Assembly: GCA_010909165.1 (NCBI GenBank)
Contig: VJWM01000025.1
Coordinates: forward strand, 2,852,001 to 2,916,000
Direction: 5' to 3'
From: Anthoceros angustus
Lineage: Eukaryota; Plantae; Anthocerotophyta
Length of the DNA: 64,000 nt
Below the pieces are notes generated by a model. It had not been told where the DNA came from. It worked only from the letters and a program-made list of their open reading frames with translations, and made no database searches. The first letter of the stretch is position 1. Each line of letters begins with the position of its first letter. This document shows, in pieces, positions 1-64,000 of the stretch. The translations under genes were made by a program, and so were the position numbers.

Positions 1-1589
1 GTACTGCATCAAAATCTTCTCCCGGACAATCTCTCCCACAAAGAACTTCTCTGGATGCTCGCTTACAATGTCCTGACGGCATCTGTAAAGGTCATGTTCT
101 GCTATACACAGAGGGGGACTGGTTTGTACCCAGAAAGTGGACTCACTTTAGGATAATATGATGGCCCGTAAGGTAACTTGTTCACCAGCCACTCCCTCAC
201 TTCGTTGACTCCATGACCGTGCTTGGCACTGACAGCCAATACATGATCTGCTTTGCCAAAGTTTTCATACCACTGCCAACAGCAGGCACATAGCTCATTG
301 TCCTCCACATCTTTGGACTGCATTCTAGGATTGCATCTGACTTGTTTGCACGGTGGAAGTGTGACAAGCCAAAGAGTTGTGTCAAGCACATCAATACCTC
401 TACTCGTTTGGCCAGCTCCCCCGGCTTCACTAGATCCTTCTTATTTACTACAAGCAGTGTCGGCCTTCTCTCCAGAACCGATGCGGCACCTTCCTCGAAC
501 ATGCTGGCTACCTGTTTCCGGAGCACCAAGCCTTTACACTCACAGATTCGCCATATTTTTGCGCGGAATTCAGAACAGGAAAGGAAGCATTGCTGCTCTG
601 GGAGGCATTGGGCCACTTCATACCTCCTCCGGTAGTTTGCAAGCGTCAACGATGATCAAGACACAATCAGCGTTGAGAGTAGCAGTCCGCACATTTTGCA
701 TCATTAGCTCATCCAGTTTCTTCACCTTCTTGGAGATAACACCTGGCGTATCATACAATATCATCTGCACACGAATGCAGAAGGCCGTCCAGCAAAATTG
801 GGCATCACAAGCTCTCACCACAATAATCCACACCATTACCCAGGTGTGCAACATAACCCACCTGATACTGGGGACCGGAAGCAATACCAAGTATTCTGTG
901 CCGAGTCGTCTGTGGCTTACTTGTAACGATTGAAAGTTTCTGCCCAATCAGCTGATTCAAGAGCGTGCTCTTCCCAACGTTTGGCTTCCCGATCAGTGCA
1001 ACATATCCTGCACAAAGCAGAAACGGGAGTAGCAATGTGAGATGGCCATCTCTGTGTCAGCAAATTTCCAAATCCTCCGAGAACGGGATGCCAAGCAAGG
1101 CATTGCATTGCATTCGGAGCAACTCGCTTTTCCCACGAGAGTTTCCCAGAGTCCGAAATTTGGAAGCATACCACTCTTGTGATCAGGCTCCACTTTCAAA
1201 TCCCTGTAATCCGATTGCCCGAAGCTGGTACCAACATCCTCGTCCAGATAATCAGCTGACACATGCTTCCTCGACGGGCCTGCATCTTGCAAGTCCTCAA
1301 GCTTCCTGGCAGGCTTGTTGTTGAGGAGGAAGACGGGAGGAGGCTGCTTGGAAGATGCAGAGCTGGCTGTCACACACAGCCCCCTGCACTCCCTCGCTCT
1401 GTCTGCAGCATCAGCAACCTGATCCAGGAGGCTCCTTCCCGAAAAAGACACCATCCTCCCGCATTTGACAAAACCAGAGTAGCATGGCAAGCTGTCTACG
1501 GCGCCCACATGAGCACGCCTCCTAACCAGGCTAGTGTCCATCACTTCCATCCCTGCCCAGGCTCTGCATGCAGTGCCCATGTACGGCAC
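1..1589 (-). CDS. era: Era-family GTPase, multi-exon, 3' end beyond the left edge of the window
   Basis: Spliced exons give PDHKSG|[17 protein letters not shown] (G1), DTPG (G3), NKKD (G4), VSAKHGHGV (G5), YYPK|[24 protein letters not shown]. Long N-terminal extension, possibly a transit peptide. Start ATG uncertain (1589, 1550 or 1541). Confidence 0.93.
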
Positions 1590-2222
1590 TCCAACCTGGT
1601 GTTTCCGGGTGCCGTCCTCGCATATCGGTTAGTGAGCCATCCGGTCAAGACGAGGGCAGATTCTAAGAAACTGTCAGGCTTTTGCAACTAGGGTTCCCGG
1701 CCTTCGTTGTTCAAGATCATCTATGCCGCTGCTGCATCATAGGCTCACGTAGGCGCAGCCCTGTAGGATGCGCAACGAGCTTCAGCAGTGTGGGGTAATT
1801 CGCGAGCACAGAAGTGGGTGGGAGAAGCTAGCTTCCGGATCTGGAGCAGGGAGCGGATTCGTCCTTGCAAGATCTGCCAGGGCAGGAAGCCCGGTGGGTG
1901 TGCCTGGACGAAAGTGGCGAGCTGTGCCATGAAGAGAAGCGATTGGTGAAGGGCATGTCAGACCGGGGGTACAGCTGGACTTCTGCGCAGTGGGTTGGTT
2001 CCCCTTCGTATCCCATCAGGGACATCTCCTCGGGAACAGAGGATCAGTGGGGAGCTGCCTCTGGCAGATGCATGGGCCAGTGCGCTTTCCGCGGTAAGTG
2101 GACTGCTGGCCTGGCTGGCTGCTCTGCTTCTTGCAAGCTGGTGCACGATGCTGTTGTTTGAGCGGCGATTGCGTGCCTCACTTCGTGGATATGTGCTGGC
2201 AGCAGCGACTCCGAAGTCAGGA

Positions 2223-4381
2223 ATGGCAGAGCCTGGGCGGGGACCGCTGGGTGATTCGTTTGTCACGCCTCCGCCGTCTACGTCGGAGCGATTCTCCTTT
2301 CTCAGGGTTGAGGGCGGGAGCCAGGGAGGCTTTGTGCTGCCGACGAGGTTCAACGAGCAAGGAGTGCTGGAGCCCGTGCTGACGGAGGCTCAGAGGGCCA
2401 ACTGCGAAGCTGCGCTGAAGCTGCTGCTGGACAAGACTCGGGACGCGGAAGGAAGGAAGAGGCTGCTGTCGGAATTCCAGGCTTTGCAGGTACCCTTTGA
2501 TGTGGGCTTGTTGCAATGTCAGTGTCCTTAGGTTTCCAAGTTTGCGTGCGCAGCTGGGGCCAGCTTTTGAGTTTCCGGCTGTGGGCTGTGATCCGAGATT
2601 CCAGTGATTTATGCACATTTGGGATTGATTACACTATAGGAGCCCTTTCCGTACCTGGAGGAAAATCGACATCCAGGTCATCAGATGATGTTGGGGGATT
2701 GGATGGCAGCATGCGCAATGCTGCTACTATATCAGATCTGCTGATTTGGTGGGCAATTGTCGATGAGCTGCCGTAAGAGTCTCCCGCAGATTGGGTTTTT
2801 TCCAATGCGCTGCACTGGTGCAGCTCTGTGACGTACGTCTTGTTGTGCTTGCCAGTCAGATGTTCAAGCGTTGGGGAAAGCTTACTCTGTGGCAGAGCAG
2901 AGTGCGAACGAGAAGAAGAACCGATACATGAATGTTCTTCCCTGTATCCTTTATGTCACTTGTGGCGGTCAGGCTGGTTGGACAGATGGATGTGTCGTCG
3001 GTTACTTCTCAAAGGATTCAGGATGCAGTCGCCCTTGACTACGTATTCCTCGATCCAGTTGACGACTCCAGGGTTGTACTTGTGAAACAAGGAGGGCTGT
3101 CTTCTTCTTCCTCTGCCAATTACATCAATGCTTCTCATGTAGTGGTGAGTGCAGTATCAGAATCTGCAGAGCTGATCTAGTCATACAAGAATGCAGCAGG
3201 TCACAGCTTTTGCTATTTTAGCCGGTCATCGTCAACTTCAGGTTTCTGCTCTGCAGGACGATGCCGTGGACGGATTACCCAGGTACATCGCCACCCAGGC
3301 CCCTCTGAAGGCAACTGTGCAGGATTTTTGGGAAATGGTGTTTCAACAGCACAGTCCAGCGATCATTATGATATCGCGGCATGAAGATGACCACAGAGTA
3401 TGCGAATCTCATCTACACACCTTGGTTGCAGCAAACGTATACGGTCATAGTGCATGCCTTTCCATTCAATCTCACGGTTTTCGTGACGACTGCAGGAGAC
3501 ACAAGCTCTCTACTTTCCTCTTAATGTTGGTGAGTCGGCAGTTTTTGGACGCATTCGGGTGACGAACAGAAGTGTTGAACGATGCACAAATCCCATTACA
3601 CTTCGGACATACGATTTACAAGATACTTCGGTAAGCTCAAGATTGTCTTTTACTTGTCCATTCTGTTACTTGTTCCGGAGTGACTTACTAGCCTACACCT
3701 AATTCTAAACCGCGGTATGTAACGCCAATGCTGACTAGCTTGCTCTCTTTTGCTGTTTAAGAATCTCGAGCTACCTTTTTCGGTTGTGCACTTTGAATAC
3801 CTGGCTTGGCCAGATCATGGTGTACCCCGCTCCACAGGCCCAGTGCGGGAAATCCTAAGAAACTTATACCAATTTCCAAAAGATGCTGGTCCCTTTGTAG
3901 TGCACTGCAGGTGAGTTGCTCTGTGGAAAATCTATCAAGTGACATTCCTATGTGCGATTCTGCATATCTTTAACTGCCGTCTGCTTGATGAGTTGCAGTG
4001 CTGGCATAGGAAGGACTGGCACCTTCATCGTGATTAGCAGTACAGTAAATCGAATTCTGAATGGTGATCTCACTGCAGTTGACATTCAAAACACAGTTGC
4101 CCAGTTCAGGAATTTTCGTGCAGGGCTGGTGCAGACGTCAGTAAGTACAGCTTTCCCCACTCCCGGTTGTCGGGTTCTCCTTTTGCACAGCCTGGTCTAT
4201 GAGGTAAACTTTGGTGGGCTCCTGATTGCAGGAGCAATACCGTTTCATCTATCAGGCGGTCATTGATGAACTTCAGGATCTGGCCAGCAAGCACTGCCAA
4301 AATCTGGCAAGTCAAGGCCCGTTCCCGGCGCCGTATCGTGTTCCCTGGTCCGGGGAACAGAACCCCAGCCATGGGCTTTAA
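2223..4381 (+). CDS. PTP1: Classical tyrosine-specific protein phosphatase, PTP1-like, multi-exon
   Basis: Exons encode KNRYMNVLP, NYINASHV, YIATQAPL..TVQDFWEMV, the WPDHGVP loop, catalytic VHC|SAGIGRTG and the LVQT|EQYRFIY Q-loop. GT-AG introns; TAA at 4379-4381. Start at MAEPGRG inferred; the ORF is open upstream to 1995. Confidence 0.93.
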
Positions 4382-5736
4382 TATGTGTCTTGCTGCAATA
4401 TATTCTATTTGTTTATTTGCTCCTACGGGGCTTGACGTTTCCATTCAGAGGATCAGTACAAAGGTGAACTAATAAGTATGTTGGTACTATTCCTGTCCGC
4501 CCAGTCCCTCGGACTCGTAGGGTAGCCCGGCCGGTAGTCCGACAATTTTCACCTTGAAATGATGCAGGCAGCCTGGAAACGTAACCTTTCTGTTATAGAT
4601 GTACGATTCTCTCAAACGAGGCGGGGTATTTAGACCAAATTACACATTTACAGGAAAAACAAATTCTAATTTGCTGATGCTGATGCTGATGGAAGCATGT
4701 CTGCAAGGAGTGTGATGGCCAGCCTTGTGGACATTAGGCTGGCCTATGGCCTCTTGGGAGTTGCGTGGGTTGCTGTGGGAACTGAAATCTGTGCTGTTTC
4801 TGCTATATAAGCAACATTTCCAATTTTGTTATACAAGGCTGAAGGCAGCTTTGCCTTCTCACGTTTTCTCCTAGAGTTTTTTTGCTGAGGCACGACTGTA
4901 TTGCAAGATGCTGCTGATATGAAAAGCTAACAATCCCTTCTTTGTGTTTCTATGTGCCCATGCTAATCTACTTGCTGCTTAGGTTTCCTAGCATAATACT
5001 TGGAACCTTCTTCATCCTATACATGCTTGGCTAATTGCCCTGTCATTTGCATTTGAACGTGCTACACCCTGTACACATTTGATTGTATCTTTGCCACAGC
5101 CCCATCATTGAACGTCCTTGAGGGGGAGGGGGGGTGGACGCATCCACACATGGACTCTCCATGTGCAAAAACACTGTCCCGTGGTATATGTCGGTGCGCC
5201 ACGAGGACACTCTCCATTGGCCGATTCAAGGCGGGCCTGGTTACTCTGCTGGTCCAGATTTTGAGAAACTGGGTCTTGACTAGGCTGAGGCACGTGGCCG
5301 TGTGCATTCGTCGCGGACGCACCAGGACATTGCCCATCTCTTTCATGGTTCCCAGTTTGGATTTCTGCATAGAAGCGGCTATGGCATTTTGGATGCATTC
5401 TCTACTCGATTCTACCATGCAATCGATGTCCATTTTTTTTTAAGTTTTGGATGGGAGGAGGCGACGGACCATGGTGCACAAGACAAGCAATTTTTTGGTG
5501 CATGACTTACCCGAAATTAGTCTGATCATCGTGCAAACAACTCAATTTGAGTCGTTCCATCGTTGAGGGATTAAAAAGCCACGAAACAACAAGACTCAAT
5601 TTTCTTTACTTTGCCCATGTGAAAGATGAAGTGACTAACAAAATCTCTAGGTCCAGTCACAGAGACACAAGCTTCCACACCGAGACTTTCATACAAGGTG
5701 CCTTTGCGGCGAGTTTAATGGTGATCGGGTGCCACA

Positions 5737-5882
5737 CATGTTACCCGACCACAATAGGATCCACTAAAAAGAACATGGAACAAACACAAAGCTCAACCGG
5801 GTTTCGCCCCACATAACGACAAGGAATGCAATCAATGCATTGCTTGTCGTACTCCAAACCTCAGTCTGGGTCGGGTTACATG
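5737..5882. repeat. Small foldback element with 14-bp imperfect terminal inverted repeats and an internal hairpin
   Basis: CATGTTACCCGACC (5737-5750) versus GGTCGGGTTACATG (5869-5882), 13/14 complementary. Internal stems ACGACAAG/CTTGTCGT and AATGCA/TGCATT at 5816-5850. No clear target-site duplication. Confidence 0.45.
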
Positions 5883-5962
5883 GGGAAATGGCCCTTAGGG
5901 TTTAGGGTTTAACAGCCAGCCTGGCTTTAACAACCCCGGAGGTCGTTGTGTCCTAAGTTTTA

Positions 5963-7107
5963 TGTGCTGACATGTACAGAAGTCTAAATTAATTCTTGAA
6001 CCTATGTCCTCAGCTTGGGCCATCAAGAACGTAATAGCAAGTTAGCTACAGTCTTGTCTTGTCCCACATAATTAGACCCTGAAGTAGCATGAGCTTCCTA
6101 AATCAGAGCTTGAACTTACTTTCAAATAAACTTTGCCGATATTTGTGGGGGCATTTATAGGTGGAATTACATGGGAGATGGCTCATTGGATATGCAATGG
6201 TGAGGGGAATGAGTGATTATTGTGTCAAAAAGTAATTACAAAGAGTGCCCTATGTTTTCACCTAAAATGATAAGAACCCTCTAACTATGCAATTTGGACG
6301 TAGGTACTTTGGGGTTAAACCCCTATTCTAAACTGAATAAAATGCTTACAACGGATAGGGAGTCCTCCCCTAAAATTAAATGCACTGCTGATCGGCAGAG
6401 TGGTCAGCCAACTGGCAATAAGAACACAGTGGTTGAGCACCTCGGACTCGGATAGGGCCTTAGATGGGGTGCTTACGTTCTCGACATTCTCATTTTGTTT
6501 CCTATCTCCTAGAACCCGGCATCTCTCCCGCCTACATTATAGTTTATTTCAATCTCCGAGAACCCGCGCCTCAACCGTCCCGATTCGCTCCGTTCTCTCA
6601 CTTCCTTCCCAAATTCTCAAATACTCCCCCACACAAGCTGCTCTTACCACACCCTCTCATAGGCCACACAGACCTCTCTACCCTGGGCCACACAGACCCC
6701 TTTTCCTCGGGCCACACAGACCCCTTTTCCTCGCTTCATAGAATAAAACACGATCCAGATAAAAGCGGTTTGAGAAGAATAGGAAGGAACAGCTGGTCGG
6801 TACCCGGGCGATTCGCTCAGTCGTGATCTTTTCCAACCCCCTTCCAGCATGCACAGGGCGCCCTTACCGCTGGTCGCTCCAGACGTGGAGCTTGGCCACT
6901 CCGCTCTCGACCACCCATGGATCTTCCCGGCCTTCTTGTGACGGGAAGGCGATGTTCCGAATCAGTCCGTGGGTGATCAGACGTCTCCAATCGACCTCGC
7001 GCGCAGATTCGACACACGGAAGCTCACACCTGAAATTGTCTATCAAGAGAGACACAAAAGGGTCTCTTATACATCCAGTTGCGGATCATCACAGCTCACT
7101 CCTCTCC
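5963..7107 (-). mobile_element. Probable 3' LTR plus polypurine tract of an LTR retrotransposon
   Basis: On the minus strand the purine tract GGAGAGGAGTGAGC (7094-7107) is followed directly by TGTGATGA (7093). TATA-like CCTATAAATG near 6155-6163. Left terminus tentative (TGTGCTGA at 5963). No second LTR copy found. Confidence 0.4.
6662..6732. repeat. About 23-bp tandem repeat, 3 copies
   Basis: Repeated unit GGCCACACAGACCCCTTTTCCTC read directly. Confidence 0.8.
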
Positions 7108-7236
7108 AATGTCTAAAAAAAATATGGCTAACCACCACGAGCGCTCCTACCAATTTAGGTAACTACGGCTCCATAGGTCCTTAAAACACCCTATTCCCTA
7201 ATCCAGGAAAAGACCCCTGACCTATGATACCGCTTT

Positions 7237-10200
7237 CCTCTAAAATCAACGCGGCCGCCTCCGCGGTTGCTGCCTAGCCCTGCGGCCCATGGGGGTTCCC
7301 CTCGCTCTCGTGCCACGCCTCTGATCCGAACGATTCTCCCCCAAAACTTCCACCTCACTTTCGCTGCCTGCGGTTCCTTCGCGTCTTCCAGAGGGCGTCG
7401 TTCGTCTATTGCCCCTATGCCTGTTATCCCGCTCCTCCTCGCTGGACAGCCACACCGTGCGCTCCTCCCTCCACGCTCTGGCCTCCGCCTCGCTCATCTC
7501 CTCAAGCACCACTTGCGGGGGGTAGGCCCCCGCTCCCGTTCGAAGGAACCACTGGTAGACGCCCGTGGCAGTTAAGATGTGCAGCCAGTAGTTTCTGCCC
7601 CCTCCTGTCCCAACAACCACATACACGTTCGGTGAGCACCCGCTCACCTTGCGGCTGTGGACATGAGCATCCTCATCCGACGCCGCACAACACGCTTCCG
7701 CCACAGAGGTCCTTACCCTTCCGCCTGTGGACAATCTCGACGGCTCCCACCGAATTCAGGAGTTGTATCCCCACATGCGCGCTCTGCGGTGGCTTCCCCA
7801 CCTCGCCCCTTCCACGACGGTGGCCGGTTTAGCCACCATGGTAGTTGCTTCCCCAACGGTGGTTGCTTCACCATCGGTGGGCTGCACTCTTCTGGTTTGC
7901 CTCTCTCTTGACTCTAGCCCTAGCATCATCTCTCTCCCGCTTATATCTCTCCGCCAGTTTCTTGAATTTCTCCAGAGGCGCCATCGTCTCCACCTGCTCT
8001 TGGACCCGCGAAACCTCATTCTGGAGCTCCTCAATCATAGCGTGTGCTCCTTTTACTTGATTCACTAGGGCTTCCTGTTGGGTGGACATGGCCCTCAGCT
8101 GCTCCTGTGCCTTGCACAATGCCTCCTCGCTCTCCCGTCTGCGATCCTCTGCCACCTTGTTCTCGCCCTCCAAGCCCTCTAACTTTTCCTTGAGCAACTT
8201 CTCTTGTTGCCCCTGCACACTCAGCCAAGTGAGAGCCATGGCCGCCTGGTCGAGAAGATCCGCCTGGTCTAAGCCATGGCGAGGTCGTCAGATTCCCAAA
8301 TTAAAATGTTCATGCCCATTCCCTTCCACAACAATTCCCGTACGCGGGCGGTGTCACTCGCCTCCGCTACAACTCGACAGATCAATGAAATATCTCCAAA
8401 AATGCCCTTGAGTTCCGGCGCGAGCCTTGCTGCCGAAATTAACCCTTCCTCCCCTGGGGGTTGGTCTGCAGCTACTCCCTCATTCGTACCAAACTCTCCC
8501 AGCAGTTGCGTCCCATCCTCCACACCAGAAAGGGGAACAACCTTTCGTTTACCTTTTGCTTTCCCCTCCTTCACCCGCGGCCCTGCTGCCGTCTTCGACC
8601 TGGTGATCCTAGGTGTAGTTGTGGGTTCCTCCTCCACTGCGCGTCTTTTCTTTTGGCCGATCCCGTTTGGGCCTCCCTTGAAATTTGCGCCGCATCTTGG
8701 TGTGGTCTTCTCCCGCTCCGAATCACGCCCGCCTCGCCACTAGGGTTGTGATCTCCCCCTGGTCTGTACGTCCGATTTCGAACCTGGTATATTCCCATGC
8801 AAGTAGCGCGATGCCGGTGGAACATGTACTCGCCTGCCAGCTGTCCGTGGAACCTACCAAACTTACAACTTCGTGGACGCAGTGTACGGAGGGTGGAACC
8901 CAAAGCCACTTGTAGAGTTGATTCCCAGCATCTAGCTAGTAGGACCTACATTATCCCTCTTCTATCATTGTAATCATCCTAGAAGCCCCACCTACACAGG
9001 CAAGGTTAGACGGGGAACAATACAAGGAACGAACAAATGGAATAAGACTTGCTAGTTGCCGCGTCTTTGAGCTCGTTTAAAATGGCCGCCCTAGAGACAA
9101 GTGTTGAAAGGATTCTCATCATCAACTTGTGGGCGCGTGATTTAAGAACCGCCTCAAACTGAAGGCACTCATGAAGTGGTAATCCCAAATTGATGGGGCT
9201 AAGATGAGCCCGGAATTGCTCCTGAGCTAGAGAGCAATGCTGCGGCTAATGAGTTGACCGCAAGAATGCCTCCTCCATAGCGATAAAGCGCACCCTTGGT
9301 GTGGGCTTTTCCATAGCCAATAACCTATTAGCGGTCTAACACCTTCACAGTGGTGCCTAAGTAAAACGCTTTGAAAACCACTAGAAGGTTCCTTGGGAGT
9401 AAAGTGGTCATAGACCGTCATGCAGACCACATGAAGAAAGTCACGGAGCTTGGGCAAAACCGCCCTATCCAAAGCAGCGTGCAGGCCTCCCACCACTAGG
9501 CCAAATACTCCTGCGGACTAAGTACCTTCCAAGACGGCCTCTTATGACCTTTAGTCGTCGACTTGTCATCCACACTTTGCACCTTCCAGACGGCCTCCCA
9601 ATCGTCAACTAGCGTGCCGGCCTCCCACCTCTAAAATCAACGCGCCCCCATGTTGCTTAGCCTCCGGCCCATGGGGTTCCCCTTGCTCTCGTGCCACGCC
9701 TCTGATCCGAACGATTCTCCCCCAAAACTTCCACCTCACTTTCCCTGCGGTTCCTTCTGCCTTAGGGCTGCTCGCTCTATAGCCCCCATGCATTATCCCG
9801 CTCCTCCTCGCTGGGCGGCCATAGGTTGCCGCGCTCCTCCCTCACGCTCGGCCTCCGCCTCGCTCATCTCCTCAAGCACCACTTGCGGGGGGTAGGCCCC
9901 CGCTCCCGTTCGAAAGAATCACTGGTAGACGCCCGTGGCAGTTAAGATGTGCAGCCAGTAGTTTCTGCCCCCTCCTGTCCCAACAACCACATACACGTTC
10001 AGAGTGAGCACCCGCTCACCTTGCAGGCAGAAGCCAGGGACATGAGCATCCTCATCCAGACGCCGCAGCACAATACGCCCTTCTGCTACAGAGGTCCTTA
10101 CCCTTTCCGCCCGTGGACAATCCTGGACTGGCTCCCACCGGAATTCCAGGGGAGTTGTATCCCCACATGCAGCGCTCCTGTCGGTGGCTTCCCCCACCTC

Positions 10201-12084
10201 AGTTCCCCCTTCCACGACGGTGGCCGGTTTAGCCACCATGGTAGTTGCTTCCCCCACGGTGGTTGCTTCAGCTACTGCGGTGGCTGTTGCTCTGCACTTC
10301 TTCGGTTTGCCCGCCTCTCTCTTGACTCTAGCCCTAGCATCATCTCTCTCCCGCTTATATCTCTCCGCCAGTTTCTTGAATTTCTCCAGAGGCGCCATCG
10401 TCTCCACCTGCTCTTGGACCCGCGAAACCTCATTCTGGAGCTCCTCAATCATAGCGTGTGCTCCTTTTACTTGATTCACTAGGGCTTCTGTTGGGTGGAC
10501 ATGGCCTCACCGCCTCCCATGCCTTGCACAATGCCTCCTCGCACTCCCGTCTGCGATCCTCTGCCACCTTGTTCTCGCCCTCCAAGCCCTCTAACTTTTC
10601 CTTGAGCAACTTCTCTTGTTGCCCCTGCACACTCAGCCAAGTGAGAGCCATGGCCGCCTGGTCGAGAAGATCCGCCTGGGTCTAAGCCATGGCAGAGGTC
10701 AGAGCCTGCAGATTCCCAAATTGGGCTGTTCCCGTGCCCATTCCCTTCCACAACAATTCCGTCGGGCGGTGTCACTCGCCTCCGCTACAACTCGACAGAT
10801 CAATGAAATATCTCCAAAAATGCCCTTGAGTTCCTAGCCTTGCTGCGAAATTAACCCTTCCTCCCACAGGGTTGGTGCTACTCCCTCATTCGTACCAAAC
10901 TCTCCCAGCAGTTGCGTCCCATCCTCCACACCAGAAAGGGGAACAACCTTTCGTTTACCTTTTGCTTTCCCCTCCTTCACCATGCCCTGCCGCTGCCTTC
11001 GACTGTGATCCTAGGTGTAGTTGTGGGTTCCTCCTCCACTGCGGCTGTTCTTTTCTTTTTGGCCGATCCCCGTTTGGCCGTCCTCCCCTTGAAATTTGCG
11101 GCCGCACGATGCTGGGTGTGGTCTTCTCGATTGCGCTCCATCGATCACGCCTCGCTCGCCACTAGGGTTGTGATCTCCCAGTACGTACGTCCGAACTGGT
11201 ATATTCCATGCAAGTAGCGCGATGGGTGGAACATGTACTACCGCCAAATCAGTGGAACCTACCAAACTTACAACCGTGGGACGATTAATGGAGGTGGAAC
11301 CCAAAGCCACTTGTAGAGTTGATTCCCAGCATCTAGCTAGTAGGACCTACATTATCCCTCTTCTATCATTGTAATCATCCTAGAAGCCCCACCTACACAG
11401 GCAAGGTTAGACGGGGAACAATACAAGGAACGAACAAATGGAATAAGACTTGCTAGTTGCCCGCCCGCGTCTTTGAGCTCGTTTAAAATGGCCGCCCTAG
11501 AGACAGTGTTGAAAGGATTCTCATCATCAACTTGTGGCGCACGTGATTTAAGAACTGCCTCAAAACTGAAGGCTACTGACTCACAGCCCCTTGAAGTGGT
11601 AATCCCAAATTGATGGGGGCTAAGATGAGCCTGGAATTGCTCCCAGAGCTAGAGAGCAATGCTGCGGCTAATGAGTTGACTGCAAGAATGCCTCCTCCAT
11701 AGCGATAAAGCGCACCCTTGGTGTGGGCTTTTCCATAGCCAATAACCTATTAGCGGTCTAACACCTTCGCCACAGCCGTTGCCTAAGTAAAACGCTTTGA
11801 AAAACCACTAGAAGGTTCCTTGGGAGTAAAGTGGTCATAGACCGTCACCGACAGACCACATGAAGAAAGTCACGGAGCTTGGGCAAAAACTGCCCTATCC
11901 AAACAGCGTGCCCGAGGGCCTCCCACCACTAGACGGCCGAAATACTCTGTCTGGACTAAGTACCTTCCAAGACGGCCTCTGTTATGACCTTTTAGTCGTC
12001 TGACTTGTCATCCACACTTTGCACCTTCCAGGACGGCCTCCCAATCCGTCAACTAGCGTGCCTGACGGCCTCCCACCTCTAAAA
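7237..12084. repeat. Tandem duplication of a 2.4-kb unit (7237-9627 and 9628-12075)
   Basis: Copies align end to end. The 9-mer CCTCTAAAA occurs at 7237, 9628 and 12076. Differences are mostly small indels in patches. Confidence 0.93.
7246..8637 (-). pseudogene. Frameshifted transposon-associated ORF encoding a coiled-coil protein (copy A; copy B at about 9640-11060)
   Basis: Consecutive ORF pieces 8269-8637, 7868-8239, 7756-8034 and 7246-7734 join into one frame (…EKLEGLEGENKVAEDRRRESEEALCKAQEQL…GRNYWLHILTATGVYQWFLRTG…). Lies just upstream of the polypurine tract and LTR. No gag or pol motifs. Confidence 0.5.
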
Positions 12085-13574
12085 GGACGAAATACTCTAG
12101 GCCGTCATTGGATTGCCCAATGTCGGGGGCAGACCAACCTTCCTCGGCAGACCAACCTTCCTCGTCAGTCTTCGGGGGTCTTGAGCTAATATTTACCTCC
12201 GTCTACTCCATCCTCAACACCCATACTTTGTGCACTTGCACATACACTACAAGGAGGAGCTACCTTTTACAAATGGGTCTAAGTTTAGTTAGAGGAAACT
12301 ACAACACTCTTACTACAGCTCAAAGCCCTGTTGTAAGTTTTTCGAACATTTACAATAAGGGTTCCTAACTAATATGATGTGGCAAATATGATGTGGCACG
12401 GATTTTACAACAGAGGTTTGTTGACATGGCATGTTGGCACGGATTTTACAACGGGGGTTTGTTGACATGGCATGCTTGTCGTACATGACGTTGTTAATTG
12501 TGCATAAACTCTTTTTGATTTAGGAAATTAGGGGGATTATTTTTTAATAAAACTACATTTTGTTGAATATATAATGACGTGGCATGTTGTTTGTAAAGGA
12601 TGTTGTAAATGGTACTTGTAAAAGTTGTTGTAAACCATGTTTGGGTTGTGAATTAATTGTGCAAAATAGCGTTTGTGTAGAAAGGGGTTTCTCCTGAAAC
12701 CCCTTTTTGCACACGGACGTGGCCGGACCCCTTTTTGCACTTGAAAAAATCCGCACTATAATCAGCCTTTCTGGTATTTCGTATATGTCACCCGCAACCT
12801 TTTGAATAATTGTTTTGATACGCGTTATTTGAGATTGTAAATTGCAAGTAAGTGGCAAAAACCTAAAGTCCCATTCTCGTTCGGCTTTTTCTTTCAAAGT
12901 GGACACAAAATTCGTGCGCAAACTTATGCGCGCACTTAGATCTGAACAGTCTCCAACACCTGGCAATCATTGCCAGGTATTGGACGTATACAACGTTTAG
13001 ATTTTTTAGGGCTTGCTATAATTCTAGTTAGCACCAACCTTTCATTCATACCAGTCAATCCTAAGACTATACTCTCGCTCTGGGAATTTTACAGGACTTT
13101 GTTTCTTAGACATTGGGACAATAATATCTTCGTTGACCTGATGCTCTTGATCCGCGTGCAATGCAAGAATGAGAGTGGCATGGTCTGCACTTGGAGCTGG
13201 GACCACGCCAAACGTCTCAAGATTCAAAAGATGCAAAAGGTTCTCACTACTAGTTCAAAGTTTTAACCACTAGAAAAAAAATGAGGGCTAAGTAAAGATA
13301 AGAACATATCCATATTAGGGAGCTGCACAAAAAAGGTTGAAAACGTCGAAAGGAACCCTTTAAAACAAAAAAAATATCAAAAAAAACACCAAAACTTCAA
13401 AAAAATATCGAAATTTTAGAGCAAGTGTGCGCACTTGCCTCAAAAAATTGGATTTTTTTAGGGGTTTTTTTAGACTTTTTGCTCTTTTTTTCTTTGGATG
13501 AACCGTCTGGGAATGCACTAGGAGGCATGAACCATATGGGTTCATGCTCCTAGGCCCTTCTTGACCTTGGGTGT

Positions 13575-13690
13575 GCGCACCCGGGCCTCCTTGCCCCCTG
13601 GTGCGTGCACTTTGGTGTGCGCCCCCTTGCCCCCCGGTGCGTGCACTTTGGTGCGCGCCCCCTTGCCCCCCGGTGCACGCACTTGTTCAC
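13575..13690. repeat. GC-rich tandem repeat of about 35 bp, roughly 3 copies, inside the CACTA element
   Basis: Unit CCCCTTGCCCCCCGGTGCGTGCACTTTGGTGYGCGC read directly. Confidence 0.75.
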
Positions 13691-14384
13691 CCAGCTGGGC
13701 CCCCCTAGCATGTTTGATGATAACCCGGTACTAGGTCACCGCCGAAAGAGACGGAAACACCGTAAAGGATAAAAAGAGGATAGGGTGTTCTTCGTTGCAT
13801 TAGGGCCTATGATAGATATATGAGAGCGGTCTAGGTGAACCTCCGCTGATGTCTGCTACTTGTTATTTTGTCGGGAGTTCCGGCACATCCTCAGACCTCC
13901 AAAAGGATATGTTTCCCCATTAGAAGATCATTTTTCACGTTCTTTTTGCACAGTGCGTGCACAAGTTTGCGCATAACGTTGTTTAAGCGCGCACTTATGT
14001 GCGCTCAGGCCCCCTGGTACACAAAAACATACAAAACCACACAAAATGCAGAAACTACGGACATGACGAAATTATGGAACAATGAGGTCACAAGCCCTTC
14101 ATCACACCGACTAAATCGCCATGAACCTGAGTACAAGGCACCAGCGTGGTGTAAATGACTTGACAGGAAGTGGTGCTGGCGTCGAGAATGTCCGAAACCA
14201 ATGAATGAACACCTACAAAAAACAACAAAAACCAAACCAACTTCAGTTTCCGGCGAAATAGGGTTGGGATTTTTTCCAAAACCCCTTTTGACAGGAGAAA
14301 CCTCTTTCTACACAGACGCTGTTGCAAGACTTAATTTTTTGGAATAATACCATTTATGAAAATATCTATGAATAGATTTATTAT

Positions 14385-15000
14385 TTGTTGATGTGGCAAG
14401 TTCATTGCAAATGATATTGTAAATATGTTTATTTGGATTTATATTAGTTATGGGATTATCTATTTTTGTTTTGTATTTACTGATGTGTCATATGCATTGT
14501 AACCGTGGTTGTAAAATGAATGAAAACCATTTTATAGAAATATCTATAAATAATTTTATTATTTGCTGACATGGCAAGTTCATTGCAAATATAGTTGTAA
14601 AATGGTTTCTCAAATTTATGTTATAATATTGGATTATTATTTTTATTGTATATTTACTGACGTGGCACATGCCTCGTAAATATGGTTGTAAAATGTAGAA
14701 GCTGGATTTTTTTCATGAATTATGTCATTATGTTCCAATATCCATGAATAAATATATTATTAGCTGATGTGGCATGTTTGTCGCAAATGCCGTTGTAAAA
14801 TTATGGAAGAGACCTTTTCCTTATTTATTTCATTTATGAGGTTATATATTGATAAGATTGCTGATGTGGCATGCTTGTCGCAAATGCCGTTGTAAAATTG
14901 TGGAAGAGACCTTTTCCTGATTTATGTCATTTATGAGGTTATATATTAGTAAAATTGTTGATGTGGTATGTTTATTGCAAATACGTTGGAAAATGTTATA
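14385..15000. repeat. Degenerate 90-100-bp tandem array with core TGAYRTGGCA…TTGTAAA, about 7 units
   Basis: Cores recur near 14387, 14479, 14566, 14658, 14763, 14860 and 14957. The same core occurs at 12371-12600 and 15799-16010. Confidence 0.75.
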
Positions 15001-15533
15001 AAGTTTTATTTATTTATAAATAGTGCCAGGCGCATTATGAATGTCGGTATAAGAATTTTTGTCGTGTGAGAGCCTAAGCACCTGTGAGAGCGTGTGAGAG
15101 CCTATGGGCATCTGTGAGAGCGAAAGCTTGTGAGCTTGTGAGAGCGACAGCTTGTGAGCCTGTGAGCGGGCGAGCCTACGAGCGTGAGAGGCTGTGAGCG
15201 CCTGATTCTTTTAGTTCCAATGTGGGTTTGTGCAAGTTTGTGTGGGCCGTTGTGAGTTTTGTGTGAGTTGAATGTGTGAATTTGTGTGAGGGTGTGTTCA
15301 TTTTGGGGTTTAGAGTCGCTTGCATTTGGTAGTAGCATTCTGTTTCTTGTGTGTCCCACTAATTCACAACAAGGTGCAACATACAAAGTTTACAACAAAG
15401 TACGTTGTAAAACATTTGTAGTAAATATGCCCCATTTAAAGAAGCTGAATTATATACTAGTATTATTAGTATTATGTAGTTTTGTACATAGATATTTTTG
15501 CATATATATATATTACCTAAAGGGCGTTGTAAT

Positions 15534-15795
15534 TTAGATGTTGTAATTCCTTTTGTAATTGGGATATTGTAGATGGCTTTGTAAAACAGGTCATTGTAAA
15601 GTGCGTTGTACCCGCACCGAGACGTCTCAAACTTAAATGTTGTAATTCCTTTTCTAATTGGGATACTGTAGATGGTTTTGTAAGCAGGTCGTTGTAAAGT
15701 GCGCTGTACCCGCACCGAGACGTCTCAAACTTAGATGTTGTAATTCCTTTTGTAATTGGGATATTGTAGATGGTTTTGTAAAATAGGTCGTAAAT
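15534..15795. repeat. 98-99-bp tandem repeat, about 2.6 copies, inside the CACTA element
   Basis: Units start at 15534, 15633 and 15731 (TTAGATGTTGTAATTCCTTTT…CACCGAGACGTCTCAAAC). Confidence 0.85.
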
Positions 15796-16138
15796 AAGTG
15801 ACGTGGCAAGGGTTGCTGACTAGGCACCACAAGGCAGTGGGCACCACGTCATCACATAGTGATATGGCGATGAGGGCCATGTCATCAAATCCTGCCATCT
15901 CATCACCTGATGACGCAGCAATGAAGGGCCACGTGGCAACAACATGCCATGTCATCACTTGGTGTGGCAGTGATGTGGCACCACATCACCACTTTAATGA
16001 CATGGCGCTGGAACTAGCCTTGTCAGCAATTTTACAACGTCATGAAGCTCTCGATCTACAACAGTGTTGTTGCGCCGTTTTACAACGTCGCGTTGTAACA
16101 CCCATTGTAAAAACCCTCAGTTTCTTGTAGTGATACCA

Positions 16139-19100
16139 TTCTCCCCCTCACACAACGATCCATTCATCTAGCCTGTCACAGTTCAGATACACAATCCAGT
16201 CACCCAATTCAATCACACGGCTCAATCACATAGACCAGTCACACAGACCAGCCAATCAACACATCCCTCCAACAACAGCAACACATGCTCCACTCCACAA
16301 CTCTCAACGCTCCTCCCATCAGTCACATAGACCCTCAGCTCCACAACTTGGGTTCACAAATTCATCCATAACCCTTATAGCAGATCCAAGTGAGCCCCTC
16401 TATAACTCCACCCTTCAATTGAGGCTTCCCCTCTGAAAGCGGCTTCCCCATCCTCCAACAAGCTCTAGATAGAAGCGTAGCTAACCTCTTGTTCCTAACC
16501 CCTGCATAGCACCAAAGATTAGCTCAAGCTGGTCACCACAACCACGGAATAGCCTCACAAGAACCAACCCCCATTGGTGACACAAAAGAGGGGAAGCCTA
16601 CACTTCACAACCCAGCAGAGTGATCTTCAAACAATGCTTGCAAGATGATTTTGGGACGAAGCCCTCAATTTATATACCGGGCTCCTTGGCCAGCCACAAA
16701 GAAAAGCTAAAGCTATAGGGTGCATATCTCCTAAGATATTCTGGGGCCCCTCCAAAATTTCCATTTCAGCGCCATTCTCCTTGCTAGCAACCGCCTCAGG
16801 AGTTGCATCTTGGGCAAATCCTTGACCAAGGGCCTCCTCATGCAAAGAAGTCAGATTTGCTAGCCCTTTGACAGCTACAGACTCTATCCTCAAGCCAACC
16901 CCTAAAAATACCTCTTTCCTCTCAACCATTCTCCTTAAGGTTTTCTCAAAAACCACCCTTGATGCTCAAATAGTAGCTGTGACAACTTCACCAGATTAGA
17001 AAGGGCACTCTTCTAACACTTGTTTTCCACGTGTCCCCTCCCCAAAATGGTTTCCCGCCATATGGTACCGACGGGCGTGCCGTATGCTCACGACGAACGG
17101 GCTTACGAGATGGGCGCGGCTGTCGATCTTGCAAGACAAGCGCCACGAACGGCCGCCCTGGATGGGCCTTTCAGTCGTCACTAACTCCATCATAGGTCGT
17201 TTGTAGACTCATCCGGCCGTTTGCACCTTCCGTCCAGCTTCCGTATCGTCTGGATGATGCCCTGCCTAATCGTGACTACACTACGGTAGCATCATAGACA
17301 GGCAATCCCAATGACGCTCCCGGCCATCTAGGCTGTCTCACGCTCTGCAGTGGCCGTCCAGACCCTTATTTGGCCGCTACCAACCTTACTAGTCTAGTTT
17401 GCAATCCTCATAACCCACATGAAACCTAAAACAAAAAAAAATCCATACAAAACCACACTAGGAGGGTGTAGCATAACCATGTGGTACTCCACACCAGGGC
17501 AAGTTGCTCCCACCTACACTAGCCCGGGGAAATAGCGCGCAATAGGCGATGGTGAGAGGGCACGCTAGGTTGAGGCGTGCAGCTTTAGGGCGGGGTGCTT
17601 TACTCAACATAAGTCAGCAAACAGGGTCCTCCAAGGGGACCTCGGATGTTTGGCAAGTTCTTGGAATTAGTGGGATTGCATAGTGAATGCTTTGATTACA
17701 TTGGCAAGGTAGGGGGCATCTGCCTCCTAGCCTTCCCAAGTCTCGATCAAAACGACTCATTCAGATGAGTGTAAACCGCGCAAAGATAATTAATTCCCCT
17801 TCACGACGCAGACTTCCCACTTCTCAAAACATAATGCAATTTTCACACTAAAATGTGTAGACATTGGATTCAAAGGAGAATGAAGGGTTGTAAAGTAATT
17901 CTGGGATGGCTGGTAATTTTTGTGGTGTCAAATGAAACAAAATCGCATTGAACACCTATAATTTTGATGAATAACTGATAAGGAAAAGAGGGGAACCCAT
18001 CCCCTCCCCTCCCCTCCCTCCCTCCCTCCCTCCCTCTCCTCCTCTCCTCCCTCTCCTCCCCCAATCGTTTAGGGGTTAAGAGGATCCGCCTCCTTAACTC
18101 TTGCTCACATGGGTATCTACACCTTTTCTGCCCGGTCTCTGCAACGTGAGCAAGTGCGAGCAGCATGTTCTCCACCACGGTATACTCAGCTCGTAGTGCC
18201 CACCGACCTTCTAGCAATTACCGTTGAGCGCTAAATTCTGTACAAAATCAAACAAAAACTGGTTGTGCTCAAGTGCCTAGGGATCGAAACCAGCGTTCAG
18301 CCCCTCATAACGATAATCCTAGAAGATGTTTTAATTCATAGACTGAATAGTACCAAGCTAGCATTTGTACCATATTCTAGTGTCCCGATTCCCGTTCTAC
18401 CTATGAACCAAATTCTTCAACAACTTCTTCATATAAGAGAATGTGAGTATGATCGACTCGATCAACAAGGAAAGTATAGTTGTCAATTTGTCCTGAGATA
18501 GTGGAAAAAGATGTCTACAGCTTCCACTATCTACAAATATTATTGTGACCTATCCACAAGAGGACGAGGCACAAAGTAGGTCTCTTGAAGAAGACTTCTC
18601 TGCATGTACCTGTAGGTTACCAGGGAGGCAGGCCTCATCCAATCCCAACGAACAGACTAGCTACATTTTGGTTGACTTTCTCCCCATGCTTGGAGTGTAG
18701 TTCCAAGATCTTGTCCAACTCTGCATAGGTGACTTGGTAAGCGTAAACCAGTTCAGTGTTTTTGGCTCCTCAAGCTTGGCCAGTAAATCATGGAAGATGT
18801 ACTCCGGGTAATTGATCTTCTCGTTGTAGAATCTCACCAAGTGTATGACATAACACAACTTGTCATGTGTGTACTACTCGCTTATATTGGTTGTCTGCAA
18901 GATCACCTCCTCGCCTACTTTTCTTTGAGCATATATTCTACCACAAATGGCTTGCTCATAAGCCTGCAATGCCACTCCATACCACAATGGAATATCTCAA
19001 CTCATCCATACTTCCAGCATATGACACCTCGTACTTCCGCTCATTCAAACCACTTTCCCACTTGCTTCACCAGAGTTTCTTTTTTCCCACCATTGGTTTC

Positions 19101-19218
19101 CAAGTGTGATTACACTATGGAAGTGTGTCCAAGCACTTATCACCGAGTTCCCATTTTGGAACATCAACGCTCATAGCCATCAGCTCCACATTGCAACCTT
19201 CAAGCTAGATATAACTAA
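16139..19218 (-). mobile_element. Highly degenerate Ty3/gypsy-type retrotransposon internal region
   Basis: Minus-strand IFVDSGS aspartic-protease motif near 18520-18540 and gag-like remnants at 18700-19200. Polypurine tract GAGGGGGAGAA at 16139-16149 is followed by TG; the CACTA element inserted a few bp into this LTR start. Many stops and frameshifts. Confidence 0.5.
17996..18062. repeat. C-rich microsatellite (CCCCT/CCCT/CCTCT)n
   Basis: Read directly; the minus strand is a run of G-tracts. Confidence 0.85.
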
Positions 19219-19254
19219 CTAGTTGTTTTATAGCTTGCCCTTAGCCGTTAGGGC
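19219..19254 (-). mobile_element. Helitron-like 3' terminus (hairpin plus CTAG|T)
   Basis: Minus strand reads GCCCT-AACGGCTA-AGGGC, a 14-nt spacer, CTAG, then T. It coincides with the switch from gypsy relic to AT-rich RING-bearing DNA. Stem is only 5 bp and the 5' end is not resolved. Confidence 0.45.
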
Positions 19255-19498
19255 TGAAAGGTTATGATACTACTACAACAAGCACGAATGGTAGACAAAG
19301 TGGGCACTCCAGTGCCTAGGACTTTGCCGGTCTTGGTTTTACGTACATTTGTGTTTCATGTCGGTGCTACTATTTACAATTGTTTCCCAATCTAGAGTCT
19401 GCACGTAGTTTCATATTTATCCTTATTCCCTATATTCATCCTAATTTTTCTATCATAGTTACCTATATTTATATCTAATTTTCTATTTCCCAATTTCC

Positions 19499-20815
19499 TT
19501 ATTCCTCATTATCCTCTTCCTCGTCACTTCTATCCCTAAGATTTGCTTCTGGAAATTGTTCCATCCAGTCTGGATCCACGTCTGCTATGGATGCATCTTG
19601 CGCTCGTTGCATTTCCATGTCTTCCCTGGACTGCCTAATTGCCTCTTCGTAGTCGGAGTCATATTCATCTTGTTCGTTTTCAAGTGCCTCTCTGGCCTCA
19701 TCTTCCTCCCTTAAAAGGCGCTCCTTTTCCTTCAAATCTTCTGACCACCATAAAATCACGTCACGTTTTTCTTGTTTGTTTCCATTAATTCGCGTTGTAA
19801 AAGGTAGCCACACAGCATCACTAGGTAAAGCGTGCATAGTCATAAGGTTCAGACCACATAAAGGACATACAGTTTCCTCCTCCTCCAAAACTTTAAACAC
19901 GCATTTCAAATGGAATGAGTGACCACACGAAGTTTGTATCCATGAATTACATACTAAAGGATATTTACACTGAAAGCAAATTTGTTGTAGTTCTAAGTGT
20001 GAAAATGTTCTATTTATTTTAAATTCTTTCCATATGTCATCAGGATCGTCATTCATTTGCATGAGCATGGTAACTAACTCCATGTCTCGTTTTTGTACTA
20101 AAGAGGCAAACAGCATAGCCCACATTTTACTCTGCTCTATTTCTGCTGAACCAGGACGAATTAGTGTCGCCTGTGTATCCGTCTCAGGAATCCACGGTCG
20201 AACGTCAAAAGTAAAACCCAGCCATTTTACTGGTTGTTGAAAGTGGATTGGTTGGTTACATTGTCCATTGGGACAAAGGACAGTAGGTAATGTCTCCGGT
20301 GGTAAGTTCATTATGTAGGGCATGAGGCAGTTTACATGAAAGGCATGCCTACAAGGATCCACTCTACACCAATAGTCAATCCACATTATCTCATTACATA
20401 ATACACACCTATCTTTTGATTCATGAACTGGATTTTGTTCCTGGTTAAGTATTAGTTGTCTATTCTCATTTTCTTTTTCCTCCACATGTTTCAGTGCTTC
20501 CCTCTTATGTGCGTCAAGGATTTTACTTAGTTCGCGGTGTACATCTGCATTAGTACCTTCCATTTTATTATTTGAGTCATGAACTTGTTGTGGTGATCCA
20601 TCTAGGGTCCATTTGGTTCGGCAAATTGCACATTGCCTTTCAAATTCTGGTTCTGGTTCATCTTTATCTTCCTCTTTTACTTTACTAAAAAACCATCTAG
20701 CTATGCAAGATGCATGAAAACTATGCTTACAAGGATATAAATACACCCATGTCTCATTTACAAACAATTCTGTACAAAGAATACAATCATCATTGTTCTC
20801 GTCTACTAGATCCAT
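19499..20815 (-). CDS. Intronless triple RING-H2 zinc-finger protein (438 aa), putative E3 ligase with acidic tail and UIM-like motif
   Basis: Three C-x2-C…C-x-H-x2-H-x2-C…C-x(2-4)-C sets: CILC..CKHSFHASC..CAIC; CVLC..CRHAFHVNC..CPNGQC; CFQC..CGHSFHLKC..CPLC. ORF is uninterrupted. Confidence 0.85.
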   Translation of the reverse strand: MDLVDENNDDCILCTELFVNETWVYLYPCKHSFHASCIARWFFSKVKEEDKDEPEPEFERQCAICRTKWTLDGSPQQVHDSNNKMEGTNADVHRELSKILDAHKREALKHVEEKENENRQLILNQEQNPVHESKDRCVLCNEIMWIDYWCRVDPCRHAFHVNCLMPYIMNLPPETLPTVLCPNGQCNQPIHFQQPVKWLGFTFDVRPWIPETDTQATLIRPGSAEIEQSKMWAMLFASLVQKRDMELVTMLMQMNDDPDDIWKEFKINRTFSHLELQQICFQCKYPLVCNSWIQTSCGHSFHLKCVFKVLEEEETVCPLCGLNLMTMHALPSDAVWLPFTTRINGNKQEKRDVILWWSEDLKEKERLLREEDEAREALENEQDEYDSDYEEAIRQSREDMEMQRAQDASIADVDPDWMEQFPEANLRDRSDEEEDNEE

Positions 20816-20816
20816 T

Positions 20817-21090
20817 TCTTGTCAATTTCTTGTTTGAAACATGAAACTCTTTTTAGTCAATTTCTTGTTTGAAAAAGAGAATTTTCTAATCAATTTCTTG
20901 CTTGAAGCATAGAATTTGTTTTAGTCAATTTCTTGGTTGAAACATTGAATTTTTCCCAAATCAATTTCTTGCTTGAAGCATAGAATTTGTTTTAGTCAAT
21001 TTCTTGTTTGGAACAAAGAACTTTTTCTAGTCAATTTTTTTGTTTGGAACATAACGTTTTTTCTAGTTAGTTTCTTATTTAAAACATAAA
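20817..21090 (-). promoter_or_regulatory. About 35-bp tandem array (8 units) directly upstream of the RING ATG
   Basis: TCAATTT cores at 20822, 20857, 20890, 20925, 20961, 20996, 21031 and a degenerate one near 21067. The sense strand reads …CAAGAAATTGAC(T/A)…; the last unit abuts the ATG. Repeat is certain; regulatory role is inferred. Confidence 0.6.
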
Positions 21091-22149
21091 GGCAACAATC
21101 TATATTGAAATGAATACTATACATAGGTAATATTGGAGAACCACAAGGCGAAAACATACTACTTCATTGTATAGGAAAATTCTCTTGGTAGCTTAATATC
21201 AATCAATAGCATCTATAGATAATGACCAAGCTTTCAAATTTCTAATTGAGTAATTTGAAAATGAAAGCGGATGTTTGGGCCACACTATTGTCTATATATA
21301 TCCAGCAAGGTGTTAAATATGTTCTGGTTATAGTAGAGGGCTGTTTTAGGCGCCCTTTTGCCGAATAGTTTAATTTTTTAAAAGATGAAATTTCAACGTT
21401 GCCTAAAATTATTTTCATAAATTTCAACAACAAGGTATCATATTTTCCTTTAATTTGGCACTTATAGATAGTACTAGTGCAAACACATTGTCAATAGAGC
21501 ATAGAAAAGGAAGTAGTCCAGTGGTTAAGGATTTAGTGTGTGTTCAAGTGATCACGGGATTCAAGTGGTCACAGTATCGATCCCGCTACTTATTTGCGTC
21601 CCCAAGAGAGAAGAGGCTTCCCCTGCGTCTAGAATGGTTGCAGGGTTGATCCCACTACCCTATTCACGCCCACGAGCGCCGGGAGGTTTTTGAAAAATAA
21701 TTATTAAAAATTAAAAATGGCAAAAGTAGAAAGTAATTTAATTTCCCCAAAAAGTGCAGGCTCATATGGTATATAAATAATTTATTTTTAATAAAAATAT
21801 AATTTTTTTTTGATAGAGAACATGAAGATTTTATATAAAGTATGCACAGATGGGAAGTCTCATTCACATCGGGGCCATGGGGAACAACACTGTAGAGGGC
21901 CCCAAGCAAAGGGGGAATAGCTCCCCCAAATTGTCTATCCTGGAGCTATCTACTCCTCCCAATATGTTATTGTCTGGAATAAGAGAGGGCCTCCTTATCA
22001 CCAGAGTTGAAGATGTTGCATCCTCCACGTTGAAGCTGTCCTTCAAATTGCGTTTGCCAACAACCACATCTACAATAGAGACCTAGACCCCTCGGGTCAC
22101 AAACAACCCATCCTTGAGAGAAATAGCATAACACAAAGTACATGGGCAC

Positions 22150-25100
22150 TCCTTGAAAGGAAAGAAACCGTTCTCCTTAGCGAACATGATGACCCTCCTC
22201 CATGTTGCAGCACTAGGACTCGCTTGCCTCCTGAACAGTGGCATGAACCTAGATATGCTTCTATCGACTACAAATCCTCATCTTGTACAGTGGATCCTAC
22301 ACAAGTTCGGATGTTCACCTCCACCCCCATGCATGAAGAATCGACCTCTCTTCCACAAGCCTATCAAGGTCCTCAGTCCTCAGTAGAAGATCGCAGTGGA
22401 GGATGAATATCAAAGCCTGATAAAGAACAAGACTTGGGAGTTAGTCGATCTCCCCCAGGGCAGGAAACCTATCTCGTGCAAGTGGGTATTCAAAATTAAA
22501 CTTAATGCACAAGGAGAGATAGCCAAATACAAGGCCTGACTTGTGGCTCGCGGCTTCACCCAAGTCGAAGGACTAGATTACCAGGAAACGTTTTCTCCTA
22601 TTGTACCAGCTCAATCCATTCGGATCATTCTAGCCATTGCCACTGAACTCGACTTGGAGCTTCACCAGATGGATGTCTGTACTGCATTTCTCTATGGTAC
22701 TCTTGATGAAGACCTGTACAAGGAGCAACCAGAGGGTTATGTTGATAAAAGATACCCTAATAAAGTACTGAAGCTGCTCAAGTGTATTTACGGACTTAAA
22801 CAAAGTGGTAGGGTTTGGTACTTTACCATGCATGTATACTTACTCAGCATACCTTTCGTACAGAGCACTACAGACAGTAACGTCTATCGACTCACGAGAG
22901 GAAAGGAATTCGTCATCCTTGCTCTCTACATCGATGATGTCATCCTCGCAGCTACCAGTGAGCACATGTTATCAGAAGTCAAGCTCATGGTAAGCTCAAA
23001 GTTCGGTAAGAAAGATATCAGCAAGTTACGCTTCTGTCTAGGGATACAAATACTAAGGATCAGATCCGAAGGACTTATGATAATCCATCAATACAAGTAC
23101 ATAAATGACACACTGAAAAAGTTTAGATTGGATCAGGCAAGACCAGCTACTACTCCCTACGAAGTTGGAGTTAAACTCACCAGTAAGCAATGCGCTACAA
23201 CTGCTGAGGAGATCCAGGATATGTAAGAAGTGCCCTACAGATACGCAGTGGGCAGCCTATTCTTTGGGGCAAACTGGACAAGACCAGGTATCCAATACTC
23301 GGCATCCACAGTGTCATAGTTCCTAGAACGACCTGGAAGAAGCCATTGGTCAGCCGTCATGCGCATATTTCGGTATCTGAAAGGGACTATGACGTATGGA
23401 CTCTTCTATAAGAGCAGTGGATACAAAAAGTTGGTACTTACAGGGTTTACACACGCCGACTGGGCATTAGACTCTGATTCTCAAAAGAGCCTGAGTACTT
23501 ACTGTCTTCTCCTTGCTAGTGCCACTGTCAAATGGAGCTGCAAGAAGCAGTCCTCTATCGCTCTCTCTTCAACAGAGGCCGAATACAAATCCCTTACGGA
23601 CGCATCTAAAGAAGTTGAGTGGGAACGAAGCTTTCTGAATGATTTGGGCTAGCCACAAGATACCCCCACCTCTCTGTTATGTAACAACATGTTCGCCCTG
23701 GCCCTGGTAGCCAACCCTAAATTCCATGCCAGGACGAAGCACATAGAGATACAACACCACTATATCAGGGATGTCGTGGAAAGAGGTGTTATAAAGGTAG
23801 GTTACGTTGGAATAGATGACAACATAGCCGACATCCTGACAAAGGGCCTACTCAAGCAAAAGCACTTTCAACACATGATAAGTCTGGGATTAGACGACAT
23901 TTCAACGTATTTTGAGCAACCTGCAAAACCTTAGGCCAGCTACTTATCTGGATGTGTGGGGTGGGACTGTTAAGTCCCGATTTGGTTGCCTGAGCAACCA
24001 GTTTGGAGATGAAGAGCCACGAGTGTTTCCTCATCCCCTGCAGCCAAATTCCCTGTTTGAGCGTTGAAGACTTTGGTTAGTTATGCTGTGCAAACAGGGA
24101 GGAGAAAATAAAAAGGAACATGCAACTTAGTAGGGTTGGATGAAGCTTACCACAATATGGAATCAGCCCGCTCTTGTCCTCCTTCGCCTCATATTGCAGG
24201 CTTCACATCTCACTATTCGACTGGCAAGACACCTCAAAACCGCCAGTTCCACTGCAATTCTTTCCAGGTACGCCTTCAACCTAGCATTAATTGGAGATGC
24301 CAGCTCAAAATAGCGGAGGCCTATTTTCTCCTGAACTTCCCTTTCCTCTTTCGGAGCTTGGGCAGTTCCTGGGTAAAGCCTTGTGTGTGCTGGGAAGCTG
24401 TTCACTCGTCTAACCAGCTCACCTAGCGATGCACACCTCTCCCAAGGCAGAGGTGTCTCGTCCACCGTCTTCTTCGTGCGTCTTCTTTATTTTGACGTCC
24501 TCCAGCTGACAATCGTATGTTGTGCCTCTGCGCGTTCTCATGGTTGCGGTGTGGAGGCGCACAGCTTCGAAGTTCTAATGTGAGGAAGCCGAGAGATGGT
24601 GGCGAGAAGGAGCGTAATGGAGAAGGTGTCCATGGCCAACGTTAAGAGCTATGCTTGGGAGTTAGTCGATCTCCCCAGGCGAAACCTATCTCGTGCAAGT
24701 GGGTATTCAAAATTAAACTTAATGCACAAGGAGAGATAGCCAACATACAAGGCGACTTGTGGCTCAAGCTTCACCCAAGTCGAAGGACTAGATTACCAGG
24801 AAACGCTTTTCTCCTATTGTACCAGCTCAATCCATTGGATCATTCTAGCCATTGCCACGAACTCGACTTGGAGCTTCACCGGATGGATGTCTCACGCATT
24901 TCTCTATGGTACTCTTGATGAAGACACATATAAGGAGCAACCAGAGGGTTATGTTGATAAAAGATACCCTAATAAAATCAAGGCTCAAGTGTATTTCTGG
25001 ACTTAAACAAAGTGGTAGGGTTTGGTACTTTACCATGCATGTATACTTACTCGGATACCTTTAAATGACTCAGACGATGCGTCTATCGACTCACGAGGAA

Positions 25101-26958
25101 AGGAATTAATCATCCTTGCTCTCTACATCGATGATGTCATCCTCGCAGCTACCAGTGAGCACATGTTATCAGAAGTCAAGCTCATGGTAAGCTCAAAGTT
25201 CGGTAAGAAAGATATCAGCAAGTTACGCTTCTGTCTAGGGATACAAATACTAAGGATCAGATCCGAAGGACTTATGATAATCCATCAATACAAGTACATA
25301 AATGACACACTGAAAAAGTTTAGATTGGATCAGGCAAGACCAGCTACTACTCCCTACGAAGTTGGAGTTAAACTCACCAGTAAGCAATGCGCTACAACTT
25401 CTGAGGAGATCCAGGATATGTAAGAAGTGCCCTCTGAGATCGCAGCAAGGCAGCCTATTCTTTGGGGCAAAACCGACAAGACCAGTATCCAATACTCGGC
25501 ATCCACAAAGGTCATAGTTCCTAGAACGACTACAGAAGCCATTGGTCACCGTCATGCGCATATTTAGATCCAAGGACTATGACGATGGACTCTTCTATAA
25601 GAGCAAAGTGGATACAAAAGTTGGTACTTACGGGGTTTACACAGTGGATTAAGCATTAGACTCGATTCTCAAAAGAGCCGAGTACTTCATCTTCTCCCTA
25701 GCTGCCTTGTCAAATGGAGTCGCAAGAAGCAGTCCTCTATCGCTCTCTCTTCAACAGAGGCGAATACAAATCCCTTTAACTTACCCAAAGTTAGTTGGAG
25801 GGGAAGGCTCTTGATTTGGCTAGCTACAAGAAATCCCCACCTCTCTGCATGTACAAGGCTTCTTGCCTGCACGTAGCCAACCCTAAATTCCATGTGATTT
25901 GCTATTATAGATACAACACCACTATATCGTGGATGTCGTGGAAAGAGGTGTTATAAAGGTAGGTTACGTTGGAATAGATGACAACATAGCCGACATCCTG
26001 ACAAAGGGCCTACTCAAGCAAAAGCACTTTCAACACATGATAAGTCTGGGATTAGACGACATTTCAACGTATTTTGAGCAACCTGCAAAACCTTAGCCAG
26101 CTACTTATCTCGGATGTGTGGGTGGACTGTTAAGTCCGATTTGGTTGCTGAGCAACCGGCTAAGAGATGAAGAGCCACGAGTGTTTCCTCATCCCCTGCA
26201 GCCAAATTCCCTGTTTGAGCGTTGAAGACTTTGGTTAGTTATGCTGTGCAAACAGGGAGGAGAAAATAAAAAGGAACATGCAACTTAGTAGGGTTGGATG
26301 AAGCTTACCACAATATGGAATCAGCCCGCTCTTGTCCTCCTTCGCCTCATATTGCAGGCTTCACATCTCGCTGCTCATTCGACGGCAGCGGCACACCTCC
26401 AGCAGCCAGCAAAAGTTCCAATTCTGCAATTCTTTCCAGGGCTGCCTTCAACCTAGCAGCCAGAATTGGAGATGCCAGCTCAAAATAGCGGAGGCCTATT
26501 TTCTCCTGAACTTCCCTTTCCTCTTCGAGCTTGGCGGTTCGGTAAAGCCTTGTGTGTCTTGGGAAGGCTCACTGCCTAACCACTCACCTAGCGATGCACA
26601 CCTCTCCTTGCGTAGGTGTCTCGCCCACCGTCTTCTTCGTGCGTCTTCTTTATTTTGACGTCCTCCAGCTGACAATCGTATGTTGTGCCTCTGCGCGTTC
26701 TCATGGTTGCGGTGTGGAGGCGCACACTGAAGCTCAGAAGTTCTAATGTGAGGAAGCTGAGAGAGATGGTGGCGGCGAGAAGGAGCGTAATGGAGAAGGT
26801 GTCCATGGCCAACGTTAAGAGCTATGCTTGGGAGTGGTGCTGGTACACTTTGGAGCGTAGAAGTTCCCGGCAGTCTGAATGTCTTTTAAGTACACTTTAG
26901 CTTAACCTATAGGTGCTTTAAAGAGAGTGTTGAATATAAAGCAGACCCCTAGTTAACA
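22150..26958 (+). mobile_element. 5'-truncated Ty1/copia retrotransposon (RT, RNase H, PPT, 3' LTR), internally duplicated
   Basis: TWELVDLP..KPISCKWVFKIK, YKA*LVARGFTQ, QMDVCTAFLYG, LYIDDVI, SSTEAEY, RTKHIEIQHHYIRD, NIADILTKGL with in-frame stops. Purine-rich tract, then LTR TGTTAA (23968 and 26128) … TTAACA (26958). Confidence 0.92.
22433..26835. repeat. Tandem duplication of a 2.2-kb unit (22433-24653 and 24654-26826)
   Basis: The 9-mer CTTGGGAGT occurs at 22433, 24654 and 26827. Long near-identical stretches alternate with indel-rich patches. Confidence 0.93.
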
Positions 26959-27030
26959 ATAGCTGTTTAGGGTTAAGTGAAGCGTTATAAACATACGTAT
27001 AAAAGGCACATTACTATACATTTTTGACAT

Positions 27031-29063
27031 TCATATTTCTATTCCTACGTATAAGAGTTTCTTGTATGTTTGCTCCTCCCTCTCCCCAATCGAAATAAGC
27101 TTATCCCTAAATATATCTTGCCTAGACATCTCTAAAAGCTTATCATGATTAATGTGTCCAAGGCGAGAATGCCATAATAGGGAGTGACCTTTGCACAAAC
27201 TCCCTTTGTCAACCGCAGTTGCCATTGCGGGAGCTGAGGTCGAGGAAGCCGTGATCACTTGCGCGGCAGAGAAGACATAGAGGTCATGCCGCGGACGACC
27301 TCTTGCAACCAAATGACCAGGAGCAACAGATCTTGTGAGAAGGAAATGGCCTCTTCCGAATTCTAGCCTGAAGGTACTGTCCTTCACCAAGTGTCAGATG
27401 GAGATACGATTCTTCGCCATTTGTGGAACATGCAGCACATCACTTAAAAGAAGAACAGAACCATCTTCAAGAGTGAAAGTAATAGTGCCAGTGCCCGCAA
27501 TGGTAAGGCCGGAGTCATCGCCGAGAAGAATAAAACGTTGATCTTCGGCAGGAAGATGATCAGAAAACATATGGTGATGGCAACTTATAAGTGTGGAGGC
27601 AGGTGAGTCCAACAGCCAAGAGGTCTTCTATTCGAAAGCTACCAAGCAGACTGTGAGGGAAATGTCGGACTTCTTCTGCTTGGAGGTCGAGGTTGTATTG
27701 GCAGTCTTGGAAGGACGTCGAGGCTCGCCAGCTTTCTTCATGCGGCAGTCAGGCTCCCAGTGGCTTGGAATCTGGCACCAATTGCAAGTACCGGGCTTGC
27801 GGCCGAAACCACTAGGCTTGGAGAATGAAGGGTTGCGAGAAGAAGCCGGAGTAGGCACATGAAGGCCGTCATCGTGGAGGATGGTGCTGGATGCATTGGC
27901 GTTGACGACATTTGCTGCTAACGCTCTTTCACCACCATGCTTCAAAGTGCCGGCGTTAAATCTGGAAGCCTCCTCTTGTAGGAGAGCGCCGACAATTTTG
28001 GAGATGGAAATGTTGGGTGTTCGGCCAGCCTTTACCGCCTGATGAGCCTCTCGAAACGTGCTATACATGACCTTCCCGCTAGTGTCATCCTGATACTGTC
28101 GGAGAACCCAGAAGACAACATTATTCAGTACTTCAACTATCCAGACCTCTTGACTCGATGCTGACCACCTTCAAGGTGCTTGCCCCTTCATGGCAAGGCA
28201 GTGGTATGGGAAGCCATTGGCAGGAGACCTGGCTGCCTTGCCTGGTGTGGGGCAACTTTCGCTAACGGACTAGTCCGTTAGTTAGCAAGGTGCACACTTA
28301 TAACCTAATGTCGATGTAGTACTGGGGTTCGTTCCACGGGGAATGGACTCGTGCTTATTCTACCTAAGCTCCACAACTTGTTGCCTAAACAGACTTCAAC
28401 ATGTCGGGTCCGGCGGAAACCGCGAAACCTAGGCGGGTGCCACTTAGCAACTCGACGGACCGGACGCACAACCCACCAGACCTTCCTACAAAGCTTTGCT
28501 TAGGGTATCTCAAAACACCGTTTAAGGTTCGGTGGACCGGAATAGGTTTAGCGATGAGTTCCTCCATCAGTCTCCGTACCCTAGTGCCTCGGCGCACATA
28601 CCTCCGTAGCTCCGCATCTTCCACCCCACAACTCTCGACTCCATTTAACAGCAACCCCAATGCAAGGCACAGGCCGCAGTGTCGTCCTTCCTTCTTCTTT
28701 ACTCGCCCACAACTAGCATAGAGAACACCAACATGTCGACGTATTCACACCGGACCGCCTTTGCTCCTTCCGATTGCTTTGCATTCCGTGAGGTAGTGGC
28801 TTCTCAGCCTACAAACCCACAGCCTCTAGGGATGGCTTCCACACGGAGGGATCACTCCTAAGCGCCTCTTTATCTTTTCGACTGCTTCACGTTCCGCGAC
28901 GTAGTGACTTCGCAGCCTACAACCCCATGGCCTCCGTTCCAGCAGCCACCAAGGTTGGCCTCGCGCCGAGGGATCACTCTTGAGCACCCTCCTGAGCTCA
29001 AGTCCGATCCTGGTCTGCACCCACCAAGCGTGTTAACGGAGCTCATCACTAGAGCTCTCGACA
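27031..29063 (-). mobile_element. 3'-truncated Ty1/copia element: 5' LTR, PBS, deleted gag, protease, GAG-pre-integrase
   Basis: LTR 28309-29063 bounded by TGTCGA…TCGACA. PBS-like GGTTAT just inside. Zinc knuckle CNWCQIPSHWEPDC, protease-like DSPASTLISCHHHMF, LWHSRLGH motif. Confidence 0.8.
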
Positions 29064-30019
29064 CATCCGCCTACCCCAATTAATCCTGCAAGGTGACGCA
29101 GGAACACACTCTGCTCCTCGGCAAGAGGAGCAGAGCACACAAAGTGCGAGGTTGGCACAAGGGATATCTCTTGGTCTTGGGTGCTTAGGCCTGCTCATAT
29201 ACCCCCACACCCTAATCTAACCCGCCTATATTTGTACCCTAACTCTAGGCTGTTGCAACCGCTAGGTCGTAACTCGTCATTTCGCTGGCCTTCTTCCATC
29301 GTCCCGCACCCCCGCCAGGCAGCAGATCCGTTACCGGACTACACCGCCCGGCTGGACCATCTCGCGAAGCCATTCCCCGTAGGACCGACTGTGTCGAGGC
29401 ATACTTCAACGGACTTACTTCGGCAAACCTCCCTGCAGATCATATCTCCCCCTCGCCGGATTACCCTATCTCGACGGACGAGTCCAGCACTCGCTAGACC
29501 TCTTCGGTCCCCAACGGACCGAGGGTCTAGGGATTGCACTCTATGTGCAATTTGGCCAAAAATGGCCTTATTGGCTAACTCCTTCCTATCCCTATTAAAA
29601 AGTAACAACTCAAAAGAAACAAAACAAGCATAAAACAAGCCGCCGGGGTTATGAACATCGGATTTGGTACTCTACACCTGGGTATGCCCTCCCCCGTCTA
29701 CAAAAAACCAAGCTAAACACAGACCTTAATCATATGTGTTGTAAGTGGAGTGCACAAATTTTTGAGCAGCAGGTGGCGGACTCTGCTGACCTGAGGGTCT
29801 GCCTTTTTCTTAGGAAGAAGGGAAGGCAGGGAAATCAATTATGGATCCCGGACATCGAAAATTTGTGGCTATTCGTTGTGCCCTTAGGTTAAATATGTAA
29901 TAATTTACATTTAAATATATACTCTATATAGGTAATTGGAAAACCATAAGGACGAGACTTCGCATCCCTCGCCATTGTGTAGGAACATTCTTTTGGGCAC
30001 TTGATATGAATAAGCATCC

Positions 30020-30310
30020 ATAAATAATGACTAAAACTTTTAAATTTTAAATAAAATGGATTAATTTGTATTAATAATTAAATTATAACTATAACGTAAT
30101 AACTATTATAATTTTAGTATAAATTATTATAATTTAATTATAACTAAATATAGTTGTAACTATTATAGTTTAGATTAAATTATACTATTAAATTAAATAT
30201 AGGAAACCTATTTGTTTATAATTAAATTAAATATTAAGTTTTTCATAAAGTATTTAAAATTTTGATTTGGAATTTTGATTCTTTTTCAAATTTTGATTTT
30301 CTTTTTGTTC
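30020..30310. repeat. Extremely AT-rich low-complexity tract
   Basis: Almost exclusively A/T, with short ATTATAA/AATTAAAT-type reiterations. Confidence 0.8.
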
Positions 30311-30319
30311 TTGGGTTCC

Positions 30320-31480
30320 TAAGAGATGTCCAAACATTGGGAAGCTAAGATTCTGTGGCAGATCTGCCACAGTCTGGTGATCGTAGTCTGCGAGTGAGAG
30401 AAAAGATCGAGACATGATGAGCGTTCTGTTCTTCCCAGGGTAACATACTGTCATCTCGTTCCTCGGCCGATAACAAACTTTGTAGAGTGCATTATCCAGA
30501 ATCTGTTCATGCCAAAGAGAATGCAACATGCCAGAGCTGTTGCTGTGCTAATTGGCTTACGTTCCTCAGGTTCGTGCCTGCCCAGGTACAAGGTTACCAA
30601 GTCCCCTGTGAAACGTTAACGGTGAGTCCGATTTGAGATTGTGGGAATGGTGTTTCAACAGCACACTTCATCCATGATTAGGGTATTCCGGGCAGTGATT
30701 CAGAGACCACAGAGTACGTGAATCTCATACATGCACTGCGGTTGCAGCGGCAGGCAGCAAACTTACACAGTCCTGGCTACTGCAACAGAAATTTACTCAA
30801 GCTCTCTACTTTCCTTTCCTTTCAATGTTGGCGAGCTGGCAGATTTCGAGGCAATCAACAGAAGTGTTGAGCGGCGGACAAGTCCACACTTCGAGCACGT
30901 ACACGATGTGTAAGATACTGGGTCACTGCACTGAACACTGTCCAACGCTTCACATGCTGTCACTTTGTTTCTGAGTGACTTACTGGCCTACACCTAACGC
31001 AGAGATGTTTTATACATGAACAACGTTCAGTGCTGACTAGCGTCCAACTCCCCAGTGCTGGGCTCTCAACAATCTGAGCCACCTTTCAGTTGTGCACTTC
31101 TGCAAATTACCTGGCTTGTCCAGATCTCCCAATTGAAGATGCTGCTCTCTTTGTGGACTACTTTACGTGAGGTACTGTCAAGGGTGTCGAAAAATTCACT
31201 CTGACTTTCTCTAACACCCCCTAGCTTGATGACTGTCCCAGACTGCCATAGTATGAAAGCAGGGCACATTCATCGTGATCAGCAGTAGATCAGCAACAGC
31301 TACTTCAAATCAATTCTGATTGCTGTCTCAAGAGGTCAGACCACAGTTAATGCCAGTTCCTTGTGTATCACGTTCCCCGGTCCGGGGAGCATGATGAGTC
31401 ATAGACGCCAGCCGAAGGCTTCCAAGCCGAGCCGGGCTTTTCCAATTACTTATTCGTGGGCTTGAGTTTCACCTTTCGAC
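30320..31480 (+). pseudogene. Scrambled partial copy of the PTP1 gene (homologous to about 2858-4440, introns included)
   Basis: Matching blocks include GGGAATGGTGTTTCAACAGCAC, GTGACTTACTRGCCTACACCTAA, GTTGTGCAC..TACCTGGCTT, TTCATCGTGATYAGCAGTA and GTTCCC..GTCCGGGGA. The WPD loop and HCSAG catalytic motif are destroyed. Confidence 0.8.
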
Positions 31481-31591
31481 ATGAGCTACTTACTGGTAGC
31501 ACATGGTTCATTCAGTTTCTCCCTTGCAATCTACCGCAATGCATTCTTCTTCAGCCTGGATGGTGATGAGGGTCCAACATAGTTTTTTTTC

Positions 31592-32944
31592 TCAATCCAT
31601 ATAGCGAAGACCTTGGGGTTCGTAATCAGTAGGATCCCAATCTGGCGGAAAGTTGGATTCGCCATTTCCATACCCATCTTCACCATCCGCACCATCCCCA
31701 CCACCCTCAGCATCACCACTATCATCGAAATCAAGACTATCATCAAAATCACGACTATCATCAAAATCACGACTATCATTATAATCACCACCATCATCAG
31801 AATCACCACTATCACCACTATCAAAATGGCTATCAAGCTCCCGTAGCAGCCTTCTAACATGCAGCAAATCGCCCAGCCACCAGATTATCACTTCACGTAC
31901 TTGATTCTTACTTCCATTGATTCTTTGGAGTAAAGGTACCCACAAGGCATCGCTAGGTTGTGGGTGATCAAGGAGAAGACATAATCCACATACGGGACAT
32001 ATATCATCATCCTCATCAATCATCTCATACAAACATACAAAATGAAAGGAGTGACCACATGAAAGCAATAACCAATAACTACATGCCAATGGAATTTTAC
32101 AGTGAAAGCAAATTTGTTGTAGTTCTAAGTATGAGTACGTCTTAGATCTTCTAAATTCTTCCCATATATTATTAGGTGAGTCACAAGCTGTTACTACAAG
32201 AGTGTTCAACTCGGCATCCCTATTTATTACAAAGAGCATATATGTGTGGGCCCACATAATCAATTGTTCTACCTCTAAGGAGTTTTCATGAAGGGGTAGA
32301 TATCTCAAGTCCTCTCGACTGATAAATGGGCGAACCTTAAAAATACTTTTCCATGTTAAAGGATCTTGAGTGTGAATTTGTAAACCACACTCTCTTTTGG
32401 GACAATGGATGTTAGGCAGTTCAGTATAATTCAGCGTCCAAATGTAATTAGACATGCACATCACATGAAAAGCATGTCTGCAAGGATCTAATCTACACCA
32501 AAAGCCAGGGGAAAATGTTTGGTCACAAAGTGTACATAAATCTCTTTGTTCATCAATTGGATTTGATAATTCATTAAGAGCTATTTGTTTATCTGCTAAT
32601 TCTATTTTGTTTCGTGCAAGAATGGCTTTTTCCCTATGATTTTCAAGCAAATTATTCAATGCATTGTCTACTTCAATATTAGTAACTTCTTTTTTATTTT
32701 TTGGGTCATGGACTTGTGGAGGAGATCCATCTAATGTCCAAACACTTCGACAAGTTGGACATTGCTTTTTAAAGGGTGGATCTAGATTATTCATGTCATC
32801 CTCTTTAATAGTGCTATAAAACCAGTTTGCCACACAAGATGCATGAATACTATGATTACAAGGGTGCAAATACACCCATGGTTCGTTTACAAGTACTTCT
32901 GAACAAAGAATACAATCGTCATTGTTCTCATCTGCTAGGTCCAT
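31592..32944 (-). CDS. Intronless triple RING-H2 protein (450 aa), paralog of 19499-20815, with D/G-rich repetitive tail
   Basis: All 24 zinc ligands conserved: CILC..CNHSIHASC..CPTC; CTLC..CRHAFHVMC..CPKREC; CFHC..CGHSFHFVC..CPVC. Same N-terminus MDLxDENNDDCILC. ORF is uninterrupted. Confidence 0.85.
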   Translation of the reverse strand: MDLADENNDDCILCSEVLVNEPWVYLHPCNHSIHASCVANWFYSTIKEDDMNNLDPPFKKQCPTCRSVWTLDGSPPQVHDPKNKKEVTNIEVDNALNNLLENHREKAILARNKIELADKQIALNELSNPIDEQRDLCTLCDQTFSPGFWCRLDPCRHAFHVMCMSNYIWTLNYTELPNIHCPKRECGLQIHTQDPLTWKSIFKVRPFISREDLRYLPLHENSLEVEQLIMWAHTYMLFVINRDAELNTLVVTACDSPNNIWEEFRRSKTYSYLELQQICFHCKIPLACSYWLLLSCGHSFHFVCLYEMIDEDDDICPVCGLCLLLDHPQPSDALWVPLLQRINGSKNQVREVIIWWLGDLLHVRRLLRELDSHFDSGDSGDSDDGGDYNDSRDFDDSRDFDDSLDFDDSGDAEGGGDGADGEDGYGNGESNFPPDWDPTDYEPQGLRYMD

Positions 32945-35900
32945 TTTGAGTCAATTTTTTTACCAATCAATCTCTTTTTCCAAAACAAAAACTCTCTAAT
33001 CATAAAGACAATTATTAACGAGTATCTAGAACTTCCACTATATATATGAAAATTTTATAACCAAGACCAAGAAATGACACTATATTTATGAAAATTTTAT
33101 AACTAACAAGCAAGAAATGACACAATGAGTAATGTTGTTCACTTGCAATGTTCAATAGTCAATTTCTATTCGAAAGCATAAACCTCTCTAATCATAAAGA
33201 TAACTATTTAAGCCACTTCTATAACTAAGTGCAGAAATGAAAAAATAAGCGGTGTCCTCCTCAATCACAAGAAGCTGATCCCAGACCTCTTTATAGATGG
33301 GCCTCACAGTCCTAACAATAAAAGGATGACACTTCAATTTAGGTATAAAACATGTATCTCCAAGGATTGATGCATGGGCCTCACCGCCTTTAAACAAAAG
33401 AATGACACTTCAATCAATTCATTTGGCTCTAAGCCATCAGTCCCGAAGGAATTGATTCTAGGAGATATCTACTGAATTGAAAACACTCATGCTAGGGCAT
33501 ATTTACGAAATTGAAAACACTTCAGCCAAGAAACTGTAATTTTGTTTTAAAGACAAAGCCAATTGGTTCACGAGATGTGTCAGGTTCCAGTGCAAACAGT
33601 TGCTATACCTAATTTAAATTTAATCGAACTGAAAATCTATAAATAATGATAAATTTTCTTGTCTGTTAGATAAATAATTATTTTATATGAATACAAATAA
33701 TCCTTTATAATATTTATTATTTAATATAATAGTTTACAAGGTATTACCTCTAAACTAACACTTCGTCATTTGCAATCCATAAAAAAGTGTACATTTTATA
33801 TGTATTTATTTTAAAACACTTTGTGATAATGTTAGCACCTATTCCCACTCATGAGTAAGGACAGAGTTTTATTGGATTTTTAAAATTTACCATAAATAAT
33901 AATAATAATCTAGGCATCATTAAGCAAGTTAAGTTGTATTTTATCTATGTTATAATATTATCGCTGATTTATTCTTTTAAGTTATGTAAATCACCTAAAG
34001 GTTTATTCTAATTTAGAAAATTAAATTATTTTTATCAATTTTAGAACAATTAGCATATGAGACTAGGCATTATTAAGCTGGAGAAATTAGATATAAAAAC
34101 CTAGCACAGGGATGGGCTGCATATGTAAGTGGATACAAATCAAATGGACATTAAAAAGTTGTTGTTGTTGTATATATCACTACATAACAAGGAGCAACTC
34201 AAGGCGAGCCAGAAGCAAGGCATGTAGGCATCAATCTTTACAACCATTTATTTAGACAATGAATGCTTTATTATATATAATTTCCATATATATTTAAAAA
34301 AATCCGAGTATATTGGAATATTTTTTATTTATCTATTCTCTCGAGACCTGTAGTTGTGGGGCCCTCTCGACTACTCTGGGACCTACTTAGCTCACTGTCC
34401 AATATGTGCGCAGCGCATTGGGACACATGATGCAATCCGAAATGTTATGTTCTACATTGCCACAGAGCGCATTCTGTTCTTTCACGAAGCGCCCATATAC
34501 TTTGCCTAACTGTATTTCTTTGAGGGTTAACATGTTTTTGATCCAAGTAGGCCTTTTCCTGTTCTAGACTATGACATTTTGGGAGCGATAAGTAGCTTAA
34601 GAGTAGACATTCATGGAGCCTAGTCTCCCTTGGCCTGGGGCCCTCTAGAGGGTTGTTCTTCATCACCCCAGTGTAGATGGGACTTCCCATCCCTGCATAT
34701 TTAGATGGGTCTCCACGTTTAAATCCATATTAATAAAATTTATTCAATTCACCTTTTCATCAAAAATATTTTTATAGTATAATAAACCTGGATAAATATT
34801 TATCTATGTTATTAAGTGCGTGACCTTTGCATTTCCTAAAACATGTACAAAAGTTGTTGTTTATAAATAGGATCACAAGTTCATGTGGTATGTTGGGAAA
34901 AAACTTATTTCGTTATCCATGTTTTTTTTTTCCTTGATGACTTTATTCTTTCTGTGTTTTGAAATGGTTATCTTTTAACAAATCAACCACCAGGGTGCCA
35001 TCCATTCATCTATAATCAATTGTTGTCCTCAGGATGACATACTAAAGATATAGATCGTATTAAAAAAAATTCATATGTTTGAGTGAGGGCTAAAGCTCTT
35101 GTTGTTTTGATGTTTTAGAACTCGAAAGGATTACGAAATTCAAATTTCCTTAAACTAAAATGATGAGAGGCCATGATCTAGTTTTTAGCTAGATTTCGAC
35201 TATTACTAATTATAGTTTACTATGGTCATCAATATTTAATTGCATTCAATCTTCTTGAACTAAAATGATGGGACGTTTTCATTTAGTTCTTATCTTGAAT
35301 TTGATTACTCATAATAATAGTATACAACAGTCATTAATCTGATATGGTATGAGTGGGATAAAATATGTTCAAGGAAAGGAAGAGTCTAGCTTGGTAAATA
35401 AGGCAAGATTCTCAATTGTATGCAAAAGCTATGGCTCATACTGACCCTTCTCAAAAATGTGGAATGTGTGAGATTGCTTCAAAGTTGTCACACCAACACA
35501 TGGATGGACATAAGGAGAAGTTGACGGTAATTATCCTTTTGGATGTCGAAGAAGGTTGCTTCATTAACAAAAATATGCAAAGGGGAATATGGGAGAAAAT
35601 AAGCCTAAACTGGCCCCAGGGTTAACAACGCCATAGGGAGCGAATTGTTTTTTAAAGAATTTAGAGACTTTATATAGATATTGCAAAGTACATATAAAAA
35701 TCCCACACTTGAAGTTTTTTTAGCCTTGAGTAACCCGGCAGGGCACTAACTACTGGAGTTTGTAATATGGTGATCTAGATGGCCCTTACATTGCAGAGAC
35801 CTGCGGCATCATTAATAACTAAAGAATGGATGACAACCCTGCCTCGACCTGCAGCATCATTTATAGCTAGAGATTGGATGACAACCCTCCAGTAGGACGG

Positions 35901-36230
35901 TACATGGTTTGAGTTGCTTGGAGAAGAAAGGTCATGGCAGATACATATACGTATATACAATTTTTATGTGAAAGCTTTGGAGGTTGTGCTACAGAGAGAC
36001 GTGGGACCCTAAACCTTTGCGTCCTAATCCTGTGATTGTCTGTTCCCGTGCCTTCTCTTCCTTCACGGAGACGGGGACCGCCTTTCAGACGGGGCCGATC
36101 CATGGACAAGAATGGGCCGGATATATCACGTTCAGGGATGGGCGGGGAAGACAATACCGGTTATGGTCAGGGTGGTGGGCGCCACCTGGGCATGACCGAG
36201 CAGAGGGCTCTTGAGTGAGCTCAGATGTTT

Positions 36231-38560
36231 TCAACATGGAAAAAGAGAGGTCGTTGCTCGTGAGATGGTTTCAGAGTCATCGTCCAGCGGAACTTCGTTT
36301 GGATCTACGGCACTGTTAGCGATAGCTTCCGGGTCATCCAAATTTTCTTCTTCGTCGAGTAATATTTCGTTTGGATCGCCTGTGCAGTTAGAAAATAGAA
36401 CCCAGATGAAACTACGATGCCTCTTGCTTGGTCCAGTAAGGTCATGGGAGCATATAAGTTGGAATGCAAAATTGCTGCCAGACTTACCAGTCAGTTCGGG
36501 AGCGGTCTGTCCATCGTTGGCAAGTCTACTTCCAGGATCCGGGGCTGCATCCAGCTTGTATGGCAGATCCAGCAACTTCAGAAAGTCTTCTGTATGAGGG
36601 TTCCTGTAATGGACTGTTGATATCCTCAAAGATCAGAACTTGCAGAAGGGGCGGTTGCAGAGGGGCGCCTCTCCTACTGAGTACTTGTGCTGGGCATTGT
36701 AGAGAGAGTGGAGTACCTTTCATGGCTGTGCGGTTCCGTCTTCCCTGACTGGGATTGTAGGGCGGCGCAGTTACAGAAAAGGCATTTGGAATAACGTTGC
36801 CGTTTTGCAGTAGTCTTTGTTGCACCCATTGCCTGTGCCCCCTTAAGTCTTTCCTGGTTCTGGGAACAAACATGATCACGGGCAGAACGGTTGAGTGTCA
36901 GTTTGAACACTGTTCAGTGACGCAGATGAAACCATGGGCAAACATTCTGGCATGGCACCCTACATCGTTTCCCAAGGTCTGCCTGAGGAACGCCTGCTCA
37001 AAGGGAAGTAGGGGTCATACACCCTGGTAATTGCAAGCCATTCCTCATCATATGTGAACTCAAGAGCTCCATTCGCTTCAGGAAAATCGACCACCTGTGA
37101 CGACAAGACAGAGGTCATATTTGTGCCTGATGTCCCATTACTTCCTTCCAGTCACTCATCAGAGTTTTCCTCGGCATCTTAGGTGACTTTGAGGATCAAG
37201 AAGAGAGTCAAACGAGCGAAAGAAATAATCCTTCACACAAGAACCAATGAAGACATCATTCAGGATAAGCTGATATACCCACCTGCAGAAATTTCCTTCG
37301 TGGCAGGCACTTGTCCAGAGCGAGGAATCTAGTGGAGGAGCCACTAGAATGCGGAACTACAGCAGCAAATTTGGTATGAAGATGAGCCGAGAACCAGTAA
37401 GCTGGCTTCAGTTTACTCAGAAGTTGTTCTGCAGGAAGGCTTCCTAAAGTGTTATCCTCCACCTGGATGACATAAATTACTGGACACTTCAGGGCACCAT
37501 TGCCACACTCAGAAGACGATCCTCTAACGAGCAAAAGGCAGGTAACCTGGCATCAGCCCTAGAACTTAACAAGAGACAAACAACTAATCCACAATCCATA
37601 CCTGCCGTTGGAAGAATGGTTTGTTCCGAAGCAGCTCTTGCAGATCTCCAAATTTGCTGATGCCTCGAGGCCAGTCGTGAGAAACAAAGACGTCTATCCC
37701 CTCTTCAATGCTCATCAGTTTGTGGACATCATAGGAGCGCACATGATAGATTGAGCGGATGTCATGGTGATCATAAGGTGCTCGCTCATAATGTCCTGCT
37801 TAGGGCCCACTACAACAGCTAAGCAAGAACAACAAACAAACAACAAAGCAGTCATAACTACGACGAAAAAGGCTCCAAACACTTGACTTGCCTGAATGAT
37901 AGTCATGTGACTTGTATATGCCAGACAAACCACCAATGCGTATGCCCCCAAAGTTAATCACCCCGGCAACTCCAAGGAAGTAAATATTCCTTGCAACCCA
38001 TCCACCATAGTAACTAACCTAGTCATACCAGACCACAAGACCGCTGCACAATTTAGTCCCAACAAATCCTCCAACCCCACGAAAGAGTTCACACAACACC
38101 CAAAGACTGCGTCATGAGACTTACAGCTCCCACAGATAATTGGATGCCTCGTGGTTACCTCCAACAAAAACCGTGGGATACGGTGCAACTTTCTGGCCAG
38201 AATAATACTTCCAAAAGCTGTTCATGGCACGATACTTCACAGGACATGCCAGGGACTCGAGATCCTCCTGGTTCCGAACAGCCTGCAAAAAAGAAACCCT
38301 AATCAGTGCTTCAAAAACCACAAAATGCCAACTTCCACCACCAAACTCACCTGGAAGTCTCCACAGCAAATGAGGAGATCAATTTTGGTCTGCTCCACAC
38401 GCTCCAAGTGGTGCAGCGTGGCGTAAATATTGTCCAGATCTCCATGAGCGCAGCCTTCCACTGCAATCTGCAGGCCGAGTCAGCCCTAGGAGCGAGACAA
38501 AGGGCAGGCAAGCGAGAGCTCGAATGCTGCACAACATAGGCGGAGTGTGGCCACCTTCAT
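36231..38560 (-). CDS. DBR1: RNA lariat debranching enzyme, multi-exon
   Basis: MK|[15 protein letters not shown]…LICCGDFQ|AVRNQEDL…[16 protein letters not shown]|YYGGW…SHDWPRG…[12 protein letters not shown]…[15 protein letters not shown], and a DPNEILLD tail. Confidence 0.95.
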
Positions 38561-39083
38561 CCTGCTCAGCTGCAGCCAAGACGGTGTCTTCGCGTTTCAC
38601 GAATCACGAATCACGCTCCACACGGGAGGCCGAGCAGCCGATGGTGGGATTCGGGCAAACGGATCAGACTCGACCCGGGGTTTTAAATAGGTTGGCGTGT
38701 GGCTTGTCGGAAACTATAGGGTTAGTTGGCTCCTTTGGCCGGGCGTCAACCATTGGTGAGAATCTGCGGCCTGTTTAAACCGGGCTCTGATGCGGGAAGA
38801 GCGGCCACTTTCCCCGCGCAAGCCCGCGTATGATGGGCCTGTTTTGAATTTTGAGAGGCGGCTGAGCCGCTTGCGACTCCAGCCTGCCACAGCGCGCTGC
38901 AGATCTCGCGCCGGGCTTCATTTTGATGTGCGCCATGGCCGGAGAGGGTCAGAATTCTGGCAGCTCCGCTCCCGCTGCTGCGCTGCTGCTGGAGCTGCTG
39001 CGGTCTGGAGGGAGCTGATTGCCGGATTGTGAAGGCGGAAAGGGGCGGGAGGGAGCTGCTCCTGTACCTGCCGTGCCGCAGAG

Positions 39084-42000
39084 ATGGAGCCGGAGGTGCG
39101 CACCAGGCCGCAGAGGAAGCGGGAATCTCCCAAGTTTACGGAGGTGTTCGAGACGGACGATGAGCAGGAGGATGAGGATCAGGACGAGGTGGAGGAGGAT
39201 TCCGACTCCGAGGACCTGGCTCCCAAGAGGCGGAGGCGGGGGAACGACGGTGGCCGTGCCAAGGTCTGTTTTCCTGTATTTTTTGGAGTCTGGGTGGGGA
39301 AGGTTTGGGGAATTGGGGTGGTGCGTGTGTTCAATTTCGCGGTTCTGTGGTGAATTTTGCTTAAAAGTGTGGCTGGATGGCAGAAACGGGCGAAAGGGTC
39401 TGTGCCGCCGAGATTACCCCTGGCTGTGGGCAAGGGGCGGGGGACCGGGCGGAAGCGGAAGAAGCCCGAGGCGGAGGATGTGTCCGGGAGCAGCTTGTTT
39501 GAGATCGTGAAGAGCAATGGGGAAGCAGTGCAGGAGGCCGCTCGGGAGTGGCTGGTGCGGTACGAGACTGACAGGGATGCTGCTGTCACGGAGCTGCTCA
39601 CCATGTTGTTTCAGGCATGCGGATCTAGGTACGTGATGGAGGATGCCGGGACGGATGTGGATGAGGCTGTGGAGACCATGGTTGCGCAGGCTAAGGTGGG
39701 GAATTTGGATGATAGCATCGGGTCCAAGAAGGGGGATGTGCGGAATTTTAAGAGCAATCTTGAGGCCTTCTGGGAGGCCCTTGTGCTGGAGTGCCAAGAA
39801 GTGGCTCTTTTCGACCAGTATTTGATGGACAAGGTTATGGATTTCGTTATCGCTATTTCCTGCACTCCGCCCAGGAATTTTCGGCATGTGGCAACGCTGG
39901 TCGGGCTGCAACTGGTGAGTGCTTTCGTGACTCTGGCTAACACGCTTTGCCGAGCCCGTGAGACGAAGCAGCGGCAGCTGAATGCAGAGAGGAAGAGGAA
40001 TAAGGGGGGTCCTATGCTGGCCGAGGCGCTCGCCAAATCTCTGTCCGAGACTCACGAGAGGATCACGCATGTGGAGGAGATGATGCGGAAGATATTCACG
40101 GGGCTTTTTATGCATCGGTATCGAGACAAGGATGAGAATATACGGGTGGCCTGTGTCTCGTCTATCGGCTCTTGGATTGCATCCTACCCGTCCTTGTTTC
40201 TGCAGGAGCTGTATCTGAAGTATCTAGGGTTCCCGCTGAATGACAAGCGGCCCAATGTTCGGAACAGTGCCATTCTGGCTCTGCAGGCGCTGTATGCGGT
40301 GGATGCATACGTTCCGTCTTTGGCCCTCTTCAGTACACGCTTCTGCAGTCGGATGGTTGAATTGGCCGATGACATCGAAGTTAGCGTGGCAGTGAATGCG
40401 ATTGGCTTGTTGAAGCTTTTATTCAAGCACCAACTTGTTCCGGACGAATACTTAGGCTCCCTTTTTGACCTGCTGATTGATGACCAGGCACAGATTCGGC
40501 ATGCTGTGGGGGACTTGGTCTATGAGCACCTAGTTATTCAGAACCCCAGCTCTGACCCAAAGTCACTTGAGGAGCCTGTGGAAGCCGAGCTGGATCGAAT
40601 ACTGCAGATACTTCGGGAGTTCTCAGCTGATCCCATTCTCTCGGACTATGTGATCGATGCATTCTGGGATAAGAGCAAGGCGATGAAGGACTGGAAATGC
40701 CTGCTGTCTATGTTGTTGGATGAGAAACCAAGGATTGAGCTGGCAGATGGGGATGCCACGAACCTCATCAGAGTGCTCTTGGCGTCAGCTAAGAAGTCTG
40801 TGGGAGAAAAGATTGTGCCTTCATTGGAGGTGCGGACAACTGATCATCGGAAGTCGGCAATGAACAAGGCTCAGAAGGAGGCCCTGGAGGCTGCCAAGGC
40901 TGAGATGACTTCTGCTTTGATGAAGGCCTACCCGAAGCTGCTCAGGAAGTTTCTTGTGGACCGCGGCAAGGTGGCTGCCATAGCGGAGGTTCTGTTGTTC
41001 ATGGATCTTCAGTTGTTTTCAATGAAGCGCAAGGAGCAGGAGTACACATCTGCGTTGCACTTGTTGAAGGATGCTTTCCTGAAACATGGAGATGAGGAAA
41101 CGCTTAGAGCTTGCATCAAGGCTCTGTCATTTGCTCTCACCGACAGCCACGCTGACCTACTGGATACTGCCCAGCTGGTGGTTAGCGAGACCGTGGATGA
41201 TCTCACTGTGAAGCTCAGACATGCCATCAGCCACGCAGGGGAAACAGAGGATGAGTATTCCCTGATTGCAAACTTGAGAAGGATGCATCACATGCTGTTG
41301 GCGGTGCCTGTGACTAATGAGAGTCTGTTCACAGAAATGCTGGGGCTGATCAAGGAGTTCAACTACTTGGATGACGAGGTCATCAGGCTGGTTTTGTTGA
41401 ACATGTTTCTGCAAGTTGCATGGTTACTGAAGACCATTGATGCTGACCGTCCTGACGACGCGGCCATCCAGACCTTGATAGCCAGGAGGAATAGCTTGCT
41501 GGAACAGCTGCGCTGTTTTGGAGAAAGCGTGTACGACAGTTGGGAAAGCGGAAGTCCGAGGAGCCCTCTGAGCAGCACCATATGCGTCATTCTGTCCGAC
41601 GTGTGGAGCTTATTTTCTGAGGAGAAGCTGGCGCCCACTAGATTGCATAAATTGGGAGTGTCTCCTGATGATGATTTTCTGCGCCACTTTTGGAATCTGT
41701 GTCAGCACAAGCTTTTTGCCAACGATGACGCTGAGGAAGCAGCTGAAGACCACAGTGAGTACTTGGACGAGAAGGTAGTGGTTATGTCTGCAGCCGCAAA
41801 GCTGGTGGCTAACAGGTTGATTCCCTCGGACTTTCTGGGGCCAGAAATTGTATCCCATCTGGTGCTGCATGACAACATTGTGTCCGAGACGGTGAAGCAG
41901 TTGGTGGTTTCTCTGAGGGAACAGGAGACGCCCGAGAACGTATCTCACCTCTACCTAGAAGCAATGAAGAGAGCTCACCGGCGGTTTCTGGACGAGTCTG

Positions 42001-43064
42001 AGGACAGCTGGTCCACCAAGGATTCGTACAACACCTGCAAGGAGCTGGCACTCCGGCTGAGCGCAACTCTCAAACGGACTGCCAAGACCACCATCCTCAA
42101 GATCGTCAAGGGAGGCATCAAGCACGCGTTTGTGGATTCTCCCAAGCAGCTCACGTTCCTGGAGGTCGGAGTGCTACAATTTGCAGCTAAGCTCACGTCT
42201 GCGGACCTGCGGCCCATCTACGACCTGATGGTCTCCAGGATGCAAGGCATCAACACCGACGAAGACCCTAGCGGCTGGCGCCCATGTCTCGTCTTCCTGC
42301 AGTACCTGAAGGAGAAGTGCTCCATCACCGACGTCTCCGCCGACAAGGGCAGCGGCAAGCGAGGCAGGCGCAGGGCGGCGGCCATCAAAGGCGGAAAGAA
42401 GCTCTTCGACGGCCAGGACACTTCCGAGGAAGAGAATGCTGACCCCATCTCCAGCGCCTCCGGGGAGGCCGACGAGGAAGAGGAGGACGAGGACGAGGAG
42501 CGCGTCGTGCTGGCCAACATGAAGACCGCCCGCACTGCTCGCCAGCGAGCAGTGAAGGCGAAGACGAGCAACAAGGCAGCCGCAGCTACGACCGCGGCTG
42601 CGTCCACCACCCCAACCACCAGCGAAGCCGACCACCAGCAGAGATCCGAGAAACGTGTCTCCCACCAAAGAGATGACGTCGCCAACACTGCGACAGAGGA
42701 ACAGCTTCCTCGAGGACCTGCCGCCGCAGATCAAGAACAGGACCAGACTGTGAGCAACCAGGAGGAGCCATCCTCGAACGGCGACCAGTCGGTCGACGCC
42801 CTCTCTCCTGCTTCATCAGGGCAAGCTCATCAGAGACTCGAGACCTGGACTGAAGAGCGGCTCCCTGGGAGATACACTCGGAGGCGATCGCGGAGCCGAG
42901 GAGATGACGAGGGAGCGTCCCCTAGTGAAGAAGCGTCTGCTGGGAAAGAAACGCCCTTGTTGAGAGAAACCTCCTCTGCCGAAGAAGCGTATCAGAGAAA
43001 GGACACTTCTTCTGGGAAAGAAGCGTCTCCTCCAGCTAGCATGTCAGCTGGGACTAACAGGTGA
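39084..43064 (+). CDS. SCC3: Cohesin subunit SCC3/STAG with a single 5' intron (about 39263-39383)
   Basis: STAG-domain motifs RNFRHVATLVGLQLVSAFV, LFMHRYRDKDENIRVACVSSIGSWI and YLKYLGFPLNDK, in a continuous exon of about 3.7 kb. Acidic first exon MEPEV…GRAK. Confidence 0.93.
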
Positions 43065-43209
43065 TTGCGGTCGCAGGTAGGTGATCACCTGACTGTATCT
43101 AATCAATTCTTCCTCAACCAATTCATGGTCTGATGTATGTACATTTAAACAAAATTGAAAGCTCGAAAGGTATTCCTGCTGCCGTGTTTCCAGATGTTTT
43201 TTGTTTACA

Positions 43210-44919
43210 CTATTGCCAGTAGCACGAGGATGGGCCGTCAGGGGCGGACCTGGCGCGCGTGTTGGACACCGGGGCAGCGGCAACCCCTCGCTGCGTGAGC
43301 AGACAGCGGAAGAAGTGCAGGCGGGGCAAAGCGGCAGGGATGCCCGCATCGTCGATCACTTGGCGCGGACTCCACAGTCTCTCAGCCGCGGCAGCAGCGC
43401 GGGGCCAGATAGTCTGCTGCAGATCGGACGCGTCCACCGTCTCGCCCCACATGCAGACCTCGCCGCCGAGCAGGAGGTCGGAATCGGGCTCCGAAATGCC
43501 TAGGGCGGGCTCATTCAGGTAGAAGGCCTGCCAGGGCACGTCCACATGGTCCAGGTACCAAACGTCCTGGTTGCTCACGATGCAGCGCAACCCGGCCTCG
43601 AGCACCAGCGGAGCCAGTCCCGGAGCCCACCAGTTGTGCACGACGGTGCGCGGGTGCAGTACCTCAGGAAAGTGGTCGAACGGCTCCTCCCAGTTCACAG
43701 GGTCCCAGCCGAGGGAGGCTGCGATCTCTTGCGCGCGCACCACGAAGTGCGCGTACGCTTCCTGCCCTGTCATGCCATGCCCCCGAAGCCAGGCCTTGAC
43801 GCGCGGCACCCGCTCCCAGCACCGGGTATCCACCTCGTCCCCTCCCAGATGCAAGAGCTCGAAGGGGAACAGCTCCCGGAGGTCCGCCAGTACCGCGGCT
43901 ATGGTGTCGAAGGTGGTGTTCTTGCTCACGTCCAGCGGCTCCCGGCAGTCCTCCGCCGGCCAGAGCTCCGGGTACCCTAACCCCAGGACTCGGCGTGCCC
44001 CGGCACGTCCAGCTCCGGCATCACGTGGATCCCCCGCGCGGCCGCATGCGCCACCACGTCCGCCACGTCCCGCACCGTATACCTCTCCCGCGGGGTGTAG
44101 GATCCCCGCCACAGCTCCTCCCGGGACGGGACCTCCACGGGGAACGCCTGCTCGTCCACCAGATGCCAATGTAGGACGTTGAGCTTGGAGAAGGCCATGG
44201 CGTCCAGCACCTCCTTGATGGCCGGCACCGGGAGGAAATGCCGGCCGGTGTCGATAAGCAGCCCCCGGAAGCGGAACCGCGGCCAGTCCCGGATCCGCCA
44301 CGGCGCCTGCTCGATTTCCACCGTCTTGCTACTAAAGTTGAAGACGCAGAGCTGGCTCAGCGTTTCCATCCCCCGCACCGCGCCGTAGACCGTCTCCGCC
44401 TCCAAGCTCGCCGTCCCATCCCCGTCCTCCCCCGGCACCGACAGCCGGTACTCTTCACTCGTGTTGAGCCGCAGCCGCTCGTCCCCCGACCACACCTTCA
44501 CCACCAGCTTCCGCAGCCAGGGTTTCCCGTCCCCGTGCCCGCTCTGCTCCAGATCTCCCGCATGCTGGAAGATGATGCCGCGGTACCGCTCCCACGCGTT
44601 CTGCACCACATCCGACTCGCCGCCTCGCCTTCCGCCACCAGCTCCAGGCCGGGATCCACTCGCACCACGGCCTCTCCCGCGACACCTCCGCCGGTAACGG
44701 CCAGATCTTGACGCCGCCTGCTCCAATGAGGCTGCTGCCATGGCCGCCGCCATCGCTGCGCTGCTCCCCGCCGGCGGCCGTGCCCAGGCCCGAGCGCAGG
44801 CGCAGAAACGGCCAGCTCCAGCGATAGCCGCCGGTGGCCTGGCCGGTCGTGGCGTGGGCCAGCAGCAGAAGAAGCAGCAACGGCAGCCGCAACGGCGGCC
44901 GGGGAGCTCGTCCTGCCAT
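43210..44919 (-). CDS. Beta-hexosaminidase (GH20, HEXO1/HEXO3-like), intronless, three apparent -1 frameshifts
   Basis: Signal peptide MAGRAPRPPLRLPLLLLLLL, IWPLP, PRFRFRGLLIDTGRH, LNVLHWH, PGHAESWG, catalytic HLGGDEV, GGEVCMWGE, WPRAAAAAERLWS. Frame restored by adding one G near 44677, 44625 and 43982. Confidence 0.9.
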
Positions 44920-45479
44920 GCCGCTGGGCCTGGAACGAGGGAGCACGTTGTGTGCGCCCCAATCCCGGTATGTATCATGAGGCATCTATCTACATACATA
45001 TGTACGTAGGTGTAGTAACGAGATGACGAGTGCTGTCATATTGTGGATAAACGAGGGCATGCTTGGACATGATTGGACATGCTATTGCACTTCGTTGACG
45101 GTGCATGCCTGCAGCTGGAAATGACTTCCTGCAGCAGACTTGATGGGTTTCATCAGCAACGGGAGTGGCCGCGGTTCCAGCTTATCCAGTCTCTAATATG
45201 CATAATCAGGGGATGGTCGATATTCGCAATTAAGGCTGAATCAATCTGAAACCAACGATTTAGGGTGAATTAAGCTACACCCAGTTCATGGCTTCCATGA
45301 TTCTCGATAGCAGAGTTGTTAGCTTCTCTCCTATCTTGGGAGCATACCTATTCTTCTCTCTCATCTTATTCACGGAGGAAACCTTTATGCAGCAAGGAGC
45401 AAAGAAAAATGAAGAAAGTAAGAGAATAAGTTAGCATTTGAATGATGATACGGGGCTCAAACATAACTGACAAACAGCC

Positions 45480-46095
45480 AAAACGCTGAAACGGGAGTGG
45501 GTGCAACTTTGTGAGTGTGGCAAAACAGGAGGATGTAGACAACTATGCGCATGTGGCTTTTATGCCTATGGAGCGAGTGTGTGATTTTATTGCTGGGATG
45601 AGTGCGTTGTCGTAGTTTTCCACCAGCTACGTGATAGTATGGAGCAAGCCCACCATCTACGTGATAGTATGGAGCAAGCCCACCAGCTACGTGATAGTAT
45701 GGAGCAAGCTACCTAGGCCTTTGCAGCCTCGGGCTGATATTGCTATCATCATTTGCAGGTACTTGTCACATGAAAAAGTTGGTGCTGCTGCAATTCTTTA
45801 ACATGCTGAATGTTTTCATCATTAGGAGAGTGCTTTCATGATAACAGGCACCATTGTGCTTATGGGCCACAAGATTTGAGGAAACCACTTATAGAATCTT
45901 CCTCACAGGTGGCACCTCGAGTTCGGGGTGAGCGGGGCTCACACCAGAAACGAAGGTCGAAGATAGTTAACGGGGAGAGCATTAAGCACGGCTGTTGTGC
46001 ATCACTTTCAGTGAAGCAACTATATCTATGGCCTACTGTTGCAGAATTTATTATGTACGAGAATAACACCAAGATGTTGCTGGACGTCTTAGTCA
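45480..46095 (+). mobile_element. N-terminal relic of a MULE-type transposase related to plant SWIM-zinc-finger proteins
   Basis: AHVAFMPMERVCDFIAG, HCAYGPQDLR and KHGCCASLSVKQLYLWPTVA resemble, from memory, the N-terminus of the plant SWIM/MULE-derived family. Contains stops and frameshifts. Confidence 0.55.
45621..45710. repeat. 30-bp tandem repeat, 3 copies
   Basis: CACCAGCTACGTGATAGTATGGAGCAAGCC three times with 2 mismatches in total. Confidence 0.92.
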
Positions 46096-46125
46096 TGTGC
46101 CTTCTTATATGGATAGAAAGGATGA

Positions 46126-49120
46126 TTTATTGAGGTGAAAGAACGATGAAAAGAGACCATCTAGGAGGGGACAACAAATGGGGACCCGGGGGTCGGAGTG
46201 AAGAGGAGCAACTGAGCTCCCTACCTAAAGTGACCAATCGCACCCACAATGTCATATGCGTGTAGAATAAACGGCCCGCAAACCACGGAGGAAGAGGAAA
46301 AGGCATCACCCACCGCCGCCTTATGGAGAATCGCCATTGAGAGCGCCTGAAGAGCAATAGAAACCCGCCGGAAGTATGCGTGAAGTACGAGAGGGACACC
46401 GCACTATGTCTCACAGATGGTAAGCTTTGGCACAAGACTTGACGAATTTGTCAAAGTCCTCATCCATTGCCCCAAACGTTTCTAAAGTAAGCGGGATAAA
46501 GAGGTGGCCCGCTTGCATCCTGCTATACTTGCGGACCTTGAGAGCGCAGGCAGCAGCCGGCTGGGATTCGTGATGACACGGGCGTCGTGCGGTCGATAAC
46601 CACTACATCCGCCACCACAACCTGGTCGCCACGGACAAGGTATAGGTCCGCCCTGATTGAACGACCTGTAAGAAGAGTATACTCCCGCTCGGGAAGTCCT
46701 TCCGAGCATCTGCTGATAACATGACTCTGGCCTATCTCAAGGACGATTGGAGAGAGAAGGTTCCCTCCTCCACACTTGATACGAGATCCTCGAGAAAGGG
46801 CTTGTCATGGAGGATGAAACGGGAAGCCAAGGAAGGGGCAGAGAGGGCCCAACTCCCCAAGAAAGCCGCCGGGGAAGAGACCTCCGATGAGAGCAGTCCT
46901 ACGCCTCCAAATTGCACAGGCAGGGATGCTTGCCAGCGGGCCAGGACGCCCCCAGAGGCACTCAAAAGCCCCGAGCCCAGGATGTCCCCAAGAGTATCCA
47001 TAATCTTCGCATCAAACCCCCGGAGCCGGGACAAAAGGACCGGAGACGGAGGCAGCGTATGGATGAGGTACCCAGGCGCCTAGCAAAAGCGAAGGAAAAG
47101 GATTCCAAAGGCCACCCGAGCATCCTCCAAAGAAAGGGAGGTCTTCAATATGGGAGAGGTCCTCCAAGGGCCTTGTCCAGAAGCTCCCAATGAAGTCGGG
47201 AACCAAAGGGGACCCCAAGAACTGCATCAAGAGCCGAGCAATCTCCCCAGCAGAAACCGCAGAGTAGGCGTGATCCCCGACGGGACCGACGCTGCACTTG
47301 GACATCTTGACCTTCAAGCCCACCAACGAAAGCTCTAAGAGAATATCTCAAAGGCCTCCTTGACTTTGTCCCTGTGCCCGAGGATGTGAGAATCGCCCCG
47401 CCAACGAAGGGAAGACACACGCTGGAGAGGGCGGCCCAGACAGGCCCTATAGTGAGCAATAGCGAAGAGAGCACCGCCTAGCGGGTCGCCTTGCCTGCAC
47501 CGTGGCCGATTCCAAGACGAGACGGCGAAACTCAAGAGACGTTTGTGTGGTAGTAGAGGTTGGAGGACCTCCGTAGAAGCACCGGACAAAAGGGTATAAG
47601 ACTCTAGACGCCGCCAAGATCCCTAAGCTCCTCAAAGATGACGCCCGGAAATGGTATTGAAGGCGCTCGACATCCACCGTAAGACTACCCAATCCGGGTG
47701 GGTATCAAGGCAAGCCACCCCTAGCACCATGCACTGCAGCCTGAGTGGCAATGCCAAATTGAAGGGGTTGAAGTCTTCTTGGAGAAGGGAGCGATCAGAG
47801 GCGATAGTGCGGCCGAGTAGCCGCATGAAGGCCTCCCCAACCGCGAGTGGGCGACGCCGAGGCGTGCTTGTCCATAGCGACAAGCCTACTAGCCGCAAGA
47901 ACAAAATCCGTGAGGCATCTCTCCACGAGCCACCGCAGCAGCCTGAGAAAAGAGCTCGAAAGCCGGATGGATCTTCGGGAGAAAGAGGTCCCTAAGGTGT
48001 TCGAACACCATTCCCGACAAACCGCAGATGAAAGACGAGGGTTGTGAGAGAGCTGAGCAAAAGCCGCCGGTCCAGTGGAGAAGGGATCCTCCGGGACATA
48101 GTCGGATATGTCCGGGAATGGCATCCTTAGGTGGCGGATGGAGGGCATGGAGGGCGCAATTGTCTCTTCAAGCGGGGCCGAGGGACGGGTCAAGAGCCCT
48201 AGCAGCTGGCATATTCACCCGCCAAGCAACTTGCGCGAGGTTTGTTGCATTACCCGCACTGCTCCAACGGCCGAGGATTCGCCCGGACTTGGCAAAGACG
48301 CACGCCTCCTCCTCAAGAGCCGCCGCCACCAAAACGCCAAGACGGCTAGCAACTTCACTTGTGTAAGCCCCCTAGTGCAATCAAGACACCATTGGGGAGA
48401 AGAAGGAGGAGACACCAAGCTAACTCATCCCGGATCGAGTGCAAGGCGATCTAGGGAAGACGAAATGCCGACGGCATCATCGTGAAGGTGCCGAGGAAGC
48501 CTGCGGAAGATGCGCGGACATGGAAAGCGGGTTTCGAACATCCCAAGGATGTGATCCAGCTAACTCCGCAACCATTCCCAAGAAGAAAGAGGCACCACAA
48601 GGAGAAAGCTATTGTGCGCCGGAGCCGGGGCAGCGGACGTGGAGGAGGTCGCAGCGTGCACTTGGGCAGCCCAGGTAGTCTGGTCGAAATCTTTATGCAT
48701 GTGCCCGAGGTGAGTTTTCACCCCCTTGACGCCGCAGTAGAGTTGAGCACAGACTGGACAAGGAGTGTCCTTGACAGTCACGGAGGGTGTGGATCGCCCC
48801 ATTGGATGGGGGACGAAAAGGGCCTGCAAACGCCAGTTGAAGGGTGACAGGGCCGAAGAGGTACCGGGGACCGAGGGCAAAATGACCCCAGCCTGGACCG
48901 GACATACAGAGTTTGAGCTCCGTATGGCGAACCCCAAAAGGCCGGCCAAAGGGCCCCAGCCAAGAGGGGGTGCAACCCACAGGACCACTGCCAACCACCA
49001 AACTAACGCCCACACCAGAACTCAAGACTCAAAAGCCGGGTGAGATCCTCAGAGAAAGAAGCCCAACCGAAAAGCGTATAAGCAAAGAATCAGATGAAAA
49101 TGGACTCACGAACATGTAAT
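46126..49120 (-). mobile_element. CRE-like non-LTR retrotransposon (C2H2 finger, RT, restriction-like endonuclease), frameshifted
   Basis: CPVCAQLYCGVKGVKTHLGHMH; RRPLAVGEAFMRLLGR; QGDPLGGALF; DSHILG; QASLPVQFGGVGL; endonuclease region RADLYLV..VVADVVV and KVRKY..FIPLTLETFG. 3' end …CACCTCAATAAA. Confidence 0.8.
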
Positions 49121-49199
49121 AGAGCTCACAACAATCACACAATCAACCGAACCATCTCAGGCAACAATCAGCCACCATCTCAAGCAACAATCACCACAC

Positions 49200-49520
49200 C
49201 ACATAGGGCATAACTTCACAAGTCAATGTTTAAACGCAACACAGGGCATAACACTCAATCGCAACATCTAGGGCTAGCATTCAAACGCAACACCTAGGGC
49301 ATAGCACTTAGTCGCAACATCTAGGGCCTAGCATTCAGCCGCAACACCTAGGGCATAACACTCAACCGCAACATCTAGGGCATAACATCGAACCGCAACA
49401 TCTAGGGCCCAGATCACCGCAACACCTAGGGCATAACACTCACCAACATCTAGGGCCTAGCATTCAAACGCAACACCTCTGGCATAACACTCAGCCGTAA
49501 CATCTAGGGCCTAGCCTTCC
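49200..49520. repeat. About 27-bp tandem array, about 11 units, at the 5' flank of the CRE-like element
   Basis: Unit CGCAACAYCTAGGGCATAACACTCAA with two partly alternating variants. Confidence 0.85.
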
Positions 49521-49999
49521 AAGTAGCCAATATATATAAGATTAACTCCTGCACATGTAACTGCGTAGCACCTGCACTCAAAGCTCCAATATAATGAGCT
49601 TGTAATTGGATAACTTCCCCTTATCTTCACCTCGATTCGAATGTGGAAATATCTTCCCAATCATTGGCTCATTCCATATAGCTTAAGAACTGCAGGTCAC
49701 CCAAGATGTACCATGCCTTGTCAATCTTCACTTTATCCTCAAAAGGTTCTATGCCTTCTGGATCTTCAATTTATTTGGCCAACGTACGGCACATATTCCA
49801 CCGAGGGTTTCAACCCCTAGTTCTCGACAACACAGCATCATTGCTCCGGTCTTTAAATAATAAGTTCATATGCTCCCTTGATATATAAGGCTTCTATAAA
49901 ATGATGTTTGAATATAGTGGGGCTCACATACATCAAGATTGAATATATGTATACGCGAGCGAAGAGAGCACCGCCTCAGCAAACCACTCCCGCGATGGG

Positions 50000-50180
50000 T
50001 TCTACACAGGAAGGAACATCACTCTCCACAGGAAGAAGCACCACAAGGAAGACCACTTTCCACAGCAAGGAAGACCACTAGCAATTGTCTCTTCAAGGAA
50101 GACTACTCTCCACAGCAAGGAAGACCACTCTCCACAGCAAGGAAGACCACTCTCCACAGTAAGGAAGACCACTCTCCTCA
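50000..50180. repeat. About 22-bp tandem repeat, about 6 units
   Basis: CACTCTCCACAGCAAGGAAGAC reiterated. Confidence 0.8.
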
Positions 50181-50199
50181 GTGTTCAGAAGGGAGCGGC

Positions 50200-51680
50200 A
50201 CTGCAGGGCGATAGATTGGGCTTGTGATGTTCGTGCCCCACTCCTTTTTGCATATAAGAAGGCATGGGTTCATCATTGCTTACATTGTAATGTTTCTGTG
50301 AATGAGATATTATTGCGGCATCATTTAACAGTTATTGAGAAGTATTATCTGTCAAAGTGGTTTGCATCGTAACATGAAGGTCCATATGTTAAGGTGCATG
50401 ATGATTTTCTATCACGTGATGAAAATTTCATAATTTGTCATTATACTTATAGAAAAACAAACATGGTGTCTCCATCCTGATGATAGCACAATTGTGTCCT
50501 CATGGATCAAGGTTCATGCTCATTTTGTTATCCACATTTCGAGGGAGGGTGCACCATTTTGCTTGGGCATCCAAACTAATTTCATGTTGTCTGCCTATGT
50601 TCAGCATGGCCACAACATTCTAATTGTCATGGAATCAACGTTTGAGGTAAACGAATATCAACTGTTTACTCTTATGGCATTTGATGCACACCACAATGGG
50701 ATTCTGGTGCCATGGGCAATTTATCAGGAGACAATAGAGCAATGCTTGGTGCAATGGCTAACATCTTTTTGTCACAAATTGTAGAACGATAAGGCTCAAT
50801 GGCTCCCAAGTACTTTTCTGGTTGACGATTGTCTAATTGAAATTAGTGCATTGCGAGTAGTGTAGTCCCGGAATACGGCCATTCTCCCGTGCTTTTTGCA
50901 TGTGAGGAGGGTATGCATGGCTTTGAAATAGGTTACAACAGGTTTACAATGTTGATAGAACAGCCATGTGAAAAGATCTTGAGAACATTATGTATGTCCA
51001 AGGAGGTGATTGCAATATAGAGCTGGTGAAGAAAGGCGCAGAGCTTTTGAATGAATTTTACATGAAGTGGGAAGAGAAACAAGCAGCTTTTGTAGATTAT
51101 TTTAAGAAATTTTGGGGAGAGCAAATTGGTATGTTATAATTTAGGGTGGGCACATCAGTAAGACATGGATTCTATGAGTTTTGCTTGGGCCTCAGTTGCT
51201 GATGTTGGTTTCCATTTGCTGTGGTACAGACATGTTTATGAAGAATGTTCGTCTTCTACTTTACGCGGGTCAGGGTTGCGCCTCCTCGATTGAGGCTTGG
51301 CATCGATTTCTTAAAGAACGGTTGAATTGAGAACCATTATTTCTGCGCGGAGGATTGATTGGCTACTCCGTTTACAATGTTTTGTTGTAGGTGTTTATTT
51401 CTGATACCAAATCACTGCAAGGAAGGTGGTTATAATATCAACGCGAAGATGAAGAAATTGTTTCAACATGCTATGGAAGCAACATTGGAAATATTGAATA
51501 TTCAAGTTGCCTTATCTCTAGATCCATACGAGGATGCCTTGTGTCTATCCTCCCAAACCTTCATAACAAGGTATGTCATATAGAACCCAACTTCAATGTG
51601 GGCAACGTATTTGTAGTCTAGGACAACAGGGGTTTTTGTGCAAGCATGTTGTCAAAGTGCTACAGATGATGTATTAACAA
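50200..51680 (+). mobile_element. C-terminal relic of the MULE transposase (catalytic region and SWIM finger)
   Basis: LGIQT…MESTFEVNEYQLFTLMAFDAHHNGILVPWAI…WLPSTFLVDD…CFLHV…FVDYFKKFW…IEAWHRFLK, followed by a SWIM-like remnant. Multiple stops. Confidence 0.7.
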
Positions 51681-52539
51681 AACTGTCTTGGCTCGAACTT
51701 ATTGATCACGTGACAGGTGATCGTAATGATTATCAAGAAGCAAATTTATTCATTCACAAATACAATTTATATTCACATAAATATCTTCAAGTTGGTCCTG
51801 TTAGAGCTCACTTCAACTCAAGGGCTTAATGATGATAGCCCACAGTCTCTCATACTGTAACACACACGACGGTCCCATGACCTAATACAGCGCTTCACAA
51901 TTCTAGTCTTTCTTCAAACATCTAGACTACATAATTTGAATTTTGGGTTCACCAAAAAAACATCCAGAATCGGCATGACTTCCTAAACCACCATGAGTAA
52001 TCTCTCGAGTACTTGTATCAAGAAATAATAATACTTCGTAAATTCCACAAGGTCTCTTTTAACGAGGCCTTGCAAAGAGCTCCTACATGATACAAGGACA
52101 TTATAAGAGTCACACGCAGTACCACACTACCGGACTAGTCGTACTATAAGAGTACCACTAACTGGTCGGACTACAAGAGTCCCACTAATGTGAGGAAGGG
52201 GGGCCTTGATGTGTGCCCACCCTCTTGACAACACTCTCACAGCCTTCGTTCTTATATACGGCTTTAGTTCCTTAGTGCCCATCCATCAGGCGGGTGTGGC
52301 TCACCTTTACCACTCAACAACAAGCTTATCCTAAAAATCTTGTTTTCTGGCTAGTGGCCCATACATGGAAAGGGTTGTAGCAATAAGCTCATGTTTCTTC
52401 ATGAGCTCTCTCATAACGACTCATCTCATCTCACAATCCTAACTTTGATCACATGATAGGTGTCGGAAATGATTATCATGAAGGAAACTTTTTACTTTTT
52501 TATAAGATAATGTACTATTTGGCAAGTAGATCCCGAACA

Positions 52540-52956
52540 CAATGTACTCTTTGGCAATCAAGGGCCTCTTTATTCCGCTTGCACTAGAAATGTATGGGGC
52601 AATGATTGAGGACATTGACAAATTTGTCAAGTCTTGTGCCAAAGCTTACCATGTGCGCAGACACGGTGCAGGGATGTCCCTCTTGTACTTCACAGCATAC
52701 TTCCGACAACGGGTTTCAATTGCCCTTCAACGGGCGCTCTCAACGGCGATCCTCCACAAGGCGGCGTGAGGGTGACGATCTTCCTCTACCTCCGTGGTTT
52801 GCAGGTCGTTTATTCTTCCTGCATATGACATTGTGGGTGCAATAGGTGACTTTAGGTAGGGAGCTTAGTCGCTCCTCTCCACCTCGACCCCCTGGTCCCC
52901 TTTGGTTGTCCCCTCCTGGATGGGCTTTTCCCATCGTTTTTTCACCTCAATAAAAA
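52540..52956 (+). mobile_element. 5'-truncated 3' end of the same CRE-like family
   Basis: FIPLALEMYGAMIEDIDKFVKSCAKAYH…RQRVSIALQRALS. The 3' UTR is closely similar to 46126-46440 and ends CACCTCAATAAA. Confidence 0.85.
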
Positions 52957-54092
52957 CTTGTCTTTAGTAAGACAATATACATGTATGATCCACTAATAAC
53001 TTAGGTGGATTTGCTTTTGCTTTGATTTGAATGAAAATGTCTTGATGTAATTGCTTCAATCATTATTTCTTGGAAATTATGTTTTTCAAGAAAAAACTTA
53101 TTTTACATATGCGCTGAACTCGAGCGCGGTAGTCGCTCAAATTTCACCAAAAATATCGCGAGGCAGAAAAAGGCACTAGAGGGAAAGGAAGCTGAAATTC
53201 AGGCCACAGTAGCATGGAATAATGGGAACCCGACGGCTGCGGTTTGACTTCCATTCGCTCCACACGATGTCGCTAAATAGCGAACTCAGTCGGCGTGCTT
53301 CGGGTTGCTCGTGAGATTTGCAACGTCCGTTTGGAAGGACTCCAACAAGCTAGGAGTTAGGTTCTTTTTTCCGATTTTTGATTTTTTTATATTATCTTGG
53401 ACAGACGGAACGGTCATGAAGAAGAAGAATTTTTTTTAAAGCCCAGTAAGGATGGATTTCCGATTTTTTCTATATTATCTTGGACAGACGGAACGGTCAT
53501 GAAGAAGAAGAAAATTTTTATTTAATTCCACTTAGGATGGATTTCCGTCATGAGACTGAAATATGATAACTACATAAATTATGGTAAAATAATCTGGACG
53601 AATGTAAAGATAAAATTTAAGGAAGACAAATAATCTTCAATCAATCAACAGTGTCAATGAATGAAATCGCTGAACGAGGGCCAAACACAACCAATTCATC
53701 CCTACAAAAGAAAGCCACTTTGACCTACAGCGCGAGCTGCTATGAAAGCAGGTTCCTGCTATGAAAGCCGGTTCCATCGCAATGGTGTAAGATCCTCATG
53801 CACAGAGGTGGTCACATTCGGCCAAGAACCGCCGGTGCTAACAGATCGCCGACAGAGCCCTGGGGCCCACAGAGCGAAATGAAAACTAGTCGGCCAAATG
53901 GTAACCTGTTGTATGGGGTTCCCGAACCAGCTAATATATACTGCCTGCCTGGGATTCTGATGGCTCGCCTTCGTATATATTCATGGCCGCGTCAAGCCCG
54001 ATGCCGGACCGCCGCGAGCCTCCGGAGCAGGAGGACTCCCAGGTGCATCAGGATCGCAAGCCGATTGTAGCGGTGCTCCGTCCTCCACTGCC

Positions 54093-55724
54093 ATGGACAC
54101 TGCGCTCAAGGACGGATTGTCAGGGCTTGCGGCAGGCGTGGCCACCGTGGTCACGGGCCATCCCTTCGACACCATCAAGGTTCCAAGAATTGCTGCATTG
54201 CAGATTGCTGCTCTTCAGATCAGACCGCGGGTGGATAGGGTTTTGATCGTCACACGGCGGTGCAGGTGAAATTGCAGGCGCAGCACACCGATTCTCACAA
54301 CCTGAGATACAGGAACGCTCTCGACTGCACCTCGCAGATTCTCAGGACGGAAGGGGTATGTAGTGCGGGGATTGGATTCGGGAAGTGGCGGATTTCGGGC
54401 TGGGTCATGGAGCTGACTGTGTTGTGTTGTGCTGTGACAGGCTAAAGGCTTGTATCGAGGGGCAGCGTCTTCATTTCTCGGCGTGGCAGTGGAGAGTTCT
54501 TTGCTCTTCGGATTTTACTCCCAAGTGAGAAGAGCTCTGCGAGTAAGTATGCACTCGGAGGTCGTTTCTGGTAGTTCGTTGTTTTTCCACCCCCAGCTGC
54601 TTTCCGGTGGTTAGGTTTCGGATAGCTAGGCCTGATGTTACGGTTCTTGGCTCGATCGCAATTTTGGAAGCGTGGAGACGCTGATACGCCAACAGTCCTC
54701 AATGTTGTGCCTGCTGGAGCAGTTGCTGGAGCTGCTGTGAGTACCATACTCTGCCCGACAGAGCTTGTTAAGGTGTATTTCTGTGCCTTTTGCCCTTTTT
54801 TCCTGTTCTTTCGGTTTCAATTTTGGAGCTCGACCTGCCTTGTTTTCCATCAATTTTATTCGGTAGCCTCTGATCTTGCAGTGCCGTCTCCAAGTGCAAG
54901 CAACAACAAGCAGCCCTTCCTTGCTCGTCTACTCCGGGCCATGGGATTGTGTGCGCAAGACAGTGCAGACAGACGGGGTGATTGCCATGACACTGTTGTC
55001 AAGTTCTTAGCTCCCTGGCTACTGTTGGTGCTTGTCCAGATTCAGGTCTCTGAAACCATTCATTCGTGCTCAACAGGTCAAAGGGTTGTTTCGAGGAGGG
55101 ATGTCTACATTGGCAAGGGAATCGGTGGGCAACTCCGTGTTTTTCATGACATACGAGTACTCGAGGAGCTACATGTTGTCAGCAGTCAAGTTCCATCGCA
55201 GACTCTCAGATGGTGGTCTCTCTGGTATCGAGGAGGAACGCATAGATGACTCGTTATCACAAGTCTTGCTGCAGTCGGCGATTGCAATCACGAGTGGAGG
55301 ACTTGCTGGAATAGCAGTAAGTGCCTCTGAAGACCTCTTGGAAGTTCAACAACGATCACTGTTTCTCATCTCTCTCACATCACCTGCTCTTGTGCCGCAG
55401 TTTTGGTCCGTAGTTTTGCCTTTCGATGTCTCCAAAACCCGAATACAAACGTCATTGGACCCCGCGGTAAACAGAAATCCCTTGTATCATTTTAAACAGG
55501 TAACGAACTAGCTCTGAATCTCTGCCTTTTCCTAAGGTTTGTCCACTGCCACTCCTGATTTTTCTCATCCGTGCTTTGTGCGTTTCCTCCCGCAGGTCTA
55601 CGGCTCTCAAGGCATTCGAGGCTTGTATGCAGGATTGGGTCCTACGTTAGTGCGGGCGTTTCCTGCCAATGCTGCTGCGGTTCTTACCTGGGAGCTTACT
55701 GCAAGACTTCTAGGCGTCCGGTAG
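54093..55724 (+). CDS. BAC1: Mitochondrial basic amino acid (arginine/ornithine) carrier, multi-exon
   Basis: GHPFDTIK|VKLQAQHTD…RYRNALDC…KGLYRGAASSFLGVAVESSLLFG, LCPTELVK, LARESVGNSVFF, LPFDVSK and GLYAGLGPTLVRAFPANAA: three carrier signatures. Confidence 0.92.
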
Positions 55725-56212
55725 TGGTGCGTAGGATCGTATAGCTCCCTTTTCTATTGCTTCGTAGGAGTAGCTCATTTTTTCATAGGTATTACTTACT
55801 GGGACAGCTGAGGCTCCCTCCATTTTTTTTTTGATAAAACGAGGTCCTTTGCGGAAGGCCTCATTGTTTTACTTTATTTTCACTTCGATGTGTACTTTAA
55901 AAGACCTATAAAATGCTAGCTTGAAAGCCCTAATTAGGACCTATGCAACTAGCCAATAAAGAACGCGCGAAAACCAGGATTAATCAGGGTGAGAACTGGG
56001 GCAGCGTAAAGCTTGGGTTATTCACGTGTGGTAACTCCCGTACAAGTGTATGCGTACATATACATAGCTGAATGGGAAACATCCGAGTACATCATACATG
56101 TGGGGATTACCACATGTAATAACGCAATCCCACGACTCGCATCTCTCAGTAGGTTCTCTCAAATTGAGCCTACGAAAAAGGCACCTTCGAACGAGGAAAC
56201 GTTCCAAGCACG

Positions 56213-56386
56213 ATGGCCAAGGCCAAGGGTGGTGCGGTGCTGGTCAGGCTTGTGTCCGCAGCTGGCACTGGCTTCTTCTACGTCAAGTCCAAGAATCCGC
56301 GCAAGTTTCCCACCAAGCTTGAGTTCCGCAAATACGATCCTGTCGTGAAGCGTCATGTTCTCTTCACGGAGGCCAAAATGCGGTGA
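56213..56386 (+). CDS. rpl33: Mitochondrial-type ribosomal protein L33, 57 aa, intronless, absent from the ORF track
   Basis: Translated by hand: [57 protein letters not shown]. Confidence 0.93.
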
Positions 56387-56587
56387 ATTCCACCTCGGCC
56401 GCTTGACCTAATCGTAGGATCGGGACTTTGGGCTGCTGAATTGACACTGGAGCTAGATCTGGTGGGTTCAGCTCGGAACGGGTATTGATTGCACAAGACT
56501 GGGCAAGATTTCCGAATGCGGGTTTTAGGATTGTGGAATTCTGGTTTTGAGCTGGAAGAGTGAGAGGGGCTTTCACAGCTTAGGCAA

Positions 56588-59500
56588 ATGCAGCCCCGAC
56601 TTGGATACCCCGTATGGCTGGGGGTTCTTCTCTTGGTCTGCTGGGGAGCTGGTCCAGCATGGTGCCAGCACTCCAAGCCCGTTGCGCACGACGATAATAT
56701 GAAGGATTTGGCGCAAAGCAACAAGTTTCTGGCCCGGGAAGCCTCAGATGACCATCTTCCTTTAGGAAAACTGTGAGTTTTCTTTCACTGTCTGTCTATT
56801 TCCTGGATATGCCCCGCGAAGTTTTACGATGGATTAGTGACTGCGTTACGTGCATCTTTTGTAGGGATGAGGAGGCGTTAGCTAAAAGCCAGTGCCCTCA
56901 GAACGTGGAGTTGAGGTGGCAAACGGAAGTCAGCTCCAGCGTTTATGCCACCCCTCTGATTGCAGACATCAACTCGTATGTGCTGTGTCTCCATCCCTCG
57001 CTCCTGCACGGGAATGATGTGATCAATGATTTGGGCTAAACTGGGCAGAATTTTGTGCTTATTACGTTTTCCTGTTGAATTGATTGGCTACTGCAGTGAT
57101 GGTAAGCTAGAGGTGGTTATTCCCTCCTTTGTCCACTACTTGGAGGCACTCGAAGGGGCTGACGGGGAAAAAGTTATTGGTACGTGGTCGACCAATGTTT
57201 TCGGTTCTCAAAGGTCGACGACAACATTTTCTTAGTTCGGGGTGCATACGCTCAGTGATTGAATCTCACACTTGAGGGTTTATCTGGCAGGTTTTCCAGC
57301 CTTCCATCAGTCAACTGTGCATGCCAGTCCCCTGCTTTATGACATAGATAGGGACGGCATTCGAGAGATCTTGCTTGCCACCTTCAATGGCGAGGTTGTT
57401 TTCTTCAGGTGTGCATCTTATCTTCCCTTGTATGTTCGTCTTTGCATGTGGCCTAACTCAAAACTTGTGGCAATGGCCTGTGCTACAAAGTACGACAGAT
57501 TCTCTGTTCACTGTTAATTCACCAGACTGTGAATCTGGACGCAGAAATAACGGCTACCTTATGCCAGAGAAGTTGACAGTCCCAAGGCTTCGTATAAGAA
57601 AGGACTGGTTTGTGGGTCTGGACCCTGACTGGGTAGATCGCAGTCATCCGGATGTACATGATGAGGGTATCGACATCATTAACCAGAGCAGTAAAAGTGA
57701 GACATCTGGTGCCAATGTGGAAGAAACGCCTGGTGTGAAGGCTTCTGTATCTTCTAGGGGGCAAGTGGATGCAACAATTGACAAGGACCGCCTGCCCAAA
57801 AATGATTCTGTCATCACTGCAGAAGCAGAAATTGCAAAAAACGTGCAGCGACGGTTGCTAGAAGATAATGAAAATACCAAACAAGCAGCTACTGTAGAAA
57901 ATGATCAGCAGGGACTGGAAGAGGATGCTATTGCTGCGTTTGAGCTTCTTCGAGATTACAGTGCAGACGATGAGGCAGTCACAGACGAATATAATTATGA
58001 CTATGATGACTATGTGGATGAAAACATGTGGGGTGACGAGGACTGGAATGAGGGTGTTCATGAGAAGGAGGAAGACTATACAGATGTTGATGCGCACATC
58101 CTGTGTACTCCGGTGAGTTGATTCTTTAGATGCCTCTCTGTAGATTCTTTTCATGTTTTTACGCTGTTCCCTGAAGTAAACTCTGATGTTCATTTTCCGA
58201 GGGGGTCAATTGCTTTGGTACTGATGCATGTGGGATTTTGCAGGTTATTGCTGATATTGACAATGATGGAGTAGATGAGATGATTGTTGCATCCTCCTTC
58301 TTCTATGATCGTGAGTAAGCTCCGATTACCGTCTGTCCTAAATTACATATGCAATTTCCTGGCATATGTCTCACCATGAAGGGTTTGAATGCATGAATCT
58401 TTTACTGGCAATAATCTGTCTGTGGACTTGCTAGGTATTATGATGCACAGGAGCATAAGAAGGAGCTTGGGGACTTGGACATCGGGAAGTATATAGCTTG
58501 CTCTGTGGTAGTTTTCAACCTCGAAACAAAGCAAGTGAAGTGGAACATCCACCTTGATCTGAGCACAGACTCTGGAAGCTACCGTGCTTTCATATATTCT
58601 TCGCCAACTGTTGCTGACATTGATGGGGATGGGTTCCTTGAAATCATTGTGGGCACATCGTTTGGCTTTCTCTATGTCCTCCGTCACAATGGTAAGTCCT
58701 TGTTACGCATAAGTCTTTTCTCTGTTTCTAGTCCGGTGCCTGTTTTGTTGCAAGTAGTTCTTACGTTTTACTTGACCAAAATGCAGGCCAGGTTATGGAA
58801 AATTTTCCTGTGTTAATGGGAGAGATTCAAGGGCAAGTCATTGCAGCAGACATAAATGATGACGGTCTTATAGAGATTGTGAGTGTTGATACTAGAGGCA
58901 ATGTTGCTGCTTGGAGCAGTATGGGAAAAGAAATTTGGGAGAGGCATTTGAAAAGCCTGATTTCACAGGTTAGTTCTGAGTTAATATCACGAAGTTGTTA
59001 TTCCTTAGTGTCTTAGAAGCTTCCATGATTTTTGGACATGATTTTGTTTGCTTGATGGGTTTGGTTCTCAGACCGACGTGTGTGTATTGCTTGTGCTCAG
59101 GGAGCGACTGTTGGTGATGTCAATGGTGATGGCCACACAGAAATAGTTGTCCCCACTTCCTCAGGAAATATATATGTTTTGAAAGGTGCTGATGGTTCAA
59201 TTGTCAGCCCATTCCCATATCGCACTCATGGAAGAGTGATGGCACCTGTACTATTGGTTGACTTAAACAAGCGCGGTAGCGATAAGAGAACACTTACACT
59301 TGCAGTAACGTCTTTTGATGGCTACTTCTACCTGATCAATGGTGCGACAGGATGTGCAGATGCTGTTGACATTGGCGAAACCTCGTAAGTGTTCTGCAGT
59401 AGATCAGGCTGTCTTTTTGTATCCAAGTAGTGCAGGGTAACCCTGTGTATGTGCGTCTTTCCAGATACAGCATGGTGGTGGCTGACAACGTGGACGGTGG

Positions 59501-60274
59501 GGATGATCTGGACTTGATTGTAACAACAATGAATGGGAACGTGTTGTGTTTTCAAACTCCCTCATCCTATCATCCTCTCAAGGTACAGTGCAGGGGTTTA
59601 GTGGAAAACCATGCTTCTGGTGCTGTTCTCTGGGGAGCCCTTTTCTAATGGTGCTCGCTTCCCACAGGCATGGCCAGGTCAAGCACAAGGAAGAAATGTG
59701 GTATCCAGTCGAAGTAATCGGCAGGGCATTTTTGTGCTAGAGTCGTCTCGCAAATTCCGGGATGAAGCAGGAGACAAGTTCTGGATTCAATTTCAGATTG
59801 TTGATGAGTACCGGCCTTCATCTGAAACGCAGGGGCCATACAAGGTTAAGGTGAGGGTGATTACGTGTTTTCGGTACAGGACTCGTCCTTTCTTTCAGTA
59901 TTCCTAGGATAATGAAATCTTGCCTCACGTTTGGTCGTTATTGGCAGGTAACGATGTTCGTTCCTGGAAACTATCAAGGTAACCGAAGTATTGTCATGGA
60001 GGAAACGTTTAAGGAGCCTGGAGTACACAAGATGCGGTTACCATGTCTGCCTCTAAGGACCGGAGCTACAGTTCTCGTGGAGATGACAGACAAGAATGGG
60101 CTGTACTTCTACGACGAGTTTTCCCTCACCTTCCACATGCGGTACTATCGGCTCCTGAAGTGGCTAGTAATTCTTCCACTAATGGGCATGGCTGCCGTGC
60201 TTATCCTTGTTAGACCCCAAGATGCTGTCGAGTCTCTGCCAACTTTCTCCGGCGACAAGAAGTACTCTCTATGA
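56588..60274 (+). CDS. DEX1: DEFECTIVE IN EXINE FORMATION 1 (FG-GAP-repeat membrane protein), multi-exon
   Basis: Signal peptide; [28 protein letters not shown]|DGKLEVV; [10 protein letters not shown]; repeated DxNxDG motifs; YRTHGRVM; C-terminal [15 protein letters not shown] and transmembrane helix. Confidence 0.95.
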
Positions 60275-60514
60275 ATGGACTAAAATTTTGTCGGGAATTT
60301 ATGTTTTTAATCCAGTGGCTCGTACCGTGGGTCCTCGTGTTTTGTCTGGTACTCCTGTCCTGCTTGTGCTCTGGGAACCGACAACTCGCTCGCGCTGCAG
60401 CCTGGTTTGCTGGCAGAAGAGCTGACTCCCCTTAACAACATTCCGTGTTCCGGTAGGCATAGATATCTACACGGGTAAAAATGAATTGCAAGTTCTTGGT
60501 TGCCTTGCTCCAGA

Positions 60515-61998
60515 TCATGCTGCGGCTGCAGGTATTTCAACCTCAATTTCCATTTCTGCTGACGACCTTGTTAACCCCCCTGTAGGGTTGGTGAATAGTC
60601 CATAGTTTCCTGATTCCTGGAGGGAACCCGACCTATCCAGCCTCTGTTCGGTTGTCAAGGCAACCGGCGTTCCACCGTTGACGGCAATTAGTCTTTTCAG
60701 GTCTTCCTTGAGTTCAGATTCTTCACACCCATCTAACTGCCCAGACTCGTCGTCCACGCCCATTTTCTCAGCAGCCTCCCTTAGCTCAAACTCCTGCATT
60801 GCCCTTCTGCCATACACTGTGACAGTGATACCAATCACAGCAGCCACCGAAAGGCCAACCGTGTTGTACACAATCTCTACTGGCGTCAGGGTTCTTTTCT
60901 GATGGTTCACGTCTGCTAGTGTCCTGAGCAACTTCCCGCTGCAAGGAGAGATGCACGGGTCAGGACTGGAGCTACTCAGCGTTCACACATCCCACCCACC
61001 CATCTATCAGCAGGAGAGGCTTGCACAGCAACTGCCAAAGAATGTTTCGCTAAAAACGCAAAGTCTGTACCTGTAAATTGTGATGAATGCTTCGGGCACC
61101 ATGCCAGTCATGGAGCCCATGATGTAAGGCCCATATCCTATAGTGGTGACTGTTATTGCGTAGTTGAAAAATGGATACGGGAATGGAGACACTCGCAAGA
61201 GTGCTACAGCCCGAAATTGATGGAACCAAGTACCCTGTTCCGCGAACTTGAGAACCGAAACTTGCTTTGGCCACCGCTTCAACCAGTTCTGTAGACAATC
61301 CAGGGGAGAAGGCCGAGTCATTAGAAGTCCTCTGAGACTCTGTACGACCAACACATACTCCAGCAGGGAACTAATCCGAGACAAGGATAAGGAAACGTGC
61401 CCGTATTCGATCATGGACCAGCTGATGTCCGATAAAAAATGGCAGGGACTGGCCGATAAAGGTGCCGACCATGATAATCAGAAAGCCGACACCATAGCCG
61501 AAAACAATCCCCGCGAGCCACATTGATGGGCCAGAAGGTATCAAGACTAGAGGGAACAACGCCAGTGAAGCTATGAGAACAAACGCCAAGACGGGCCTGC
61601 TAAACGTCCGAGCCTCCCACTCCAAGAGTGGTATTACTACCTGAAAGGGCAGAGTGACAAGCAGAGAACATCAGCCCAAAACAACTTGCCTTCACAAACA
61701 AATGAAGTCATTCGAAAGCACGGGCAGCAAGCTCGCTCACCTTCTCAAGAAGAAAAGGCCCCAAAAACACAAAAACAGCACCTATAACCGCAAACGCCAC
61801 GAAGGCCACGACCAGTATCTTCGTCCAGTACCAGACCCTCCGCCACCTTGTGTTTTCCACAGGCTGTACGAGGTCAAACTCATCCATCTCCAGGTCGTCA
61901 TGGTCTAATCTCAAGTACTCCGAATCTTCTTGCATTTCCTGCATTTCGACACCACCAGGTGCAGCAGCGTGGACATACTCATGCCTGTCCGAACCCAT
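60515..61998 (-). CDS. SNARE-associated Golgi protein (TVP38/TMEM64 family), multi-exon
   Basis: LFPLVLIPSGPSMWLAGIVFGYGVGFLII, AVALLRVSPFPYPFFNYA, GMVPEAFITIY|SG, LTPVEIVYN. Confidence 0.9.
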
Positions 61999-63439
61999 GC
62001 TCACAGTGACCGTGCCGATCCCAACAAGCACCACCTACTTCGACACCCGCCACAAGACAGAACCCTGCAACAGCCAAAGGATCCATCATCTGCCCGCACC
62101 TCAATCCACGCAAACACCACCGTGAGCCATCTACCCTTCCCCTACCAGCCTTCACTCACAACGTCAAAAACACCTGCCCACGTACCGTTCTACTGCTGTG
62201 CACCTTCAGACGGCTAACAACCCATATCTTAGCCCTTAACTTCGTCAAGAGAGGAACGAATCACTGCCCCTAGACCCCAGATACACTCTACTCATCTCCA
62301 TGCTGGATCGCAACTGGATCATTCTAACACATGCGCAACCCCTGCAAGTGTCTACCTCCAGCTTGCCTTACACCAGATCTGCACACCATCTCCTTCAATT
62401 CGCAACTCCAGCCCTCCACCCACAACACGAGGCCACTCCGTAACCCAGCTTTCACCCATCAACCCTCCGCCACACTATCGTCGTCCCTGAGCCCGCACAT
62501 GCGGAAGCTGCATCAATTCCCCTCCTCCCCCGCCTCCCTGGGTCACAAGATACCCGCCCAATTTCGAGCATTCCCGGATCTGAGGACCCCAACTCTCCCT
62601 CACCCTGCCGTGCCAACCACCAGCCAGAAGCGGCAGCGAAATTTCCTCAACCGCCCACAAAGTCTCCAGCCACTTGGCCGATCCGCAGCAGACGACAAGC
62701 GTAATTGAGGCGGCGCGGGGAGGGCCAGCCCAGCCCCAATTGCTCTTGGCTAAGTCAACCCCTGCAGTTGCTGCGTTCCAGGCGGTAGGTAGTGCGAGTG
62801 TCTGGATGGAACTAGAACCGCGCCCACCTCTGCCCTCCACACTCGATAAGACTGCAGTGAAGGGCGTTGCAATTCTGGACCCCGTTAGTGCTGCCGCATT
62901 TCGCGCCTCCCCATCAATCTGACACGGCATTCCTGCGCCCAGAGCCTGGCCCGTGCCTTCCCGCTGGCCGGCAAATTTGTCCCTATGATTTTGTGCTTTC
63001 GCCTTCTCCAAACTCGAGGAATTTTGGCTTTGGAGGCCTTCAAGCCCCGCATCATATTCACTTTAATTTGTGCAAAGCAGCACCTAAACCTAGGGCTTAA
63101 TGCGGCTTATTAGTTGCTCTATTGCTTTTTAGTATCGCACACTTCTCTATCAACACTTCAACCCCTTCAATTTGTCATTATCACTCTAAGGGGTTGCAAA
63201 TCCACTGTTTGGTATGAAGATATACCTTAGAACCTACTTGGAATGACTGGTCTTACAAGTAGACATTGAGAACACCTTAATATCATTTTCAGGGGCATCA
63301 TCTTCGAGGAGCTCAGAGGCTCTAGTAGTGTCTTGGCGAGCCTCATCTTGTTTGTTGGTTGTTTCTATAGCAGGTCCTCCAACCTCTATTAGCAGCACAA
63401 GAATTTCTCATCAAGATTTGCATGTCTCTTTTCTAAAGT

Positions 63440-64000
63440 CGGCCACGGGATCATGCGACCCTCTGGGTGGTACTCTTTCCGCCATTGCTCATTGCAACGC
63501 TGTATCCATTGTTGTCTCCTCAGCGCGCGATTGTGTCTTCCCTTCGATGGCTAACGACTCCCACATTCTTGGACCTAGTGAGAAAGTCAAGGAGGCCTTT
63601 GAGTTCTTCTCCTTTGAGCTCTCCTTGCTCGGTTTGAAGGTCAAGCTCTCCAAGTGCCATGTCTAGCCTCCATCAAGGGGCACTCCTATGTTGCAATTCC
63701 CCGCTGATAAGATTGCGTCGGCTTCGGATCTACGAATTTTGGGGGTCCCCTTTGGTAGTCTCGACTTCTCGGAAGCTTCCTTCATCAGGCTTTGGCAGAC
63801 GATGTTGAAGACCTTCCTTTGCTTGAGGATCGACATGTGGCTTTTGGCATTTTTTCCTCCTGTTTTGCTAAGCATCCAAGTTACCTCATCCGCACTCTGC
63901 CCCTCCTCCAACCTCCAGTGCTTCTAGTGCGGCTGTAGGGGTTTACCAAAATAATTATGGACACATCGGGCTTTTGAGTGCCTCTGGGGCCAAGAGGCTT
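63440..64000 (+). mobile_element. RT fragment of a third CRE-like element copy, runs off the right edge
   Basis: CDPLGGTLSAIAH…MANDSHILGPSEKVKEAFE…GLKVKLSKC…RILGVPFGS matches the RT at about 47100-47500. Confidence 0.82.

Follow-up and report, generated by a model that had tools for sequence, protein, structure and literature searches.

Two putative triple RING-H2 ubiquitin ligase genes that probably belong to a small, lineage-restricted family of land plants

Overview

The 64-kb stretch of land-plant DNA analyzed here (the window) carries two paralogous genes, A and B, which their sequences mark as probably functional host genes and as members of a small, fast-evolving, lineage-restricted family of soluble E3 ligases that duplicates locally and carries three RING-H2 domains per protein. 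The family would be limited to one deep land-plant lineage and be characterized by a fixed order of the RINGs, conserved helical linkers, and a variable acidic tail. A single chain that carries three conserved RING-H2 domains but no IBR would offer a compact model of RING cooperation, and the two genes would be an example of a lineage-restricted family kept under selection within transposon-rich, CpG-depleted DNA.

Gene structure and upstream regions

Paralog A (19499..20815, minus strand; 438 amino acids plus stop) and paralog B (31592..32944, minus strand; 450 amino acids plus stop) are both complete single-exon coding sequences, each forming one uninterrupted ORF that starts at a conserved methionine. 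They lie on the same strand, 12.1 kb apart, and are the two copies of the family in the window. An earlier note on this DNA had described two intact, intronless ORFs that are about half identical to each other, and both descriptions were borne out, the minus strand being an addition of ours: BLASTP aligns A and B at 49% identity across 373 residues (E 4e-138) but fails to align their acidic C-terminal tails, and the coding sequences diverge by 38% at the nucleotide level. The Asp/Ser-rich acidic tail of B is encoded by 18-bp (6-codon) tandem units (31676..31843, minus strand).

The ATG of A is abutted by a tandem array of 7.7 copies of a ca. 35-bp unit, or of 68- to 71-bp units in an alternative reading (20815..21090, minus strand), which is probably the promoter or 5' leader of this gene. 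In the region upstream of B (32945..33208, minus strand), about 35 bp at the ATG align with the corresponding stretch of A, a 50-bp module occurs twice at a distance of 192 bp, and a 42-bp unit is likewise present in two copies. The word GAAATTGAY is repeated in the array upstream of A, and its enrichment in the window is due to this array only; we rejected it as a family-wide promoter because it is absent upstream of the copies in a related plant (see below).

Three RING-H2 domains per protein

A, B, and their full-length relative P0001 each contain three matches to the RING-H2 ligand pattern (C-x2-C ... C-x-H-x2-H-x2-C ... C-x2-C, eight ligands), and all 24 zinc-ligand columns are invariant across these three proteins though P0001 is only 25% to 27% identical to A and B. 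Pfam agrees, with PF13639 (zf-RING_2) covering three stretches in each of A and B at 50.3 and 43.1 bits, respectively, and a third score of 46.6, compared with a curated cut-off of 27.3 bits. Ligand pattern, Pfam, and alignment thus uphold the claim of the earlier note that each protein has three RING-H2 domains with all 24 zinc ligands kept. All six domains are encoded on the minus strand. RING1 spans residues 11 to 65 in both proteins (20621..20785 in A, 32750..32914 in B) and, in A, has a long insert ahead of the last ligand pair. RING2 covers residues 137 to 186 in both (20258..20407 in A, 32387..32536 in B) and is RING-H2-like, with a last ligand pair of C-x4-C in A and B that departs slightly from the pattern. 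RING3 occupies residues 280 to 320 of A (19856..19978) and, placed by alignment to A, residues 279 to 319 of B (31988..32110). The three RINGs do not abut but are spaced by 70 to 95 residues, and the linkers as well as a C-terminal motif are conserved across five or six sequences.

RING1 is the segment most conserved between A and B (dN 0.20). In A it retains a hydrophobic residue flanked by the first two Cys, a Trp following ligand 6, and an Arg that comes directly after the last Cys, a set found in all five sequences that cover RING1, while a Pro after ligand 7 is present in every covering sequence except A. RING2 and RING3 retain their zinc sites but are missing the Arg after the last Cys. 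Since only RING1 keeps the full hydrophobic/Trp/Arg set, we infer from these residues and from established RING biochemistry that RING1 would be the domain that activates the E2~ubiquitin conjugate. RING2 and RING3 would then probably play a structural or partner role in the chain, or else serve as substrate-binding modules. RING E3 ligases usually act as dimers or alongside an inactive partner RING, and inactive partners of this kind occur in the RING1B-BMI1 and BRCA1-BARD1 pairs. Both this inferred division of labor among the three RINGs and the putative E2 binding and ubiquitin transfer by A and B are predictions from residue conservation.

Matches in the PDB, by sequence and by fold, are all canonical E2-binding RINGs (RNF25, TRIM21, RNF2, AMFR, and RNF38). 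The RNF25 RING is the best PDB match of RING1, and RING3 matches the RINGs of TRIM21, RNF2, and AMFR. Confidence in the structure model is low (mean pLDDT 56, pTM 0.36; RING2 modeled best at pLDDT 75 to 81), and the viral and PDB fold searches made with it returned single-RING matches only, which convey little information beyond the individual domains. When the modules are compared with each other for signs that one RING module was triplicated internally, only the RING cores are alike (25% to 33% identity, hhalign probability 87% to 97%), a likeness that any RINGs might show.

Relatives and distribution

A HMMER search against 1.84 billion protein representatives returned one full-length relative, P0001, which makes the family very rare. 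Its three RING-H2 domains without an IBR set it apart from the usual plant RING-H2 and RBR proteins, as the earlier note had remarked. P0001 comes from sample SRR33208241, where it is encoded on a genomic contig of 8.1 kb that carries a cluster of three family copies within 8 kb, one of them intact and two broken. As two of the three are broken, loss of family members appears to be frequent. A word-index search with A alone gave no match, an exact-sequence look-up of A likewise returned no record, the word-index search with the A/B/P0001 alignment as query gave P0001 and nothing else, and a scan of metagenome contigs recovered no relative of the family. A plant RBR protein from Juncus (P0012) matches the RING2 region weakly in sequence with its own RING1 (E 3.7e-4). 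The homology search that the earlier note had proposed among plants and viruses yielded a plant relative but no counterpart in the viral collections searched (IMG/VR and BFVD), where the matches were single-RING proteins only.

The cohesin SCC3 protein encoded in the window likewise has its closest relative (73%) in the sample of P0001, where an E-motif PPR gene lies beside it, and the two SCC3 sequences group as a single clade in the SCC3 tree. Because SRR33208241 provides both the closest SCC3 and P0001, the family appears to be common to two related land plants on their own deep branch. The contig of P0001 carries no host gene along with the family copies, and the SCC3 genes of the window and of the SRR33208241 species have no neighbors in common. 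Vertical inheritance of the family is read from two species only.

Selection on the two genes

Selection on A and B is supported by their coding sequences, as the earlier note had proposed for a selected family. The comparison of the paralogs that it had called for gives a dN/dS of 0.38 (NG86) to 0.61 (LWL85), although with dS near saturation at about 1.1 to 1.2 this ratio is only rough, and values of 0.4 to 0.6 would fit relaxed constraint too. In simulations of neutral drift matched to the observed divergence, a fraction of 5e-5 of the trials per lineage kept the ORF open, and the mean number of stops was 13, so that the two ORFs are not open by chance.

These data bear directly on the possibility that A and B are decaying relics, that is, ORFs without a present role that either became pseudogenes recently or never had a function. 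Such a reading could point to a dN/dS that is not very low, to the two broken copies in the relative, and to the location of both genes in CpG-depleted and probably silenced DNA. It would leave unexplained that the two reading frames, each more than 430 codons long, are free of stops despite 38% nucleotide divergence, that zinc ligands and linker motifs persist even at 25% identity, and that codon position 2 has the fewest substitutions between A and B, and we regard it as extremely improbable.

Genomic neighborhood and base composition

Between A and B lies a tandem-duplicated block of 2.2-kb units with 90% identity (22433..26835, plus strand) that is not a member of the family and has a Ty1/copia reverse transcriptase fragment in each copy (22543-23226 and 25022-25423, plus strand). 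With a longest open stretch of 227 amino acids, the copia pol in this block is badly truncated. A copia gag/pre-integrase fragment follows on the minus strand (27031..28068, with the match at 27031-27390), and its orientation opposite to the reverse transcriptase fragments implies that two or more truncated elements are present or that a rearrangement took place. The immediate flanks of A and B are AT-rich repeats with no recognizable transposon proteins. Of the earlier description of both genes as embedded in decayed transposon DNA, the part that concerns the DNA between them therefore stands, while the immediate flanks do not bear it out. Beyond B, the window contains exon-like pieces of DBR1, the lariat-debranching enzyme (37256..38369, minus strand), from which we conclude that local host genes contain introns, and the SCC3/STAG gene as a single uninterrupted ORF (39357..43064, plus strand). 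Scans for tRNAs and Rfam families across the window found nothing.

A and B are more AT-rich than the host genes around them, as the earlier note had remarked: GC3 is 0.33 and 0.28 in A and B, respectively, compared with 0.67 in SCC3 and 0.72 to 0.81 in GH20, and the observed/expected CpG ratio over both genes is 0.30 to 0.44. In the relative, the family copies have a GC3 of 0.43 and host genes one of 0.49 to 0.52. Because the gap is nearly gone there, the AT-richness appears to be a local feature and not a foreign signature, and the low GC content of A and B is best read as a result of their CpG-depleted, transposon-rich surroundings. RIP as a source of the AT-richness was rejected, given that RIP indices are normal and that the host is a land plant by the evidence of SCC3.

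Origin of the genes

The earlier note had favored an element-borne or horizontally acquired family, which the data do not support given the lack of shared termini and of viral or transposase genes and the local cluster in a related plant. A transposon (a Helitron, a Pack-type element, or an LTR-mediated retrocopy) might have captured and spread the genes and thereby placed them in transposon-rich DNA. Copia fragments between the copies, the AT-richness that A and B share with the surrounding repeats, and their intronless state next to the intron-bearing DBR1 would all suit this scenario, as would pieces shared between the flanks in inverted or displaced arrangement (21757-21996 with 34545-34790, and 21094-21246 with 29899-30052). 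An intronless state is, however, common among ordinary plant RING-H2 genes. The flank comparison proposed in the earlier note uncovered no shared element termini, since similarity between A and B extends no further than about 40 bp ahead of the ATG and is lost at the divergent tail, though this is a weak test given that neutral flanks would be unrecognizable at 38% coding divergence. Furthermore, no TIR or LTR pair brackets A or B, and the scanned ORFs of the window encode copia and host domains only, with no Rep/helicase or transposase among them. With only two same-strand copies at a distance of 12 kb here and three clustered tightly in the relative, the arrangement is that of local duplication, and we consider transposon capture unlikely.

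Endogenization of a large DNA virus or some other form of horizontal transfer, with later domestication, would account for the extremely narrow phyletic distribution, the atypical composition in the window, and perhaps the repeated A/T-rich word directly upstream of both ATGs, and giant viruses do encode many RING proteins. Yet the upstream word is missing from the relative's copies, the difference in composition almost vanishes there, and the sole real relative is located on a plant genomic contig. No protein with the same architecture was found among viruses or on metagenome contigs: IMG/VR returned one generic 182-aa giant-virus ORF with a single RING that matches residues 7 to 66 only, and the BFVD viral fold library gave no match at E <= 0.001 (TM about 0.1, single-RING matches only). 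The AT-rich blocks of the window contain no capsid, polymerase, or packaging ATPase gene, and the largest ORFs apart from A and B at 12-22.5 kb and 29.6-39 kb encode 137 and 150 amino acids. A viral or horizontal origin thus seems very unlikely, and an ancient capture or transfer of A and B is unsupported though conceivable, given how weak the flank test is. The more exciting reading is corrected accordingly, with no sign of mobility or viral origin and an odd composition that is explained by location. Under the preferred reading as a host family, A and B would have arisen in a process of birth and death in which local duplication drives both growth and decay, and copia insertions would have pulled them apart later.

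Comparison with known ligase systems

The domains of A and B share the eight-ligand pattern of canonical RING-H2 (C3H2C3) ligases such as RNF25/AO7, RNF38, Arkadia, and rice EL5, and each passes zf-RING_2. RING1 resembles the RNF25 RING in that a long insert precedes its last ligand pair, and it keeps the known E2-binding and E2~Ub-activating residues of the canonical enzymes. Unlike these, A and B have three RINGs per chain, joined by family-specific helical linkers and with no further known domain, and their RING2 and RING3 deviate in the missing terminal Arg. ATL ligases have an N-terminal transmembrane segment and a GLD motif ahead of a single RING-H2, whereas in A and B an acidic N-terminus is followed by RING1 as early as residue 11, which would leave no space for a hydrophobic segment.

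RBR ligases (parkin, HOIP, ARIADNE) likewise have several zinc-binding RING-like modules per chain, arranged as RING1-IBR-RING2 with a C-terminal Rcat that binds zinc linearly and has a catalytic Cys. The IBR domain that the earlier note had failed to see is indeed absent from A and B (PF01485, no match even at E <= 1). All of their domains have the cross-brace spacing of RING-H2 and not a linear IBR/Rcat arrangement, the third domain is no Rcat, and RBR structures are missing both from the 40 fold matches listed and from the PDB sequence matches at E <= 0.01.

More than one RING per chain is also a feature of MIB1, an animal protein with three C-terminal RINGs in one polypeptide whose MIB/HERC2, ZZ, and ankyrin domains are absent from A and B (Pfam, E <= 1). 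One of the three MIB1 RINGs is reported in a preprint to carry activity (bioRxiv 10.1101/2024.03.01.582834), which would parallel the role that we suggest for RING1. Among plant E3 ligases, Arabidopsis PRT1 also has tandem RINGs (PMC12370974). It combines two RINGs with a ZZ domain, whereas A and B have three RINGs and no ZZ at E <= 1 in Pfam; neither MIB1 nor PRT1 was returned as a match in the searches made. These differences set the family apart from RBR, MIB, PRT1, and ATL proteins.

TRIM5alpha offers an analogy only for a possible cooperation of the three RINGs. Its family is fast-evolving and tandemly duplicated, as that of A and B appears to be. TRIM5alpha activity needs three RINGs to be brought together, two of which serve as the enzyme while the third has a different role (PMC9675739, PMC6299210). 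These RINGs come from three chains on a lattice, and A and B are without the B-box, coiled coil, and SPRY domains. By extension of the analogy, A and B might represent an orphan E3 family that originated in a single deep lineage of land plants, hornwort-like by elimination, a one-chain three-RING machine of one active and two partner RINGs whose rapid birth and death stem from genetic conflict such as the TRIM5-like restriction of viruses or retroelements, an idea that we regard as unlikely. The likeness of the TRIM21 RING to RING3 of A and B is at the level of the domain only.

Two intact triple RING-H2 genes

The paralogs A (19499-20815, 438 aa) and B (31592-32944, 450 aa) are both uninterrupted ORFs, as the earlier note had read from the sequence, and both lie on the minus strand; their resemblance, judged in that note as about half, amounts to 49% identity over 373 residues in BLASTP (E 4e-138), with acidic C-terminal tails that are unalignable. 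The three RINGs per protein, the complete set of zinc ligands and the absence of an IBR domain were likewise confirmed: Pfam placed zf-RING_2 far over threshold on three stretches of each protein and found no IBR even at E <= 1, the RING-H2 ligand pattern matched three times in each, and 24 of 24 ligand columns are invariant in an alignment of A, B and their distant relative P0001. The sole departure from this pattern is the last ligand pair of RING2, which is C-x4-C in both proteins. Across all family sequences the linkers and a Trp-rich motif C-terminal to RING3 are conserved in the alignment, so that conservation spans the whole architecture beyond the RINGs. B's acidic tail is encoded by about 6-8 copies of an 18-bp tandem repeat (31676-31843, minus strand), suggesting tail expansion through replication slippage; an antisense 109-aa ORF over these repeats was rejected as an artefact of the repeat.

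The coding sequences of A and B are 62% identical over their alignable body, with 141, 113 and 166 substitutions at codon positions 1, 2 and 3, and dN/dS is 0.38 (NG86) or 0.61 (LWL85) at a dS close to saturation; constraint is strongest over RING1 (dN 0.20). Neutral drift, simulated to half of the observed A/B distance, left the ORF open in 5e-5 of 20,000 simulations and introduced a mean of 13 stops. Together with the dN/dS values this argues that selection held A and B open through most of their separate history, as proposed for a selected multi-RING family.

A narrow family shared by two related land plants

A word-index search with A found zero relatives. Exhaustively searching 1.84 billion representatives with HMMER, without a length filter and thus within reach of longer or shorter kin, gave 15 matches at E <= 0.001, of which only P0001 is full-length (404 aa, E 2.7e-38, profile positions 4-373) and three are fragments (P0003, P0004 and P0009); the remainder are generic RINGs, among them a Nymphaea E3, a Juncus RBR-type protein and sequences of Tetrahymena and Pristionchus. 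When the three-member alignment served as query, word search again returned P0001 alone, and metagenome contigs yielded zero family relatives. P0001 and all three fragments lie on a single genomic contig of 8107 bp (L001, sample SRR33208241) with three family copies that are 41-51% identical among themselves. The middle copy is intact, whereas the reading frame is disrupted at least twice in the copy at 1052-2258 (minus strand) and at least once in that at 6770-8061 (plus strand); with two of three copies broken within 8 kb, the contig shows a birth-and-death pattern.

The same sample contains the Logan protein P0017, the closest relative of the window's cohesin SCC3, which indicates that the RING family is common to two related land plants. 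SCC3 is 73% identical between them and the RING proteins just 25-27%, pointing to fast evolution of the latter. A and B belong to a very narrow, fast-evolving family that duplicates locally, in a lineage of land plants with poor sampling.

Origin and base composition

The earlier note had favored an element-borne or horizontally acquired origin, which the analysis does not support. A and B are similar only over the ORF and ca. 40 bp upstream, with a few short flank pieces matching inverted or displaced, and neither gene is bracketed by inverted or long direct repeats. Besides A and B, ORFs in the surrounding AT-rich blocks (12-22.5 kb and 29.6-39 kb) do not exceed 150 aa, and no transposase, Rep/helicase or viral domain was found among the ORFs scanned there. 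IMG/VR yielded one giant-virus contig with a 182-aa single-RING ORF matching residues 7-66 only, and a viral fold library gave zero matches at E <= 0.001 with TM-scores near 0.1. Since the flank comparison has little power at the A/B divergence, an ancient capture, though unsupported, may have occurred.

The AT-richness pointed out in the earlier note is genuine in the window, with a GC3 of 0.33 for A and 0.28 for B versus 0.67-0.81 in the window's host genes. However, it matches the flanking DNA (GC 0.33-0.44; CpG o/e over the genes 0.30-0.44), and the gap is small in the relative, where GC3 is 0.43 for the RING gene, 0.52 for SCC3 and 0.49 for a PPR gene, so that composition appears local rather than foreign. 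The low GC is most simply read as the outcome of mutational decay within methylated, repeat-rich DNA; RIP was rejected as a cause because the window has no RIP signature. CpG o/e is 0.30-0.52 in the RING-gene blocks (19-21 and 32-36 kb) versus 0.8-1.0 in the GC-rich host genes, which fits long-term cytosine methylation there.

Putative roles of the RINGs

In all five sequences covering it, RING1 has a hydrophobic residue between its first two Cys, a Trp at the fourth position past ligand 6 and, immediately following the last Cys, an Arg, and every covering sequence except A has a Pro after ligand 7. In established RING biochemistry these are the residues that bind E2 and the "linchpin". The hydrophobic residue and the Pro are also present in RING2 and RING3, where Asn, Gly, Asp, Leu or Lys replaces the Arg. 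As the full set occurs in RING1 only, RING1 would be the catalytic RING and RING2 and RING3 may be partner or binding modules.

PDB sequence and fold searches gave, among the matches listed, single canonical E2-binding RINGs and nothing else (RNF25/AO7 for RING1; TRIM21, RNF2/RING1B, AMFR and RNF126 for RING3), none spanning two domains; RBR ligases were absent from the sequence matches at E <= 0.01 and from the listed fold matches. A weak AlphaFold model (mean pLDDT 56, pTM 0.36; RING2 best at 75-81) predicts long helices in the linkers and ahead of the tail. The RING modules are alike over their cores only, and internal triplication is possible. Unlike RBR ligases, which require an IBR, A and B have none; the MIB/HERC2, ZZ and ankyrin domains of MIB1 were not found by Pfam; PRT1 combines two RINGs with a ZZ domain, whereas A and B have three RING-H2 and no ZZ; and TRIM5alpha joins three RINGs from three chains, not in one. 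A and B represent a new domain architecture in the RING E3 superfamily.

Host genes and repeats of the window

The window derives from a land plant, as its SCC3/STAG gene shows. SCC3/STAG (39357-43064, plus strand) forms a single 1235-aa ORF without interruption, 45-55% identical to liverwort, moss, lycophyte, fern and seed-plant homologues. In the related species the gene, encoding P0017, is also a single ORF (1305 aa; contig L003, 4475-8392) and adjoins an E-motif PPR gene. SCC3 of other land plants has many introns. Unlike SCC3, the neighboring DBR1 lies in exon-like pieces, which together with intronless SCC3 in both species points to intron loss across the lineage or to a retrocopy having replaced the gene. 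The window's SCC3 and P0017 form, in a distance tree, a deep branch outside the five plant groups named above. By elimination this would fit hornworts, the one major lineage of land plants from which no named homologue was listed, though a fast-evolving SCC3 could mimic this placement. Besides DBR1, host genes include a mitochondrial carrier and a very GC-rich GH20 beta-hexosaminidase (43210-44999, minus strand; GC 0.68, GC3 0.72-0.81), whose split across two overlapping ORFs points to an intron or frameshift.

Between A and B sit copia fragments with a longest open stretch of 227 aa: a reverse-transcriptase piece, present twice through a 2.2-kb tandem duplication (22433-26835, abutting copies, 90% identity), and a gag/pre-integrase piece on the opposite strand. 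Another duplication with abutting copies (7237-12084, 2.4 kb, 89% identity) had zero above-threshold Pfam matches. A repeat of ca. 250-400 bp (21757-22174 and 34464-34790, 69% identity) lies upstream of A and B in opposite orientations relative to them; beside it, 21540-21680 looks tRNA- or SINE-like by eye, and neither ARAGORN nor Rfam matched there. Abutting the ATG of A is a 35-bp tandem array of 7.7 copies (20815-21090) with the repeated word GAAATTGAY, which occurs eight times in the window versus 1.6 expected, six of them within the array, and nowhere upstream of the relative's family copies; the array may have a regulatory role specific to this species. A related word stands immediately 5' of the ATG of B, whose upstream region (32945-33208) contains a 50-bp module twice.
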